DNA from: Longimicrobiales bacterium
GTDB taxonomy: Bacteria; Gemmatimonadota; Gemmatimonadetes; Longimicrobiales; Gaopeijiaceae
Length of the DNA stretch: 64,000 nucleotides
Assembly: GCA_965198065.1 (NCBI GenBank)
Contig: CBDAON010000004.1
Coordinates: 1,600,001 to 1,664,000 of the forward strand
Direction: 5' to 3'
Part shown: positions 1 through 64,000 of the stretch, one piece after another
Position numbering within the stretch: the stretch's first letter is position 1
Layout: each line of letters opens with the position of its first letter
Position numbers and translations under genes: made by a program
Notes under the pieces: generated by a model
Database searches by the model: none
What the model saw: the letters and a program-made list of their open reading frames with translations, nothing else
What the model was told of the DNA's origin: nothing

Positions 1-77
1 CCGAGCTTCAGGTTGTAGAACTCGAACGTGCGCTCGAGCTGAGTCTGGCTCCTCACCGCCGCCGCGTGACTGGTCAT
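1..77 (-). CDS. ctaE: Cytochrome c oxidase subunit III, N-terminal fragment (runs off window start)
   Basis: ATG at 77 with GAGGAG RBS just after the ctaD stop. Reads MTSHAAAVRSQTQLERTFEFYNLKLG. Identity rests mainly on the II-I-III gene order. Confidence 0.55.
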   Translation of the reverse strand, partial: MTSHAAAVRSQTQLERTFEFYNLKL

Positions 78-88
78 CGTCCGTCTCC

Positions 89-1867
89 TCAGCGGGCGGG
101 GTGGTGGGCGGGGGTGGGGACCTCGGCGCCGCCGGGTTCCCATTGTGGGGTGAAGTCCTCGGGGGCCCCGGGGACGCTGTACTCGTGCGGTCCACGATAG
201 ACCCTCGGGATCTCCCGGAAGTTGCCGTGCGGAGGCGGCGATGGGGCGGACCACTCGAGGGTGGTCGCCTTCCACGGATTCTCATCCGCCTTCTTCCCCC
301 ACCGGATCGAGTAGAGGAAGTTCACCATGAAGATCATCTGGAACGCGAAGAGCGCGAACGCCGAGTACGAGATAAAGGTGTTCAGGGGCTGGAATTGCTG
401 GAGGAACGCGTACTGGTTCGGGTCGTAGAGCCGGCGCATCATCCCCTGAAGGCCGAGCTCGTGCATGGGGAAGAAGACCAGGTTGTAGAACACGAACGTG
501 CCCCAGAAGTGGATCTTGCCCCACAGATCGTTCATAAGAGTTCCGAACATCTTCGGGTACCAGTAGATGATCCCCGCGAAGATCGCGAAGAGGCTCCCCC
601 CGAAGAGCACGTAGTGGAGGTGGGCCACGATGAAGTAGGTGTCGTGGATCAGGATGTCCACCGGTGTCGCGGCCATGAAGACGCCTGAGAGGCCGCCGAT
701 GATGAAGAGCGCCACGAAGGCCACCGCGTGGAGGAAGGGCACGTGGAAGACGATGTTCCCCTTCCAGAGCGTCCCCAGCCAGTTGAACACCTTGATGGCC
801 GATGGGACCGCGATCACGATCGTCGTGAACATGAAGGTGGTGCCGAGCATCGGGTTCATCCCGCTCATGAACATGTGGTGGCCCCACACGATCCATCCGA
901 GGAACGCGATCGAACAGAGTGCGAGCACCATCGCGTGGTATCCGAAGATCGGCTTCCGAGCGCCGTTCGAGATGACTTCCGAGACGATCCCCATGCCCGG
1001 CAGAATGAGGATGTAGACCTCGGGATGCCCGAAGAACCAGAAGAGGTGCTGCCAGAGTAGCGGCTCACCCTGGTTTGCCGGGAGGAAGAACGTCGTCCCC
1101 ACCGCGTGGTCGAAGAACAGCATGATGATCGCCCCTGCCAGGATCGGCATGGCCAGGAGCGCGAGGATCGCCGTGATGAAGAGCGCCCAGACGCTGAGTG
1201 GGAGCCGGAACCAGGTCAGCCCCGGCGCCCGCATGTTGATCACGGTCGTGATGTAGTTCACGGCTCCCGTGATGGACGAGAAGCCCAGGATGAAGAGGGA
1301 GAGGAGCCAGAGCCGCTGGCCCCAATAAACCCCCGTAAAATCGCCGTCGGCCGAGAGCGGAGCGTAAGCCGTCCATCCCGAACCCGCGGCTCCACCCACA
1401 GTGAAGAAGCTCGCGAGCATCAGGAAACCAGAGGGTACCGCGAGCCAGAACGAGAGCATGTTCAGCCTGGGGAAGGCCATGTCTGGGGCCCCGATCTGAA
1501 GCGGGATCAGGAGATTCCCGAAGACCCCCACGAGGAGCGGCATGATCGCGAAGAAGATCATGAACGTGCCGTGCATGGTGAGCAGGGAGTTGTAGAACTC
1601 GGGTAGGATGATCCCCCCCGGTGCCATCGTTTCCGGGAGGACCGTCCCTCCCGGCATGGGCTGTCCCGGAAAGCCCAGCTGCCACCTCATCATCAGGGCC
1701 ATGATCCCGCCCAAGAGCATGAAGATCAGGCTCATGAACAGAAACTGCTTCCCGATCGTCTTGTGGTCCGTCGAGAAGATGTACTTCCGGATGAACGGGA
1801 TCTCCTCGTGGTGCTCCTCGGCATAGGGGAGGAGGTCGTAATCCGTTCTCGTCGCCGTCACGCTCAT
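89..1867 (-). CDS. ctaD: Heme-copper cytochrome c oxidase subunit I, A1 type
   Basis: Motifs TDHK (D-channel), MHGT, WFFGHPEVY (A1-type Glu), WGHHM, AIKVFNW, VAHLHYV, MMRR. Start moved to ATG 1867 (MSVTAT) behind a GAGGG RBS. Confidence 0.97.
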   Translation of the reverse strand: MSVTATRTDYDLLPYAEEHHEEIPFIRKYIFSTDHKTIGKQFLFMSLIFMLLGGIMALMMRWQLGFPGQPMPGGTVLPETMAPGGIILPEFYNSLLTMHGTFMIFFAIMPLLVGVFGNLLIPLQIGAPDMAFPRLNMLSFWLAVPSGFLMLASFFTVGGAAGSGWTAYAPLSADGDFTGVYWGQRLWLLSLFILGFSSITGAVNYITTVINMRAPGLTWFRLPLSVWALFITAILALLAMPILAGAIIMLFFDHAVGTTFFLPANQGEPLLWQHLFWFFGHPEVYILILPGMGIVSEVISNGARKPIFGYHAMVLALCSIAFLGWIVWGHHMFMSGMNPMLGTTFMFTTIVIAVPSAIKVFNWLGTLWKGNIVFHVPFLHAVAFVALFIIGGLSGVFMAATPVDILIHDTYFIVAHLHYVLFGGSLFAIFAGIIYWYPKMFGTLMNDLWGKIHFWGTFVFYNLVFFPMHELGLQGMMRRLYDPNQYAFLQQFQPLNTFISYSAFALFAFQMIFMVNFLYSIRWGKKADENPWKATTLEWSAPSPPPHGNFREIPRVYRGPHEYSVPGAPEDFTPQWEPGGAEVPTPAHHPAR

Positions 1868-1898
1868 TTCCGCGCCCTCGTGGGTTAAGGCATGCTGG

Positions 1899-2648
1899 TC
1901 AATTGTCCGCCCCGGTTCCGCCGCTCTGGCTGGCCGCACCACCGTTCCCTCCTGCGGCGGCCAGATTCTGGGCTCCTGGGGCGGCTCGCGTCGCGATCTG
2001 CTCAGCCTCCCACGCCTCGAACTCGGCCTGGGTCTGCACGATGACCGTGCCGTCCATCGTGTAATGACCGAACCCGCAGAGTTCGGCGCACCCCAGCGTA
2101 TACTCTCCGGTGGTCGTCACCTCGAACCAGATCGGGATCGTCCGCCCGGGAATCGCGTCCTGCTTGATGCGAAACGGGTACACGAAGAAGGAGTGGAGCA
2201 CGTCCTCGGACTCGAGGTGGATCACCACCGGTCGGTTCACCGGTATGTTCAGGCGGTTCAGGAGCGTGAAGTCATCGGCCGTGCGGAGCTGGCCGTCCGC
2301 GCCCGGATAAGCTGCCTCCCACTCGAACTGACGCGCCGTCAGGACGATCTCGTAGCCGTTCGTGGGGAAGGCGCTCGGGTCCTTGAGTCTTTCCCACACG
2401 CCTTTGCTCATGAAGGCCAGCCCGATCACGATCACGGAGGGCACGACGGTCCAGATCACCTCGGCCTTCGTGCTCCCGTGAGTGTATTCGGCCTTCTGAC
2501 CTTCTCTCGCCCGGTACCGGAACAGGAAGTAGACCAGGAGGACCTCGGTGAGGACGAACACCGCGCCCGTGACGATCAGGATGGCGTAATAGAGGCGGTC
2601 GATGTCCGCGCCGTAAGTCGACACGCTCTCGGGGAGCAACCAGTTCAT
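1899..2648 (-). CDS. ctaC: Cytochrome c oxidase subunit II (CuA; no fused cytochrome c)
   Basis: Two TM helices, EVIWT, QFEW, DVLHSF and CuA motif CAELCGFGHYTM. No CxxCH. Confidence 0.96.
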   Translation of the reverse strand: MNWLLPESVSTYGADIDRLYYAILIVTGAVFVLTEVLLVYFLFRYRAREGQKAEYTHGSTKAEVIWTVVPSVIVIGLAFMSKGVWERLKDPSAFPTNGYEIVLTARQFEWEAAYPGADGQLRTADDFTLLNRLNIPVNRPVVIHLESEDVLHSFFVYPFRIKQDAIPGRTIPIWFEVTTTGEYTLGCAELCGFGHYTMDGTVIVQTQAEFEAWEAEQIATRAAPGAQNLAAAGGNGGAASQSGGTGADN

Positions 2649-2698
2649 TCGCTCTCGTCTCCTGATCCCGCCGCTGACGGGACTCGGTCAGAGGTTGA

Positions 2699-3556
2699 TC
2701 AAAAACCTGCGGCGCTCATGGCGACCGGCCCGTGGTCGTGCGGATCGAGCGGCTCCCCTAGCGGAACGACCGCGTTCGCGATCATCCCCTCGTTGAACGT
2801 GAACGTGACCTCAGCCGTCTGCCCGGTCGTCACGGTAACCGTCTGCTCCTGGGTCCCGAGCTGCGAGTGCCAGGCCTCGATTACGTACTCACCCGGCGGG
2901 AGATCTCTCAGATCGAAGGTACCCCCGGCGTCCGAGGCCGCGTGATACGGGTGCGAAGTTACCCCGACGAACGCGTACATCCACCCGTGCACGTCGCACT
3001 CGATCGGAATCATGATCTCGGGAGAGGCGAGCGTTCGATTCATCGTCGGGACCGCCCCTGGCATCCCGAAGTTGAAGGGCCGGTTCGTGGAGGGCGACCC
3101 GCTGACGTTGTGGAGCACGCCGTCCGAGTTACGGAACGTGAGAGTCTGGTCCGCTTGCACGCCGACGACGTGAGGGATGTATTGGCAGCCGTCCTGGTTG
3201 ATCTCGACCGCGGCGCCCGGCACGGGGAAGGTCATGCCCTCGAGCCCCTCCCTCACGTAGATGAAGACGTCGGCCAGGTGCCCGTCTGCGACCTTGAAGT
3301 CCTCGGTCGTGGGGGGCGTCGGGTGCTTGGCCGCACACGCCTCCTCCGAGGATACGTCGATCGGGGAGTTGGCGGGTGCCGTTCCCTCGAACATAACTAT
3401 CCCGCTCACGTGTCCGGCCGTTGCCACGTCGAAGGGCATCTCCGCCGGAGCGGCCGCGGCGCCGCCGCCACCGGAGTCTCCCCCTCCGCATCCCACGGCC
3501 GCGACCGTGAGAACCGCGGGTGCCAGGGCCTTGAACAGCCTCTGCTTCTTTCTCAT
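2699..3556 (-). CDS. Lipoprotein with cupredoxin-like core and carboxypeptidase-regulatory-like C-terminal domain
   Basis: Signal peptide ending AAVGC (lipobox). Contains CQYIPHV, LHNV, CDVHGWM and LPPGEYVIEAWH. Confidence 0.8.
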   Translation of the reverse strand: MRKKQRLFKALAPAVLTVAAVGCGGGDSGGGGAAAAPAEMPFDVATAGHVSGIVMFEGTAPANSPIDVSSEEACAAKHPTPPTTEDFKVADGHLADVFIYVREGLEGMTFPVPGAAVEINQDGCQYIPHVVGVQADQTLTFRNSDGVLHNVSGSPSTNRPFNFGMPGAVPTMNRTLASPEIMIPIECDVHGWMYAFVGVTSHPYHAASDAGGTFDLRDLPPGEYVIEAWHSQLGTQEQTVTVTTGQTAEVTFTFNEGMIANAVVPLGEPLDPHDHGPVAMSAAGF

Positions 3557-3559
3557 GGT

Positions 3560-5221
3560 CTATCCCTCCGGAGTGAGTTCAAGTTCAGGATCAAGTCGAA
3601 GCGCCTGCGACCGCAGGGGCCGCTTCCACCCCCCCTCCTGCTCCCGCTTCTTCGCGCGCCCAACGGCGAGCAGCCCGAGGCCTCCGGTGAGCAGGAAGGC
3701 GACGAACGGCGCGATATAGGTGGAAGGAGGCGTCTCCTCCTCGAGGGTGAGGAAGTACCAGGTGCTGATGGCACCTCGCGTTCCGTCTTCACCACTGTCT
3801 CCGTCCCAGGCGAAGAACGCGACCGGGACCGGTCGGCCGAGCTCGAAACGCAGCTCGCCCTCCCCATCGGTCGGCTCGAACGCGCGGTGGAACACGACTT
3901 GCCACTGTCCGTCTATCCACTGGGCGTCGGAGGTGAGGCCCCCCGCCCCCATCGTCTGGATGTCGCCGATCCCCCGGGCGGTCGCCCGCTGGGCCCCCGC
4001 CTGGTCGCCCTGCCACTGCCAGAGATGGACCGGCGTGCGCGAATCCCCCATAAGAAAGTACGGCCTATCCATCGCTTCCGGGATCTCGACCGGGAGCTGC
4101 ACCGTGAGCCGGTCGGGCCGCGCCCCGGGCTCCCGCCCCGTTCCCTGCGGCTGGAGGGAGGCGAGCACGCGGGGCTGCCAGAGCTCGAGCCACTGGGGAT
4201 CGGGGCTCTGGGAGCGGTCGGTCCAACTCACCCGGATCGCCAGCTCCGCGCTGTCGTGGATGCCCTGGACCCACACGGACCTCACCGCCGGTTCGAACGC
4301 CCGGTCGCCCGTGATGATCTGTCCGACGAGGGGAACGTAGAACGACTCCACGCCGTTCCAGCGCTCGTCCGAGGCCGTTGTCGGAACCCCGGTTCCCTCC
4401 TCGGCGCGCTCGACCACGATGACCTCCCGGACCTCCGGAGGATCCTCGGGAGAGAGGCTGCGCACGTAATGGGCCAGGCTCCACATCTGCTCGTCGGTCA
4501 TGAATCCCGCGTCGAGCAGGTCGGCGAACTGCGGCATCGGGGTCCCGTCGAGCCCGGTGCGGAGCCTCCGAGAGATGTCCTCGACGCTGCCGCCGCCCGT
4601 GAACCGCCAGTTCTGCGTGAGATCGGCCGCGTGAATGGGGTTCTCCCAGTCGTCCTCGAGCTCGGCCGAGCCCGGGCCGTCGCCTCGCCCCGTCTGGCCG
4701 TGGCACTGCCAGCACTCGATCTCGTCGTAGAAGCGGCGTCCCTCCTCGAGCCGCTCCTCAGAGGCGCTCCCCGCGCCGGAGAAGCTGAGCGGAGTGGGAG
4801 CCGGCAGGCTCTCGAACTGCGGATAGAAGCTCTTCACGTACTGGACGAGCGCCTGGCGATCGCTCTCCGGGAGGAGGTCCTCCCACCCGGGCATCGTCGT
4901 GCCCGGCATCCCCAGATTGATCACCTCGAGGATGTCGTCGTCCGTCGGGATGTCGCCACCGGCGGTCGTCCGAATCTGGAAGAGCCCCCGCGTGAAGTCC
5001 CTCGGCCTAGGCAGCATGTACTCGGCGGCCACGCCCATCCCGTCGCCCTGGAGACCATGGCACTGGGAGCACCACTGCTCGTAAACGACCCGACCGGGCT
5101 CGACGTCCTGGGCCTGAGCGGGCGCGGGGACGAGCGTGCCTGCTGCGCCGAGCGTGCTCGTCAGGAGCATTGAAACCATCGCGCCGGTCACTACCGCGGG
5201 GATGCTCGTGGTTGGGCGCAT
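3560..5221 (-). CDS. Membrane-anchored diheme cytochrome c fused to a DOMON-like (EbdC-type) domain
   Basis: Signal peptide (AQA), CSQCH and CWQCH, GMPGTTMP and GTPMP distal-Met motifs, YFLMGD, VAFFAWDG, C-terminal TM helix. Start ATG 5221 or GTG 5224, overlapping the upstream stop. Confidence 0.88.
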   Translation of the reverse strand: MRPTTSIPAVVTGAMVSMLLTSTLGAAGTLVPAPAQAQDVEPGRVVYEQWCSQCHGLQGDGMGVAAEYMLPRPRDFTRGLFQIRTTAGGDIPTDDDILEVINLGMPGTTMPGWEDLLPESDRQALVQYVKSFYPQFESLPAPTPLSFSGAGSASEERLEEGRRFYDEIECWQCHGQTGRGDGPGSAELEDDWENPIHAADLTQNWRFTGGGSVEDISRRLRTGLDGTPMPQFADLLDAGFMTDEQMWSLAHYVRSLSPEDPPEVREVIVVERAEEGTGVPTTASDERWNGVESFYVPLVGQIITGDRAFEPAVRSVWVQGIHDSAELAIRVSWTDRSQSPDPQWLELWQPRVLASLQPQGTGREPGARPDRLTVQLPVEIPEAMDRPYFLMGDSRTPVHLWQWQGDQAGAQRATARGIGDIQTMGAGGLTSDAQWIDGQWQVVFHRAFEPTDGEGELRFELGRPVPVAFFAWDGDSGEDGTRGAISTWYFLTLEEETPPSTYIAPFVAFLLTGGLGLLAVGRAKKREQEGGWKRPLRSQALRLDPELELTPEG

Positions 5222-6006
5222 CACTCGAGCTCCTCCCAGGTCCGAGGTGCAACCCCGGCCTGCTCGTAGAGGAAGATGGTGACGGCCCAGATCTCTTCCG
5301 CGGTCAGGAACTCCTCCCACGCCGGCATCGCGGAGTTCCAGGGCGCCCCTTCGCTGGGAAGGCCGGGTCCCCCCTTCGCGATTCGCCAGAAGACAAAGCT
5401 CTCGGTGAGCTGCGCGATAGTGCCGCCGCCCCGGAGGGTAAGAGGCTGGGGATTGAACCCCAGGGCGAAGTGCCCGAGCCCGTCCAGGTAGTCTCCATGG
5501 CACGCGAGGCAGTTCTGGTAGTAGACCCTCTTTCCGACCTCGAAGGCCTCCTCCACCCGTCCCTCTTCCCGGAGCGGGTTTTCGAGCCCGTTCAGGACCA
5601 TCGTCTCGCCCCGGAACGTGATCTGCGTTGGGTTCGCGGGATGGATGGAGCGGAGCGAGGGCGGGGCCGCGAACTTCGGGCGCACGGTGTCGTAGGTGAC
5701 GACCGCGACCAGCGCCGGGACGAGCACCAGGAAAGTGGCCCTCAGGATCCGGCGCTCGGGCTTCACGAGGAGGCTCCAGATCGGACCCTGGAATGTCCTC
5801 CATCTCTCCTCGTCGGAGCTGACCCACACCAGGAGCCCCACCAGCACGGTCACCGTATACTGGAACACGACGCTCGACGGAACCGGCGCGCTGGCAACAC
5901 CCAGGACGGGCGGGACATAGGGGATCCCGAAGCGGATCACGACGAAAGCCAGGACGACGACGAGCACCGACTGCCAGAATGGGTGCCCGAGGAAGTGTTT
6001 CATCAC
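5221..6006 (-). CDS. Membrane-bound monoheme cytochrome c
   Basis: Three N-terminal TM segments, CLACH, SAMPAW distal Met. GTGA overlap with the upstream gene. Confidence 0.9.
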   Translation of the reverse strand: MMKHFLGHPFWQSVLVVVLAFVVIRFGIPYVPPVLGVASAPVPSSVVFQYTVTVLVGLLVWVSSDEERWRTFQGPIWSLLVKPERRILRATFLVLVPALVAVVTYDTVRPKFAAPPSLRSIHPANPTQITFRGETMVLNGLENPLREEGRVEEAFEVGKRVYYQNCLACHGDYLDGLGHFALGFNPQPLTLRGGGTIAQLTESFVFWRIAKGGPGLPSEGAPWNSAMPAWEEFLTAEEIWAVTIFLYEQAGVAPRTWEELE

Positions 6007-6788
6007 TGCATTCCCGAGAGGTAGCCGACCACCGCCTCGAGCTGGGTGGCGGACAGGCGATCCCCGAAATTGGGCGGCATCATCATCACGAGTTCCTCGT
6101 ACCCTGCCGACGCCTCCGCCTGCGGATCCAGGATCGCGCGGCGGATCTCCTCGGGCGTGAGCCGGGCGCCCACCTGGGTCAGGGGGGGGCCCACCGGAGT
6201 GCCCTCACCTCCGATCTGATGGCACTGGAAGCAGAGGGTCAGGGTGATCACGGCGGGATCGGTGGAAGCGATCTCGAACCCGCCGGCCGGAGTGGCCCCT
6301 TCGGGCGCTGCCTCGGGCGGGATGTCCGCCCCTGTGACCGTGACCTCGCCGCCGTTCGACTCCAGGTACGCCACGATGGACCAGATCTGGGCCTGGCTCA
6401 TTGTGCGGTCTAGCGCCAGCATGATGGGCGGGAAGTCGTCCACGAGGTGATCGGTGGGCGCCACAAGGGATTGATGAAGGTATTCCTTGCAGGACAGGCC
6501 TGAGATACGGGTGCCGCAGCGTGCGCCGATCGTGCCCTGGCCCTCGTAGTCAGAGAGCAGGTTCGGCGCGCGCGCACCCGGAGACTCGGCGTGGCAGGCG
6601 GTGCATCCTCCGGCGCCGGTGAAGAGCGCCTCTCCGGCCGAGACGAGCTCCTCTGGGGAGATGTCGGCCCCGAAGGCCAGCACTTCCGGCACCTCGGACT
6701 GGACCTGTGGAATGATGTTGGCCACCAGCGTATAGAACCCGATGGTGGCGAGCACCACCCCACCGACCTTCAGATCTATCGAACCCAT
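6003..6788 (-). CDS. Membrane-anchored diheme cytochrome c
   Basis: N-terminal TM, CTACH and CFQCH, PIM and MMPP distal Met candidates. Confidence 0.9.
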   Translation of the reverse strand: MGSIDLKVGGVVLATIGFYTLVANIIPQVQSEVPEVLAFGADISPEELVSAGEALFTGAGGCTACHAESPGARAPNLLSDYEGQGTIGARCGTRISGLSCKEYLHQSLVAPTDHLVDDFPPIMLALDRTMSQAQIWSIVAYLESNGGEVTVTGADIPPEAAPEGATPAGGFEIASTDPAVITLTLCFQCHQIGGEGTPVGPPLTQVGARLTPEEIRRAILDPQAEASAGYEELVMMMPPNFGDRLSATQLEAVVGYLSGMQ

Positions 6789-6802
6789 GACCCTCGACCC
6801 CC

Positions 6803-8629
6803 TCAGTGGCCCGGGGCGGGTTGGAGCCCCGTGTCCAGGTCTCGTCCACGCCCCTCTTCAGGGCCGCCAGCCATCGCCGGACGGGGCGCCGGCGTCGCCT
6901 CACGGGCCTTCACGGGGGCGATCTCCGGCTTCGCGATCATCCCCCCGATCCAGAACACGAACGCGATCATGGCGAGGAACAGGAGCACGCACCCGCTGAT
7001 GACCTGCGCTGCGTACCCGAGGGCTGGCGTGGCCGCATAGTCGCTAGTGTCGCGCAAGACCTCGTAGACGTGCCAGTGCTGCCGGATCCCGCTTCTCGCG
7101 AATCCCATGAGGCCCATGAGCCACGTGAAGGTCACGACCAGCACGAAGAGGGCGTATTGCGACCGCGGGGGCATCTGCCCCCAGCGGATCTCGCCCCGCG
7201 ACTGGGCGCGGCGCGCGATCAGGATGTCGAGCGTGAGGACGGCGAAGATCGTGAAGATGACGATGAGCACCTGGTAGACCGAGAAGCCGATCCGCACGAT
7301 CGCCGGGACGAAGTAGCCCCAGATCCCGTAGAACAGGACCACGAGTGCCGCCACCCCGATCACGATCCCCTGGGTGATCGTCCCCGTCTTTGCCCACGAC
7401 ACGGCGGGAATCTTGTTCGCGCGACGGTAGAGGAGGAACGACAGGAACGTGGTCAGGATCATCAGGTTCACAGCCGTGTTCTTCGCGCTCATGACCCCGA
7501 GGGCGCCGAGGAAGGGGTGGAACGTGCCGCCCATGGCGGTCAGCTCCTCCCGGTCGGCAATCATCGAATGGGGCGTGGCCCACACGATCACGCCAATCAC
7601 GAGAACGAGGAGCATCCATTTCGTGTAGGGCGCGAACCGCTCGCCCCCGGGGATCCGTCCCAGGCCCACCCAGAGATAGTAGTTCCCAGCCAGGAAGAGG
7701 ACGCCGATGAGGAAGGCCTGCACGATCCAGAGCCAGCTCATGAAGCCGCCCATCATCGTGACGCCCAGCTGCTGGTTGAACTCGTAGATCTCACGGCCCA
7801 GCCAGTACCCGGCGAAGGGGAGGAGAAGGAAGGTCCCGATCGCGATGAAGTTCCCGACGTAGCCCATCCAGTCGTAGTGCGCCCGCTCCTCCTCGGACTC
7901 GGACTTGAGGAAGCGGTACGCGGCGTACGCGGCCACGATCGACCCGCCGAACACCACGTTCGCGATGAGCCGGTGGATGTTGATGGGCATCCAGGTGGCG
8001 TTCGCGAAGGCGCTCCAGAACTGGACCGTCTCGGGAGCGACGTCCGGCGTGAGCTCCCCGGGAGGGCTCATCATGAACGTGATCCACGCGTTCGCGATGA
8101 ACATCACGACCGTTCCCCAGACGTTCAGGAGCAGCCCCAGCCCCCAGTGGACGAGCTTCGCGCGTCCCTTCTTCCAGTGCTCCCACCCGTAGTAGTACGT
8201 GTAGAGCGTCGCCGACTCGAGGAAGAAGAGCGCCGCGTAGACCCACATGGAAACCCGGAACACGGAGCTCAGGTAGCTCCAGAGCTGCGGGTACTGCGTC
8301 GTGAGGAGGAAGAGGAAGAGCCCCCCGAGGAGCGCCGTGGCGCTGTATGCCACGAGGAGGAGGCGCGTGAACTCCTTTGCGAGGCCGTCGTAGCGCTTGT
8401 CGGTCCCGAAAATCCCGATCGCCTCCGCGATCACGGCGAACATAGGCACGCCGAGCACGAAGGCGGCGAACATGAGGTGTACCTGGGCCACGATCCACAC
8501 GGCGGCCCGGCTCCCGATGAGCGGCACGTCGGCCCCGTACGCGGGCGGGGCATAGCCCTGAGCGAAGAGCGGGATCGCCACGGCGGTCGCGGCGAGTGCC
8601 AGGAGCCCGGGCAGGATCCTCCGCTTCAT
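6803..8629 (-). CDS. Cytochrome bd-like oxidase subunit (CydA fold, no quinol-binding loop)
   Basis: About 13 predicted TM segments. AQVHLMF (CydA H19 equivalent), FFLES (E107), INIHRL (H186), RSGIRQHW in place of GRQPW. No Q-loop and no adjacent cydB. Confidence 0.85.
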   Translation of the reverse strand: MKRRILPGLLALAATAVAIPLFAQGYAPPAYGADVPLIGSRAAVWIVAQVHLMFAAFVLGVPMFAVIAEAIGIFGTDKRYDGLAKEFTRLLLVAYSATALLGGLFLFLLTTQYPQLWSYLSSVFRVSMWVYAALFFLESATLYTYYYGWEHWKKGRAKLVHWGLGLLLNVWGTVVMFIANAWITFMMSPPGELTPDVAPETVQFWSAFANATWMPINIHRLIANVVFGGSIVAAYAAYRFLKSESEEERAHYDWMGYVGNFIAIGTFLLLPFAGYWLGREIYEFNQQLGVTMMGGFMSWLWIVQAFLIGVLFLAGNYYLWVGLGRIPGGERFAPYTKWMLLVLVIGVIVWATPHSMIADREELTAMGGTFHPFLGALGVMSAKNTAVNLMILTTFLSFLLYRRANKIPAVSWAKTGTITQGIVIGVAALVVLFYGIWGYFVPAIVRIGFSVYQVLIVIFTIFAVLTLDILIARRAQSRGEIRWGQMPPRSQYALFVLVVTFTWLMGLMGFARSGIRQHWHVYEVLRDTSDYAATPALGYAAQVISGCVLLFLAMIAFVFWIGGMIAKPEIAPVKAREATPAPRPAMAGGPEEGRGRDLDTGLQPAPGH

Positions 8630-10044
8630 CCCTTCCCTCCGTTTCGAAGGAAGAAAGGAAGACGGCGGGAGAAATCCACGGGCATTCGCCGGCGAACTTC
8701 CGCGATGAGATCGAGATCGACGGTCTCGTGTCCCTCCCGGCGCGCGAACTCCTCCACCCGGTTCACTACGACTCCACGTACGAAGCTCGGGATCCGGTCG
8801 ATGCGGGCCTCAGCCTCGGCACTCCAGCGGAGCGTGCGCACGGCCTTCGCGCTGTAAGTCACGGCTGGCCGGGGCCGAACGACCGGCCGCCCGCCGGGCG
8901 GATCGTACGCGCAGGACTCGTCCGGGCCGAGGAGGTCGCCTGTTTCCGCGTGCGCGCGCGCCCTGCAGCCCCCGCACACCTCCCGGAACTCACAGCGACC
9001 GCACTTGCCGCCGAGCGTTCCGGCGCGAAGCGAGCGAAAGACGGGAGAGCCATCCCAGATCTCGCGGAAGGACGACTCCCTGAGATCGCCCGCGACGACC
9101 GGCGTATACGGGCACGGCGTCACCTTCCCTTCGGGCGTGATGCGGCAGTAGTGGAGGCCGCAGGGGCAGCGGGTCGCGTAATTCAGGAGCGGTGAGTCGG
9201 GATCGCCCAGGGAGACATGGCGCATCAGCTGTGGTTGGCACTTCGACCGGACCATCATCCGCCCGCGATAATCGGCCTCGAGGGTCATCAGCTCTCGAAG
9301 GACGTCTTCGTTCTCCGCCGCTGAGAGGCCCTCCATCTGCTTCCCCCGGCCCGTAGGCACGAGGAAATACACGTTGAACGAGACGGCTCCACGGTCCGCG
9401 GCCCACGCCGCGAGGCGGACCAACTCGCGCCGGTTTCCGCGGGTGAGGCTCGTCTGGATCACGAAGTCCAGCTCGTGCTCGACGAGGCGATCCACGGCGG
9501 CCAGCGTGTCCGTCAGGGCGCCCTTCCCGTGGCGGAAGCGGTCGTGGTACTCGGGGTCGAGCGAGTCCACGCTCACGGCGACGCCTGTCACTCCGGCTGC
9601 CTTGAGCGACCCGATCCGCGCGGACGTCAGCCGGGTGCCGTTCGTGCCGACCACCACGGTGGCCCCCCGCTCCGCCGCGTGCTCGGCGACCTCCTCCAGA
9701 TCCTCGCGGAGGAGCGGCTCTCCCCCCGACAGGATCAGCATGGGGCTCGGGTTCACCTCGAGGAGCTCGTCCAGGACTCGGTGACACTCGTCCGTCGACA
9801 GCTCGCCGTCCGCCGCGTGCCAGGAACCGGCCGAGATGTAGCAGTGGGCGCACGCGAGGTTACAACGCTTAGTGAGGTTCCACGCCACCACGTGTGGAAG
9901 GAACGTCTCCGCTTCCGAGCCGAGCGAGGCGAAGCGCTCGGCAAGGGCCCGGCGGCCCCACGGAGCCGGCCGGGGCGTCAGGAGGGCGCCGAGCCCCTCA
10001 CCGGAGCCCGCCGGTAGAGAGGTTCGATCGAGGGAAGAGCTCAC
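8626..10044 (-). CDS. Radical SAM/SPASM protein of the AhbC/AhbD/NirJ group with C-terminal PCP_red domain
   Basis: CNLACAHC, SGGEPLLR, SPASM cysteines CPCG...PCPY...CGRCEFREVCGGC...C, tail WSAEAEARIDRIPSFVRG. GTG 10044 overlaps the upstream TGA. Confidence 0.9.
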   Translation of the reverse strand: MSSSLDRTSLPAGSGEGLGALLTPRPAPWGRRALAERFASLGSEAETFLPHVVAWNLTKRCNLACAHCYISAGSWHAADGELSTDECHRVLDELLEVNPSPMLILSGGEPLLREDLEEVAEHAAERGATVVVGTNGTRLTSARIGSLKAAGVTGVAVSVDSLDPEYHDRFRHGKGALTDTLAAVDRLVEHELDFVIQTSLTRGNRRELVRLAAWAADRGAVSFNVYFLVPTGRGKQMEGLSAAENEDVLRELMTLEADYRGRMMVRSKCQPQLMRHVSLGDPDSPLLNYATRCPCGLHYCRITPEGKVTPCPYTPVVAGDLRESSFREIWDGSPVFRSLRAGTLGGKCGRCEFREVCGGCRARAHAETGDLLGPDESCAYDPPGGRPVVRPRPAVTYSAKAVRTLRWSAEAEARIDRIPSFVRGVVVNRVEEFARREGHETVDLDLIAEVRRRMPVDFSRRLPFFLRNGGKG

Positions 10045-12071
10045 TCGTCGGCGTCCTCCGCCCCCGACATGAACCGTTCGACCGCGGCACGGGCGTCCTC
10101 CGGGGAGACCATCTTCAGGTCCACCGGGCACTTCTCGACCTGCTTCTCCACGTCCCGGATAGGGCAGCGGGTGATCCCCTGCGCCTTCGCCTCCTCGATG
10201 AACTTTCTCATCTCGGGGGTGAGCCCGTCCACGCCCTCGGCTGCCGCCCTGATCTGCTTGGTCTGGAGCTCACGGAACATCACGAGCATGGTGTCCATAT
10301 CGAACTCGTCGGCCTCGATCATGGCCTGTTTGTTCTCATCCATGATCGGGGTCGTGACCTGCCACACCGCGTGCTCCTTCGCGAAGCGCTCCACCGTGTT
10401 TCGAGCGAGAGGGCGGGCGACGAGCGGGACGGCGCGGAGCCGCTCGAACGCCTCCTCCGTCCAGACGATCGGGTCGTGGGCGTTCCGCTCGCGGGTCTGG
10501 AGGTGTCCCGTGTAGGGGCACGTCACCTCGATCGTGGGAGCTTCCGGTACCGGGTCCGCGTCGCTCCCCTGGACCACCGTGCGCCGCATCGCCTCCTCGG
10601 CCTTCACCTCGGCCAGCGCCAGTTCTTCGGCCGTCCCGATTCCCATGATGAGCTGCATGTGGGTGGGGAGGAGCTTCTGGATCGCTTCGTCAAGCCGCTC
10701 ACCCGTAACGGTCGGAAGCAGATCCATCGCGTGCGCCCCGTTCCCGTCCGAGCGGGCCGTCCGGCCCCCGTAATTCTCGAGGACGAACTCCTCCACCGCT
10801 TTTCGCGCGATGCCCAGCGCAAACGGCGGCACCCTCAGGATCCGGACTTCGGCGTCGGGCGCCCACTCGAGCCCCTTCTCGCCGTCCTCCTCGATCCACG
10901 GGATGTCGTCGGGGCGCACGTCGGTCGTCCCGACCAGCAGAACGTTCGTGGGCGCGAGCCGGCAGAGGTTTTCGGCCTGCGAGCCCATGTCCGTGCCCTC
11001 CACGCGGTGGCCGCCGTGACGGGCGACGATCAGGAGCGAGGGGTCGATCTCCTCAGCCCACTGCAAGATGCACTGGAAGGGCTTTCCGATGAGGATCTGG
11101 GTCTCCAGCTCCACGTCTGGGAACTCGCTCGCCATGATCTCGGCGCGCTTCAGGTTTGCCTGGCAGAGCTTCAGGAGCCCCTTGTCGATTATGTTGTTGT
11201 GGAGCTCCTCCTGCTCCTCGAACTTGAAGACCTTCGCGGCCTGCGCGGAGAGGACGTCCTTGATGTTGCCGAAGACGACGTGGTGATACTCCACGTCGAA
11301 GGCAGAGCAGGCGTACAGCTTTGCGCCGAACTCCCGGGCCAGCTCGAGCGCGACCCGCATCGCCTTGTAGGAATAGGACGACCCGTCCACGCAGATCATC
11401 CAGCGACCCCCCTCGAGCGGGCGGTCATTCCGGACGATCAGCGTGTCCTTCTCGACCCTCCGGATCACGCGCGAGACCACGCCGCCTAGCTGGGAGAAGG
11501 GCTGTCGCCCGATCCCGTGGGCTCCGATGCAGACGAGGTCGTAACGCCGGCCGCTCTCCCCAGCGAGCTTCTCGTCCTGGGATTCGTCCTCCGCCACGAT
11601 GCGGCCGTCCTCGTCGAGCCGGACGTCGCTTCGCACGGTTGAGCCCCCGTCGTACTTGTCCGCGATGTTGGGGTCGAAGCCGATGAGGCTCGGAAGCCGG
11701 CCCGCGCCTCGATCGGCCTCGCGGATGATCTCCTCGAAGTTGATCCCCTCGAGTAGCTGACGGGTGAGGGGAACGCCGGACTCCTGGCAGTACCGCTCGG
11801 TCTGATCCAGGAAAGAGTCCGAGATGAGCTGGAGGCCCTTCTCGATCAGCTTGTCGTGGACCTTTCTCTGCCGCTTGATCTCTTCGGGAGTCTGAAACTG
11901 CGCGGGGAGGCCGGTTTCGAGCTGCCGGAACCGAACGTCGTGGAGACGGGCGGCGTAGACGTGGTTCCCGGTGATACGGCCCTCGGATCTCTTGGTGATC
12001 TCGACGGCTCTCTGTACGGCCCACTGAGAATGGGACGAGTTATCGACCGGAACGAAGATCTCGCGGTACAT
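10041..12071 (-). CDS. Tandem universal stress protein (2x USP) fused to two PCP_red-like domains
   Basis: MYREIFVPVDNS and ICVDGS USP starts, GAHGIG...LGGVV and ARHG...MGSQAE USP ends, then WAPDAEVRILRVPPF and WTEEAFERLRAVPLV. ATG 12071 with AGAGG RBS. Confidence 0.85.
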   Translation of the reverse strand: MYREIFVPVDNSSHSQWAVQRAVEITKRSEGRITGNHVYAARLHDVRFRQLETGLPAQFQTPEEIKRQRKVHDKLIEKGLQLISDSFLDQTERYCQESGVPLTRQLLEGINFEEIIREADRGAGRLPSLIGFDPNIADKYDGGSTVRSDVRLDEDGRIVAEDESQDEKLAGESGRRYDLVCIGAHGIGRQPFSQLGGVVSRVIRRVEKDTLIVRNDRPLEGGRWMICVDGSSYSYKAMRVALELAREFGAKLYACSAFDVEYHHVVFGNIKDVLSAQAAKVFKFEEQEELHNNIIDKGLLKLCQANLKRAEIMASEFPDVELETQILIGKPFQCILQWAEEIDPSLLIVARHGGHRVEGTDMGSQAENLCRLAPTNVLLVGTTDVRPDDIPWIEEDGEKGLEWAPDAEVRILRVPPFALGIARKAVEEFVLENYGGRTARSDGNGAHAMDLLPTVTGERLDEAIQKLLPTHMQLIMGIGTAEELALAEVKAEEAMRRTVVQGSDADPVPEAPTIEVTCPYTGHLQTRERNAHDPIVWTEEAFERLRAVPLVARPLARNTVERFAKEHAVWQVTTPIMDENKQAMIEADEFDMDTMLVMFRELQTKQIRAAAEGVDGLTPEMRKFIEEAKAQGITRCPIRDVEKQVEKCPVDLKMVSPEDARAAVERFMSGAEDADE

Positions 12072-12384
12072 TACGAACCTCTGACTCGGAGCCGCAGTTT
12101 CCTTCGTTCCCCCGGTCACACCACCACCAGTGATCCCACTCCGCGGATCGGTCGGGTCTATGGCCCGCACTCGCCACCGGCTCTCCGTCGGGGAGCCAAC
12201 CCACGAGCCCTTCGGGGCCGCGCTCTGGGACGGCTCACTTGTACGAGATTCTCTGCGAAACCGAGACCGATAGCGGGAGGACCCGGTCAGGCACAGTCGG
12301 ACACGGGAGCCGAACCCCGACTGCGCCCGAGGATAGCCCGTCCGTTCGGACGATCCGCGCCCTCCAAGACCGCACCGCGTGGCC

Positions 12385-12413
12385 AGTATATCTGGCCCCT
12401 ATATGGCTGTCAA
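12385..12413 (-). promoter_or_regulatory. Near-consensus sigma70 promoter for the USP-rSAM-oxidase operon
   Basis: Minus strand TTGACA (12413-12408), 17-nt spacer, TATACT (12390-12385). Overlapped by the inverted repeat GGCCAG-N5-CTGGCC (12381-12397). Confidence 0.75.
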
Positions 12414-12450
12414 CTCGCTTTCGTGACGCATCCGTGCGGGGAGTGAAACG

Positions 12451-13170
12451 CTATCGGAGAGCAGCGCTGATCCGTTTGAGGAGGGCGCTCGACAGGGCCG
12501 TCGAAGCCAGGAGAAAGAAGACCAGAACCGCTGCGGCCGGTAGCATGTCCCAGCCCCCCGGGGGTGCAACCCCCTGCGCTCCCGCCAGGAAGACCTCGTG
12601 AAGGGGACGGTAGGGAAGAATCATCTCGATCCGGGCCCCGAGGCTGCCTGGAGCCGGCGTTCGGAAGACTCCGGATCCGTGGAGCAGGAAGAGGGAGAGG
12701 ACCGCGGCGAGAAGGGCGCCCTCGGCCATCGAGGCCGCGAAGGCCGCGACCCAGAGCCCGACGAGGTTTGCGGTGAGGAGGGCGAGGAACAGGGCCGGGA
12801 CGACGGCCGTCCATACCGTGACCCCGGCGCGGCCCGCTCCGAGTACGAGCGCCATGGCCGGGAGGAGCTGGAGGAGATCGAGGGCGGTTCCCGCCATCAT
12901 GCGCTCGACCACGAACCTCGGCTCCGGGAAGCCGCTTAGGATGATTCTCCGAAGTGGTCCACCGTCGGCCTCCCGGAGGAGCGGGATCGTGGAACCGAAC
13001 GTTCCAAAGAGGACGAAGAGCACCGCGTAGGTCGCGGACGCGTGGTACGCCGGCGCGCCCCCGAGCGCGAGCGGCGCGACGAGTAGCACGGGCGTCGCGA
13101 CGTTGAACGCCATGAGGCGCCTGCGCCGGAGCGCGATCCGCCACTCGACCGCGAAGACGTCGAGGCTCAC
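12451..13170 (-). CDS. ABC-2 type exporter permease
   Basis: About 6 hydrophobic segments and an EADGGPLRRIILSG loop. GTGA-coupled to the upstream ABC ATPase. Confidence 0.8.
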   Translation of the reverse strand: MSLDVFAVEWRIALRRRRLMAFNVATPVLLVAPLALGGAPAYHASATYAVLFVLFGTFGSTIPLLREADGGPLRRIILSGFPEPRFVVERMMAGTALDLLQLLPAMALVLGAGRAGVTVWTAVVPALFLALLTANLVGLWVAAFAASMAEGALLAAVLSLFLLHGSGVFRTPAPGSLGARIEMILPYRPLHEVFLAGAQGVAPPGGWDMLPAAAVLVFFLLASTALSSALLKRISAALR

Positions 13171-14201
13171 GGCCGTTCCGGAGACGGGAGATCGGCCGAG
13201 AGCTCGAGCGGCTCTCCCGTGACAGCGTGGAACAGGTCGCCCAGCTCGGGCTCGCGAACCCGGACCCGCGTGATCGAGACGCCCTTTGCGAGAAGCCGGG
13301 TAAGGAGCTCGGGGAGCGGAGTGGATCCGCGGGTGCTCTGAACGACGATGGCCTCCCCTCGGCCATCCGACGACACCGCCCGCCGGACCGACTCCGCCCC
13401 CGGCACCGTCTCCAGCTCCCAGGTCGAGCCTGTGCGCTCACGGTCGTGGTCCGGCCGGAGGGTGCCGACGAGCTCGATCTCGATCGTGGTCTTCCCATCG
13501 AGTCGATCGAGGAGCTCGGCGAGCGGGGCGTCGATCGCGATCGATCCCCGATGGAGGAAGAGGATGCGATGAGCCCACCGGGAGGCTGCCCGGGTATCGT
13601 TCGTCGCAATCACGGCGGCGCCTCCGGCGGCTGCGCGCTCGCGGACGGCTTCCTCGAGCGCACGGGTCCCCGCGGGGTCGAGCCCGACCGTGGGTTCGTC
13701 CAGGAGCAGGAGAGGGGGTCGGAAGGCCAGGGTCTCCACGAGAAGGAGCTTCCGCCGCATCCCGAACGAGAGCTCGCTCACGGGCACGTCTCCGACCTCC
13801 TCCAGGCCGAAGGCCGCGAAGAGCTCCGAGACGCAGGCCCCTCCACGGCCATCCCGGCCGCCCCGGAGCCCCGTGAAGAAGCGGACGCTCTCGCGCGCCG
13901 TGAGGTGTGCGAAATGGCGGGGGCTGTCGGGTGCGTACCCAATCCCGGGTCGGAGCCGGCGAACGGACCCGCGGACGCGCTTGCTCAGGAGCGAAAGCGA
14001 GCCCACGGTCGGGCGGAGATCGGTCGCCAGGAGCCTGAGCAGCGTGCTCTTTCCGGAGCCGTTCGGGCCGATGGCCGTCACGATCTCACCCGGACCCACG
14101 GAGAAGCTCACGGGACCGAGACCGGTCCGCCCCGACCGGTACCGGTATCCCATCCCCTCCGCGAGGATCAGAGGTCCCAGCCGGCCCGTGCCAGCATCCA
14201 C
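13167..14201 (-). CDS. ABC transporter ATP-binding protein
   Basis: Walker A GPNGSGKS, signature LSFGMRRK, Walker B LLLLDEPT. Start uncertain (GTG 14201). Confidence 0.9.
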   Translation of the reverse strand: MDAGTGRLGPLILAEGMGYRYRSGRTGLGPVSFSVGPGEIVTAIGPNGSGKSTLLRLLATDLRPTVGSLSLLSKRVRGSVRRLRPGIGYAPDSPRHFAHLTARESVRFFTGLRGGRDGRGGACVSELFAAFGLEEVGDVPVSELSFGMRRKLLLVETLAFRPPLLLLDEPTVGLDPAGTRALEEAVRERAAAGGAAVIATNDTRAASRWAHRILFLHRGSIAIDAPLAELLDRLDGKTTIEIELVGTLRPDHDRERTGSTWELETVPGAESVRRAVSSDGRGEAIVVQSTRGSTPLPELLTRLLAKGVSITRVRVREPELGDLFHAVTGEPLELSADLPSPERP

Positions 14202-14584
14202 AGGTTTCCGACCACGATGACCATCGCGGTGACATAGAAAGAGGACGGAAGCTCCGAGCCGGGGAGTGGGAAGAACGCCCCCTGGATGAGGGCGGGGAGG
14301 CGAAGCCCGTGAAGGGCCCAGATGACCCTCGCCAGCCACGGGTTCTGCCAGCTCCAGAGCCCCCACGTCACGCTGGCGAGGATCGCCGTGCCGAGGAGGA
14401 GCCAGAGCCACACCGGTCCGCGCTCCGCCGGGAGGACTCCAGCCCGAGACATGGCCCAGACCGAGAAGAGATAGAGGAGGCCTACGTGCAGGTAGACCAT
14501 CGCGGCCTGCCGGAACTTCCGGCTCCGTGAGGCGGCCTCGGGGGTCCCCTCGAGCCCGGGCACCGAGGCGTCGGGAGTCATCAC
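14168..14584 (-). CDS. Small integral membrane protein (about 4 TM), unknown function
   Basis: Hydrophobic segments after RKFRQAA. Start GTG 14584 or ATG 14581, coupled to the upstream stop. Confidence 0.7.
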   Translation of the reverse strand: MMTPDASVPGLEGTPEAASRSRKFRQAAMVYLHVGLLYLFSVWAMSRAGVLPAERGPVWLWLLLGTAILASVTWGLWSWQNPWLARVIWALHGLRLPALIQGAFFPLPGSELPSSFYVTAMVIVVGNLWMLARAGWDL

Positions 14585-15027
14585 ATGCCTTCGAGCCCGA
14601 GCTCCGACCTGGCCGTGTCCATGACCTCGGGGGTCAGAACGCGGATGTCCCGCTCCCGCGCGTAATCCGTGTAGATGCGCTTCACCATCCCGCGAACGAA
14701 ACCGGGAACGCGCTGGAGACGCTCGACCGCTTCGGGGCTCCACTCCACGGGTCCCGGCCCACCTCCTGCCTCGGGCGGCTGAAACGCCGACTCGCTTCCC
14801 GCCTCGAGCGTGCTGCGCGTGACCTCGAGCGGTTGAGCGGGCACCTCGCGTCCCCCGATTCTCACTCCCATCGAGCTCACGAGCTGCGTTTCCATGGGGT
14901 TCGTGAGGAGCGCCATCTCGCGCCGACACTTGCCGCACGAGAAGACCGCCGCGAGCGTGCCGTCGCCCGGGATCTGGCGCTCGACGAACTCCATGACCTG
15001 ATCGCACTCGACGCAGAGGAACTTCAT
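14581..15027 (-). CDS. Zinc-ribbon-like Cys4 domain plus PCP_red domain protein
   Basis: MKFLCVECD...FSCGKC, then WSPEAVERLQRVPGFVRGMVKR. ATGA overlap with the Mrp stop. Confidence 0.8.
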   Translation of the reverse strand: MKFLCVECDQVMEFVERQIPGDGTLAAVFSCGKCRREMALLTNPMETQLVSSMGVRIGGREVPAQPLEVTRSTLEAGSESAFQPPEAGGGPGPVEWSPEAVERLQRVPGFVRGMVKRIYTDYARERDIRVLTPEVMDTARSELGLEGM

Positions 15028-15968
15028 GGGACCTCTTTCGGCTTCGACGAGCGACCTTCCCCGGACGCGCTCGACGGGCGGCTCGCGCCGGCCTGCTCGA
15101 CGCGCTCTGCAAGCGCGCGGAAGGCTCTGCCCACGGTCCCATCGGGGACCTCGAGGACAATGGGTTGCCCCCGGTCCGTGCTCTCGGCCAGGCGGGGGTC
15201 GAAGGGGATTTGCCCCCACACGGCCACCCCGCTCTCCGAGGAGAGGCGCTCAATCCCGTCACCCCGGAAGATCGGCTCCGATCGACCGCAACCGGGACAG
15301 ACGTACTCGGTCATGTTGGCTACGAGCCCGATCTGGGGCACGCCAGCCTCGCGGATCAGACGGATGGACCGCGAAACGACGGCGCGGGACATCTCCGAGG
15401 GTGTCGAAACCACGAGGACCGTCGGCAGATCGGGCACGAGCTCCAGGAGCCTCCGGATCTTGTCTGTTCCGGGCGGGACGTCCACTAGGAGGAAGTCTGG
15501 GGATCCCCACGCCACGTCGCCGAGAAACTCGCGGAGGGCCGTCGCCTCCATGCTGCTCTGCCAGAGGAAGGTATCGGAGGCGGGCTCCTTCCATCTGAGC
15601 GGTGCGTCCTGGGCATCCTGGAGGAGCTCCATCGAGATGACGCGCACACCTCCGGCTCCGGAGACGGGGACGACCCCCCCCTCGCCGTCCTCTAGGCTTC
15701 GGCCGGTAACCCCGAGCATCCTCGCGAGGGACGGTCCGTTCAGGTCGGCGTCCACCACACCCACATGCTGACCGCGGGCCGCGAGCGTCGCGGCGAGGTT
15801 GGCGGTGACGGCGCTCTTCCCGACTCCCCCCTTCCCGCTTGCGACGGCCAGGACCATACCGACGCCGGACAGGCGCTCTGCGAGCCGAGCTCTTTGTTCC
15901 AGGACTTGCTCCAGGAGCTCGGACCCCGTGCCGTGGTCTACCTCGTGATAGGTTCGGAACTTTCTCAC
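15024..15968 (-). CDS. mrp: Mrp/ApbC/NBP35 Fe-S cluster carrier ATPase
   Basis: SGKGGVGKS deviant Walker A, DADLNGPS, DVPPGT, NMTEYVCPGC, IPFDP. Confidence 0.9.
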   Translation of the reverse strand: MRKFRTYHEVDHGTGSELLEQVLEQRARLAERLSGVGMVLAVASGKGGVGKSAVTANLAATLAARGQHVGVVDADLNGPSLARMLGVTGRSLEDGEGGVVPVSGAGGVRVISMELLQDAQDAPLRWKEPASDTFLWQSSMEATALREFLGDVAWGSPDFLLVDVPPGTDKIRRLLELVPDLPTVLVVSTPSEMSRAVVSRSIRLIREAGVPQIGLVANMTEYVCPGCGRSEPIFRGDGIERLSSESGVAVWGQIPFDPRLAESTDRGQPIVLEVPDGTVGRAFRALAERVEQAGASRPSSASGEGRSSKPKEVP

Positions 15969-16216
15969 GGAACAATCTGTTTCCCGTCGGGGTCATGTAC
16001 TTGGATGGCGTCCACCGGGCAACTTCGGCACGCCGCGACGAGTTCGGCGTGCTCGACGGCAGAAGCCCCTGGGCGCAGCACCGCGATTCCTTCTCCATCG
16101 AGCTCGAAGGCCTCCGGGCTCGCCTTGATGCAATCCCCGAACCCAACGCAAATGAGCCGGTCGATACGAATCGTGAGCTCGCCGATCCGCTTCTGCTCGA
16201 AATGGGCCAAGATCAC
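15965..16216 (-). CDS. Single-cluster ferredoxin, probably [3Fe-4S]
   Basis: CVGFGDC...CRSCPVDAI, with the second cluster Cys position occupied by Phe. GTG 16216 behind AGGAG. Confidence 0.85.
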   Translation of the reverse strand: MILAHFEQKRIGELTIRIDRLICVGFGDCIKASPEAFELDGEGIAVLRPGASAVEHAELVAACRSCPVDAIQVHDPDGKQIVP

Positions 16217-16306
16217 GTTACTCCTGGCGGAGCGCCCGACATTTGGGCAACTTTTAGGAAGCTGTCGTCTGTTTCCGCCCCACGGCAAGGGGAGGCGTTC
16301 TTGAGC

Positions 16307-17101
16307 ATGTCCGTTTGGGGTCCGGCGCTCGCCCTCGCCCTGGTGGCGTCCGCCGGGCTGGTATGGGCTCCCGGGTCCGCGCACGCCCAGGACGAGGCCG
16401 AGGAGGCCGAGGACCTCTGGGCAATCGAGGCCGAGCTGGGGGGAACCCTGTTCTTCGGGAACAAGGTGCAGTCGCAGTTCACGTCCAAGACTGAGATCGA
16501 AGGTGTCCTTGCGCGGGCCGAGGTGGGCACCGAGATCGAGTTCACCTACGGCGTTGCGGAGGATAAAAAGTCGGGGGAGACGACCGTCAGCCGTCGCAAC
16601 TGGAACGTCGACAACACGCTCGACTTCAGGCCGGAAGCCCTCTGGCGGCCGTTCCTGTCGGGGGCGGTCCAGTCGAATTACCAGAAGAAGATCGCATTCC
16701 GTTACCAGGCGGGCGTGGGGCTCAAGTACGATCGCCAGGAGAACCGGAACAACCGGATCGAGTTTTCAATCGCCGTCCTCGGCGAGAAGACAGACGCACG
16801 CCCGTCGAGCAAGCCGGTCGACGAGGGGAGCCGCGCGCGCTGGTCGTCCACCGCACGCATCCGAAAGACCTTCTTCGAGGACGATCGGCTCGGGATCGAT
16901 CTTAAGGGGGAGTACCAGCCGGTCTTCGACGACGCCGGGAACTACACCTGGGAAGCCGACGCTTCCGTCACGTTCAACCTCACAGAGATCGTCGGGCTGC
17001 GGATGAGCACGAAGCTGGAGTACGATTCACGAGCCGTGGCAAGGGGGGCGAAGACGAACCAGGACGGGAAGTCCCAGATGTCGGTCGTAGTGGAGCTCTG
17101 A
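16307..17101 (+). CDS. Outer-membrane beta-barrel protein, DUF481-like
   Basis: Signal peptide (AHA-Q), ELGGTLFFGN, alternating beta-strand pattern, terminal SVVVEL. GGAGG RBS. Confidence 0.7.
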   Translation: MSVWGPALALALVASAGLVWAPGSAHAQDEAEEAEDLWAIEAELGGTLFFGNKVQSQFTSKTEIEGVLARAEVGTEIEFTYGVAEDKKSGETTVSRRNWNVDNTLDFRPEALWRPFLSGAVQSNYQKKIAFRYQAGVGLKYDRQENRNNRIEFSIAVLGEKTDARPSSKPVDEGSRARWSSTARIRKTFFEDDRLGIDLKGEYQPVFDDAGNYTWEADASVTFNLTEIVGLRMSTKLEYDSRAVARGAKTNQDGKSQMSVVVEL

Positions 17102-17130
17102 TCGGCGGCAGCCGTCGCCGAGGTCACCCC

Positions 17131-18420
17131 TCACCCGGCGCGCCGCCGCTTCCCCCTCAGGAAGTCCATCATCACGTACTGCCCCAGCGTGAGCGTGGAG
17201 GCGAAGTACGCCTTTCCCCGACCGATCTGGCTCACCCGCTCGACGAAGCGGACCAGATACGGGTCGCGGGCGAGCATGAAGGTGTTGATCGAGATGCCCG
17301 CCTTCCGGCAGGCAAGCACCTCACGGTAGCTGCGACGCAGGATCGCTGGATCAAGCCCTCCCGAGTTCGTATAGATGCGCCCGTCGGGGAGCGTCATGGC
17401 TGACGGCTTCCCGTCCGTGATCATGACGATCTGTCGCATTTCCTTCTTCTGGGAGAGGAGGGTCCTTCGCGCGAGCTCAAGCCCTTCGGCCGTGTTCGTG
17501 TGGTAGGGCCCGACCTGGGCCTTCGCGAGCCGGGAGAGAGGAATCTCCTGCGCGCGGTCCCCGAACGTGATCACCCGAAGCGAGTCCCCCGGGAACTGGG
17601 TTCGGATCAGGTGGGAGAGCGCTAGCGCGACCCGCTTCGCGGGCGAGAAGCGGTCCTCTCCGTAGAGGATCATCGAGTGCGAGACGTCCAGCAGGAGCAC
17701 CGTGGCGCAGGAGGATCGGTACTCCGCCTGGTGGACCATGAGGTCCCCATAGTCGAGTGCAAGGGGGACGCCGGGTCCCTCCCGTTGGATCGCGCGTTGA
17801 AGCGTGGCGGGGATGTCGAGGTTCATCGTGTCCCCGAACTCATAAGGGCGGCTAGCGGCCCCCGATTCGACGCCGGTCGCAAGCTGGGGCGTGTCGTGCG
17901 CGCCCATGGAGGATTGACCGGTCGCGGCCATCAGTTCCCGGAGCGCCCGGTACCCGAGGAAGTCGAGTCCCTTTCGCGTGAGTGAGAAGTCCACGCCGAG
18001 CGCTGCTCGCCTCGCCTCGTCGATGTTCCCTTCGCCCGCTGGCTGACCTCCCGGGGGGACCAGGCTATCGGCAGAATCCGTGGAGATGTACCCCTCCTCC
18101 ACGAGCCGCTGAACCAGGTCGTCGAGCAGCTCCACGATGCTCGCCCGCAGCGCGTCGTCCCCCTCCCCCTCCCCCCGCAGCTCCTCCAGCATCTCCTGCG
18201 TGAGCTGCCCGCTCTCGAACAGGGCCCGGAGGAGCGCTTGCTTCAGCGCTTCGGTGGACGAGTGGTCCTGGTCTCCGGACCACCCCCAGAACCGGTGGAA
18301 GTGAGGTCCACCCGCGAACCCACCGTCCAGGAGAAAGTCCGAAAGCCGATCGAGCAGCGCCTCGAGGTTCAGAGCGTCGAGGAAGCTGCCCCGGTACTTC
18401 ATATAGGTGGTGAAGCGCAT
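17131..18420 (-). CDS. von Willebrand factor A domain protein (partner of chelatase-like AAA ATPase)
   Basis: [25 protein letters not shown]. Start ATG 18420 (MRFTTY). Confidence 0.85.
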
Positions 18421-18600
18421 CGCGGGGAGCTCAAGGGAGGAGGCGGAGGGAAGCCGACCTCTGATACCGGAGGTCGAGGGTTCGGTTCCGGGGGGCCGCC
18501 CGTTTTTTCGCCACCGCATCATGCCGCCCCATGCCGGGGTGTAACTGAAAGAAACACAGCAGGGCAGCCAGTCGAGGACTTGGTCGGGGGGAAACCGTAA

Positions 18601-18790
18601 ATGAGAAGCCGGAGCATTGTCGCTCCTTTCGCGGTGGTTCTCGTGATCGGTTGCGGGGACTTGGGGCCTCAGGAATCGGCCCGCATCCGGACCGATTCAC
18701 ATGGTGTATCGCCTTGAGCACTATGTCGAACCAGACGGCCGCCTCGCCCCCGACATCTACCACGTGGTGGTCTCCGTGCCATGGCCGCGC
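18601..18790 (+). pseudogene. Possible frameshifted remnant of a small lipoprotein gene
   Basis: ATG 18601 encodes MRSRSIVAPFAVVLVIGC (lipobox) and stops at 18717. Removing one base near 18699 continues it into MVYRLEHYVEPDG. Confidence 0.3.
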
Positions 18791-18967
18791 TCGTCTCGGG
18801 CAGCCACGGGAGGGCGCGCGCGACTCGCACCTTCTCACGCGCAGTACCCTTGTCCGGCGCTGGCGCGCGGACGTCTCGGCGGCCAGGCACGCGGTGCGCC
18901 CGCCGAGCCGACGGCCGGCCCTTCCGAGCCACGGTCCCGATTACCGTCTCCGACCGGGGCCCGCCTG

Positions 18968-20282
18968 GTGAGCCGGCCCCTCGATCTCGACGATCTGACG
19001 CCGCGCCAGGTGCGCGCCTTCCGGCGCTCCATCCTCCGCTTCTACGACGAGCGCGGGCGCGATCTGCCGTGGCGGGAGACCCAAGATCCGTATGCGATCC
19101 TCGTCTCGGAGGTGATGCTCCAACAGACGCGCGTCGAGACGGTGGTTCCGTACTACGAGAAGTGGATCGCGCGCTTCCCCAGCATCGGCGCACTGGCCGA
19201 AGCGGAGACGGACGAGGTGCTCAAGCTCTGGGAGGGGTTAGGGTACTACGCGCGTGCGCGGAACCTCCGTTACGAGCAGACTTGATGTTCGTCCAATAGT
19301 CGGGTACTACGCGCGTGCGCGGAACCTCCACCGAGCCGTGCGAGAGATCGAGGCCCGCTACGACGGCTGGATCCCCGGGGACCCTGACGAGCTCCGGGGC
19401 CTCCCGGGGATCGGCGCGTACACGGCTGGGGCGGTGGCCTCGATCGCGTTCGACGTGCCGGTCCCCGCGGTGGACGGGAACGTGCGTCGCGTCCTCGCCC
19501 GGTTGGCCGACGACCCGGCGCCTCCCCTGGCCCGGCTCGAACGCTGGGCGTCACGCCTCGTGGATCCGGACCGGCCCGGTGCGTTCAACCAGGATCTGAT
19601 GGAGCTTGGGTCGACGTTGTGCACGGCCCGCGCCCCCGTGTGTGGCAGCTGCCCGGCCGGCAGGTGGTGCCGAGCGCGCCAGTCGGGCACCGTCGAGATG
19701 CGGCCGCGTCGGAACCCCAAGCGCGGCGTCCCCACTCTGACAGAAGCCGTCGTGATCCTCGTCGACCTAGCTGACGGGGACTGGAGGATTCTGCTGAGGA
19801 AGCGACCGGAGCAAGGGCTCCTGGCCGGGCTGTGGGAGTTCCCGGGCCGACCCGTGGGGTCGAGGCGGAGCGCACGGGCCGAGGCGCTGACCTGGCGTGG
19901 GAGCTGGTGGGGGCGGAGCGGGGGCCGAAGAACGGAGTCTGGTCTGCGCCCGATGCCGGGGACGCGGTGGCCGGTCTGCTCTTCGGTCGCGAGGCCGTCG
20001 CGCTACCCCCTCTCGAACACGCCTTCTCTCATCGGCGAGTGCGGTATTTGCCGTTCCTTAGTCTCGGTGGATGGGGCTTGCCGCGACGAGGGGCCCGAGA
20101 GTGGTATGCCGAGAACCGGAGGGGGCGAGAGTGGGTCGGGGTCTGGACGACCGGTGGGGGGAGCGCCTCGGTGGATCCACCGAGGCGAGGAATCGGATCT
20201 CGCACTTCCCTCGGCTCAGCGAGAGCTACTCCGGCGTGCCTGGGACCAGCTTTCGGAGCTCGCCCGTAGAAGACGGACGTGA
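18968..20282 (+). pseudogene. mutY: A/G-specific adenine glycosylase MutY, disrupted
   Basis: RDLPWR, SEVMLQQT, GLGYYARARNL, LPGIGAYTA, VDGNV, Fe-S loop CX6CX2CX5C, GLLAGLWEFP, HAFSH. A 61-bp insertion gives TGA at 19283. Two more compensating frameshifts near 19889 and 20058. Confidence 0.9.
19241..19329 (+). repeat. Exact 28-bp direct repeat flanking a 33-bp unique insert (one repeat-spacer-repeat unit, CRISPR type I-E-like geometry)
   Basis: GGGTACTACGCGCGTGCGCGGAACCTCC at 19241-19268 and 19302-19329. Insert GTTACGAGCAGACTTGATGTTCGTCCAATAGTC at 19269-19301. Confidence 0.95.
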
Positions 20283-20286
20283 CGGC

Positions 20287-21702
20287 TCAGCTCCCGTGCC
20301 GTGCCCTCACGTAGCCGCCGTCCGTTCGGGAGATCCGCCGCTCCGCGACGAGCGCCTCGAGCGCGAGCTCGCAGGCGGCAACGCGGACGCCGTCGCTGGC
20401 CTTGGCCGAAGCGAGTCCGGTGGCGACCACGAGCTGGAGCAGGCCGGTGACCTGCTCGAAGCCCTGAACGCACGCTCGAGCACCGGCGTCTGCCGAGATC
20501 TGGAGCGCTCCCCCGGACTCGAAGTAATCCACGATGTCCTCGACATCGGCGCCTCCGGCGCGCTCGTCGAAGGCGTCCCGCGCGGCGGCCGCAATAAGGT
20601 CCCGAGCGATCCGCGCCGATCCCTGTAGCTCGCCGTCGTACTCGAGCTCCATCTTCCCGGTGATCATCGGGAGCGCGGCGACCACGTCTCCGATCCGCGG
20701 GACCACGCAATCCTCCTGGAGCCGGAGGGCCCGCCGCTCCGCGCTGGAGACCGCTCCCTCGAGCACCGAGATCGGCAGCCGCTGGCTCACGCCGGAGCGC
20801 TGGTCTATGCGCTTGTCGCTCCGGGCGAGGAAAGCGATCCGCTCGATTAATTCCGAGAGGAAGTCCGGGATCTCAACCGGCACCCCGTCCCGCTCGACCC
20901 ACGCCTCCTGCTGAGTGATCGTTGTCCCGGTCTCGACGTCGTGCGGGTAGTGCGTTCGGATCTCCGAGCCGATCCGGTCCTTCAGAGGAGTGATGATCTT
21001 GCCCCGTGCCGTATAGTCCTCTGGGTTGGCTGTGAAGACCATCAGGACGTCTAGGGGGAGCCGGATGGGGAACCCCTTGATCTGGATGTCTCCCTCCTGG
21101 AGGATGTTGAACAGGCCGACCTGGATCTTCCCGGATAGGTCGGGGAGCTCGTTGATCGCGAAGATCCCCCGGTTCGCTCTTGGGAGGAGTCCGTAGTGGA
21201 TCGTTAGCTCGTCCGAGAGGAGGTGGCCTCCCCGGGCGGCCTTGATCGGGTCAACGTCTCCAATGAGGTCGGCCACCGTCACGTCGGGCGTGGCCAGCTT
21301 CTCCACGTAGCGGGCGTCGCGCTCAACCCACGCGATCGGTGCGTCGTCCCCAGCTTCCTCGAGGAGCAGCCTCCCCTCCCTGGAGATGGGGGAGAAGGGG
21401 TCGTCGTTGACCTCGCTTCCCTGGAGCACGGGGATCTCCGGGTCGAGGAAGCGCACGAGCTCCCGGAGGATCCGGCTCTTCGCCTGTCCGCGGAGGCCAA
21501 GGAGGACGAAGGCGTGCCGCGCGAGGAGCGCGTTCACGATCTGCGGGATGACCGTGTCGCCGTATCCGCGAATGCCGGGCAAGAGCTCTCCGCCTTCCCG
21601 GATCGTGCGGACCAGGTTTCCACGCACCTCGTCCCTGACGGGGCGGGACCGATACCCGGCTTCTCTTAGGGCTCCGAGGGTCGAGGGGCGACCCCTGGTC
21701 AC
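20287..21702 (-). CDS. Magnesium-chelatase-subunit-I-like AAA+ ATPase
   Basis: GLRGQAKS Walker A variant, AINELPDL, FTANPEDY, LKDRIGS. GTG 21702 overlaps the upstream stop. Confidence 0.88.
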   Translation of the reverse strand: MTRGRPSTLGALREAGYRSRPVRDEVRGNLVRTIREGGELLPGIRGYGDTVIPQIVNALLARHAFVLLGLRGQAKSRILRELVRFLDPEIPVLQGSEVNDDPFSPISREGRLLLEEAGDDAPIAWVERDARYVEKLATPDVTVADLIGDVDPIKAARGGHLLSDELTIHYGLLPRANRGIFAINELPDLSGKIQVGLFNILQEGDIQIKGFPIRLPLDVLMVFTANPEDYTARGKIITPLKDRIGSEIRTHYPHDVETGTTITQQEAWVERDGVPVEIPDFLSELIERIAFLARSDKRIDQRSGVSQRLPISVLEGAVSSAERRALRLQEDCVVPRIGDVVAALPMITGKMELEYDGELQGSARIARDLIAAAARDAFDERAGGADVEDIVDYFESGGALQISADAGARACVQGFEQVTGLLQLVVATGLASAKASDGVRVAACELALEALVAERRISRTDGGYVRARHGS

Positions 21703-23819
21703 TGGCACGTCACTGACTCCGCGCAGCTGTAAAGGGCTGCGTACACCCGGGCGTACTGCTGCACCCGCCTCACGTAGTTCCGGGTCTCCGGGAACGGGAT
21801 GTGTTCCAGGAAGACGTCCGGGTCCCGGTACGCCGCGATCTGCTGCCATTGCCTCGTTCGGCCGGGGCCCGCGTTGTAGGCCGATAGGACGGCTTCGGGA
21901 CGGGCGCCAAACCGGCTGGTCATCTGGGCCAGGTACGTGGTTCCGAGCCGGATGTTCGTCTCGGGGTCCGTGAGCACCTCGGGGGAATACACGATGCCGA
22001 GGGAGCCCGCGACCTCGCGAGCCGTGGGAGGCATGAGCTGCATGAGCCCCACGGCGCCCGACGAGCTCATGATGGGAGCGTGAAAGAGCGACTCCTGACG
22101 GATGACTCCCGCCACGAAATGGGGATCGAGCCCCCGAGCCTGGGCTTCGCGCGCCACGGCATCCCGGTACGGGAACGGATAGACGATGCGAAGGAGGCGG
22201 AGGTTCCACTCTCCCTCCCGGCGAAACAGCTCCCAACCCAGCGCGATCCCTTCGAGAGGGAACCCGTCATGGATTAGCGCCTCCGCAAAGTCGTAGCCGC
22301 CGTCGCCCCGGGCGTGGAAGTGCGCCGAGAGCCTGTCCACCTCGAAGTCCACGGTTCCCGGGATGTCTAGGATGCGGAGGACCTTCAGGCGAAGGAGGGC
22401 GTTTCTGAGCTCGAGCTCCAGGCCCGGCACCGGGTCAGGCCCCTCCCCCAGGTCGGCAGGGATTACAGGGATGGCGAGCCGCTCCCCCGCTCGGAGCCCG
22501 TAGTAGGAGAACGGATCTTCCGCGTGCGTCTCGGCCCAGACCGTCTCGGCGGCGGGTGTGTCCCCCGCTCGCTCCCGAACGAGGGCCGTCCAGTAAGCGG
22601 CCTGCTGCCGCGCCGCCGTGCCACGGCCTGCGCCCCGGTAGCGCTCGAAGACGCTGGCGGCGGCCTCGTACTCCCCCGCCAGGTAGGAATCGGCGCCGAG
22701 CTGGGTCACGAGGCTCTCGGCGGAGACTCCCGTCACGCTAACGGAAAGCAGATCGTCCAGAAGCGCGCGAGCCCGGGGTCCGAAGCCGGTCGACCGCTCT
22801 CGCTCGAGGAGGAGGGTCAGGCCGTCGGCGGCGAGCGACGACCCCGGATCCACCTCACCGATTCGGCGGAACGCGGTCCTGGCTTCGTCCATGGCCCCGC
22901 GGGCCATGGCGGAGCGTCCCGTCCAGAACAGCGCCGCCGGCGTGTAGTCGGACGGGGGATCCGCGCTGGCGAGGGGGGCCAGCACTCGGGTGGCCTCCGC
23001 GTATCGGCGGATCTCGGCGAGCCCCCGGCCCAGGGCGGCCAGGACCTCGTCCCCCTCGGAGGACGCGAACCGGTCACCCGACAGGTGAGACGCGAGCCGT
23101 CGAACGGCCTCCTCCCACTCTCCCGCGGCGAGGAGGGCCCGGCCGAGCGCGAGATTCCGTTCTTCGTCCAACTCACCCTCGATCTCGTCGAGCAGCGCCG
23201 CTGCGTCCCGGGCCCCGCTGTAGCGGTCACCGAGGGCCAGAGCCTCCCACAAATCCTCCCTGGTCTGCGCGGTGTCTCCGGCCGCAAGGGACAGCTGTCC
23301 CGCCTGGAGCCACAGGCGCGCCTGGACCGAGGCCTCGGGGCCGGCCCGCACACCGTCCACGGCGACCTCGCGGGCCCCGTCCAGGTCCTCCGCTCGCTCG
23401 TGGGCGTCGATCAGGATCCGCCGGCCCCAGCGGGAGTCGAGATCCGGCACGGGCGCGAGGTCGCCCAGGGCCTGCCGCGTGCCCGCGGGATCCGCGGCCC
23501 GCGAGTGGACCTCCGCCCGGAGGAGTGGGCTCCAGTCCTCGATAGGGGCGAGATCCTCCAGGATGGAGGCGGCCAGTGCGGCGCGCTCCGGCGCCTCGCC
23601 CTCCCTGACGTCTTCGACGGCCTCCTCGAGCTGCTCGAGGAGCGCGGTCTCGGCCCCGGCGTCGAGGGCCGGGCGGGAGAGATAGTACGGGAGCGGATCC
23701 TGCTCGCCGACCTCGTCCGCCAGGGCCTCGACGGCGCCGCGGTCGATCGGGGCCGTGCATGACGCCTGGAGGAGGAGGACGAGCCCCGACCAGGCCGGGA
23801 TCCTCGACCAGATCCTCAT
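21699..23819 (-). CDS. Slt-type lytic transglycosylase with TPR-like region, probable lipoprotein
   Basis: IRQES, GLMQLMP, AYNAG, FPETRNYV. N-terminal LLQASC. Confidence 0.9.
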   Translation of the reverse strand: MRIWSRIPAWSGLVLLLQASCTAPIDRGAVEALADEVGEQDPLPYYLSRPALDAGAETALLEQLEEAVEDVREGEAPERAALAASILEDLAPIEDWSPLLRAEVHSRAADPAGTRQALGDLAPVPDLDSRWGRRILIDAHERAEDLDGAREVAVDGVRAGPEASVQARLWLQAGQLSLAAGDTAQTREDLWEALALGDRYSGARDAAALLDEIEGELDEERNLALGRALLAAGEWEEAVRRLASHLSGDRFASSEGDEVLAALGRGLAEIRRYAEATRVLAPLASADPPSDYTPAALFWTGRSAMARGAMDEARTAFRRIGEVDPGSSLAADGLTLLLERERSTGFGPRARALLDDLLSVSVTGVSAESLVTQLGADSYLAGEYEAAASVFERYRGAGRGTAARQQAAYWTALVRERAGDTPAAETVWAETHAEDPFSYYGLRAGERLAIPVIPADLGEGPDPVPGLELELRNALLRLKVLRILDIPGTVDFEVDRLSAHFHARGDGGYDFAEALIHDGFPLEGIALGWELFRREGEWNLRLLRIVYPFPYRDAVAREAQARGLDPHFVAGVIRQESLFHAPIMSSSGAVGLMQLMPPTAREVAGSLGIVYSPEVLTDPETNIRLGTTYLAQMTSRFGARPEAVLSAYNAGPGRTRQWQQIAAYRDPDVFLEHIPFPETRNYVRRVQQYARVYAALYSCAESVTCQ

Positions 23820-25015
23820 GATTCCATCAGGCCCACGCGGTCGAGCCGCCGGGTGATGTCCGTGCCCGAGATGATCCCAAGAACCTCGCGCTCGTGGGCG
23901 ACGAGCGCGCGGTGGGTCTCCGATTCGCGCATGCGCTCCAGCACCGTCGTCATGGGCGTCTCCGGCCCGACCACGAGGGTCTCGTCCAGCGGTGCCATGA
24001 CGTCCGCCACCGTCTTCGTCTGCCAGTCCTCGCGCGGAACCTGCTTTACCCGGCCGAGAGTGATAAGCCCGACCAGGAGGCCGCCGCTCGCGACCGGGAA
24101 CGAGTTGTACGGCCGGCGCAGAAAGTACTCGTGGACCAGGGCGTCGAGCGATAGGTCGGGGGAAACCGTCTCCGGCTCGGGAGACATCGCCTCCCTCGCG
24201 GTGAGGGGCCGTAGGAGCTCCTGGAGGAGCACCTGCTGATAGCTGGCTCGAGCCGCGTTAGAGAGGAACCAGCCGATGAAGACGAGCCACAGCCCACCGA
24301 TGTAACCGCCCGCCACGACAAAGGCGTAGATCCCCAGCGCGATGATCCCCCACCCCAGAAGCCTTCCGGCCCCCGTCGCTATCCTGGTCGCCCGCCGAAG
24401 GGAGCCGGTCGTCTTCCAGAGCGTGGCCCGAAGGAGCCGACCGCCGTCCAGCGGGAACCCGGGCAGCAGATTGAAGACCGCGAGCGTGACATTAAGGAAA
24501 CCGAGGTATTCCGCTACGACCGCGGTGGCCAGCCCGAACCCCAGAGCCCCGGAGCCGGCCGCCGCGCCGTAGAACAGGGCCGCGAGGGCGAAGGAGGCCA
24601 GCGGCCCGACGCCGGCAATCACGAACTCGTCTCCGGGGGACGATGCCTCGCTCGCCGTCCGGGCCATGCCGCCGAAGATGAAGAGCGTGATGCCCTCCAC
24701 CTCAATTCCCTTCGCGCGCGCCACGAACGAGTGGGCAAGCTCGTGGAGCAGGAGCGACGTGAAGAAGAGGAGCGTCCCCGTCACCCCCATCACCAGATAC
24801 GCGACGCGGCTGAGACCCGGCACCCCCCCCGGGAACACGGCGCCCGTGAAGGTGGCCAGGATCACGAAGAAGATGATGAACCACGAATAGTCGAGAGAGA
24901 TCTCGAATCCACGTACGGACCCCAGTCGGAGCGCCCCGCGACCGCTCGCGTGCCGCGATCCGACCGCCGCGGCCGAGAGGCCTGGGGGACCAGTCGTCTC
25001 GGCGGAAGGAGCCAT
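23816..25015 (-). CDS. Site-2 protease (M50) with tandem CBS domains
   Basis: HELAH, FNLLPGFPLDGG, C-terminal CBS pair. Start 25015 or 25051. Confidence 0.92.
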   Translation of the reverse strand: MAPSAETTGPPGLSAAAVGSRHASGRGALRLGSVRGFEISLDYSWFIIFFVILATFTGAVFPGGVPGLSRVAYLVMGVTGTLLFFTSLLLHELAHSFVARAKGIEVEGITLFIFGGMARTASEASSPGDEFVIAGVGPLASFALAALFYGAAAGSGALGFGLATAVVAEYLGFLNVTLAVFNLLPGFPLDGGRLLRATLWKTTGSLRRATRIATGAGRLLGWGIIALGIYAFVVAGGYIGGLWLVFIGWFLSNAARASYQQVLLQELLRPLTAREAMSPEPETVSPDLSLDALVHEYFLRRPYNSFPVASGGLLVGLITLGRVKQVPREDWQTKTVADVMAPLDETLVVGPETPMTTVLERMRESETHRALVAHEREVLGIISGTDITRRLDRVGLMES

Positions 25016-25207
25016 GTGTGGACGCTCTCGAAGGCTACGACGCACGCTCATCAGCGGTTTCCCGGGTCATTTTGACAGAACCCCCGCCGGAGAGGCACGT
25101 TCCGAGGGCGCAGATCGTGGCAGGGTTCGTGCCGTGTCAAGCACCGCTTCCGGGTCGTCCGTCCCTGAAGCGCGTGGTGGTACGAGAACCAGAGGGGCTG
25201 ACCCGAG

Positions 25208-27859
25208 ATGGCCGAGCGATTCAAACTCCCCGTCCTTCCTCTGAGGGACACGGTCGTATACCCCGGCGTAGCCGTGCCGATCTCGGCCGGCCGGCCCGGG
25301 ACCGTGGAAGCCGTGCAAAAAGCGCTCGAAGGGGATCGCCGACTCTTCGCGGTCGCGCAGAAGGAGAATGCCGAGGACGCCACCGCCGAAGTCCTGTACT
25401 CCGTGGGCGTCGTCGTGCGAGTCATCCAGGCCCATCGGGTCCGGGGAGGCCTCCAGCTTCTGGTTCTGGGAGACCAGCGGGCCGAGGCCATCCATTACGA
25501 GTCGGCTGGGACGAACACGCTCCACGCTACGCTCATCGGCTTGAACCGCTTCCCGCCCCGGAGCCTGGAGGACCCCCCCTTCCAGGCGTTGGACAAGGAG
25601 CTGCGCGACCGCTCCGCGGAGCTGGGGACGCGGCGGGGCCTACCGGCGGAGGCGCTGAACCAGCTGATCCAGGGCGTGGACGACCCCGGGTCGTTCGCGG
25701 ACCTCGTGGCCTTCTATCTCGATCTCCCCGCAGCCGACAAGCAGAAGCTCCTCGAGGTGCTGGACGACGAGGAGCGCATGCGGCGCGCGCTCGTCGGCGT
25801 TGAGCGGGAGCTGGCCCGGATCGAGGCGCAGGAGGAGATCCAGGCGCGGGTCCAAGAGGAGCTGGGAGAGCGCCAGCGGGAGATGCTCCTGCGCGAGCAG
25901 ATGAAGCAGATTCAACGCGAGCTCGGTGACGAGGACGAGAAGCAGGAAGTCGAGGAGTTGGGGGCGAGGATCGAGGCCCTCGACCTCGACGAGGATGCAC
26001 GGGTGGAGGTGGAGCGCGAGCTCCGGCGCCTCGAGCGGACGACGCCACAGTCGGCCGAGTACCAGGTGATCCGCACGTTCCTCGAATGGGTGACCGAGTT
26101 GCCGTGGAACCAGCGGACCGAGGACAAGATCGACCTCGACATCGCGCAGGAGATCCTTCACGAGGACCATTACGGGCTGGAGGACGTGAAGGACCGGGTC
26201 CTTGAGTTCTTGGCCGTCCGGAAGCTCCAGATGGAGCGGAGCCCCAAGCCGGCTCCGGACGAGGGTGCGAACGGCGGTGCGGAGACCCTGCCGGTGGACG
26301 AGGTGCTCGAGCCGGCGGGCGCCGGCGCTGTAGGCCGCAGGGTCGGGAACGGCCAGGCCGAAGGTGATCAGGCCGGAAACGGGAAGGCGGGGACCCCCTC
26401 GGAGGGAGAACCACTGGTGACACCGGAGTCGCCGGCGGAGCCGGCCGGCCCCGAGCGACCCGCAGAACGGACGGGCCAACCGACCGGGGAGCTCGTGGGG
26501 AAGGGACCGATCCTCCTGTTCACGGGTCCGCCGGGAGTCGGTAAGACGTCTATCGCCCAGTCCATCGCGAGAGCGCTCGGGCGGAAATACGTGAGGATCT
26601 CCCTCGGCGGAGCGCGGGACGAGGCCGACATACGCGGCCATCGCCGCACTTACGTGGGCGCCATGCCCGGGCGGATCCTTCAGGGGATTAGGCAGGCCAA
26701 ATCCAAGAACCCCGTGTTCCTCCTGGACGAGGTGGACAAGCTGGGGATCTCCTTCCAGGGCGATCCGTCCGCGGCGCTGCTCGAGGTCCTGGACCCCGCC
26801 CAGAACTCCTCGTTCACGGACCACTACCTGGGGATCCCGTTCGACCTCTCCGAGGTGTTGTTCATCGCCACGGCGAATTACGTGGACCGGATTCCGGGGC
26901 CGCTCCTCGACCGGATGGAGCGGGTGGACTTCTCGGGATACACCGAGCAGGAGAAGCTGGAGATCGCGAAGCGCTACCTCCTACCCCGCCAGAGGGACGA
27001 GGCGGGGCTGAAGGAGGAGGAGCTCGCGATGACGGACGAGTCGATTGCGGCCCTCACGTCGCAGTACACGCGGGAAGCAGGAGTCCGGCAGCTGGAGCGG
27101 GCGCTGGGCAAGGTTGCCCGGAAGGTGGCTCGGCGGATCGCGGCCGGTGAAGCGGACGAGTTCGTGGTCACGCCGGCGCAGATCCGCGAGCTCCTCGGCC
27201 GCCCGAGGGTGCACCCCGAGAAGATGCGGACGGAGGACGCGGCGGGCGTCGCGACCGGGATGTTCTATACGCCCATGGGGGGCGACATCATGTTCGTGGA
27301 AGCCAGCGTGATGCCTGGTGAAGGGGGGCTGGTGCTCACCGGGCAGCTGGGCGACGTCATGAAGGAGTCCGGACGCGCGGCCTGGAGCTTCGCGAAGAGC
27401 CATTGGCGGGAGTATGGAATCCCCGAGAAGTACCTGAAGGGGACGGAGGTCCACATCCACGTGCCCATGGGAGCCATCCCCAAGGACGGACCATCGGCGG
27501 GGATCACGATGGCGACGGGGCTCGTTTCCGCCTTGTCGGGAGAGAAGGTCCGGAGGGACGTGGCGATGACGGGCGAGCTGACCCTGACCGGGCGCGTGCT
27601 TCCAATCGGTGGAGTGAAGGAGAAGGTGCTCGGTGCAGTACGGGCGGGGATCCACGAGATCGTCCTGCCGGCCGAGAACGAGGCGGCCCTGGAAGATATT
27701 CCCGAGTGGGTCAGGGAGACGCTTACCATCCACTTGGTGCACCATCTGGACGACGTGCTCCAGGTGGCGCTCGGCCCCGCATTCGTGCGGCCCGTCGAGA
27801 CCGTGCCGCCGGTCCCAGGTCCGAAGCGGCGGAAGAGGACGCGGACCGAGGTGGGGTGA
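25208..27859 (+). CDS. lon: ATP-dependent Lon protease
   Basis: LPVLPLRD N-domain, GPPGVGKTS, LLDEVDK, PKDGPSAG (catalytic Ser), GGVKEK. Confidence 0.97.
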   Translation: MAERFKLPVLPLRDTVVYPGVAVPISAGRPGTVEAVQKALEGDRRLFAVAQKENAEDATAEVLYSVGVVVRVIQAHRVRGGLQLLVLGDQRAEAIHYESAGTNTLHATLIGLNRFPPRSLEDPPFQALDKELRDRSAELGTRRGLPAEALNQLIQGVDDPGSFADLVAFYLDLPAADKQKLLEVLDDEERMRRALVGVERELARIEAQEEIQARVQEELGERQREMLLREQMKQIQRELGDEDEKQEVEELGARIEALDLDEDARVEVERELRRLERTTPQSAEYQVIRTFLEWVTELPWNQRTEDKIDLDIAQEILHEDHYGLEDVKDRVLEFLAVRKLQMERSPKPAPDEGANGGAETLPVDEVLEPAGAGAVGRRVGNGQAEGDQAGNGKAGTPSEGEPLVTPESPAEPAGPERPAERTGQPTGELVGKGPILLFTGPPGVGKTSIAQSIARALGRKYVRISLGGARDEADIRGHRRTYVGAMPGRILQGIRQAKSKNPVFLLDEVDKLGISFQGDPSAALLEVLDPAQNSSFTDHYLGIPFDLSEVLFIATANYVDRIPGPLLDRMERVDFSGYTEQEKLEIAKRYLLPRQRDEAGLKEEELAMTDESIAALTSQYTREAGVRQLERALGKVARKVARRIAAGEADEFVVTPAQIRELLGRPRVHPEKMRTEDAAGVATGMFYTPMGGDIMFVEASVMPGEGGLVLTGQLGDVMKESGRAAWSFAKSHWREYGIPEKYLKGTEVHIHVPMGAIPKDGPSAGITMATGLVSALSGEKVRRDVAMTGELTLTGRVLPIGGVKEKVLGAVRAGIHEIVLPAENEAALEDIPEWVRETLTIHLVHHLDDVLQVALGPAFVRPVETVPPVPGPKRRKRTRTEVG

Positions 27860-27860
27860 C

Positions 27861-28325
27861 TCAGCCCCGCGAGAGCTCGAGGATGGCCTCGAGCTCGGCC
27901 TTCCTCACGGGCTGCACCGAGAGCCGGCTCTGCTTCACGAGCACCATTTCCCGGAGGGCCGGCTTCTCCTTTATCTCTGCGAGCGAGACGATCCGGGGAA
28001 GCTTCTCGACGAAGCCGACGTCCACCAGCCACCACCTGGGCTCGTCCCTCGTGGCTCTCTCGTCGTAATAGCGGCTCTTCGCGTCGAACTGCAGGGGATC
28101 CGGGTACGCCTGGCTCGCGACGCGCGCCACCCCGACGACGCCGCTCGGATCGGCGTTCGAGTGATAGAAGAGGATGGGGTCCCCTACCCTCATCTCGTCC
28201 CGCATGTAGTTACGCGCCTTGTAGTTCCGGACGCCGGTCCAGGGTGTGCGCCGGTCCCTTGCCAGGTCGTCGATCGAGTAATCCCCGGGCTCGCTCTTCG
28301 TCAGCCATCCCCCAGCCTGAGGCAT
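27861..28325 (-). CDS. EVE domain protein
   Basis: WLTKSEP, WTGVRNYKARN, FYHSN, SRLSVQPV. ATG 28325 with GGAGG RBS. Confidence 0.92.
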   Translation of the reverse strand: MPQAGGWLTKSEPGDYSIDDLARDRRTPWTGVRNYKARNYMRDEMRVGDPILFYHSNADPSGVVGVARVASQAYPDPLQFDAKSRYYDERATRDEPRWWLVDVGFVEKLPRIVSLAEIKEKPALREMVLVKQSRLSVQPVRKAELEAILELSRG

Positions 28326-28512
28326 CGGCCCTCCCCCCTGACAGGTCGCCGTCGGTGACCCCACAAACGTGGCGTGCGCGCTTGCCTCCGTCTACCGAGC
28401 CGGCAAGCTTGCCACTCCACCGGTTCGCCGAACGCCCGAGATTTTCTGAATCGGACCGCCTTCATCCGACCCAGGGTATGACCACTTCCCGCCTACGATC
28501 CCCCGCCGACGA

Positions 28513-29433
28513 ATGCTGAGAACGGTCCCCTTCCTGACAGCAGTTCTGCTCACGCTGCCCAGCCCCGGGGCCGCGCAGGAGGCCTGCGCGGACGGGATGA
28601 TCGGCGCCGTGGAGATCCGTAACCACTCCATCTTCAGCCCGGAGTCGCTCCCCCCGGAGGATGGGCTCGCCTGGACGTACCGGCTCGCGAGTGCGCTCCA
28701 CATCCGCACGACCGCGGCGTTCATAGAGGGTGCCCTCCTCTTCCGGGAGGGCGATTGCCTGGATCCGGTCGCCCTGAGCGAGAGCGTTCGGGTGCTTCGC
28801 GAGTACCGTTTCATCGCGAGCGCCGATGTGTCCGCCGTCGAAGGAGCGGGCGGTGCTCCCCGCGTGGTCGTGGAGACGAGGGACGAGTGGACCACTCGGG
28901 TCAGAGCCCTGCTGAGGATCGAAGAGGGAGTCCGCTTCGAGGGGGTGTCGCTCTTCGAGGAGAACCTGCTGGGACAGGGTGTCACGGTCGGAGTCTTTCA
29001 CGTCGATCGTGACGAGCGGCGCGACACCGGTTTTGCCATCGAGTCTCCGAGAATCGCGGGGACGTCGTTGGACGCCCTCCTCCGCGTCAGTCGAACCCGC
29101 AGAGGGGATGCCGTCGAGCAGGGGCTATTCGTTCCCTTCCACGGGGAGCGCACCGGGCCGGCCTTTCGGGAGTGGTCCTACCGGCGCAGGGATCTCCTCT
29201 CGTATGTGCTCCCGGAGGACGACGAGTTCTCGCACGTGGTCCTGCCGCTCGAGATCGAGCGAATCGAGCTCTCGTCGGCCCTTCGCCTCGGGACTCCGGG
29301 CCGTCTCTACGTAGCGGGCGGCGGGATCTCATTCGAGCGGATCGACGTCGGAGGAGCGGACTCGGCCGAGGGGGTACGGAGCGGAATGCGGATCGGGTAC
29401 GACGGGGTGGCGCGTGAGGGAGGGGGCTGGTGA
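28513..29433 (+). CDS. Omp85/POTRA-like outer membrane protein, apparently truncated
   Basis: Signal peptide, POTRA-like LLFREGD...ESVRVLR, first barrel strands FEENLLGQG. Only 306 aa with no recognisable barrel terminus. Confidence 0.55.
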   Translation: MLRTVPFLTAVLLTLPSPGAAQEACADGMIGAVEIRNHSIFSPESLPPEDGLAWTYRLASALHIRTTAAFIEGALLFREGDCLDPVALSESVRVLREYRFIASADVSAVEGAGGAPRVVVETRDEWTTRVRALLRIEEGVRFEGVSLFEENLLGQGVTVGVFHVDRDERRDTGFAIESPRIAGTSLDALLRVSRTRRGDAVEQGLFVPFHGERTGPAFREWSYRRRDLLSYVLPEDDEFSHVVLPLEIERIELSSALRLGTPGRLYVAGGGISFERIDVGGADSAEGVRSGMRIGYDGVAREGGGW

Positions 29434-30137
29434 CCTTCGGCTTGGCTCGACGGGCGCGCGGGGAGGAGCTCATGGACCGGCCGGACGTGCCGGAGGAGGA
29501 GCTCCGGGTCGCTCTCGAGCACGTGGCCGAAGCCAACTACCGCTTCGCGGGACTTCGGTCCCTCGTTCGCCACCTCGCCCCTTACGCGGCCGGCAGGGCG
29601 GAGCTTTCGCTCCTCGACGTCGGGGTCGGAAACGGGGCGATCTGCCGCGATGTCTCGCGGGCGTTTGCCCGGCGCGGCGTGCGAGTCCGGTGGGTGGGAC
29701 TCGATCTGCATCCGGTGGCGCTCAGAATCGCGAGGGCCGAGCTCGCGGGTGCGGACGGGCTCGGCGGCCTCGTGCGGGGGGAGGCGACGCGTCTCCCCTT
29801 CTTGGACGGCGCGTTCGACGTGTCCACGGCAACGCTCACGATGCATCATCTGGTCGATGCGGACTGCGTGGCGACGCTCTCGGAGATGGCGCGCGTGAGC
29901 CGGCTCGCGGTCGTCGTGAGCGACCTCGAGCGCGGGCTCGTGAACTATCTGGGCGCGCAGCTCCTCTCGATGACGCTCTGGCGGAGGGATCGCTTGACGC
30001 GACACGACGCCGGGCTCTCGGTTCGCCGTTCGTTCACGGCGAGTGAGCTGCTCGCGCTGGGACGGCGGGCCCCGTTCGCGTCCGTTCGCGTGCGGCGGCA
30101 CTTCCCCTTCCGACTGGTCCTGGAGGGGCGGCGATGA
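29430..30137 (+). CDS. Class I SAM-dependent methyltransferase
   Basis: ELMD N-terminus, LLDVGVGNG, TLTMHH, VSDLER, HDAGLSVRRSF. Confidence 0.88.
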   Translation: MTFGLARRARGEELMDRPDVPEEELRVALEHVAEANYRFAGLRSLVRHLAPYAAGRAELSLLDVGVGNGAICRDVSRAFARRGVRVRWVGLDLHPVALRIARAELAGADGLGGLVRGEATRLPFLDGAFDVSTATLTMHHLVDADCVATLSEMARVSRLAVVVSDLERGLVNYLGAQLLSMTLWRRDRLTRHDAGLSVRRSFTASELLALGRRAPFASVRVRRHFPFRLVLEGRR

Positions 30138-31357
30138 CCCCGCGGGTCGAGAGAGCGGAAGTCGTCGTGGTGGGCGCGGGTCCCGCGGGCAGCGCGCTCG
30201 CCGGGGAGCTCGCCGCTCGCGGCAGGAAGGTGCTTCTGGTGGACCGGCGCCTCTTTCCGCGGGCGAAGCCCTGCGGGGAGTGCGTGAGCCCGGGCGGGGT
30301 CCGCGCCCTCCGGCGGCTCGGGCTGTCCGGGGCCGTCGAGGGGACCGGGCCCGTTCCTCTCGACGGCTGGTCCCTCTCCACCCCTTCCGGCGCTCGCGCC
30401 TGGGCCGCGTTTCCGCGGTCCGAGCGTGGATGGGGCGTGGATCGGGGCACGTTCGATGCCGCTCTCCTCGGGGAGGCGCGACGGCGCGGTGCGAAGGTGA
30501 TTGAGGGGGTGCACGTCCGCCGCGTGGCCACCGGGTGCGCCTTGGAGCTCCCTCGGGCCTGGGGCGTGGCGGCCGGGGGTGAGGAGTGGTGCCTGACCGG
30601 CTCGGTGCTCGTCGGGGCTGACGGGCTCCGATCCGTCGTCGCGAGGGAGATTGGAGCGCTCCGGCGACAGCCCCGGCTCCGCAAGGTCTCGCTCACGTGG
30701 CGGATCCGCGGCACCGGCCCCCCGGACGACCGCGGACACCTCCTCCTAGGGGGCGAGGTCACGGTAGGACTCGCCCCGGTTCCGAGCCCCAGCGGCGAGC
30801 GAGACCGATGGAACGCGACGCTCGTGGTGGATGCCCCTAGGCTTGGGCGGGAGCTGCCCCAACGCGGGTGGGACCTCCTGACTCGGGGACTCCAGCTCCT
30901 CACGGGCGCGTGGGCGTCAGGGCCTGTGGCGTGCGACGGGCCCTGGGCCAGTGGACCGTTCGACTGGTCCACGGATCGGGTGCGCAAGGATCGCGTCGTT
31001 CTGGTGGGCGACGCCGCAGGGTACTACGATCCCCTGACGGGTCAGGGGATCTATCGGGCCCTCAGGGGGGCGGAGCTCGCGGCTGGCGTCATCGACGGGG
31101 CTCTCGTGAATCGAGGCTCGCCGCCGCGCTGGCCGGTCGCCGCCGGAGGGCTTGAGGAGTGCGGGCTCTCTACGTTTGCGGAAACGGTGGGCGGAGCCTT
31201 CACGGCCGGAGAGCGGGTCCAGCGGATGATCGAGGGCGTGCTCTCGCGCCCGACGCTCCGGGAGCCGGCGCTCTCGTTCCTCGGGTGGAGTCCGCGAGCG
31301 AGCTCGTTCCTCGCGGGGATCGTGGGGGACGTGCCGACTCGCCGACCCTTCGCGTGA
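30134..31357 (+). CDS. FAD-dependent oxidoreductase (geranylgeranyl reductase/halogenase-like family)
   Basis: VVGAGPAG, FPRAKPCGE, GADG, GDAAGYYDPLTGQGI. Confidence 0.9.
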   Translation: MTPRVERAEVVVVGAGPAGSALAGELAARGRKVLLVDRRLFPRAKPCGECVSPGGVRALRRLGLSGAVEGTGPVPLDGWSLSTPSGARAWAAFPRSERGWGVDRGTFDAALLGEARRRGAKVIEGVHVRRVATGCALELPRAWGVAAGGEEWCLTGSVLVGADGLRSVVAREIGALRRQPRLRKVSLTWRIRGTGPPDDRGHLLLGGEVTVGLAPVPSPSGERDRWNATLVVDAPRLGRELPQRGWDLLTRGLQLLTGAWASGPVACDGPWASGPFDWSTDRVRKDRVVLVGDAAGYYDPLTGQGIYRALRGAELAAGVIDGALVNRGSPPRWPVAAGGLEECGLSTFAETVGGAFTAGERVQRMIEGVLSRPTLREPALSFLGWSPRASSFLAGIVGDVPTRRPFA

Positions 31358-31400
31358 GGCAACGGGGGGTCGTCGAGGAGCGTTCACCGGAGGCGAGACC

Positions 31401-31877
31401 TTGAAGCGCGTGGACGAGGCCGCAGCCCTGGCGCCCGCCGACATCTGCTTCCGCGTCGCCTCCGACGTGGAGCGCTGGCCCGAGATCCTTCCCCATTACC
31501 GTTGGGTGCGGTTCCGGACGAAGCACGGTCCCGGTCGCGGTGTCGTGGAGATGGCGGCCTGGAGGCCCTTCCCGCTCTTCCGATGGCCCACGTGGTGGGT
31601 TTCGGAAATGGAGTCGGACGCGTCGGGCCGCACCGTTCGCTATCGCCACGTGGAGGGGATTACGAAGGGAATGAACGTCGTCTGGGAGGTGCGACCCGAG
31701 GCGGATGGGCGCACGAGGCTTCGGATCGTGCACGAGTGGGGCGGCCCGAGGTGGCCCGTGATCGGGGGCGCCCTGGCTCAGCTCGTGATCGGTCCCGGAT
31801 TCATCTCGCCCATTGCCGGGCGCACCCTCGGCGGCGTCGTACGCGAGGCCGAGTCGCGCGCCGGAGCCGCCGGATGA
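31401..31877 (+). CDS. SRPBCC / polyketide cyclase-like protein
   Basis: DVERWPEILPHY, HVEGITKGMNVVW. TTG start behind GGAGG. Confidence 0.85.
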   Translation: MKRVDEAAALAPADICFRVASDVERWPEILPHYRWVRFRTKHGPGRGVVEMAAWRPFPLFRWPTWWVSEMESDASGRTVRYRHVEGITKGMNVVWEVRPEADGRTRLRIVHEWGGPRWPVIGGALAQLVIGPGFISPIAGRTLGGVVREAESRAGAAG

Positions 31878-33199
31878 TTCGAGAGGGAGCCCGGCCACGC
31901 CGGGTGGCGATTACCGGGATCGGCGTCATCACGGCGGCGGGCATCGGGATCGACGAGCTCTGGCGGAACCTCCGGGTCTACCGGTCACCGGTGAGGGAGG
32001 TCACGCGGTTCGACGCGTCTCCCTTTCGGACGCGGATCGCGGCGGAGGCGAGCACGTTCGAGCCCGAGGCGTTCATGGGGCGCTCCGAGGCCAGGCGCCT
32101 GGATCGGTTCGGCCAGCTCACGATCGCGTCGGCGCGTCACGCGGTCGAGGACGCCTGCTTGGACGTGTCCAGCGTTCCGGGAGAGCGGGCCGCGGTGCAG
32201 ATGGGCTCGGCCCTCGGCGGGATCGCGCACGCGGAGGGGGAGTTCCAGACGTTCCTGAATCGTGGAATCCGGGCCGTCGATCCGCGCCTGGCGCTGAGCG
32301 TCTTCTGCGGGGCGGCGAGCTGCAACATAGCCATCGCGTTCGGATTCCAGGGCCCCAACTCTACGAACGCGATGAGCTGCGCGTCCGGTACGATCGGGAT
32401 CGGGGAGGGGTTTCGGCTTATTCGCGAGGGGGTAGTGGACGTGGCCATCACCGGCGGTGTGGAGGCCCCCCTGTCGCCCCTCACCTTCGGAGCCTTCGCG
32501 CTCATCCGGGCGATGAGCTCCAGGAACGACGATCCACCCGGTGCCTGCCGTCCCTTCGACCGTGGCAGGGACGGATTCGTCATGGGAGAGGGGGCGGCTG
32601 TTCTGGTGCTCGAGGAGGAGGGGCGAGCGCTGGCGAGGGGGGCCCGTGTGTACGCGATGCTCTCCGGGTACGGCACGACGAACGACGCGCACCACATGAC
32701 CGCGCCCCGTCCGGACGGGGCGCAGGCGGCCCGCGCCATGCTGGAGGCCTTGAGGAGCGCCGAGGTGGCGCCCTCAGAGGTGGACTACGTGAACGCCCAC
32801 GGCTCGTCCACGCCACTGAACGACTCGACCGAATCCTCGGCCATCCGATACGTGTTCGGTGAACATGCCGACAGCCTGCTCGTGAGCGCCACGAAGCCCT
32901 ACTACGGGCATGCCCTGGGCGCGTCGGGGGCCATCGAGGCCGCGATCTGCGCGAAGACCGTGCACGAGGGATGGATCCCCCCCACGCTCAACCTGTCCGA
33001 CCCGGGCGAGGGGTGCGATCTGACGTACGTCTCGGGCGAAGGGCGAGCATCCCCTGTGCGGCACGCCTTGAGCAACTCCTTTGGGTTCGGCGGCATCAAC
33101 GCTTGCCTCCTGCTCTCTTCCGCCGATTCGTCGGAGGGGCCCGACGGGGAGCCGCCCCCTCGGCTCGATTGGTCCGAGGACGGAACTCCGGGACGTTGA
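31874..33199 (+). CDS. Beta-ketoacyl-ACP synthase II family (FabF-like)
   Basis: RRVAITGIG, catalytic SCASG, NAHGSST, KPYYGHALGA, NSFGFGG. ATGA overlap at 31874. Confidence 0.93.
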   Translation: MIREGARPRRVAITGIGVITAAGIGIDELWRNLRVYRSPVREVTRFDASPFRTRIAAEASTFEPEAFMGRSEARRLDRFGQLTIASARHAVEDACLDVSSVPGERAAVQMGSALGGIAHAEGEFQTFLNRGIRAVDPRLALSVFCGAASCNIAIAFGFQGPNSTNAMSCASGTIGIGEGFRLIREGVVDVAITGGVEAPLSPLTFGAFALIRAMSSRNDDPPGACRPFDRGRDGFVMGEGAAVLVLEEEGRALARGARVYAMLSGYGTTNDAHHMTAPRPDGAQAARAMLEALRSAEVAPSEVDYVNAHGSSTPLNDSTESSAIRYVFGEHADSLLVSATKPYYGHALGASGAIEAAICAKTVHEGWIPPTLNLSDPGEGCDLTYVSGEGRASPVRHALSNSFGFGGINACLLLSSADSSEGPDGEPPPRLDWSEDGTPGR

Positions 33200-34200
33200 C
33201 AGAGGTCGCGTCGCTCCCCGTCTTCCTCCCCGAGTGGGCCCTGCTCCTCCCTCTGTCCGTCTCGCTCGGCGCCTGCCTCTACCTCAGCCTCTTGTGCCTC
33301 TCTGTCCTGCCGCTCGTTCCCGGGTTCGCCGACCTCCCCGGAGATCTGGAGCTCCTCGTCGGTCCGGAAACCACGCTGGTGGCCATGGGCCTCTACTTCG
33401 TGGGTTGGGCCGTGAGGGGGCACCCGCTCGTCGAGCTCTTGTGGGGAGTGGGAAACGTGGGTATCCGGTTCATTGCCGTCGCCCTCCTTGGGCTCCTCGT
33501 CCTCTCCGGCGGGGGTTCATTGGCCTCCGCTCCGTTCCTGCTCCTCGCCGGAGGTATTGCCGCGTACGTGCAGCTCCAGCGGGTCGGCTGGATCGTCATC
33601 GACCACCGGGGGGGCTGGATCCCGGCACGGCGCTGGATTCAGAGGCTCGGCGCCGAGTCGATCGCGCTGGGGCTCCTCTGGCTGGCGCTCCTTCACCCCG
33701 CCGTGGGGGTCGTCGCTTCCGCCGTGGCGCTGTTCGTCGTTACCGTCGCGGGACGCGCGTTCCACCAGGCCGGCCGGCTGGCCGTGGCGGTCGCGGTCGG
33801 GGCCTTCCACGCCGCCTCGGGCCGGTCGGGATGGCGCACGGGGTCGGCTCCACCCGGATGGGTGAGGCGCGCGAGGGAGTTCAACGACGAGGTCGGAGTG
33901 GATTCGGCGCGCGCGACGCGGGCTGCGCTGGTCCGCCCCGGCACACGTCCCGCGCTCGTGTACGGGTGGCTGGTGTCGTTCGCGACCGGGCCGGCGTTCC
34001 TCTTCCGCTCGCTGGATCGACTGTGGGAGATTTCACTCGAGCGGGCGACTCTGGAGAGCTGTGCCCGGCGCTTTCACATGACGGAGATCGGGCTCGAGGA
34101 CGAGGTCGGACGGCTGGCTCTCCTTGTCCCGATCGGCGGCCCGGGGCCTGAGGAGCTGGAGGGCATCTTCTCCGCCGCACCATCCGCTAAAAACCTTTGA
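33196..34200 (+). CDS. Multi-pass membrane protein (DUF4126-like N-terminus)
   Basis: About 6 hydrophobic segments then a soluble tail. TTG 33196 overlaps the upstream TGA. Family call is tentative. Confidence 0.6.
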   Translation: MTEVASLPVFLPEWALLLPLSVSLGACLYLSLLCLSVLPLVPGFADLPGDLELLVGPETTLVAMGLYFVGWAVRGHPLVELLWGVGNVGIRFIAVALLGLLVLSGGGSLASAPFLLLAGGIAAYVQLQRVGWIVIDHRGGWIPARRWIQRLGAESIALGLLWLALLHPAVGVVASAVALFVVTVAGRAFHQAGRLAVAVAVGAFHAASGRSGWRTGSAPPGWVRRAREFNDEVGVDSARATRAALVRPGTRPALVYGWLVSFATGPAFLFRSLDRLWEISLERATLESCARRFHMTEIGLEDEVGRLALLVPIGGPGPEELEGIFSAAPSAKNL

Positions 34201-34225
34201 CTCCGGAATCACCTGTTTATAGCTT
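34197..34225 (+). promoter_or_regulatory. Candidate sigma70 promoter for the sigma factor gene
   Basis: TTGACT (34197-34202), 17-nt spacer, TAGCTT (34220-34225) in an AT-richer intergenic patch. Confidence 0.5.
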
Positions 34226-34365
34226 TGAGGGTTCTCGTTGGACGGATTTCCGGGGTCCCGCCAGGAAGCGTCACGAGCCCTCGAGATCCGGCTCTCCGCG
34301 GGTTTGTCGGCCCAGAACATGTCCACAGTCGCTCCCGAAACCCATTGAGAGGCAGTGTGGAACGG

Positions 34366-35226
34366 ATGTTTACCTCCTCTCGCGGCCTAGATTCCTTCGA
34401 TCAGTATCTGCAGGACGTCGAGAAATACCCCCTCATCCAGGACCCCGCGGAAGAGCGAGCCCTCGCTCGCCGGGCCCGAGCCGGCGACAAGGAGGCCGCA
34501 GAACGCCTGGTTACGGCCAACCTTCGGTTTGTCATTTCGTACGTGAAGAAGTATCAGGGACGGGGGCTGGGGCTGGCGGAGCTGGTGTGCATCGGGAACG
34601 AAGGCCTTCTCAAGGCGGTGAAGAAGTTCGATCCCGACAAGGGAGTCAAGTTCATCTCGTACGCGGTTTGGTGGATCCGACAGACCGTTCTGCAGGCGCT
34701 CGCGGAGCAGACCCGCTCGGTCCGCATCCCTCTGAACCAGAACTCGAACCTGGCCCGCCTCGCGCGGACGAATACGGCTTTGACGCAACAGCTGGGGCGT
34801 CCGCCGACGGACCAGGAGATTGCCGAGGACATGGTGGAGCCCGTCGAGACCGTGAGAGCCCTCCGCCGGGTCGCTGCAAGCGAGCTCTCCCTCGACGCGC
34901 CGATCGATCGGAGCGATCGAGACAGTGCTTCTTTCGGGGAGCGGTTCGCGGGGGTCGACTCCAACGACATCGAGGAGGACGTGGAGGCCACCGCCCGACG
35001 GGACTTCCTGGAGGGCATGTTCGAGAGCTACCTCACGGAGCGCGAGCGGAAGATCCTCTACCTGTACTACGGGCTGGATGACGGTGAGGAGCGAACGCTC
35101 GAGGAGATCGGCTCCCTTCTCGGCGTGACCCGGGAGCGGATCCGTCAGATCCGGAACCGCGCCTTCGAGAAGCTCCGGGAGAGCCCCCACGGGGAGTCCC
35201 TCTCGGGCTTCTGGACCGCCAACTGA
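34366..35226 (+). CDS. RNA polymerase sigma-70 family factor (RpoD/RpoS-like, lacking region 1.1)
   Basis: DQYLQD, ANLRFV, KFISYAVWWIRQ, TLEEIG...VTRERIRQI. Confidence 0.95.
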   Translation: MFTSSRGLDSFDQYLQDVEKYPLIQDPAEERALARRARAGDKEAAERLVTANLRFVISYVKKYQGRGLGLAELVCIGNEGLLKAVKKFDPDKGVKFISYAVWWIRQTVLQALAEQTRSVRIPLNQNSNLARLARTNTALTQQLGRPPTDQEIAEDMVEPVETVRALRRVAASELSLDAPIDRSDRDSASFGERFAGVDSNDIEEDVEATARRDFLEGMFESYLTERERKILYLYYGLDDGEERTLEEIGSLLGVTRERIRQIRNRAFEKLRESPHGESLSGFWTAN

Positions 35227-35245
35227 GCGGGGCGCCCCGCCGCGC

Positions 35246-35611
35246 TCAGAGCTCGTCTTCGGCTTCGGTCGCGGAATCCTTCGGTGGCGAGAGCAGCACA
35301 AGCTCCCGGACGGTGATCTCGGCCGTTGGGATCGTCACACCGTCCCGGTCGTAGGAGTCGTAGCTCAGGCGTCCCTCCACGAACACCCGATCTCCCTTCC
35401 TCACGTAATCCTAGGCGAACACCGCGAGGCGGTTCCAGAGCGTGAGCCGGTGCCAGTCCGTCTTCTCGCGCTCCTCGTCGCCATTCGCCCCCATCCGATA
35501 GTTGGTCGCGAGGGAGAGGTGGGCGACCTTGGCGCCGCTCTGCGTCTCCTTGAGCTCGGGATCGCGCCCGACGTTTCCGATCAAGAGGATCTTGTTCACG
35601 GACCGGCTCAT
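35246..35611 (-). pseudogene. ssb: Single-stranded DNA-binding protein with internal amber stop
   Basis: MSRSVNKILLIGNVGRDPE...TDWHRL...AVFA, TAG at 35413-35411, then in frame DYVRKGDRVFVEGRL to TGA at 35246. Confidence 0.9.
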
Positions 35612-35758
35612 GGCCATCCCCTCCATCTGGCGGAACGACTCGGCCCGATCGAACCGGCACGGCCCGTCGAGCTCGGTGGATGGAAGGAGGATAAGAGGCG
35701 GGCTGGGGCGGTCCGATGGCGTGGGGGGCCTGGGTGAGCCCTGAGGGCAGGGGGCGTA

Positions 35759-38533
35759 TCAGCCGCTGCACTCGAACCACGAACGGCCGACCCCGACATG
35801 CACCTTGAGGGGCACGTTCAGTCGCATCGCGCCCTCCATCTCACGGACGACGAGCTCGCGGAGCTCGGGGACCTCGGCCTCGGGAGCCTCGAAGATCAGC
35901 TCGTCGTGCACCTGGACGATCAGACGGGCCTCCAGGGAGCGCTCCCGGATCCCCGAGTGGATGCGGATCATGGCGAGCTTGATCAGGTCGGCCGCGGTGC
36001 CCTGGAGCGGGGTGTTCTGCGCCACCCGCTCACCGAACTGACGCACGTTCCAGTTGTCGGACTCGAGCTCCGGAACGTAGCGGCGCCTCCCGCTCAGGGT
36101 CTCGACGTATCCCCTCTCCTTCGCGTGTGCCACCTGCTCGTCGAGGAAGGCCCTAACCCCGGAGAAGCGCTCGAAGTACTGGCGGATGAAGCTGGCCGCC
36201 TCCTCGTGGGAAATCCCCAGCTGGCGTGCGAGCGAGAATTCGCCCTGCCCGTACAGGGTCGCGAAGTTGATGGTCTTCGCGCGGGCGCGCTGATCGTCGG
36301 TCACCCGTTCGATGTCCACGTCGAAGATCACCGCCGCGGTCTGCCGGTGCACGTCGATGTCCTTCTCGAACGCCTTGACGAACGCCGTGTCTCCGGAGAA
36401 GTGAGCCAGGATGCGGAGCTCGATCTGGGAGTAGTCGGCTGCCAGGAAGACGTGGCCGGGGTCCACGACGAACCCCTTCCGGATTTCCCGCCCGACTTCG
36501 GTCCGGACGGGGATGTTCTGCAGGTTGGGATCGGACGAGGACACACGGCCCGTGGCCGCCACCGTCTGATTGAACGAGGCGTGGATGCGTCCGGTCTTGC
36601 GATTCACCAGCCGGGGGAGCGCGTCCACGTACGTGGATCGGAGCTTCTCCAGCTGCCGGTACTCGAGGAGATGCTTCGGCAGATCGTGCCCCTGAGCCGC
36701 GAGCTCCTCGAGCACGGAAGCGTCCGTCGAGGGCCCGGTCTTGGTACGGCGGAGCACGGGGAGGCGAAGCCTGTCGAAGAGGATCTCCCGGAGCTGGGGG
36801 TTCGAGTTCACGTTGAACTCTCCTCCGGCAAGCTTGTAGATCTCCTCCCGGATGGCGTCCAGATCACGCTCGAGCCTCTTGCTCATCTCCGCGAATACGT
36901 TCGGGTCGATACGGACGCCGTTCCACTCCATCTCCGCCAGAACTGGGACCAGCGGCATCTCCATGTCCCGGAAGAGGACCTCGAGCCCCTGCTGCTCGAG
37001 CTCTGGACGGAAGCGGTTCCATAGCTGGAGCGCGAGGTCGACGCGCTCGCAGGCGTACGGAGCCGCAGTTTCGATCGGGAGCGCGGAGAAGGGGATCTGG
37101 CTCTTCCCTTTTCCCGTGGCCTCCTCCCGTGACCGGGGGGCGCGGCCGAGGAGGTCGACCGAAAGCGTTTCTAGGGCGTGCGACCGGCGTCCCGGATCGA
37201 GGACGTAGGAAGCCACCATCGTGTCGGCGCTTCCGCCGCGGATCTCGACGCCGCTCCGGCGCAGGAGCAGGAGGTCGGTCTTCAGGTCCCGGCTGACCTT
37301 GGGCACGGTCCGGTCCTGGAGGAGCTCGACGAGCGGGCTCAACTCGTCGCTCGTGAGCGGGGGGAGGTTCCCCGGGGGCCCGCTTCCCTCCTCTCCTTCG
37401 AGAAGCGAGGCGGGCGGCGACTCGTGGCCGAAGGGAAGGTAGATCGCGGAGTCGGCCTTCCAGGCCAGGGAGATGCCGACGAGGCTGGCCCTCATTGGGT
37501 CGGGGGTCGTCGCCTCGGTGGCCACGGCGACGACTTCCGACTCGCGGGCGGCCCGGATTAGCCGCGCCAGCTCGGGCGGGTCCATGAGCGCCCGGTACCG
37601 GGGCTCGGACCCTTCACGCCGGGAGGGGCCGCCCGCGGCCGCGCCGAGCTTCTCGATCAGGGTTCGGAACTCGAGCTCGACGCAGATGTGGTAGAGGCGC
37701 TTCAGGTCGGGCTCGCGTACGCGCAGTCTCCCGAGATCGAGGGTCAGGGGCAGGTCCGTCTTGATCTTGACGAGCCGTCTGGCCTGCCGGATCTGCTCCA
37801 CGTGCCCGGCGACAGCGTCCCGCTTCCCGTTCCAGGGGATTCGCTCGGGGTCGGCAAGGAGCTCGTCCAGGGAGCCAACCTCGGTGAGGAGTCGCCGGGC
37901 CCACCCCTCGCCGATCCCGGGAGCACCCGGGATGTTGTCGGACGCGTCGCCCACCAGGGCGAGGAAGTCCACGACCTGCTCTGGCGGGACCCCGAACCGC
38001 TCCGACGCGTTCGACTCGTCCAACCATTCTTCGGCAACGCCGGTGGGTCCCCCGCGGCCGGGGTTCAGAAGGTGGACGCGGGGTCCGACCAGCTGGTGGA
38101 AATCCTTGTCGCCCGAGACGATCACGGCTTCGAGCCCCGCGTCGCTCGCTTGCCGAGCGAGCGTCCCGATGACGTCGTCCGCCTCGTAGCCGTCGAGCTC
38201 CACGACCTCGTCGTGGAACGCTGCGACCAGCTCCCGGATCCTCGGCAACGATGCCGTGAGCTCGTCCGGCATCTTTTCGCGCGTCCCCTTGTACTCGGGA
38301 AACTCCTTCTCCCGGTCGCTCGATCCCGCGTCGAAGACGACGGCGAGGTAGTCGGGGGCGTGCTCCTCCCGGATCCGGAGAAGGAAGTTCACGAACCCCC
38401 AGGCGGCTGACGTATTCTCTCCCCGGGAGCTCGTCAGCGGCCGATTCACCAACGCGAAGTACGAGCGGTATATGAGCGCGTACGCGTCGATCAGGAAGAG
38501 CCGCTCGGCCGTCTTGGGAGGGACGCGGGCCAT
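35759..38533 (-). CDS. polA: DNA polymerase I
   Basis: 5'-3' exonuclease LIDAYAL, EADDVIG, GDKD. Polymerase SSSDPNLQNIP, DYSQIELR, AKTINF, QVHDEL. Confidence 0.97.
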   Translation of the reverse strand: MARVPPKTAERLFLIDAYALIYRSYFALVNRPLTSSRGENTSAAWGFVNFLLRIREEHAPDYLAVVFDAGSSDREKEFPEYKGTREKMPDELTASLPRIRELVAAFHDEVVELDGYEADDVIGTLARQASDAGLEAVIVSGDKDFHQLVGPRVHLLNPGRGGPTGVAEEWLDESNASERFGVPPEQVVDFLALVGDASDNIPGAPGIGEGWARRLLTEVGSLDELLADPERIPWNGKRDAVAGHVEQIRQARRLVKIKTDLPLTLDLGRLRVREPDLKRLYHICVELEFRTLIEKLGAAAGGPSRREGSEPRYRALMDPPELARLIRAARESEVVAVATEATTPDPMRASLVGISLAWKADSAIYLPFGHESPPASLLEGEEGSGPPGNLPPLTSDELSPLVELLQDRTVPKVSRDLKTDLLLLRRSGVEIRGGSADTMVASYVLDPGRRSHALETLSVDLLGRAPRSREEATGKGKSQIPFSALPIETAAPYACERVDLALQLWNRFRPELEQQGLEVLFRDMEMPLVPVLAEMEWNGVRIDPNVFAEMSKRLERDLDAIREEIYKLAGGEFNVNSNPQLREILFDRLRLPVLRRTKTGPSTDASVLEELAAQGHDLPKHLLEYRQLEKLRSTYVDALPRLVNRKTGRIHASFNQTVAATGRVSSSDPNLQNIPVRTEVGREIRKGFVVDPGHVFLAADYSQIELRILAHFSGDTAFVKAFEKDIDVHRQTAAVIFDVDIERVTDDQRARAKTINFATLYGQGEFSLARQLGISHEEAASFIRQYFERFSGVRAFLDEQVAHAKERGYVETLSGRRRYVPELESDNWNVRQFGERVAQNTPLQGTAADLIKLAMIRIHSGIRERSLEARLIVQVHDELIFEAPEAEVPELRELVVREMEGAMRLNVPLKVHVGVGRSWFECSG

Positions 38534-38551
38534 GGCCTGAGCCGCCTGGCG

Positions 38552-39250
38552 TCAGGCCTCCGTGCCCTCCACGGCATGGAGGGTGTCGATCACTTTCTGG
38601 GCCGACTCCTCCATGTCCACAACCAGGGAGTCGATCCGGGACACGAAGAAGTTGTTCATGATGCTCACGGGGATCGCGATGACTAGCCCCATGGCGGTCG
38701 TCACTAACGCGACCCTGATCCCGCGGGCGACCAGGATGGCCTCGACCTCCCCCGCGGCCTCGATGGTCTGGAAGGCGATGATCATCCCAATGACCGTCCC
38801 GAGGAATCCGAGGAGGGGCGCGATCGTCGTGAGCGTCGCGAGGATCACTAGCCCCCTCTCCAGCCTCGAGAGCTCCAGGAGCCCCTGGTTCTCGATGGCC
38901 TTGGTGACGCGCTCCGTGCCCTCTCGCCGGCGCTCGAGCCCCGCGTACAGGATATTGGCCCCGGGCGACGAGGAGGCCTCGCACACCTTCATGGCCTCGT
39001 CGATCCGATGCTCACCGAGGAGAGCGTTGACCTCGCGAAGCAGCTTTTTGGTCGTGGACCCCTTCGACGTGAGCTCTACGAACTTCCAGATGATGACAAC
39101 CAGACCCGTGACTGTGCAGATGGCAAGCGGCCATTGCATCACCCCGGCGTTCACCCATACGTATTCGAATTGCTCCCGAAGCGTGAGGTCGGCGACCGGG
39201 ACGCCCGGAAGCTGAAGAAGCGTCGTGTAGAGGTGCGTTGGCCCGCCCAA
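38552..39250 (-). CDS. MotA/TolQ/ExbB proton channel family protein
   Basis: IAPLLGFLGTVIGMI and ALVTTAMGLVIAIP. Start uncertain (TTG 39250). Confidence 0.9.
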   Translation of the reverse strand: MGGPTHLYTTLLQLPGVPVADLTLREQFEYVWVNAGVMQWPLAICTVTGLVVIIWKFVELTSKGSTTKKLLREVNALLGEHRIDEAMKVCEASSSPGANILYAGLERRREGTERVTKAIENQGLLELSRLERGLVILATLTTIAPLLGFLGTVIGMIIAFQTIEAAGEVEAILVARGIRVALVTTAMGLVIAIPVSIMNNFFVSRIDSLVVDMEESAQKVIDTLHAVEGTEA

Positions 39251-39336
39251 GAGAACGTCCCGCCGCGTGGTGGATGGGGCTGGAGTCCGCCCGCCGGGGA
39301 ACTCGGGACGGAAACCCCGCAAGGTTGGAAGATGCC

Positions 39337-39365
39337 ATAATGGACGCGGGCACCAGGCGTGTCAA
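39337..39365 (-). promoter_or_regulatory. Candidate sigma70 promoter for exbB-like gene and polA
   Basis: Minus strand TTGACA (39365-39360), 17-nt spacer, CATTAT (39342-39337). Confidence 0.55.
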
Positions 39366-41434
39366 GTTGCGGTGGGGGGCTCCCCCTCCCGCACCTCGTA
39401 ACATGCCGCCCGGTGCCCCTCCCGGTGCTCCTCGAGCGGGGGGTGGACCGCGCTGCGGCAATAGTCCGTGGCCACTGGACACCGGTCGAGGAAGAGGCAC
39501 GTGAGCTCGGCCCTCGAGCCGCCCGCCCCGCCCGATCCGATGGCAGGATCCGGCCTCCGGTAGGTGGGATCGGGGACGGGCACGGCCGCGATCAGCGCCC
39601 GCGTGTACGGGTGGAGCGGGCGCTGAAGGACCTCCTCGGTGCCGCCCAGCTCGACGATCTTTCCCCGATACATCACCCCGATCCGATCGCAGAGGTACCG
39701 GGCGACGGCCAGGTCGTGCGTGACGTACAGGTAGGTGACGTTCATGTCCCGCTTCAGCTCCGCGAGGAGCTCCAGGATTCCCGCGCGGACGGAGACGTCC
39801 AGCATCGAGGTGGGCTCGTCGGCCACCACGAAGCGCGGCCGAACGATCATGGCCCTGGCGATCGCGACCCGCTGGCGCTGCCCACCGGAGAGCTCGTGCG
39901 GGTACCGGGGGAGGAAAGTCCCCGGAGCGAGCCCGACCCGGTCCAAGATCTCTGCCACGCACCGATCCCGCCCGTCGCCCTCCTCCAGCCGGAGGACCCT
40001 GAGGGGCTCCGCGACGATCTGGCCAATTGTCATTCGGGGGTTGAGCGACTCGTACGGATCCTGGAAGATCATTTGCACGTTTCGCCGAAGCTCTGTCCGT
40101 TCGATCGCGCCGAGCTCGACGGGGGCGCCGTTCACCCGAACCCGAATCCCTCCCTCGGTCGGCTCTTCGAGCCGGACGAGCAGTCGCCCGAGCGTCGTTT
40201 TCCCCGACCCCGACTCTCCGACGAGCCCGAACGTCTCGCCCTCGCGAATGTCGAGGCTCACCTCGTCCACGGCCCGGACGACGCCCCGGGGGGCGAAGAA
40301 GAGCGTCTGACCCACGGGGAAGTGCTTCCGCACCTCGTCAATCTGGACGAGGGTCGGCCTGGACGGGGGCGGATGGGACCCGCCCGGTTCGTCCGGGCCC
40401 CCGCCCCCCCGGGTCCCCGCCGTGTCCGGGGGGCCCTCCGGCACCCTGGCACGGGCCGCCGCCTCCGACAGGTGGTCCCACGGGAGCTGATGCCAGCAAG
40501 CGGCGGCGAGACCGTCACGACGTGGCTCGAAGGTGGGATCGTCCGTGGCGCACTCGGCCGTAGCCCTGGGACAGCGCGGGTGGAATCGACATCCGGCCGG
40601 CGGGCGGGCGAGGTTGGGCGGGGCCCCCGGGAGCGACTCGATCCTCCGGAGCAGCCCGCGGAGCGACGGGGACGACGCCATCAGCGCTGCCGTGTACGGA
40701 TGGACCGGACCGGCGAAGATCTGCGCGGTGGGTCCCATCTCCACGATCCGGCCGGCGTACATCACGGCCACCACGTCGGCCATCTCGGCGATGACCGCCA
40801 TGTCGTGGGAGATGTAGAGCATGCTCAGCTGCCGCTCGCTCTGGATCCGCCTGAGCTCCCGAAGGATCCGGTCCTGGACGATGACGTCCAGCGCCGTCGT
40901 GGGCTCGTCCGCGATCACGAGCTTCGGATTACAAGCCAGCGCCATCGCGATCACGGCGCGCTGCTTCATCCCCCCGCTGTACTGGTGGGGGTACTGGTCT
41001 CGTCGATCCGGAGCGAGACCCACCGCCTCGTACAGCTCCGCGACCCGCGCCCGGGCGTCCCGCTCCCGGAGGTGCGGCTCATGTGTTAGGATCGCCTCGA
41101 CGATCTGCTCGCCCACCGTATAGACGGGGTTCAGGGCGTTCATGGCCCCCTGGAAGATCATCGAGATCTCGCTCCACCGGACCCGCCGGAGCTCCCGCGC
41201 CGGGAGCCGAGCGAGATCTCGTCCAGAGAAATGGATCTCCCCCTCGACCTGCGCCGTGTCGGGAAGGAGGCCCATGAGCGCGAGGGCCAGCGTCGTCTTC
41301 CCGCACCCCGACTCCCCCACGACCCCGAGCACCTCGCCGCTCTGGAGCGTGAGGGAGACCCGATCCACGGCGCCCACCGCTCCGCCGCGCGTGGGGTAGC
41401 GCACCGCGAGATCGCGGACGTCCAGGAGGTCCAT
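39362..41434 (-). CDS. Peptide/nickel ABC transporter ATPase, fused OppD-OppF type
   Basis: Two ABC domains ([16 protein letters not shown] and [16 protein letters not shown]), each with HPYT and Cys-containing C-terminal extensions. Confidence 0.95.
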
Positions 41435-41442
41435 GGCCCCAG

Positions 41443-42402
41443 TTACCGCCTGCGGAGCCGCGGGTTCACGACCTCGTCCAGGCCGCGCCCTACCAGGTAG
41501 AAGGCGGCGCAGAGAAGGGTGATCGCGAGGCCGGGAGGGACCCAGAGGTACCAGTAGCTGGCCAGGAGCGGCCCGCCCAGGTACCCGGCCGTGTACGCCT
41601 CGTTGATCATGAGCCCTAGGCTCATCCGCACCTGCGGGAGAAGGCCGAAGAAGCTCAGGGCCGCCTCCGCGAAGATCGCGCTCGTGACGGTGAACATCAT
41701 GTAGAGGAAGCTCAGGGGCAGGACGTTGGGGATGACGTGCCGGAGGATGATGTGCACGTCGGATCCGCCGGCCACCCGCGCAGCGTCCAGGAAGGGCTTC
41801 ACGACCACGCCGAGCGCGCGGGACTTGAGGACGACCGTAATGCTCCCGAGCCCGACGAACACCCCTATGATGAGCGCCAGCCTAGGTAGGTCGAGCACCA
41901 TCACGCCCGTGAGCGCGACCAGGAGGGTGAAGATAGGGAAGATCATGAGGAAGTTCGCGAGCCGCATGAAGAGCGTGTCCACGATCGTGTTCCGGTAGTA
42001 GGCGGCCAGGCAGCCGACCACGGTTCCGAGGATCACGCTCACCGTGGCCGCGAGGATCCCCAGGACGAAGGCGACTCGCACCGAATACATGAGCTGGCTC
42101 AGGACATCCCGTCCAAAGCGGCTCACGCCGAGCGGGTGCTCCCAGCTGGGAGGCACGGGAAACGACTCGAGGCGGGTGAACCCCTGGATCGGGTGGTAGA
42201 CCTCAGGGTCCCAGACCGTGGCGAGGAGGACCGGGTGCGCCAGCGCGAGCAACCCGATGACCGTGATGATGCCGAGACCGATCGGCCCGATCCGGCCCTC
42301 GACGAAGACCTGCCAGCTTGTTCTCCACTCGCGGCGGAGCCGGTCCCACCGGCCGCGGGGAGCAGGCGGGAGACGCGGCTCCGCCGCCGCCGCCTCAGGC
42401 AT
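41443..42402 (-). CDS. Peptide ABC transporter permease (OppC/DppC type)
   Basis: HPLGVSRFGRD, EAA-like loop DAARVAG, RHVIPN. Confidence 0.92.
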   Translation of the reverse strand: MPEAAAAEPRLPPAPRGRWDRLRREWRTSWQVFVEGRIGPIGLGIITVIGLLALAHPVLLATVWDPEVYHPIQGFTRLESFPVPPSWEHPLGVSRFGRDVLSQLMYSVRVAFVLGILAATVSVILGTVVGCLAAYYRNTIVDTLFMRLANFLMIFPIFTLLVALTGVMVLDLPRLALIIGVFVGLGSITVVLKSRALGVVVKPFLDAARVAGGSDVHIILRHVIPNVLPLSFLYMMFTVTSAIFAEAALSFFGLLPQVRMSLGLMINEAYTAGYLGGPLLASYWYLWVPPGLAITLLCAAFYLVGRGLDEVVNPRLRRR

Positions 42403-42432
42403 GAGCGTCAGGCCTCGGGCGGGGCATCCGCC

Positions 42433-43605
42433 TCAGGCAAGGCGGATCCGGGGGTCCAGGAGCGCGTAGAGCACGTCCACCACGAGGTGGGCGAGGAGCA
42501 CCGACACGGCCAGGACCAGCACCGAGGCCATCGTCACGGGGAAGTTCTGCTCTAGGACGGAGCGAAGGAGGGCGTGGCCCATCCCGGGCCAGGAGAAGAT
42601 CGTTTCGGTGATGAGCGCACCGTCCACCACGAGGGCCACTGCGAGCGCGAACGACGTGGCGATCGGCAGGAGCGCCGTTCGGGCCGCGTGCCGATCCCGG
42701 ACGTCACGCTCCTCCAGGCCCTTTGCCCGGGCCGTCAGCACGAAGTCCTCCCGCATTGTCTCGAGCATCGAGTCGCGCATGATGAGCATCGGCGCAGCGA
42801 AGCCGATCGTGACCAGCGTCAGGACGGGGAGCGTCATGTGGTGCGCTACGTCCACGGCCAACCGGCCCAGCCCGGCCCGCTGCCACCAGAGAGCGGCCCC
42901 CACGGCGTAAACGCCTACCCCGGCGAAACGGGCGACCGTCCGGCCCCTGCGATGATCGATCCCCCGAGTGGCACCGAAGGTCAGGAGGGTCCACGCGACG
43001 AGGAGAATTCCCGTCGCGAGCATCGGGACGAGCACATCGTTCGACGTGAGCCCGAGCTCGATATGCGGCCTCCAGATCGCGAAGTCCTGCCAGCCGCCGA
43101 AGGGGAACAGGCCGAACCGGAGGGCGAAGAGCCAGAGGAAGAAGAGCGCCGCGACCGGAGTGAAGACGTTGAGCAGCACCACGCCCGCCACGGTGCCCGC
43201 GTACTCGGTCCATTTTCCCCGGCTCCATGCGATCAGCTTTCCCAGCGTGAAGCCGAGCGTGTAGCTCGTCACGACGACGACCAGGAACAGGAGGACCGTG
43301 CGGGGCAGCCGCTCCGCAATGATCTCGGTCACCGGCCGCCCGCCGCGAAAGCTGGGGGTTGGGAAGGCGGCGCCCAGATCTCCGCGGGCGAGCCCCGCCA
43401 TGTAGGCCAGGTAGCGCTCGTGCGCCGGGCGGTCCAGGCCCAGGCGCGCGATCATCGCCTCCCTGGCCTCAGCGGGGATGTTGGGCTGAATGAAGATGAC
43501 GGTGATGTCTCCCGGCATCACCTGGAACATGAAGAAGACGGAGGTGACGACGAAGAAAAGGAGAACTGCGCTCTGGGCGAGGCGATTTACGATGTATCGG
43601 GTCAT
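42433..43605 (-). CDS. Peptide ABC transporter permease (OppB/DppB type)
   Basis: GLDRP, TARAKGL, ETIFSWPGMG, LDPRI. Confidence 0.93.
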   Translation of the reverse strand: MTRYIVNRLAQSAVLLFFVVTSVFFMFQVMPGDITVIFIQPNIPAEAREAMIARLGLDRPAHERYLAYMAGLARGDLGAAFPTPSFRGGRPVTEIIAERLPRTVLLFLVVVVTSYTLGFTLGKLIAWSRGKWTEYAGTVAGVVLLNVFTPVAALFFLWLFALRFGLFPFGGWQDFAIWRPHIELGLTSNDVLVPMLATGILLVAWTLLTFGATRGIDHRRGRTVARFAGVGVYAVGAALWWQRAGLGRLAVDVAHHMTLPVLTLVTIGFAAPMLIMRDSMLETMREDFVLTARAKGLEERDVRDRHAARTALLPIATSFALAVALVVDGALITETIFSWPGMGHALLRSVLEQNFPVTMASVLVLAVSVLLAHLVVDVLYALLDPRIRLA

Positions 43606-45509
43606 CGCCGCAGCTGGACGGCGTGGATGAAGCCGGCGGTCTCCCGGCTCCGGATCCCCTGGAGCCCTCCGAGCCCGCTCGTGGTCGGGTAGGTCACTCG
43701 ATCCGATCGATACGCCTCGACGAGCGGTGTATCGAAGAGGACGACGTAGGGCACGTCGCGCGCCAGGTACGCCTGGAGCTGACCTGCCAGCTGGGCCGCG
43801 CGGTCCATGTCGTCGGCCTCGCGCAGAAACTCGTCCACGAGCCGGTCGTACTCAGGGTTCTCGTAGCCCTGGGCGTTCAGGCCGCGAAGCTCCGTGTACC
43901 GCGAGTGGAAGAAGGCCTCCAAATAGGAAGGGTAGACCGTGAGGCTCCACCCCAGGATCCACATGTCGAAGTCCTGGAGATCGAAGACGCGTTCCGTAAC
44001 GACATTGAATGCCGTGAGATTCGGCCGGACCGGGATCCCAACCTCGGTGAGCCACCGCTCGATCCAGTTCGCGAACGTCGCGCGAAGCGGATCGTACGCC
44101 TCGCCGGGGCCGAGGAGCTCCAGCTCTTCCATCGGCTCCCCGCTCGGGAGCCGGAGCCCGCTCCCTGGCTGGGTCAGGTTCCCCTCGGCGTCCAGCACCG
44201 GCTGCTCGTCCCAGGTGAAACCCGCCGACTCGAGAAGGCCCACCGCTTCCCGGATCCGTTCCGCACGGGACATCCCCGTGCCGTAGACCTGGACCTCGGG
44301 GCTGTGCCAGAAGACGTTCGCGGGCGGGACGATGCTGTAAATAGGATACGCGACTCCCTGTAGCACCCGATCCGTCACGAACTCCCGGTCGATCAGCACC
44401 GCCACCGCCTGGCGAAACGCGAGCAGGTTCATTGGCTCGCGGCGGAGGTTGAACGAGAGATATCGGATGCCGTTGTTCGGGTTCTCGATCAGCGTCACCC
44501 CGGGAACGTCCCTGAGCTGATCCTGGAAGCCGCGCTCGAGGCCTAGCGGGTTAAAGAGGAAGTCGGCTTCACCGGCCTGAAGGGCCAGCACTCCCGTGGC
44601 CTGCGCTCCGAAAACGCGGTAGTGGATGTCGTCGACGTAGGGGCCCGTGACAACCTCGAGCTCGGGGTCCCCGACGGGCTCCCCGTAACCAGTCCAATCG
44701 TAGAGATCCTCTGTGGAGAGCCGCACCGCGCCGTTCGGATAGAGCACCTCCCGCTCCCCACGGGACGAGAATCCGGGATTGGCAGGCCGGTTGACGAAGG
44801 AGCCTCGCTCCCAAATCCCGTAGAGGAACGAGCCGGCCACGGGCTCGTTCGTAACCTCCACGTCGAAGATCGCTCCGAGGGGGTCGTCGGCCGCGAGGGC
44901 GGCTTCCAGGTGCGGCTCCCAGAAGGCGCGCTGGAAGGTCGGCGCCATGAGAATCCCGAAGTTGTAGCGGCCGTCCGGGCGCGTCAGGTAGAACTCTACC
45001 GTGTAGTCGTCCACGGCCTCGGCGCGCACCAGCAGATCCTCGGGAGCGATCGAGGGGAAGTTCCCCCCGAGCTCGTTGGCTCCGAGCGTCGTGATGGCGT
45101 GGAACGTGAACGCCACGTCGTGCGCCATCACGGGAGTACCGTCACTCCAGAGAAACCCCTCTCTGACGCGCACGGTGGAACGCCAGAGCTCCGCATCCGG
45201 CTCGAGGGGCGTCGGCATCCCGTCGGCCAGCATCGGCACCCAGTCGTACCGCTCGACAGTGTAGCGATAGAGGGAAGGGTGGATGTGCGCGGTGACGTAC
45301 GCGTTCCAGATCGTGGTCTGGGGCCCGTAGTACGCCCACGGATTTCGAGCCGTGACGTCCTCGAAGATCCCTGTTACGTAGCTGCCGCCCTCGGGGACGA
45401 CGGCGCCCGAGGGCCCCGCGCCGCTCGGAGAGCGCAGCAGCAGGAAGACTCCCGCCAGGGCGACGACCACCAGGCCAACGATCGCTCCGAGGCTTCCGCG
45501 AGGCTTCAT
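43602..45509 (-). CDS. Peptide ABC transporter substrate-binding protein (family 5)
   Basis: WSDGTPVMAHDVAFT, FRQAVAVLIDRE, YENPEYDRL. N-terminal anchor. Confidence 0.92.
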   Translation of the reverse strand: MKPRGSLGAIVGLVVVALAGVFLLLRSPSGAGPSGAVVPEGGSYVTGIFEDVTARNPWAYYGPQTTIWNAYVTAHIHPSLYRYTVERYDWVPMLADGMPTPLEPDAELWRSTVRVREGFLWSDGTPVMAHDVAFTFHAITTLGANELGGNFPSIAPEDLLVRAEAVDDYTVEFYLTRPDGRYNFGILMAPTFQRAFWEPHLEAALAADDPLGAIFDVEVTNEPVAGSFLYGIWERGSFVNRPANPGFSSRGEREVLYPNGAVRLSTEDLYDWTGYGEPVGDPELEVVTGPYVDDIHYRVFGAQATGVLALQAGEADFLFNPLGLERGFQDQLRDVPGVTLIENPNNGIRYLSFNLRREPMNLLAFRQAVAVLIDREFVTDRVLQGVAYPIYSIVPPANVFWHSPEVQVYGTGMSRAERIREAVGLLESAGFTWDEQPVLDAEGNLTQPGSGLRLPSGEPMEELELLGPGEAYDPLRATFANWIERWLTEVGIPVRPNLTAFNVVTERVFDLQDFDMWILGWSLTVYPSYLEAFFHSRYTELRGLNAQGYENPEYDRLVDEFLREADDMDRAAQLAGQLQAYLARDVPYVVLFDTPLVEAYRSDRVTYPTTSGLGGLQGIRSRETAGFIHAVQLRR

Positions 45510-45557
45510 CCCGTCAGCTCCTCTCCTCGAGGGAATTCCGGTGCGAGGCGCGGGCGA

Positions 45558-46361
45558 CTACTTGCGCCAGGTCCACGACACCGATTCATAGTGGGGAAGG
45601 AGGGCCGCCGCCACCTCCTGCTCGCGTGCGCTCGCCTCCCCCCGAGCCCACTCTCCGCCCAGGGTCGCCGCTAAGCCGGCCTCGACCGCCGCGGCCACGA
45701 CGGGGAATCCGGGCTCGCAGGAGAGGAGCTCCGCGAGGGTGATCGCTCCATCCGACGTGTTTGCGACCGCCGGCGCCCAGCGAGCGGCCCCGGCGAGCGC
45801 GGCCATCGGGACCGACGGGCGCCCGAGGAGAAGCGAGCCGTGTTGGAGGAGCACCTTCCCGAAGCGGGCCTGTGCGCTCCCCACGAGCTTCCGCCCACGC
45901 ACCACCACCTCTCCCTCCGCTGGACACCCGAAACAGGGGCCGGCTCCGGGATCGGGGGGCCGCTCCCCCCGGCCAGCCCGCTCGGCCGCGACCCCGAGCG
46001 ACCGGAGGGCGGCCAGGAGTGCGTCGTTCACCGTTCGATACGCCTCCCTGAGCCCGCCGAGCGCCGCCAGCGGAGCCACTACCGCATAGGTGAGCTCACG
46101 GTCGTGCATCACTTCGCGGCCCCCGGTGGGTCGCCGCACGATCTCGGCGCCGAGCCGAGAGGCGGCCATCGGATCGTATCGATCCCGCGCGGGCTGGTTC
46201 CGTCCGAGTGAGAGGGTGGGCCGGGACCACCGATAGATCCGGAGGACCCCTTCGCCGTCCCTGGCCACGCGGGCAAGCGCGACGTCCAGGGCCATGTTCC
46301 AGGAACCGGACGCGGGCGGGTCCCGAAGGATCCTCCAGCGGCGGAAGTCGGCCCGCCTCAA
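45558..46361 (-). CDS. Lipoate-protein ligase / octanoyltransferase family (LipM/LplA-like)
   Basis: NMALD, RRPTGG, CF, KLVGSAQ, LQHGSL. Near gcvH/gcvP. Confidence 0.88.
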   Translation of the reverse strand: MRRADFRRWRILRDPPASGSWNMALDVALARVARDGEGVLRIYRWSRPTLSLGRNQPARDRYDPMAASRLGAEIVRRPTGGREVMHDRELTYAVVAPLAALGGLREAYRTVNDALLAALRSLGVAAERAGRGERPPDPGAGPCFGCPAEGEVVVRGRKLVGSAQARFGKVLLQHGSLLLGRPSVPMAALAGAARWAPAVANTSDGAITLAELLSCEPGFPVVAAAVEAGLAATLGGEWARGEASAREQEVAAALLPHYESVSWTWRK

Positions 46362-47044
46362 GGGTACGCCAGGGTCTCCCCGGGCTCGAGAGCCTCGACC
46401 CGGGCTCGGCTGCCAACCATCTCACGGAACGCCTCGGGGTCCTGTTGGATCACGTCGAAGGTGTTGTAGTGCATGGGGACCACGACCTTCGGACGGATGA
46501 AGTTTACCGCTCGGGCCGCGTCCTCAGGGCCCATCGTGTAGTTGTCTCCGATGGGGAGGAGCGCCACGTCCACCTGGCCCTCGAGGAGCTGCATGTCCGT
46601 GATGAGAGCCGTGTCGCCAGCGTGGTAGAGGCGGCAGTCCGGGAGGGAGAAGAGGAACCCGGCGGCAATCGTCGTGAAGCGCCCCGACTCGTCCCCGTCC
46701 ACCATCCCGCCGTGGAGCGCCGGCGTCATCTTGACCCGTCCGAACGGGAACGCGAAGCCTCCGCCGATACTCATCCCGTGCGCGGTCTGGATGCCCTTCG
46801 AGGCGGCGAACTGCTCGATCTCGTGCGAGGAGACGAGCGTCGCCCCCGTGCGCTTGGTCAGGGAGAGCGCGTCCGCGAAGTGATCTCCGTGGCCGTGCGT
46901 GCAGAAGATGAAGTCAAGCTTCGAGAAGCTCGTGCTCTTCACGTCGGCTCGCGGGTTCCCGTCGAACCAGGGGTCGATCACGATGCGCGCCCCGTCCGAC
47001 GTCACGAAGGAGAAGGTCGAGTGTCCATGGTACGTAAGCTTCAC
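46358..47044 (-). CDS. Metallo-beta-lactamase-fold hydrolase (UPF0173)
   Basis: YHGHS, THGHGDH, YHAGDT, PIGDNYTMG, PMHYNTF. GTG 47044 behind GGAGG. Confidence 0.92.
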   Translation of the reverse strand: MKLTYHGHSTFSFVTSDGARIVIDPWFDGNPRADVKSTSFSKLDFIFCTHGHGDHFADALSLTKRTGATLVSSHEIEQFAASKGIQTAHGMSIGGGFAFPFGRVKMTPALHGGMVDGDESGRFTTIAAGFLFSLPDCRLYHAGDTALITDMQLLEGQVDVALLPIGDNYTMGPEDAARAVNFIRPKVVVPMHYNTFDVIQQDPEAFREMVGSRARVEALEPGETLAYP

Positions 47045-47058
47045 GACAGTTTCCTCCG

Positions 47059-50013
47059 TCAGCCGACGACACCGGGGGCCGCCGCGTAGGACTCGATGGG
47101 AGGGCACGTGCAGACCAGGTTCCGGTCGCCGTACGCGTTGTCCACCCTCCCTACCGAGGGCCAGCACTTGTGGTCCCGCGTCCAGGGAGCGGGAAAGCCC
47201 GCCCGCTCACGGGAGTACGGATGACCCCACGTCTCGGCGAGGAGGGACCCCAGCGTGTGCGGGGCGTTCTTCAGCGGGTTGTCCGAGCGATCCATGAGGC
47301 CAGCCTCGATCTGGCGAATCTCCTCGCGAATGGCAACGAGTGCGTCACAGAACCGGTCCAGCTCTTCAAGCGACTCGGACTCGGTGGGCTCCACCATGAT
47401 CGTGCCTGGTACCGGAAACGCCATCGTCGGCGCGTGGAAGCCGTAATCCATGAGGCGCTTCGCGACATCCTCCTCCGTGACCCCCGACGATTTCTTGAAG
47501 GGACGGAGGTCAAGGATAAACTCGTGTGCCACCCACCCTCCCTTTCCCCGATAGAGGACGGGGAAGTGCCCCTCCAGTCGCTTGGCCATGTAGTTCGCGT
47601 TCAGGATCGCCGTCTCTGTGGCCCTCCGGAGGCCCTCTCGTCCGAGAAGCGCGATGTACGCCCACGAGATGACGAGCACCGACGCGCTTCCCCACGGGGC
47701 GGCAGACACCGCTCCGATCCCACGATCACCGCCCACCGCCACCACGGGGTGGTGGGGGAGGAACGGAGCGAGGTGCTCGGCCACGCAGATCGGGCCCATT
47801 CCGGGCCCTCCCCCCCCGTGCGGGATCGCGAAGGTTTTGTGCAGGTTGATATGGCAGACGTCGGCGCCGTAGTCGCCCGGCCGGCAGATGCCCACCTGGG
47901 CGTTCAGGTTCGCTCCGTCCAGGTAGACCTGCCCCCCCCGTTCGTGCACGATCTCCGCAACTCTCCGGATCCCCTCTTCGAAGACGCCGTGGGTCGAGGG
48001 ATAGGTGATCATGAGGGCGGCGAGCTCGCCTGCGTGTGTGTCCGCCTTGGCCCGGAGATCCTCCAGATCGACGCTCCCGCTCGCGTCGCAGCGGACCACG
48101 ACGACCCGCATCCCGGCCATCATGGCCGAGGCCGGGTTCGTGCCGTGGGCCGACGAGGGGATGAGGCAGATGTTTCGGGCGCTCTCGCCCCTCTCCCGGT
48201 GATAGGCGCGGATCACGAGGAGCCCCGTGTACTCTCCCTGTGCGCCCGAGTTAGGCTGGAGCGACACGGCCGGAAGGCCAGTGATCGCGGCGAGCCAGCG
48301 CTCCAGGTCCCGGATGGTCGAGTGGTATCCCGCGGCCTGGTCGGCCGGCGCGAACGGGTGCATGCGCGAGAACGCGGGCCAACTGAGCGGGATCATTTCG
48401 GCCGCCGCGTTCAGCTTCATCGTGCACGAGCCCAGCGGTATCATGCTCGTCGTGAGCGAGAGGTCGCGGCTCTCGAGCCGATGGAGGTACCGGAGAAGGT
48501 CGGTCTCGGAGTGGTAGCGGTTGAATACCGGGTGCTCGAGATACGGGGTCGTCCGCCTGAGGGACGGTGGGAGGGCTTCGGGACCGGGGCCCTGGGCCTC
48601 CGAGACCTCGAGGAAGAGGTCTCTGGCATCGGGCACGAGGAGCTCGGGCCCGGCCGGTTCCCCGGGGTCGGTCGCGACACCGACCCCCGCCGAGGTCCCG
48701 AAAACAGCGAGGAGATCCCGGACGTCCCCGGTCTCGACGGTCTCGTCCAGAGCTATGCCGATCGTTCCGTCCCCGAAGTCCCTCAAGTTGATCTCGGCCT
48801 CCCTCGCATCCGCCAGAATTATTGGTGCCGGAGCGCCCCGAGCTCGCACTCTGAGCGTGTCGAAGTAGTGGGCGTTCAGGACTACGTGCCCGAGCTTTTC
48901 GAGGCCGTGGGCGAGCACGCGCGTCAGGTCGTGGATGCGGAGCGCGATGCGCCGGAGACCCTCGGGGCCGTGATAGACGGCGTACATAGACGCCATGACC
49001 GCCAGGAGAACCTGTGCCGTGCAGATGTTCGAGGTTGCCTTTTCCCGCCGGATGTGCTGCTCGCGGGTCTGGAGGGCCATGCGGAGCGCCGGATTCCCGT
49101 GCACGTCTCGGGACACGCCGACGATGCGGCCAGGGAGCGCGCGCTTCAGCGCCTCGGTCACCGCCATATAGGCCGCGTGCGGCCCCCCGTATCCCATCGG
49201 CACCCCGAAACGCTGGGTGGTTCCCACCGACAGGTCTGCCCCGAGCTCGCCCGGGGCTGCCACGAGCGTCAGCGCGAGAAGATCCGCCACGATGCCGGCC
49301 AGAGCTCCTGCTTCGTGCGTGCGGCGGATGGCCGCCCTCGGATCCCTCACCTCGCCGTCGGTGGCCGGGAGCGCAAAGAGCGCTCCGAAGAAGGCGTCAT
49401 CGATTTCGCAGTCGTCGGGGCTGCCGACCACCACCTCCACTCCCAACGGGTGCGCGCGCGTGCGCACGACCTCGATTGTCTGTGGGTGACATCCGCGGTC
49501 CATCAAGAGGCGCCGGCGGTCGCCCGTCGACTCCGAGAGGAAGAGCGACATGGCCTCCGCCGCGGCCGTACTCTCGTCAAGAAGGGATGCGTTCGCGACC
49601 GGGAGCCCCGTGAGGTCGGCCACGACGGTCTGGAAGTTCAGGAGCGCTTCCAACCGACCCTGTGAGATCTCCGCCTGGTACGGCGTGTACTGGGTGTACC
49701 AGCCAGGGTTCTCGAGGATGTTGCGGAGGATGACCGGGGGCGTGACCGTGCCCTGGTATGCCATGCCTAGGTAGGAGCGGGACACGCGGTTCTCCGCGGC
49801 CACTGACCTGAGCCTCTCGAGCAAGGCGACTTCGGTGAGCCCCTCGCCGATTCCCGGGAGCGCCTCGTTTCGGATCGACGGTGGCACCGCGTCGGCGATC
49901 AGGCCTTCGATGGACTCGTATCCGAGGAGCGCGAGCATCCGAGCCGCCTCCTCGGAATCGGGCCCGACATGCCGATCCACGAAGCGGTCGGTGCGCTCCA
50001 GCGTTCGAGTCAT
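47059..50013 (-). CDS. gcvP: Glycine dehydrogenase (glycine cleavage P protein, single chain)
   Basis: [41 protein letters not shown] (PLP Lys). ATG 50013 overlaps the gcvH stop. Confidence 0.97.
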
Positions 50014-50399
50014 TTTCCCACGAGCGTTCGATACGCCTCCGCGTCTAGCAGGTCGTCCAGCTCGGACAGGTCTGAGGCCTTGAGCCGCACCATCCACCCG
50101 TCGCCGTACGGATCGGCGTTCACCAGGGCGGGATCGTCTTCCAGCGAAACGTTCACGGCCACGATCTCGCCACCGACGGGGCAATAGATGTCGCTTACCG
50201 CCTTCACGGCCTCGATCGTGCCGACGACGTCGGACGCGTTGAAGGTCTCCCCGATGGCGGGAAGCTCCAGAAACACTACGTCCCCGAGCTCTCCCTGCGC
50301 ATAGTCCGTGATCCCGATGGTGAACACGCCCGACTCGTTCGTGGGCCTCACGTACTCGTGCTCTTCGGTGTAGTAGAGGTCGGCGGGAGTGTCGGACAT
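50010..50399 (-). CDS. gcvH: Glycine cleavage H protein
   Basis: [15 protein letters not shown], lipoyl-Lys motif [16 protein letters not shown]. Confidence 0.96.
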
Positions 50400-50643
50400 C
50401 AACAGGGCTCCAGGTGGGGTGACCGTAACGACGCCCCGCCAATAGATGAGCTACCCATAGAGGCGTCAAGCGCGTCCGGGACGCGCGACGCGAGCGCCCC
50501 GGGAGCCCGCTCGGGGGTTGGCGCCGGACACGCCGGAGGGTACCCTTGAGCGACCTGCCGAGGCAGGTTAGGCCTCGCCGGCCGCTGCCGACCCAAAGGG
50601 AGCTCCCGCCGGCAGATGGGCCACAATCGGAAGGAGGATAACC

Positions 50644-50841
50644 ATGTTTCCGAGGCTGGGTGTAATGGAGATCGTCCTGATTCTCGCGGTCGTGGTATTG
50701 TTCTTCGGAGCGAAGCGAATCCCTCAGATTGCACGGGGGCTCGGCGAGGGGATCAGGAATTTCAAGGCGGGGGTGAAGGAGCCTGAGCGCCTGGAGAAAG
50801 GGGACGCCCCCGGGCGCCCGGACGACGGGCAGAACGCCTGA
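50644..50841 (+). CDS. tatA: Twin-arginine translocase TatA/E
   Basis: TM helix, [27 protein letters not shown]. Confidence 0.93.
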
Positions 50842-50860
50842 GAGCCGCCCGGTCCCGGTC

Positions 50861-52123
50861 CGCCTACGGCTCGCGGTCCTATTCCTCACTGTCTTCGTCG
50901 ACCTCGTGGGGTTCGGGATTGTCCTTCCGCTCCTCCCCCTTTACGCGGATCGATTCGGAGCGACGGGGACCTGGATCGGAGTCCTGGTCCTCTCGTACTC
51001 CGCCGCTCAACTTCTCATGGCCCCTGTGTGGGGGCGCCTCTCCGACCGCCTGGGTCGGAGGCCGATCCTCATTGTAGGGCTCCTCGGGTCGGCAGCCTCC
51101 TATGTGATCTTCGCGTACGCTGGGTCCATCTCGATGCTCCTCCTTTCCCGCATCATGGCTGGGGTGGGAGGTGCGAACATCCCTGTCGCCCAGGCATATG
51201 TAGCGGATGTCACGCCCCCGGACCGCCGGGCGGGGAACCTCGGGCTCATTGGCGCCGCCTTCGGTCTCGGATTCATCTTCGGACCCGCGATCGGGGGCGT
51301 GCTGGCACCGGTCGCGCCAGAGCTTCCGGGCCTCGCGGCCGCTGCCCTCTGCGCGGGGAACGCCCTGCTCGCCGTGTTCCTGCTTCCCGAGTCGTTGCCG
51401 CCGGACGAGCGGAAGCGGAGGGCCGAGCGGATGAGAGACGTGGACGCGCTTTCCCCGGGACTGCCCGAGAGAGCTCCGGCCAGGGGGATCCGCGACCTCC
51501 GGGCTGTGCTCGAGGCCCCGGACTTCCGCCGGGTCCTCGTGCTCTCGTTCCTCTTCATCACGGCCTTCTCGGCGATGCACCCCACGTTTCCCCTCTATGC
51601 GGTAGAGCGCTTCGGCTTGGCCGAGGCGGCCGTGGGATCGCTCTTCGCCTTCATGGGGGTGGTGTCGGCCGTGATGCAGGGCGGCGTGGTCCGCGTCCTC
51701 GCGGCTCGCCTCGGCGAGGTCGCACTCATCCGGATCTGTGCGATTCCGTTCGTCTTGGGCTTTGTCACGATCGGGCTGGCCACCTCCGTGCCGGTGCTTC
51801 TCGTCGGCCTCGCGCTCCTGGCGGCGGGCTTCGGAGGCACGTTCCCGTCGCTCACAAGCCTCCTCTCGCGCTCCGCCCCCGAGACGCTGCAGGGGAGCTC
51901 GCTCGGGATCGCCCAGAGCGCCGGAGCGCTCGCCCGGATCCTGGGGCCGCTCCTGGGCGGCGTCGTCTGGGACGCGATGGGAGCCGAGTGGCCTTACTTC
52001 GTCGCCGCCGGGATCGGGGTGACAGCTGCGATCTGGAGCGCGACGCTCCGGCAGCCGGGCGCGGCGTCCACGTCGGCGACCATCGAGCCCGCGGGATCTG
52101 TCGGGAAAACAAGGCCGACGTGA
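50861..52123 (+). CDS. MFS transporter, TetA/DHA1-like
   Basis: [20 protein letters not shown], motif [22 protein letters not shown]. Homology begins about 50861, upstream of the first in-frame standard start (GTG 50906), so the start is uncertain. Confidence 0.88.
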
Positions 52124-52884
52124 ACTACCGCGCGCTCGCGAACGTCGTTGTGGTGCTGGACCGGCCGCAGGATCTGGTGAACATCGCGGGGGTCGTCCGG
52201 GCCATGAAGAACATGGGCCTTCGGCGGCTGCGACTCGTCGAGCCAGCCGAGTTCGACCGCTGGCGGATCACGGGGATCGCGCATCGATCGGAGGACGTAG
52301 TCGAATCCGCGGAAATCCCGGACAGTCTCGAGGAGGCCGTCCAGGACTGCGTCCTCGTCGTGGGCACCACGGCCAGGGCCCGAACGGCGCGGCGGAACTA
52401 CGGGCGTCCGAGGGAGTGGGCTGGGCGTATCGTCGAGCGCGCGAGGCAGGGCCGAGTGGCCGTGGTCTTCGGGAGGGAGGACAAGGGCCTGTCGAACGCC
52501 GCGTTGGACCGATGCGACGGCGCGATCGTGATTCCCACGGATCCGGGGTACCAGAGCCTGAACCTCGCGCACGCGTGCCTCGTGGTGGCTTATGAGATCC
52601 TCCTGGCCGCGGAGGGCGGTACACGACCCCTCCCCAGAGGAAAGCGTTCCACCAGGCTCGCCACTCGTGGGGAGATGGAAGAGATGCTTCAGGCGCTCTC
52701 CGGGGGGCTCGGGCGCATCGACTTCTTCAAGTCTCGCTCCCCCGAGACCGTGATGCGCACGTTCCGGACGCTCCTCGCCCGGGCGGATCCGGACAGCCAG
52801 GAGGCGGGCCTCGTAAAAGCACTCGGGTTCGAGATCGCCCACTATATCGATCGAGGTGGTCGGGAGGAGGGGGCGGGCGACTAA
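52120..52884 (+). CDS. SPOUT RNA methyltransferase, TrmJ/LasT family
   Basis: NIAGVVRAMKNMG, GTTAR, VFGREDKGLSN, SLNLAHA. GTGA overlap at 52120. Confidence 0.92.
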   Translation: MNYRALANVVVVLDRPQDLVNIAGVVRAMKNMGLRRLRLVEPAEFDRWRITGIAHRSEDVVESAEIPDSLEEAVQDCVLVVGTTARARTARRNYGRPREWAGRIVERARQGRVAVVFGREDKGLSNAALDRCDGAIVIPTDPGYQSLNLAHACLVVAYEILLAAEGGTRPLPRGKRSTRLATRGEMEEMLQALSGGLGRIDFFKSRSPETVMRTFRTLLARADPDSQEAGLVKALGFEIAHYIDRGGREEGAGD

Positions 52885-53024
52885 GCCGGGGCCGCAGGCC
52901 TGGTTGTAGCCGTCGCCCGGGGACCTCTATCTTGTCGGACCGGCCAGGCGGGTCGCCGTAAGGGGATGGGGGGATGCGACGCGAAACTGCCAGCTCGCGG
53001 GTTCCTTCGGCTCGAGGGACCGGG

Positions 53025-54516
53025 ATGTCTACCGTCGAGAAGGCTTCGGCGCCGGCGTCCGTGTCCGAGCGCTACCAGGTTCTGCTCGAGATCGGGCGAA
53101 CGCTTACGGGCGTGCTGAACGACGACGAGCTCTACGCTTCCATCTATCGGGAGACGGCCCGGGTCATCGAGGCCGACGGCTTCTACATCTCCCTCTACGA
53201 CAGCGGGTCGGACGAGGCGACTGTCGTGTTCTGGGCGGACGCGGGAAAGGGGCGCCGCGCCCAGATCGTCTATCCGGGCTCGGAGAGTGAGGTGATCCGC
53301 GCGGGCCTCCCCGTGATGGTGTCGGATCGGTTGAAGGATCAATCGCTGTTGGTCCTGGGAGAGGAGGGAGATCGCGTCACCCGCTCCTCAATCTCCGCGC
53401 CGCTGATCGTGCGAGGTCAGGTCCTCGGGGTAATCAGCGCTCAGAGTTACCGCGCGAACGCGTACACCCAGGCCGACCTCGAGCTTCTGGAAGGGATCTC
53501 CGGGCTTGCCGCCGTGGCCAGCCAGAACTTCCCACGTGGAGGCGCTCGACCGCAGGCGGAGGGAGGCCGAGAACATGGAGGAGATCGTCCGGGCGCTCGT
53601 CAGCTCCCTGGACATGGAGGAGGTCCTCGTGAGAGTGGCGGACGCGGCCCTGGACCTGCTCGAGGCCGACGGTGCGACCGTGTGGCTCTTCGAGCTCGAC
53701 CTCGCGCGCGCGGCCGCGAGCCGCGGACCGATCGCCGTCGAGGTGGGGACGGCCATTCCCCTGGAGGGAGGGCTCATCGAGGCGCTCCAGGAGGAGCGAC
53801 GGGCCATGGTGCTCGAGGATGTCCGCAGCTCGAGGCTCCTCACCGAGGGGCAGCAGGCCCTGCTCCGCTCACGGTGCGCTCTCTTCGTTCCCCTGGCTCA
53901 CGGGGAGCGGGCGACCGGCGCGCTCTCGGTCGAAATGGCGAGGGCCCGGCCGTTCCGTCGGGAGGACGAGCAGCTGCTCGAGCGGCTGGCCGGGCACGCG
54001 ACCGTGGCCCTTCAGAACGCGCGCCTGCACGAGGGCCTCCAGGCGGCGTCCCTCACCGATCCGCTCACCAGGCTCCCGAACCGCCGCCACCTCGAAGTCC
54101 ACCTAGAGCGGGAGATCGCCGCCGCGCAGCGCGGGCGGAAGCTCTCGGTCGTGCTCTTCGACCTGGACAATTTCAAGCAGTACAACGACACGTTCGGACA
54201 CCTGGCCGGGGACGAGGTGCTTGAGGCGATGGGCGAGGTCCTGGCGGCGGAGACCCGGGCCATGAACCTGGTCGCGAGGTACGGCGGCGATGAGTTTGTG
54301 GCCGTCCTGTCGGACACGCCGCTCGAGGGAGCCCGGCTGCAGGCCAGACGCGTCGCGGATCGGGTCGCCCGGCACCCGGCCCTGGGCCCCCACGGCATCG
54401 GCCTGAGCGCAGGAGTAGCGGAATACAGCGAGAACGAGCACACCGTCAAGGACTTGCTTAGGGCGGCCGACGAGGACATGTACCGTTCGAAGGCGGAGAA
54501 ACAGTCGCCGGCATGA
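53025..54516 (+). pseudogene. GAF-GAF-GGDEF diguanylate cyclase split by a frameshift near 53530
   Basis: First GAF in the frame from ATG 53025 to ASQN. Second GAF plus DPLTRLPNRR, DLDNFK, RYGGDEF in the shifted frame. Confidence 0.8.
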
Positions 54517-55349
54517 CTGCCCTCGGGTCGGCGGGCGATCCGGCCGACGCAACTCGCTCGTTCCTCTCCATCGCCATCGACATTGCGGTTGGGGCCGGCG
54601 CGCTCACGCTAGACCACTTCGGCAAGGTCTGCTCCGCCGACACGAAGGCGGACGGGAGTCCCGTCACGGTAGCGGACCGCGAGACCGAGGCCTTCCTCCG
54701 GGAGGGCATTCGAGAGCGCTTTCCCGGCCATGGGATCCTCGGCGAAGAGTTCGGCGAAGACCCGGGGTCCGAGCCGATCCGGTGGATCGTGGACCCGATC
54801 GACGGCACAAGGTCGTTCGTGCAGGGCGTGCCTCTCTACGCCGTGCTCGTGGGGGTTGAGGTGGAGGGGGTACCGATGGTCGGGGTCGCCCACTTTCCGG
54901 CGCTCGCGGAGACAGTCGCGGCGGGGAGGGGGCTCGGCTGCAGCTGGGTGGGCGGGAACGGTGGTGAGCTGATGAGCGCCCGGGTGTCGGACACCGCGGA
55001 CCTCACCGCCGCGCTGGCGCTCACATCGGATCCGGGGTCGATCCTGTCGTCGGCGATCGGTCAGGGGTGGGCCGACCTCTGCCGGCGCGTGCGGGTCGTG
55101 CGAGGGTGGGGCGACGCTTACGGGCACGCGCTGGTGGCCACCGGGCGAGCGGACATCATGGTCGACCCGGTGCTGTCTCCATGGGACGCCGCCGCGCTGA
55201 TCCCGATCCTCTCGGAGGCGGGAGGGCGCTTCACCGACCTCCGGGGCGTGGAGACGCCCGACGGTGCGTCGGGCGTCTCCACCAACGGCCGCTTCCACGA
55301 CCGAGTGTTGGAGATCCTGAACGCGGGCGGGTCAGCCGCGCCTCACTGA
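54513..55349 (+). CDS. Inositol monophosphatase family, histidinol-phosphatase-like
   Basis: GEEFG, DPIDGT, WGDAYG, WDAAA. Confidence 0.88.
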   Translation: MTALGSAGDPADATRSFLSIAIDIAVGAGALTLDHFGKVCSADTKADGSPVTVADRETEAFLREGIRERFPGHGILGEEFGEDPGSEPIRWIVDPIDGTRSFVQGVPLYAVLVGVEVEGVPMVGVAHFPALAETVAAGRGLGCSWVGGNGGELMSARVSDTADLTAALALTSDPGSILSSAIGQGWADLCRRVRVVRGWGDAYGHALVATGRADIMVDPVLSPWDAAALIPILSEAGGRFTDLRGVETPDGASGVSTNGRFHDRVLEILNAGGSAAPH

Positions 55350-55377
55350 ACCGACGAGGCACGTGCGCGCCTGGGGG

Positions 55378-56679
55378 TCAGAGCGATCCCACGGGCAGCT
55401 CGGCCTCGGTCATCTCCGGCTGTGCGCTCGGTTGCCAGATCTGAACGAAGGGGAACGTGACGAGGAACCAGCGCACCGCGGTCCCGAGCAGACCCAGGAA
55501 TCCCAGCCCGATGAGCGGCTCCCAGAACGTAATCGTCGGCTCGCCGGCCACGTGGAGCGACGGGGCCACGAGGAGGAAGCGCTCGAGCCAGAGCCCGCCC
55601 AGGATGAGGGCGCAGACCGAGCCCAGCCAGGCCGGACGCATCTTGGGCGCCGCCCCGAGGAGGGAGGCGAACGGGATCACGAAGCAGAGTAGGATCACCG
55701 CGATCGAGAGCGGCCCCCACTCCGGTCCCGAGCGGTGGACGATCCACTCCTGCTCCCACGGAAGCTTGCCGTACCAGATGACCAGGTACTGCGACCAGAA
55801 CAAGTAGGTCCAGAAGACCGAGAAGGCGAAGGACAGCTTCCCGAGATCGTGAAGCTGCTGCGCCCCGATGTGCTCGTCGGCATACGGCTCGGTCCGCTTG
55901 AGGAGCACGGACCCCAGCGCGGTCGCCACGATCCCTCCCCAAAAGGCCCCCATGAAGAACCAGGCCGGGAAGAGGGTCGAGAACCAGTGGGGCTCGAGGC
56001 TCATGGCCCAGTCGATGGCGAAGAGGCTCATCACGACTGCGTAAGCGAGGACGAGTGCTGGCGCCAGGACAGTGAGCCTGGCCCAGCTCCGCTCCTCTTC
56101 GCGCTCCTGGCCGAGCCAGTCCTGCGACAGCCGCAGCCTCCAGCGTGCCCGGCCTGCGTCCCCCCCCTCGTCCGCCTCCCGCTCCGGGCCCAGGTCGGGG
56201 CGCATCGAGAGGTAGATGAAGATCAGGCTCATCGTGAAGAGGAGGAGCGCGCCCCCCACCTGTCGGGCCATTAGGAACGGGATGTTCAAGTACGCGGCCT
56301 TTCTCTGGACCACCTCATCCTCGGCCATGAGCTCGATCCACGGGAAGTAGTTCTCGCGAAGGCCCAGCATGGGGAGGAGGAGGAGGAACGCAAGTGGGAG
56401 GAACGCACCGAGGGCGAGCGAGACTCGGCGCACGGACCAGTTCCACTTCGCCTTGGTGATCGTCGTGGCCGCCGCGAGGATCATCGCGCCCAGCGCGATG
56501 CTCGTGAAGAAGAGCCAGTTCGAGACATACGCTTGCCACGCCCGGTCCGGGTTCGTGGCGAGGAGCGTGAAGAAGGAGATCGCGCCGACCGCCACGAGCC
56601 CGCCCAAGACGAGGGGGGCGCCCTTCCCACGTTCGAGGTATCGGGCCTCGACCCGCGCCGGAATCGGAATGTCGTGCAT
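55378..56679 (-). CDS. actF: Alternative complex III subunit F
   Basis: Polytopic membrane protein with DWAMSLEPHWFST, HDLGKL, SQYLVIWY. Last gene of the act operon. ATG 56679. Confidence 0.9.
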   Translation of the reverse strand: MHDIPIPARVEARYLERGKGAPLVLGGLVAVGAISFFTLLATNPDRAWQAYVSNWLFFTSIALGAMILAAATTITKAKWNWSVRRVSLALGAFLPLAFLLLLPMLGLRENYFPWIELMAEDEVVQRKAAYLNIPFLMARQVGGALLLFTMSLIFIYLSMRPDLGPEREADEGGDAGRARWRLRLSQDWLGQEREEERSWARLTVLAPALVLAYAVVMSLFAIDWAMSLEPHWFSTLFPAWFFMGAFWGGIVATALGSVLLKRTEPYADEHIGAQQLHDLGKLSFAFSVFWTYLFWSQYLVIWYGKLPWEQEWIVHRSGPEWGPLSIAVILLCFVIPFASLLGAAPKMRPAWLGSVCALILGGLWLERFLLVAPSLHVAGEPTITFWEPLIGLGFLGLLGTAVRWFLVTFPFVQIWQPSAQPEMTEAELPVGSL

Positions 56680-56705
56680 GGTCCCTGGCCTGACCTGGCG
56701 ACCCG

Positions 56706-57371
56706 CTAGAGTCCCTGGAGCCGGCGCACGTAATTCACGACGTGCCACCGGTCGAAGTGCGTGATCTGGTGCCCGTAGGGCGGCATGATGCCACGGCCCA
56801 CCCGGACGATCGAGTAGATGTAGCCGTCCGTGAGCCCCCGCGCTTCGGGGGTGAGGAGCGGACGCGTGAACGCCGCGCCGCCGGGGGCCTGGGTGACCGG
56901 ACCGTCGCCCGCGCCCGTCGTGCTGTGGCACGGCGAGCACGCCCGGTTGAAGACCTCCTCCCCGCGAGCCAGCGACTCCGGCGTGGCCTCCGCGGGATTC
57001 TCGAGGCCGTTGATCTGGGGGAAGTCGTCTGGATTCAGGAGCGCTTGGGCCACCTCGATGGCGGTCACTGGCGGCGGGACCGGGGCTCCCTCCGGCTGGC
57101 CGAGGTTCACGACCCCGGGGGCGGCCGGAAAGTTGCCCGACGCGAACGGCACGGAGCCTTCCGGGGGCAGCCGCGGGTCCTCGTACGAGCCGATGGAGGG
57201 CTGCTCCCGCATGCTCCGGCCGAAGATCGCGACCATGGCATTGTCGAGGGGCGTGCACCCGGAGGCTCCGAGCGCCACAGCGGCCACGAGAGCGCGTCGG
57301 GCCGCACGGCGCGCCGGTCCGCCGCCCACCGATCGTGCCCTGCCTCGCGGTCCCGGCGCCCACCTATCCAT
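56706..57371 (-). CDS. actE: Alternative complex III subunit E (monoheme cytochrome c lipoprotein)
   Basis: Lipobox GASGC, CSPCH, GIMPPY, DRWHVVNYVR. Confidence 0.9.
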   Translation of the reverse strand: MDRWAPGPRGRARSVGGGPARRAARRALVAAVALGASGCTPLDNAMVAIFGRSMREQPSIGSYEDPRLPPEGSVPFASGNFPAAPGVVNLGQPEGAPVPPPVTAIEVAQALLNPDDFPQINGLENPAEATPESLARGEEVFNRACSPCHSTTGAGDGPVTQAPGGAAFTRPLLTPEARGLTDGYIYSIVRVGRGIMPPYGHQITHFDRWHVVNYVRRLQGL

Positions 57372-57894
57372 GGGCTCTCCCGTCCGAGTCCTCCTCCATC
57401 CTCGCCGGACGACTGGACTCCAGGATCCGACGCGCGGCCGCGATCCGATCGGGACCGGCGGTGACGTAAACTCCGAACCGCCCCGCGGAGAGCTCCGGAT
57501 CGTACACCACGTCCGACTTGAGCGAGGGAATGCGCATGTTCCAGAGCACCCCGATCACGGTCGCGAAGACCCCGAAGAGAATCGCGAGCTCGAACGAGAT
57601 CACCACGTAGGCCGGGATTGAGACGATCGGCTTTCCGCCGGTGACAAGCGGCCAGTCCACCGCCGAGAACACCGTGAAGGCGAATCCCGTGGCTGCGCCC
57701 GTCAACCCTCCGATCAGCGTGAAGAGTCGTACCGGGCTCGACCCGTACCCGAGCGCGTCCTCGATGTGGTGCTCGGGGAACGGCGCGAAGGCCGTGATCT
57801 CCTCGAAGCCCTCCTTTCGGAGCGCCTTGATGGCCTCGACCGTTGAGTCGAGGAAGTCGTAGGAGGCGAGCACCCCCTGGTGCGACCCGCTCAT
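57364..57894 (-). CDS. actD: Alternative complex III subunit D (DUF3341)
   Basis: FAPFP, WPLVTGGKP, FELAILF. Lies between actC and actE. Confidence 0.9.
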   Translation of the reverse strand: MSGSHQGVLASYDFLDSTVEAIKALRKEGFEEITAFAPFPEHHIEDALGYGSSPVRLFTLIGGLTGAATGFAFTVFSAVDWPLVTGGKPIVSIPAYVVISFELAILFGVFATVIGVLWNMRIPSLKSDVVYDPELSAGRFGVYVTAGPDRIAAARRILESSRPARMEEDSDGRAHG

Positions 57895-57961
57895 CGGGCG
57901 CCCTCCGGTGTGCCGGGTCGGGCCTCCGCCGGGCCCGCCGAGCCGCGGCCGACCGCGGGCC

Positions 57962-59398
57962 TCATCCCTGCCCCTCCGCGGGCGCCTTCCTCCGAAGCGG
58001 TGCCGGGAGAACCTCCTTGATCTCCTGGATTGCCATTGGTGGCAGGAGGCGGGAAAAGAGGAGGAACCAGAAGAAGAACCAGGCGAAGCTCCCGGCGACG
58101 ATCCCCATCTCGGTCACGGACGGCCGGTAGTTCCCCCACGCGAACGGGACGAACTCGTGCGAAAGCGACACCACGATGATCACGAAGCGCTCGAACCACA
58201 TTCCGATGTTGATGAAGATCGAGATGACGAAGAGCGCGGGAATAGAGTGGCGCACGCGTTTGAACCAGAGGAGGATCGGGATGACGCCGTTACAGGTGAG
58301 CATCGTCCACCCCGCCCACCAGTAGCTCCCGAAGGCCCGGTTCCAGAACGCGTTCCGCTCGGGATCCTCACCCGAATACCACGACATGAAGAACTCGGTC
58401 AGGTACGCGTAGAGTACAATGAGCCCCGTCACGAGGCAGAGCTTCGCCATCGCGTCGAAGTGTTTGACCGTGAGGTATTTTTCTAGCCCGAACGCCTTCC
58501 GCATGGGGACCAGGATGGTGATTACCATCGCCACCCCCGAGAAGATCGCCCCGGCCACGAAGTACGGTGCGAAGATGGTGGCGTGCCACCCCGGCACGAT
58601 CGCCATCGCGAAGTCCCAGGACACGACCGAGTGCACGGAGAGCACGAGGGGCGTGGCCAGGGCGGCCAGGTAGAGGTAGGCCTTTGCGAAGTGGTGCCAC
58701 TGCCGGTCGGTTCCTCTCCAGCCGAAGGAGAGGAGTCTGTAGAAGCGCTGCCGAAAGCCCGGAGCCGCCTGGTCCCGTGCGGCAGCAATGTCCGGGATCA
58801 GCCCGAGCAGGAAGAAGAGCGACGACACCGTGAAGTAGGTCGAGACCGCGAACACGTCCCAGACGAGGGGCGAGCGGAAGTTCGGCCAGAGCAGCCGCTC
58901 GTTGGGATACGGGAAGAGCCAATACGCGTGCCACACCCGCCCGAGGTGGATCAGCGGGAAGAGGCCGGCCGTCATGACCGCGAACACCGTCATGGCCTCG
59001 GCGGCCCGATAGATCGACTGGCGCCACGGCGCCCGGAACAGGAACAGGATCGCCGAGATGAGCGTGCCGGAGTGGGCGATACCGACCCAGAACACGAAGG
59101 AGGTGATGTACACGCCCCATCCCACGGGTGAGTTCAGGCCCGAGAGGCCGATCCCGTTGATGATCTGGTTTCCCCAGGAGAAGGCGAGGACCCCCACGCC
59201 CGCGACCGCGAGCCCGAAGAGGAGCCACCACCCCTTCCCGGGACGTGAGAGGATCTTGAGGATGTCGACGTTGACTTCCCCGTACGTGCCGACGTCCGGG
59301 TGGGTCACCGCTCCCCGGGCACGCTCCCGATCCAGTGTCGCCGATCCCGTCACGGTCCCCGCCAGCCCACTTCCCACCTCACCGCCGGCGCTAGACAT
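57962..59398 (-). CDS. actC: Alternative complex III subunit C (NrfD/PsrC family)
   Basis: FVFWVGIAHSGTLISAIL, RAAEAMT, HLGR, NFRSPLVWDVFAV, GMWFERF. Confidence 0.95.
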   Translation of the reverse strand: MSSAGGEVGSGLAGTVTGSATLDRERARGAVTHPDVGTYGEVNVDILKILSRPGKGWWLLFGLAVAGVGVLAFSWGNQIINGIGLSGLNSPVGWGVYITSFVFWVGIAHSGTLISAILFLFRAPWRQSIYRAAEAMTVFAVMTAGLFPLIHLGRVWHAYWLFPYPNERLLWPNFRSPLVWDVFAVSTYFTVSSLFFLLGLIPDIAAARDQAAPGFRQRFYRLLSFGWRGTDRQWHHFAKAYLYLAALATPLVLSVHSVVSWDFAMAIVPGWHATIFAPYFVAGAIFSGVAMVITILVPMRKAFGLEKYLTVKHFDAMAKLCLVTGLIVLYAYLTEFFMSWYSGEDPERNAFWNRAFGSYWWAGWTMLTCNGVIPILLWFKRVRHSIPALFVISIFINIGMWFERFVIIVVSLSHEFVPFAWGNYRPSVTEMGIVAGSFAWFFFWFLLFSRLLPPMAIQEIKEVLPAPLRRKAPAEGQG

Positions 59399-62300
59399 GG
59401 ATCTCTTCCACGGGGTGGAAGGTCACCTTTCGGAGATAGCTGATGGCCGGCTGCGTGTTGATCAGGACGTCGAGCACCCGATAGGTCCGCTCGTTCGCGG
59501 TCACCTGCGCCACCTGGGAGCCGGGATCCCGGATGTTCCCGAAGACGATGGCCTCGGCAGGGCAGCTCTGCTGGCACGCCGGAACGACATCTCCGTCCGC
59601 GACCCCCCTCCCCTCGAGAGCGGCCCTGTGCTCGGCCTGCCGGATCCTCTGCACGCAGAAGGTGCACTTCTCCATGACGCCTTCACCCCGTACGGTGACG
59701 TCGGGGTTGTAGGCCCAGTTCATGGGCTCGGGGATGTCCGAGAACTCGAACCAGTTGAAGACCCGCACCTTGTAGGGGCAGTTGTTCGCGCAGTACCGGG
59801 TGCCCACGCAGCGGTTGTAGACCTGAGCGTTCAGGCCGTCGGGGGTGTGGTACGCGGCGTAGACCGGGCAGACCGGCTCGCACGGGGCGTTCCCACAGTG
59901 CTGGCAGAGCATCGGGAGGAAGCGGACGTCTAGCGGTCCCGGCTCGTCCGCGTTGATCTCCCCGTAGTACCGCTCGAGCCGGATCCACTGAAGGTCTCGG
60001 CCCATCGTCATCATGTTCTCGCCGACCCAGGCCACGTTGTTCTCGGACTGGCACGCCGTCACGCACGCGGAGCAGCCCGTGCACTTGTCCAGATCGATGG
60101 CCATGGCCCAGCGGGGGAACGCCTCGGGGTCGTACTCGCCGTGGCGCGCGCCCTCCAGGGGGAACTCCCCCGCCGCCCCATCCGTCTCGGTCGGGACGAA
60201 CCCGCCGACCGCCTGAAGCTCGTGGAACTCCCTGGGCTCGGGAGCCTCAAACTCCCCGGACTGGAGGACCGCGAGTTCCACGGCCGGCGCGATCGGCCGG
60301 TCGCGGTGGTCTTCACTTCCCGCGACTGTGGCAAGGCGCCGCCACTCCCCGGTCGGCTCGATCGTAACCCGAGTGGCCAGATGGACTAGGGTGCCCGAGG
60401 GCTGCTCGATCTCGCCGGGAAGGAGGACCATCGGGTTCGCGCCTCTCGCATCCGCGAAGCGACCGAATCCGGCGTGTCCTCCGCCCATCGCCAGGGCGGC
60501 GGTGTTACGGCGGATGCCCGCGTAGGGATAGACGGGGGCCTCGACATCTCCGTGCGGCGAGACCACCCGCACGATGTCGCCCCGCTGCACGCCCAGCTCC
60601 GCGGCCGTCTCGGGGTGGACTTCCACCCAGGAGTGCCAGGAGATCTTGGACACCGGGTCCGGCAGCTCCTGGAGCCACGGGCGGTTCGCTGCCTGGCCGT
60701 CGCCCAGCCGGGGGGACGGATAGACGATGAGCGCGAGGCCGTCGCCATCCAGGGCGGGAGGCTCGAAGACGAGCGCGCGGTCGGGGGCCTGAAGTGCGGG
60801 TACCTCCGCGGGCGGCACGGGAAGCTCCGCGATCCCGGTCCGCAGCGCCTCCCGCCAGAACGCGTCGAACGTACCGCCGGGGCTCCCCGCGGCGGCGTGC
60901 ATCTCACCCCAGCGGGCCCGCAGGTAGTCGTAGAAGGTCTCGGCTCCCAGATCCTGCCCAGTGCCGCGCGCCGCGGCGAGAAGGATGTCCCCGGCCGGCC
61001 GCGAGTCGAAGTGCGGGACGGGGCGCATGGCGGGCTGCTGCACTGTGGAGACCCCGGGTCGCGGGTTCGCGTCGCCCCAGCCCTCCAGCCAGTGTCGCTC
61101 CGGCAGCACGAAGTCCGCGAGCCTCGCCGTCTCGTCCAGCCGGTCGCTGATCGCGACGGTCGTCGAGACCCCCCCCATCGCCTCCACGAACCCCGAGCCG
61201 GGCGGGAGGCTGTAGGCGGGGTTCACGCCGTGGATCACCAGCAGGCTCGCCCCACCCCCGAGCGAGGCGACGGCGGGGACGACCCCACCCGTCGGCTGGG
61301 AAGCTGCGCTCAGGTGTCCGCGGCCGGGGTGTACGGTGGCGCCCACGGCCCCGCCGACGGCGTTCAACAGGAGGACCGCGAGGCTGGCCGCCGTGGCGTT
61401 ACGACCCTGGCCCGCGATCCCGGGGCCGACGGCGAGCCCCGGGCCCTCGTCGCGGAATCGCAGAGCCAACTCATTGAGCGTCTCGACGGAGAGGCCCACC
61501 TGTCCCGCCACCGAGGCCGGGTCATAGGCCTGGAGGACCGCCGCGTATGGGCCGGCGTCCGCACCCTCCCGGGCGAGGATGTTTGCCATCGCGAGCGCAA
61601 CCAGCGCCTCGGAACCCGCGTCCACCGGGATCCACTCGTCGGCATTCTGTCCCGTCAGGGACAGCCGCGGCCCGATCACTACGAGCCGCCCCTTTTCGCG
61701 CGCTTCGCTCGCGCCGCTCATCCGCGCGAAGCCCCGCGCGTGCTCGACGGGAGATAGCCAGGTCTCGAGGAAGTCGGCGCCGAACGAGTAGACGGTCTTG
61801 GCCGCCTCGAAGTCGTAGGTCGGGATCTGATCGGTCCCGAAGGCCATGCGGCAGGCTTCGCGGAGCGGCGCGTGCGAGAGCGGCTCGTATTCGACTCGCG
61901 TGCCCCCGAAGGCAGCCGCCCACTCGGTTTCCAGACCGGTGAGGGTCGGACCCTGCCGTCCGCTAAGGAGGAGCACGTTGCCGCCGGCCGCACCGAGCAA
62001 ACCAGCGAACGTCGTCTCGGCCTCCTCCCAGGTCATGGGTTCGAAGCTGCCGTCAGCGTTCCTGCGGACGGGGGTGGCGAGGCGGTCCGGATCGTAGAGA
62101 CCCTGGAGCGCCGAGTGCCCGCGCGAGCACAGCGCGCCGCCCGAGACGGGGTGTGTAGGGTTCCCCTCGAGCTTGATCGCGCGCCCCTCGCGGGTCTTTA
62201 CCCAGGCCCCACAGCCGGCCGGGCATTCGCCGCAGGCCGTCGCGTACCAGGTCGCCACCCCGGGCGTGACGTCCTCGGGCGGCACCACGTAAGGGATCAG

Positions 62301-62399
62301 CTGTTCCACCCGGTCGGTGGAGCACCCCACCAGCCCGGCGCCCGCTCCGGTCACGCCGAGGACCTTCAGGAAGTCCCGTCGCCTGATCCCGTCGCTCAT
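59391..62399 (-). CDS. actB: Alternative complex III subunit B (molybdopterin-oxidoreductase-like domain plus Fe-S domain)
   Basis: Tat signal RRDFLK, WLQELPDP, C-terminal CTGCSAC, CQHC...CEPVCP, CVGTRYCANNCP, KCTFC...CQQSCP. Confidence 0.95.
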   Translation of the reverse strand: MSDGIRRRDFLKVLGVTGAGAGLVGCSTDRVEQLIPYVVPPEDVTPGVATWYATACGECPAGCGAWVKTREGRAIKLEGNPTHPVSGGALCSRGHSALQGLYDPDRLATPVRRNADGSFEPMTWEEAETTFAGLLGAAGGNVLLLSGRQGPTLTGLETEWAAAFGGTRVEYEPLSHAPLREACRMAFGTDQIPTYDFEAAKTVYSFGADFLETWLSPVEHARGFARMSGASEAREKGRLVVIGPRLSLTGQNADEWIPVDAGSEALVALAMANILAREGADAGPYAAVLQAYDPASVAGQVGLSVETLNELALRFRDEGPGLAVGPGIAGQGRNATAASLAVLLLNAVGGAVGATVHPGRGHLSAASQPTGGVVPAVASLGGGASLLVIHGVNPAYSLPPGSGFVEAMGGVSTTVAISDRLDETARLADFVLPERHWLEGWGDANPRPGVSTVQQPAMRPVPHFDSRPAGDILLAAARGTGQDLGAETFYDYLRARWGEMHAAAGSPGGTFDAFWREALRTGIAELPVPPAEVPALQAPDRALVFEPPALDGDGLALIVYPSPRLGDGQAANRPWLQELPDPVSKISWHSWVEVHPETAAELGVQRGDIVRVVSPHGDVEAPVYPYAGIRRNTAALAMGGGHAGFGRFADARGANPMVLLPGEIEQPSGTLVHLATRVTIEPTGEWRRLATVAGSEDHRDRPIAPAVELAVLQSGEFEAPEPREFHELQAVGGFVPTETDGAAGEFPLEGARHGEYDPEAFPRWAMAIDLDKCTGCSACVTACQSENNVAWVGENMMTMGRDLQWIRLERYYGEINADEPGPLDVRFLPMLCQHCGNAPCEPVCPVYAAYHTPDGLNAQVYNRCVGTRYCANNCPYKVRVFNWFEFSDIPEPMNWAYNPDVTVRGEGVMEKCTFCVQRIRQAEHRAALEGRGVADGDVVPACQQSCPAEAIVFGNIRDPGSQVAQVTANERTYRVLDVLINTQPAISYLRKVTFHPVEEIHV

Positions 62400-62400
62400 A

Positions 62401-62946
62401 TCAGTAATGACAGACCGTGCAGTCTCTCGAGGCCTCCTGCTCCAGGTGGCACCCCACGCACCAGCCCATCGTGAGCGGCTGGTTCACCTCCTGGATTACT
62501 CCGATCTCCGCCACGTTCCCGTGGCACGTCGCGCAGTCGACTCCCGCGGAGATGTGCCTCATGTGCGGAAACTGAACGTGGTCCGGAACCCAATAGATCC
62601 GGTTCCAGGGAATCGGCTCCTGACGCGTCGAGTAGCCCCTCAGGATCTCGATCTGATCCGGGCTCTGCGTGCCCGACACGAACGCGTGGCAACCCATGCA
62701 GGTAGCCACGGGAGGGATCCCGGCATTCTGCGAACGCTCCGCCGAGAAGTGGCAGTACATGCAATCGATCTGGAGATCGCCCGCGTGACGGCTGTGCGGA
62801 AACGCGATCGGCTGGCCCGAAAACAAGATCGGTCCTGTAGTCGCGCTCTCGGCAGGGGGGGTCTGAGGTTCCTGAGTCCGCGCGAAGGCGAGGGACGACG
62901 CGAGCGCAATCCCCGCGACCATCGCAGCGAACCAGTGCATCTTCAT
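62401..62946 (-). CDS. actA: Alternative complex III subunit A (pentaheme cytochrome c)
   Basis: QPIAFPH and five CxxCH (CMYCH, CMGCH, CATCH, CVGCH, CTVCH), MGWC. Start ATG 62946 or 62940. Confidence 0.93.
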   Translation of the reverse strand: MKMHWFAAMVAGIALASSLAFARTQEPQTPPAESATTGPILFSGQPIAFPHSRHAGDLQIDCMYCHFSAERSQNAGIPPVATCMGCHAFVSGTQSPDQIEILRGYSTRQEPIPWNRIYWVPDHVQFPHMRHISAGVDCATCHGNVAEIGVIQEVNQPLTMGWCVGCHLEQEASRDCTVCHY

Positions 62947-63009
62947 CGCGACTCGAGCGTGACCGGGAAGGGAGGGATCTGGGGCTCGCCGCACCAAAAC
63001 AGCGGCCGG

Positions 63010-63038
63010 AAGTTAGAGGGCCCTCAACGGGGCGTCAA
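63010..63038 (-). promoter_or_regulatory. Candidate sigma70 promoter for actABCDEF
   Basis: Minus strand TTGACG (63038-63033), 17-nt spacer, TAACTT (63015-63010). The spacer contains the palindrome GAGGGCCCTC (63016-63025). Confidence 0.55.
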
Positions 63039-63143
63039 CGTGAGCTCGCGGGCGCTCCGACGTTCGCGATCCGAGCTGCCAGACCGCCTGTCCAGGACAG
63101 TGCTCCGGTTGCCCGGTGACCGCCGGGGAGGGCAGATTCCGAC

Positions 63144-63443
63144 ATGCTTGACGAGCCGATCTCATCCCTCGGGGGTGCTCGACCCTCCCCCAGCCGGCAC
63201 CTGGCCACGATCAGTCACGACGGGCGGTTCTGGGACGTGTACCTCGAGTTCGAGGACGACCCCGGCCGACCGGACGCGGGCCGCGCGTTTCTCTTGTACT
63301 CTCCGGCGGATCAAGCGGACGGCGAGACACCGCTCCGCACGACTGCCGTGATCGTCGAGCCGTCGTACGAAGAGGCGGTCCGGAAGGCTCGGGAGATGGA
63401 GGACCATCAGTTGGTAGCCTTCCTCCGGTCCCTTCTCCCCTGA
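63144..63443 (+). CDS. Hypothetical protein (99 aa)
   Basis: ATG-started ORF with globular, non-shadow composition (HLATISHDGRFWDVYLEF...). Confidence 0.65.
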   Translation: MLDEPISSLGGARPSPSRHLATISHDGRFWDVYLEFEDDPGRPDAGRAFLLYSPADQADGETPLRTTAVIVEPSYEEAVRKAREMEDHQLVAFLRSLLP

Positions 63444-63576
63444 CCTTCCTCCCCGACCGTCTCGCCCCCGGGAGGGATCTCCCGACCGGATTCGGGGGTT
63501 TCATGTGTTCGCACCTATTTTTGCCGTCACTCGCCCTGTTCCACCTCCTGCGACAACAAGCCGAAGAGGAGCCCGG

Positions 63577-63768
63577 ATGGCCATCTTTCGGACCCGCTAC
63601 TACAGCGACGTAACGGTCGGTGTCGGTGGAAGGATCACCATCCCGCAGGACATGAGGGACGACCTCGGGATCGAGGAAGGAGACATCCTGACCGTACGGG
63701 TGGAGGAGAACTCGCTGGGGACCCGACAAATGGTGATGTGGCGCTCCGAGCAGCAGCCCGAGGACTGA
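63577..63768 (+). CDS. AbrB/MazE/SpoVT family DNA-binding protein
   Basis: GRITIPQDMRDDLGIEEGD swapped-hairpin motif. GAGGAG RBS before ATG 63577. Confidence 0.88.
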   Translation: MAIFRTRYYSDVTVGVGGRITIPQDMRDDLGIEEGDILTVRVEENSLGTRQMVMWRSEQQPED

Positions 63769-64000
63769 CCCCCGCCACGACCTACGATTCGATCCCGGTC
63801 CAGCGAACGAGGGAAAGGAGCGGGCCCGTTCCGTCGTGGCGCCACCACGGCGGGGGCCAGGGCTGGTCTACGAAAGTTGTGATCCTCGTAACTCCCGATG
63901 CGACAAGACTTTCTGCTATCCGGTCTACAGTTCTTTCTCCTCCTGCGACGGCGAAGGTCTGAAGCAGGGGCTGGAAGGCCGGGAGGATGTGTTCGAGCCG

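Follow-up and report, generated by a model that had tools for sequence, protein, structure and literature searches.

Gene content and organisation of the locus

The window is a 64,000-nucleotide stretch of a Longimicrobiales genome, and all of the features described in this section lie on its reverse strand. In the direction of transcription the first gene encodes a small ferredoxin, likely of the [3Fe-4S] type (15965..16216; Pfam Fer4_15, 38.6 bits), which has the motif C-x5-C...C-P, Phe taking the place of the second Cys. This is followed by a diverged Mrp/MinD-family ATPase (15024..15968; ParA, 231 bits) and by a short protein, here called Cys4 (14581..15027), that consists of a CxxC-x22-CxxC zinc ribbon, a linker and a C-terminal PCP_red domain, with C5, C8, C31 and C34 invariant in 52 sequences. 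A 4-TM membrane protein with no Pfam match (14168..14581), an ABC ATPase (13167..14153, start approximate; ABC_tran, 93 bits) and an ABC-2 permease (12451..13170; ABC2_membrane, 22 bits, below the cut-off) come next. Beyond these lie a tandem universal stress protein (USP) of 676 residues with the tandem-USP fold, two copies of PCP_red and helical insertions that contain His (10041..12071; Usp and PCP_red), an AhbD/NirJ2-related radical SAM-SPASM enzyme with a C-terminal PCP_red (8626..10044, start uncertain; Radical_SAM and SPASM) and the bd-like CydA (6803..8629; Cyt_bd_oxida_I, 72 bits). On the same strand this gene is followed by others that the initial annotation had not mentioned, namely those of three c-type cytochromes (3560..6788), conserved after cydA in both lineages and ending with one that has a heme b domain of the ethylbenzene-dehydrogenase-gamma type, and coxB-coxA-coxC. 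Of the latter, which belong to an aa3-type oxidase, coxB and coxA occupy 89..3556 together with a carboxypeptidase-regulatory-like lipoprotein; this second oxidase is not the client that we favour.

The genes had been described as mostly joined by ATGA/GTGA overlaps. Such overlaps are present between ferredoxin and Mrp, Mrp and Cys4, Cys4 and the 4-TM protein, ABC ATPase and permease, USP and radical SAM, and radical SAM and cydA, but a gap of 380 bases between the permease and USP had been overlooked. The gap contains a near-consensus sigma-70-type promoter-like site (12385..12413; 11 of 12 consensus positions) that heads the series USP, radical SAM, cydA, cytochromes and coxBAC. Among 78 related loci, 44 have a similar site no further than 400 bases upstream of USP, against none of 78 coding controls. 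Judged from the sequence, this conserved promoter-like site makes the USP and the radical SAM enzyme the first genes of the oxidase operon. FNR-type control of the USP operon was considered and set aside, as just one of the 78 upstream regions has an FNR-like box. The ABC-2 exporter and the 4-TM protein had also been counted among the module's parts; both are optional, occurring in 10/49 and 25/49 loci respectively.

PCP_red domains outside photosynthesis

PCP_red is the C-terminal domain of BchB/ChlB. A search of the 3.05-Mb genome (87.6% complete) with Pfam PF08369 recovered the four copies in three neighbouring genes that had been recognised by motif, each where it had been placed, and these were the only matches. 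That the motifs score as PCP_red holds, at the Pfam threshold of 32.5 bits, for the three whole proteins (radical SAM 48.1 bits, Cys4 51.4 bits, USP 46.6 bits in two stretches) and for the single copies in the radical SAM enzyme (8692..8826; 53.5 bits), in Cys4 (14608..14742; 53.5 bits) and at the second position in USP (10329..10463; 37.3 bits), but not for the first USP copy (10776..10865), which is interrupted by an insertion of approximately 20 residues that shifts its second half and which by itself scores 22.6 bits. Homologues of the USP carry the domain up to five times or more per protein. By Pfam, no Oxidored_nitro domain precedes PCP_red in the radical SAM enzyme, USP or Cys4, and they are not the BchB/ChlB of DPOR, whereas that domain was found in control PCP_red matches from two other genomes. 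Outside the genomes that carry the module, PCP_red was seen in four genomes besides one stray contig, and the two that were checked are BchB.

The bd-like oxidase and its co-distribution with the helper genes

The fold of the CydA-like protein matches CydA, and its H51, E138 and H219 align with bd residues. It has the CydA N-terminal helices with the His19 equivalent and many more helices, and no CydB match was found in its genome, which together assign it to the OR-N type. It also shows invariant extra histidines (161, 251, 371 and 520) and a Tyr at a proton-channel Glu position. OR-N bd-like oxidases are proposed to be the principal oxygen reductases in bacteria that oxidise nitrite or manganese, and their subunits, cofactors and function are called uncharacterised and experimentally unconfirmed (PMC10839748).

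The co-occurrence of USP and radical SAM with the bd-like oxidase, which had been put forward from this one locus, is borne out within the phylum, where one set of 43 genomes out of 151 contains the CydA-like protein together with the USP and the radical SAM orthologue. In a second phylum the USP and an OR-N-type CydA are found in the same 15 of 201 genomes, each of which also has the radical SAM enzyme (12 identified by search and 3 by inspection). All 58 sampled genomes with a bd-like oxidase carry USP and radical SAM and almost none without the oxidase do, counts that overstate the association since neighbouring genes are inherited or transferred jointly and related genomes are not independent. 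A single genome (G048) has the helpers and lacks CydA. Three genomes have second bd-like clusters whose examined stretches contain no module genes, save a short USP-like C-terminal match in one. The linkage of helpers and oxidase outlasts changes of gene order. The ferredoxin is found in 48 of 49 loci of relatives and was not seen in second-lineage loci. Cys4 adjoins Mrp in 65 of 67 loci, and neither gene was present at the G254 locus. No USP match was found on plasmids. The core genes travel with the OR-N oxidase, which is their likely client.

It is very unlikely that the module instead serves the aa3 oxidase of the operon or its heme b/c cytochromes. In its favour, 47 of 48 long loci continue with coxB and coxA, 42 of 43 carriers have a CoxA with 65% identity or more, and the cytochromes are always found with cydA. 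Against it, 141 of 151 genomes possess CoxA, two genomes that lack the module (G065 and G124) have CoxA of the same type, and in the second lineage coxBAC is encoded on the other strand. In the co-distribution data the cytochrome partners are inseparable from CydA. A role of the bd-like protein as a replacement for alternative complex III was rejected, as ActD is present in 144 of 151 genomes, including in this window.

The radical SAM enzyme and the heme pathway

The best HMM matches of the radical SAM enzyme are tetrapyrrole enzymes, NirJ2 (TIGR04055, 285 bits) and AhbD (TIGR04545, 278 bits), against cut-offs of 500; the AhbD-like references, at 438-458 bits, likewise fall under the TIGR04545 cut-off. 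The enzyme has CX3CX2C and the complete eight-cysteine SPASM motif of Methanosarcina barkeri AhbD (C268-C377; tested as CX20-33CX17CX36-37CX2CX5CX2CX17-35C). The full motif is present in 64 of 67 relatives, and in the second lineage in 16 of 29 proteins by strict spacing and in 29 of 29 when a longer first spacer is allowed. The module enzymes form their own clade (SH-aLRT 97), with weak deeper placement in a quick tree of long branches and few references, in which two own-genome outgroups aligned badly. The AhbD-like proteins of 438-458 bits, from same-phylum genomes with AhbC-like genes, branch apart from it.

The genome encodes HemE, HemH and a ChdC-family protein. Being 87.6% complete, it gave no match to AsnC_trans_reg2 (AhbA/B) and no second close radical SAM, and the siroheme-route context (AhbA/B, AhbC) was not found. 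Its scores under the AhbD thresholds, its separate clade and its coexistence with ChdC-family genes in 38 of 43 carriers lead us to distinguish the enzyme from housekeeping AhbD. The three observations which the initial annotation had named as contrary to its proposal (motifs that do not score as PCP_red, occurrence independent of the oxidase, a housekeeping AhbD) were looked for and none was found. ChdC-family genes are present in 38 of 43 module carriers, leaving five with no match, and in 25 of 108 other genomes; with both enzymes in the 38, the radical SAM is not a replacement for ChdC. In four genomes heme-pathway genes adjoin the cluster, all four having been picked for that reason.

The ChdC enrichment among carriers would fit an ordinary AhbD-type oxygen-independent heme b synthase acting as a whole-cell backup for ChdC at low oxygen, with the operon merely shared, as would the full AhbD cysteine motif and the report of AhbD in coproporphyrin-pathway bacteria that have no other ahb genes (PMC13564367). 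We regard such a backup as unlikely. The 25 ChdC-family genomes manage without the module while no OR-N carrier does, the same-phylum AhbD-like proteins branch apart, FNR-like boxes are nearly absent upstream, the putative Nitrospira marina orthologues described below are not induced at low O2, and the USP, Cys4, Mrp and PCP_red tails would all be left unexplained.

The USP as a proposed carrier or partner

H37, H44, H72, H263 and H291 are invariant across all 89 USPs compared, which reach down to approximately 30% identity. The USP fold is present together with the nucleotide motif G-x2-G-x9-G-(S/T), which we take to be the ATP-binding motif of USPs; the copy in the window has Gly for Ser 197 and Ala for Gly 350. 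Homologues in other phyla have rubredoxin-like inserts.

In the proteome study of N. marina, a 699-residue UspA adjoins a 460-residue radical SAM/SPASM protein beside SAM synthetase, all of which were detected, and an Mrp-like ATPase adjoins a PCP_red protein, both also detected (PMC8115632); orthology to the module is judged here from size and adjacency. The putative USP was approximately as abundant as the oxidase (NSAF 0.11-0.14 versus 0.15-0.19), and in the same study the putative module orthologues were not induced at low O2 (PMC8115632). Four other UspAs of N. marina were O2-regulated, unlike the putative orthologue. This abundance looks more like that of a standing partner than of a catalytic helper.

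An alternative would have the USP serve the oxidase as a lasting partner in the cytoplasm or as a regulator that senses ATP, and the radical SAM enzyme modify a protein, by a cross-link in CydA or in the USP, and not a tetrapyrrole. The intact nucleotide motifs of the USP, its near parity with the oxidase in those N. marina data, and the extra histidines and Tyr of CydA would all be consistent with this. SPASM enzymes modify proteins too, and the nearest solved relatives of the radical SAM enzyme are the peptide maturases PqqE and SkfB. Nevertheless, its best HMM matches are tetrapyrrole enzymes, it contains the first SPASM cysteine that separates AhbD from anSME, PqqE and MftC, and some genomes have heme-pathway genes next to the cluster, so that we find protein modification rather improbable.

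The Mrp-like ATPase and Cys4

The Mrp-like ATPase has a conserved N-terminal extension with invariant Y7 and Q21 and a MinD-type P-loop with the signature lysine; its Walker A and switch residues (S44-S52, D73, D75 and D163) are invariant. The C-terminal CxxC of Mrp/ApbC is an Fe-S ligand. It is found in the copy in the window, in 40 of 59 scored relatives (8 were not scored) and in 43 of 43 second-lineage ORFs. The Fe-S carrier role assigned by the initial annotation is therefore doubtful, since the CxxC is missing in 19 of the 59 homologues and the genome has a separate canonical Mrp.

The model of the Mrp-Cys4 complex scored 0.63, with the best of three controls at 0.00; the mark used for this score is reached by 116 of 157 solved pairs and by 2 of 215 mismatched pairs. 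At least 85% of the contacts agreed between runs and the partner pLDDT was at least 74. The predicted contacts place Mrp on the zinc ribbon of Cys4 and not on PCP_red, to which only 4 of 61 partner contact residues belong. Docking of Mrp on PCP_red was therefore rejected, and the earlier idea of PCP_red as a set of docking domains is weakened. The model may score through its resemblance to solved HypA-HypB structures, and the Mrp interface residues are scarcely more conserved than the remainder (0.59 versus 0.57). The many apparent Mrp-Cys4 fusions were not taken as evidence: most joins among 12 longer proteins have out-of-frame-looking linkers and, in the two fusion clusters looked up, six of the eight other members are of short, unfused length, for which reasons we treat them as frameshift artefacts.

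A proposed role in making and loading heme

We somewhat favour the view that these genes are a dedicated kit that makes and loads the heme of the bd-like (OR-N) oxidase, heme being the product that we infer for the module. The radical SAM enzyme would convert coproheme, from the HemE-HemY-HemH route, to heme b or to a variant needed by the oxidase, with electrons supplied by the ferredoxin. The USP would hold the heme on its paired invariant histidines (H44/H72 and H263/H291) and release it in an ATP-dependent manner, and the Mrp-like ATPase on the zinc ribbon of Cys4 may act as an ATP switch of the HypB/HypA type. Since Mrp is predicted to sit on the zinc ribbon, the PCP_red of Cys4 would be left free to reach the radical SAM enzyme, the USP or the oxidase.

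A bolder version is that the heme of OR-N oxidases, which are presumed to be the terminal oxidases of Nitrospira, Nitrospina and Manganitrophus, is one that has yet to be described; this radical SAM clade would derive it from coproheme, the USP would carry it and a HypB/HypA-like ATP switch would insert it. We hold this to be a long shot; if true, it would explain why the enzyme family is still uncharacterised and name the genes to co-express with it. More generally, the analysis provides a short, testable list of genes likely to be needed alongside an OR-N oxidase and, in the USP, a clean genomic marker for such oxidases. It also points to a candidate new function for a universal stress protein, to radical SAM chemistry on heme that may be new, and to PCP_red being used outside photosynthesis.

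Comparison with known systems

No description of this module was found in the open-access literature searched; the supplements of Murali et al. and of the Manganitrophaceae bioRxiv work may list the genes. PCP_red together with radical SAM gave no literature match, and radical SAM is unmentioned in the main text of the bd-like oxidase papers that were searched by term. Within the cytochrome bd superfamily, the oxidase resembles the OR-N family (Murali et al., 10.1101/2021.01.16.426971; Nitrospira, Manganitrophus TO_1-type clusters) in having a CydA-like subunit with no CydB and, beside it, a heme b protein of periplasmic type and two cytochromes of the c type, but the accessible parts of that literature describe the oxidase cluster and not the maturation genes.

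With BchB/ChlB (PF08369; 2YNM, 2L09) the helpers share the 45-residue PCP_red domain itself, which here is spread over three proteins that have no nitrogenase-like domain. The radical SAM enzyme resembles AhbD and NirJ2 in its cysteine motifs and best HMM matches, and differs in its scores (278/285 versus 500 bits), separate clade, PCP_red tail, tie to the oxidase and a genome with no AhbA/B. The USP has the fold and nucleotide-binding motifs of the tandem universal stress proteins Rv2623, TTHA0350 and UspE, to which long helical insertions, invariant His pairs and the PCP_red tail are added. The Mrp-like ATPase has its best structural relatives by sequence among the Fe-S carriers Mrp/ApbC/Nbp35 (3KB1, 6G2G, 8ZKC) and keeps their P-loop, whereas its subfamily has lost the CxxC in 19 of 59 members and lacks the N-terminal domain of the genome's canonical Mrp. 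The predicted pairing of this ATPase with Cys4 recalls HypB/HypA of Thermococcus kodakarensis (PDB 5AUN), in which a CXXC-Xn-CXXC zinc partner is bound by an Mrp-family ATPase dimer during cofactor insertion. Cys4, likened to HypA by motif, begins with an invariant M-K-F in place of the N-terminal MHE nickel motif and carries PCP_red, and the client would be an oxidase where that of HypB/HypA is a hydrogenase.

Organisation of the module

The initial annotation had reported four PCP_red motifs, and a Pfam search of the genome bore this out, placing them at 8692-8826, 10329-10463, 10776-10865 and 14608-14742. Three of the four scored above the cut-off individually, and the source genome (3.05 Mb, 87.6% complete) has no PCP_red beyond these matches. 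On the minus strand, the genes run in the order ferredoxin, Mrp, Cys4 (a zinc-ribbon protein with a C-terminal PCP_red), 4-TM protein, ABC ATPase, permease, a 380-base gap, USP, radical SAM and bd-like CydA, followed by three cytochromes, a carboxypeptidase-regulatory-like lipoprotein, coxB and coxA, with coxC immediately beyond the window. Outside the cluster, a gene at 18701-20282 that we take to be MutY-like is seemingly broken over two frames near 19254-19285. Directly preceding the window (C4:1588550-1596409 of the genome), a 2147-codon open frame and its neighbours, unlike the genes around them, are possibly an integrated element; they lie within what is presumably a type II/IV secretion ATPase-like region.

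Among the best 80 of 526 matches, the nearest relatives of the USP protein were from Gemmatimonadota, mostly Longimicrobiales. In the GTDB loci of these 80, USP was followed by the radical SAM in 58/58 loci with sufficient downstream sequence and CydA lay downstream in 56 of them, and the 49 loci that extend 7 kb or more upstream contained ferredoxin (48), Mrp and Cys4 (47), the 4-TM gene (25) and the ABC pair (10). The ABC pair and the 4-TM gene are therefore optional. Of 67 loci, 65 had Mrp and Cys4 side by side. Since the gap preceding USP holds a near-consensus sigma-70 site, and a similar site recurs in 44/78 related upstream regions versus 0/78 coding controls, it is likely that USP and the radical SAM head the oxidase transcript. 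In a second lineage, found on metagenome contigs, the genes run cydA, cytochromes, USP, GNAT, Mrp, Cys4, radical SAM, and coxBAC occupies the strand opposite to the module; the GNAT acetyltransferase gene lies between USP and Mrp at L133:8258-9094 and in further loci of this lineage. At the protein level, USP homologues were named from Nitrospinota, Manganitrophus, SAR324, Beta- and Gammaproteobacteria.

Distribution of the module

In a sample of 151 genomes of the phylum, USP was found in 44, and a CydA-like protein and a radical SAM orthologue (at least 59% identity) in 43 each, the same 43 genomes carrying all three, with such co-occurrence counts inflated by kinship and physical linkage. 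In nine further genomes, namely G048 and eight with AhbD-like proteins, the radical SAM matches were all weaker. PCP_red was present in 48 genomes: besides the 43 carriers these were G048 and four more, two of which were examined and encode BchB. The G048 module genes are on a 9.6-kb contig of the second-lineage type (L088, G048:C4) that is possibly mis-binned; its Cys4 is 74-92% identical to metagenome matches and its module genes are broken up by what we take to be toxin-antitoxin-like and Fic-like genes. One carrier, G066, has an extra Cys4-PCP_red copy remote from the cluster (L191:3924-4385), preceded by a presumably rhodanese-like gene.

In a second sample, 201 genomes drawn around G151 (a record labelled Acidobacteriota), USP and strong CydA matches coincided in the same 15, with weak CydA matches (28-30%) in two more; the radical SAM reached at least 66% in 12 of these 15 genomes and was located by reading of the loci in the other three. 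Carriers among the 151 genomes are scattered inside families (6/16, 27/74, 1/31 and 7/7), and the link of the module to the bd-like cluster is strong. G151 itself (L051, L199, L200) has helper genes of the Gemmatimonadota type (USP 70%) about 26 kb from a CydA of the second-lineage type, to which it is 75% identical; this genome is possibly a mosaic. Three carriers have second, divergent bd-like clusters (L089, L090, L091; about 50% identity) with cytochromes and several carboxypeptidase-regulatory-like genes, and no module genes were nearby in the fetched loci; in L089, a short stretch past the last cytochrome matches the C-terminal part of USP.

The enzyme served

The predicted CydA structure matches bd subunit I. 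His51, Glu138 and His219 are retained at bd positions, Tyr replaces the first proton-channel Glu, and four additional His are invariant across 47 sequences. Together with the lack of a CydB match, these features agree with the OR-N family as outlined in the Murali preprint; further sources are PMC3578206, PMC10839748, PMC12342949, PMC13474568 and the Manganitrophaceae preprint. No match to CydB, nor a cytochrome b of a bc complex, was found in this 87.6% complete genome. With cox genes in the same cluster, the module could instead serve the aa3 oxidase or the cytochromes. As a client, the aa3 oxidase is a poorer fit than the bd-like oxidase: CoxA is found in 141/151 genomes, and two genomes that lack both the module and CydA have the CoxA type of the cluster. 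We regard service to aa3 or the cytochromes as very improbable. The bd-like protein was also considered as a replacement for alternative complex III and rejected, as that complex is present in 144/151 genomes; here its ActA, B, C and D genes lie at 55378-62997, 40 kb from the cluster.

Proposed heme chemistry and the USP protein

We somewhat favour reading the module as a kit dedicated to OR-N oxidases, which would make their heme and load it; each chemical step is our inference. The top HMMs of the radical SAM were NirJ2 (285 bits) and AhbD (278 bits), both below the cut-off of 500, and the full AhbD SPASM motif, as defined in PMC10452713, is present in it and in 64/67 relatives. A general anaerobic heme b synthase would share this motif, a reading that we consider rather unlikely. 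In a quick 45-row tree with weak deeper branches, a single clade (SH-aLRT 97) unites the module enzymes from the two lineages and sets them apart from AhbD-like, TIGR04053 and AhbC references. The genome encodes HemE, HemH and a ChdC-family protein, with no match to AhbA/B at 87.6% completeness. Since AhbD is also noted in coproporphyrin-pathway bacteria in two reviews (PMC13564367, PMC10114771), coproheme is a plausible substrate for the radical SAM. The radical SAM as a substitute for ChdC was rejected in favour of an addition to it, as ChdC-family genes, which Pfam does not tell from chlorite dismutase, occur in 38/43 carriers versus 25/108 other genomes. Heme-pathway genes adjoin the cluster in four carriers chosen for a nearby ChdC-family gene, Pfam-confirmed in the two scanned. 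In heme-pathway operons next to the oxidase cluster, L207:2565-3638 and L206:3907-4968 encode proteins in which a ChdC/chlorite-dismutase-family domain is joined to a Rieske [2Fe-2S] domain at the C-terminus; such a protein might be an electron-acceptor-coupled coproheme decarboxylase.

The structure predicted for USP (pLDDT 82) resembles the tandem USPs Rv2623 and TTHA0350. Among 89 sequences, the majority 29-46% identical to our own, there is no variation at His37, 44, 72, 263 and 291, and all but one keep His355. Equivalent helical insertions hold the pairs 44/72 and 263/291, each with a spacing of 28 residues. These His may be heme ligands. Immediately upstream of USP in G151, L200:17000-17713 encodes a 240-aa domain without Pfam match, absent from our genome, that is fused onto the USP N-terminus in P0148 and P0144 (about 42% identity) and that presumably has a fold similar to the split barrels that bind flavin or heme.

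In the proteome of N. marina, whose proteins are presumably orthologues, the supplement of PMC8115632 records 97-132 spectra for a 699-aa UspA, with no change at low O2. According to the same source, its gene adjoins those of SAM synthetase and of a 460-aa radical SAM/SPASM protein with 18-44 spectra. The gene of an Mrp-like ATPase adjoins that of a 257-aa PCP_red protein, and a 159-aa PCP_red protein is encoded two genes from a bd-like gene and eight from the main bd-like gene, for which 130-163 spectra are listed; a third, of 328 aa, is four genes from Pup and remote from bd-like genes (PMC8115632). A further reading, which we hold to be unlikely, has USP as a standing regulatory partner and the radical SAM modifying a protein.

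Comparison with known systems

The module components are members of known families, and no published description of the whole was found in the literature searched. The module Mrp keeps its P-loop, the C-terminal CxxC is missing in 19/59 scored homologues (eight were not scored), and a separate canonical Mrp is also encoded in the genome. When Cys4 was modelled together with a dimer of Mrp, the complex scored 0.63 versus 0.00 for the best control, with runs concurring in at least 85% of contacts and partner pLDDT of at least 74; the score mark, reached by 116/157 solved and 2/215 mismatched pairs, applies only roughly to such modelling. The 61 Cys4 contact residues in the model fall in the zinc ribbon (38), the linker (19) and PCP_red (4). 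Since PCP_red has 13 nearly invariant residues and lies mostly off this interface, it may have some partner other than Mrp. The predicted pairing is like that of T. kodakarensis HypB and HypA, where, according to PMC7055735, an Mrp/MinD ATPase binds a four-cysteine zinc protein in a solved structure; the score may be owed to this likeness.

Follow-up and report, generated by a model that had tools for sequence, protein, structure and literature searches.

In the window (the whole stretch of DNA that was analysed, 64,000 nt), the gene mutY is interrupted at 19241..19329 by an exact 28-nt direct repeat placed around a 33-nt insert, which gives a period of 61. The two copies of the repeat lie on the forward strand at 19241-19268 and 19302-19329; their identity extends no further on either flank, and the first copy, which spans the mutY codons of the G-Y-Y-A-R-A-R-N-L region, occupies the position that a repeat would have in a CRISPR unit. 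Between them, the insert (19269-19301) has 15 G+C among its 33 nt, compared with a contig GC of 67%, it begins with G on either strand (the forward orientation fits slightly better), and its longest other match in the rest of the assembly is at most 12 nt. An earlier note, made from the letters alone, had described the exact duplication, the unique insert of low GC content and its initial G in both orientations, and the coordinates bear out each of these points. A search of the 64,000-nt window against Rfam returned no matches.

The insertion divides mutY into two parts, both on the forward strand. The 5' fragment (18971..19285) matches TIGR01084 at positions 2-88 (E 1.4e-39) and carries the HhH-GPD domain, and its translation ends prematurely inside the insert, with NLRYEQT followed by a stop codon at 19283-19285, upstream of the HhH motif, Cys cluster and C-terminal domain. 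These latter elements, including a NUDIX-like C-terminal domain, reside in the 3' part (19302..20282), which matches TIGR01084 at positions 78-262 (E 2.2e-49) as well as HHH and NUDIX_4, and which the +61 shift separates from its start. Removal of the 61 bp had been said to restore the MutY motif, and excision in silico indeed gives an open frame of 416 codons with the sequence GLGYYARARNLH; this frame aligns with the intact MutY of G001, a genome of the same genus. By tblastn, no second mutY was found in the assembly; the other match, at 30% identity, is probably endonuclease III. The gene fpg/mutM is intact in the genome, so that the effect of a loss of mutY would stay limited to the MutY branch.

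For comparison with sister strains we drew on ten runs from three studies, six of which hold most of the stretch and four of which were compared at mutY, all as contigs; runs X1-X4 (share at most 0.13) were left out as evidence, and the mutY comparison excludes X7, X9 and X10. In run X5, a single contig of 9287 nt covers the whole stretch with 0 differences; X5 may be the source of this DNA. In run X6, which bears another organism code and comes from another study, there are 0 differences over 1540 flanking bases, and the sequence passes directly from 19240 to 19302, skipping exactly 61 bases. The same 61 bases are absent from run X8, which otherwise shows 9 substitutions and 2 indels, and the 28-bp target is present as a single copy in both runs. 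The alignment of sister mutY alleles, which the earlier note had named as a check, thus supports it, with an empty site exactly 61 bases shorter in X6 and X8; the scar is strain-specific. Among mutY loci of other organisms, 83 of 91 are continuous across the site and have no insertion, and in a small sample of 80 GTDB mutY loci none contains a solitary duplication at periods 55-67 (two contain simple repeats). A single recent gain of the 61 bp would be the simplest history, and precise loss through recombination between the repeats in two lineages would be less economical.

As this comparison was made on contigs and not on raw reads, and as X5 may be the source sample, one could attribute the structure to an artefact of assembly or library, such as an adapter, a barcode or a chimeric read. 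However, a separate assembly pipeline recovers these 61 bp within a single long contig, the genome holds three different inserts at repeat-like sites, and degraded versions (26/28) are found in other genomes (see below); we consider the probability of an artefact practically negligible.

That the insertion knocks out mutY, as had been claimed, is only partly upheld: the reading frame is broken, but the insertion-free allele of X6 already has a 57-codon stretch out of frame and an Asp in place of an Ala. The out-of-frame segment (19888..20059, forward strand) lies between a compensating -1/+1 pair, with an HAFSH motif in the other frame; it is common to X6 and absent from X8, in which, relative to the sequence here, one base is inserted behind 19887 and one is omitted at 20059. 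About 57 codons of the C-terminal domain, the domain by which MutY recognises 8-oxoG, are consequently read out of frame in this genome, X5 and X6, and the alternative frame of the garbled segment matches the LPPLDHAFSH region of G001. The Asp codon (19593..19595, forward strand), a C-to-A change likewise common to X6, replaces the Ala found in X8 and in most relatives: of the 86 that were aligned, 76 have Ala at this position and none has Asp. Given that X6 already carries both the frameshift pair and the Ala-to-Asp change, the insertion was probably a second hit, which struck an already damaged mutY. In 3 of the 9 substitutions against X8 the base is A here and C there, too few for a mutator signature.

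The assembly to which the window belongs comprises 3.05 Mb in 4 contigs and is 87.6% complete. The expectation that the genome should hold arrays of 28/33 geometry proved correct: contig C4 contains two type I-E-like arrays of period 61, with 28-nt repeats and 33-nt spacers, and contig C1 contains one array of period 71-72. When array 1 is cut with a 28-nt repeat, all 23 complete spacers are 33 nt long and all 23 start with G; in the forward part of array 2, 9/9 spacers measure 33 nt and 4/9 start with G. Array 2 (L002:9917-10725) has two adjacent duplicated spacers, and its direction reverses at a palindromic half-repeat junction ahead of an IS3-like piece, which may represent an inversion or a misassembly; insertion sequence (IS) elements adjoin both arrays. 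The array on contig C1 (37-bp repeat) was rejected as the source of the scars on account of its differing geometry; no solitary scars occur at its period, and no cas1 was found in the assembly. Its distal repeats decay (L003:2308-3400 and on).

Compared with the repeats of the genome's own arrays, the 28-bp target in mutY (site B) is identical at 16/28 positions for array 1 and at 15/28 for array 2, and its orientation is ambiguous (16 vs 15). The earlier count of 17/28 against the E. coli type I-E repeat also holds, by eye and with the E. coli string as quoted there. Of the genomic 28-mers, 0.16% (9,775) agree with the array-1 repeat at 16/28 positions or more, and since so many match the repeat equally well, resemblance alone does not single out the mutY site; the likeness makes the site eligible without making it unique.

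Additional weight comes from the number and shape of such structures in the genome. A motif-free scan over periods 25-150 for exact duplications of at least 20 nt around unique filler, with the array regions excluded, recovered three solitary duplications at period 61. Site A (C4:740643-740731; L004:5643-5731) lies inside clpB, site B is the one in mutY, and site C (C4:1860217-1860305, minus strand; L005:5217-5305) is intergenic and follows the stop codon of a DUF4159 gene by a few bases. Each of the three is compatible with a 28+33 layout whose insert starts with G, and the register that gives this layout is also the one with the greatest likeness to the repeat. The array-1 repeat is matched at 18/28 positions (A), 16/28 (B) and 14/28 (C), with a background mean of 7.8, and the probability that three random best-strand sites sum to at least 48 is 4.6e-7. 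The same scan recovered no solitary duplications in the genome at periods 55-59, 62 and 63, and one each at period 64 and at period 60, the latter being a Gly-rich tandem repeat. Older, degenerate scars of period 61 were not found in this genome at a threshold of 24/28. The clpB gene at site A lacks about 150 codons, in frame, between the N-domain and the first ATPase module. G001 offers nothing closer to this clpB than a clpC-type match of 72%.

Could the structure have arisen without any CRISPR protein, from a repair accident (a double-strand break or a template switch) in which 28 bp were doubled and 33 bp of filler DNA picked up? The assembly lacks cas1, and short perfect duplications do occur elsewhere in the genome, at periods 47, 49, 50, 60 and 64. 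These, however, vary in length, whereas the three scars have one geometry in common, equal to that of the arrays, together with their likeness to the repeat, and scars in relatives accompany type I-E cas1; we therefore hold such an accident to be very improbable. Short perfect or near-tandem duplications with periods of 47-64 bp and without CRISPR geometry are located at C4:297493, 624517, 1706541, 1783838 and 2797839. Another conceivable origin is the footprint of a mobile element (a collapsed IS, a MITE, a casposon or the product of some other integrase) with an unusually long target duplication, and the IS elements next to both arrays would agree with it. Against this, the three inserts are mutually unrelated and none has a second copy in the assembly, and 28 bp exceeds the usual target duplications of IS elements, which are shorter; this origin appears extremely unlikely to us.

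For an integration by Cas1-Cas2, the enzyme itself has to be accounted for. Here the genome search for type I-E cas1 and cas2 that the earlier note had named as a check gave a mixed outcome: neither gene was found in the 87.6%-complete assembly, and what the search did turn up is a cas5e remnant beside array 1. Neither cas7e nor cas6e was found in the assembly by searches that are insensitive (the control missed E. coli), and tblastn with the type I-E operons of three relatives (G040, G213 and G254) returned the cas5e remnant only. The remnant, of about 210 nt (C4:1504245-1504036; TIGR01868, E 9.5e-18), is situated about 750 bp from array 1 and adjoins a truncated IS1595, the other end of which is fused to array 1 (L001:11851-14245). 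No leader was found at array 1, and no cas genes beyond this remnant. By the usual type I-E gene order, the parts missing there are presumably cas6e, cas1, cas2 and the leader. The two type I-E-like arrays and the cas5e remnant show a former system. In X6, the remnant and the IS junction stand in one contig with 0 differences; since X6 lacks the insertion and yet has the same cas5e/IS junction, the cas locus must have been damaged before the strains split. Depth over the array-1 island is zero in 7/30 bins in X5 and full in X6 and X7; a gap in depth proves nothing. Given an assembly without cas1 or cas2, we infer the identity of the integrase. Three genes of the HU/IHF family were matched in the genome, with HU and IHF not told apart.

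To survey the relatives, we derived a motif-pair pattern from the three sites of this genome. Applied to 300 other genomes of the order, it yielded 35 matches spread over 31 genomes, and every match was inspected. Four are solitary 28+33 duplications, a lower bound given that the pattern finds only scars resembling the three sites. The remaining 31 of the 35 matches were rejected: 25 show no duplication, four fall in one tandem repeat of G061, and two are longer tandem repeats (G139, L040; G171, L143). Of the four scars, those in G040 (L056) and G213 (L052) have a duplication of 28/28 and that in G254 (L030) one of 26/28, all in genomes with a type I-E cas1; the fourth, in G093 (L051), is again at 26/28, and no cas1 match was obtained there. 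Excision of 61 bp in G254 fuses two frames into one of 375 codons. A type I-E cas1 above the cut-off is present in 20 of the 300 genomes overall versus 3 of the 4 that bear scars (Fisher p 0.001, a value that is overstated since related genomes are not independent observations). Repeat position 27, which is outside the search pattern, is matched in 4/4 scars versus 7/28 other matches. When the seven scars are aligned with four true repeats, nine columns are invariant (1, 9, 10, 16-18, 20, 21 and 27), eight of which were fixed by the search pattern for the four relatives.

Taken together, these observations favour the reading of the earlier note, in which the mutY scar stems from natural off-target spacer integration by a type I-E Cas1-Cas2, and we give it a probability of about 0.9; it is supported by the geometry of the genome's own arrays, the two further scars, the empty site in sister strains and the link with cas1 in relatives. 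Cas1-Cas2 would have carried a 33-bp prespacer with a PAM-derived G at one end, and would have recognised the central inverted-repeat-like bases and the end bases of the mutY stretch, mistaking it for a CRISPR repeat. The integrase would then have attacked both strands 28 bp apart, and host repair, in closing the gaps, would have left two copies of the target. The repeat-spacer-repeat structure displaces the frame by one base, and the protein ends before the HhH motif. The same integration very likely took place at the two other chromosomal sites (A and C). Its most likely source would be the system of array 1 before an IS1595-linked deletion of cas6e-cas1-cas2 and the leader; alternatively, the integrase may have been supplied by unassembled or mobile DNA. 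As for the order of events, the interference genes were most likely broken first, cas1-cas2 would have stayed active for a while and made the scars, and the deletion of cas1-cas2 would have followed. The donor of the insert was sought with less success. The earlier note had proposed to look for a source of the 33-mer next to an AAG PAM, and no full-length match appeared in the own genome, IMG/VR, the JGI metagenomes or phage and plasmid records: the exact 33-mer has no match in IMG/VR or the JGI metagenomes, and blastn in phage and plasmid records gave partial matches only (E 3-4), with no full-length protospacer. Likewise, no protospacer was found in IMG/VR for the inserts of sites A and C, and the own genome and the databases searched yielded neither a protospacer nor a PAM for the three inserts.

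A process of this kind is already known from laboratory systems. Nivala, Shipman and Church reportedly described in 2018 that overproduced type I-E Cas1-Cas2 of E. coli gives rise to neo-CRISPR loci by non-canonical spacer integration. Off-target integration by the E. coli enzyme and the resulting neo-CRISPR loci are cited repeatedly (PMC11788318, PMC7054753, PMC6698737, bioRxiv 10.1101/148544), the E. coli work relied on overproduced Cas1-Cas2 and supplied oligonucleotides, and the evidence for natural off-target integration is described as circumstantial, from two species and of unclear frequency (bioRxiv 10.1101/148544). Like the E. coli loci, as far as these sources describe them, the mutY scar combines a spacer-sized insert with a repeat-sized duplication of type I-E geometry at a chromosomal site outside any array; unlike them, it is a natural event that breaks a gene, with an empty-site allele in sister strains and an assembly without cas1-cas2. 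The Cas1-Cas2 of Pyrococcus furiosus integrates in vitro at repeat-like sites outside CRISPR (PMC6698737), and integration at repeat-like sites is likewise stated in a review (PMC8047081). The P. furiosus sites agree with the cognate repeat at border and central bases, and the cuts are spaced by one repeat length, as at mutY, although that system is of another subtype, has a 30-bp repeat and was offered plasmid targets in the test tube. With a unit of the genome's canonical type I-E array the scar shares the 28+33 period and, as in array 1, the G-first spacer, whereas its "repeat" is a coding sequence of mutY, 16/28 identical and without a stable hairpin, in one unit only and with no cas genes nearby. 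In the literature searched, with most subscription journals outside its scope, we found no report of natural gene-breaking scars of such a kind. The mutY scar is very likely a natural example of an already known process.

The scar could alternatively have the same integrase origin and still be functional, either by having made the lineage a mutator or by yielding a working crRNA. It does abolish the only mutY that was found. The insertion-free X6 allele, however, with 0/1540 flanking differences from the sequence here, already has the garbled C-terminal segment and the Ala-to-Asp change. Furthermore, the mutY repeat does not form the Cas6e hairpin of a functional type I-E array, folding no better than its shuffles (z -0.14, vs -3.15 for the true repeat), and cas6e and cas7e were not found in the incomplete assembly. 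We regard a functional scar as unlikely. With a target without a stable fold and no Cascade genes found, the scar is best read as a dead lesion, and probably there is no working array at this site. The off-target scar was likely kept since mutY was already damaged, and as mutY and clpB both appear to have been decaying already, scars may survive where selection was relaxed.

The locus offers a clean natural example, in which cognate geometry, three events on one chromosome, an empty site in a near-identical strain and a cas1 link across the order come together. It points to a cost of CRISPR adaptation that is distinct from autoimmunity, and it provides a simple signature for genome surveys. 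The mutY aspect is less striking than at first, the gene having probably been damaged beforehand. More generally, we lean slightly towards the view that, in nature, off-target integration regularly acts as an insertional mutagen of type I-E bacteria. Each event would leave behind a 61-bp scar that can be counted; such scars would segregate between sister strains, remain after the cas genes are lost and survive chiefly in already decaying genes such as mutY and clpB. If so, they could reveal the motif that Cas1-Cas2 targets in vivo and be used to date CRISPR activity in the past.

The counts do not demonstrate a heavy pseudogene load of the genome: in 14 stretches of G001, 245 ORFs gave 7 split junctions (in 6 ORFs), compared with 3 for 248 in the reverse control. 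At about 1.6 Mb (92% complete), G001, the only other genome of the genus, is half as large as the present one; genome reduction in the genus is possible.
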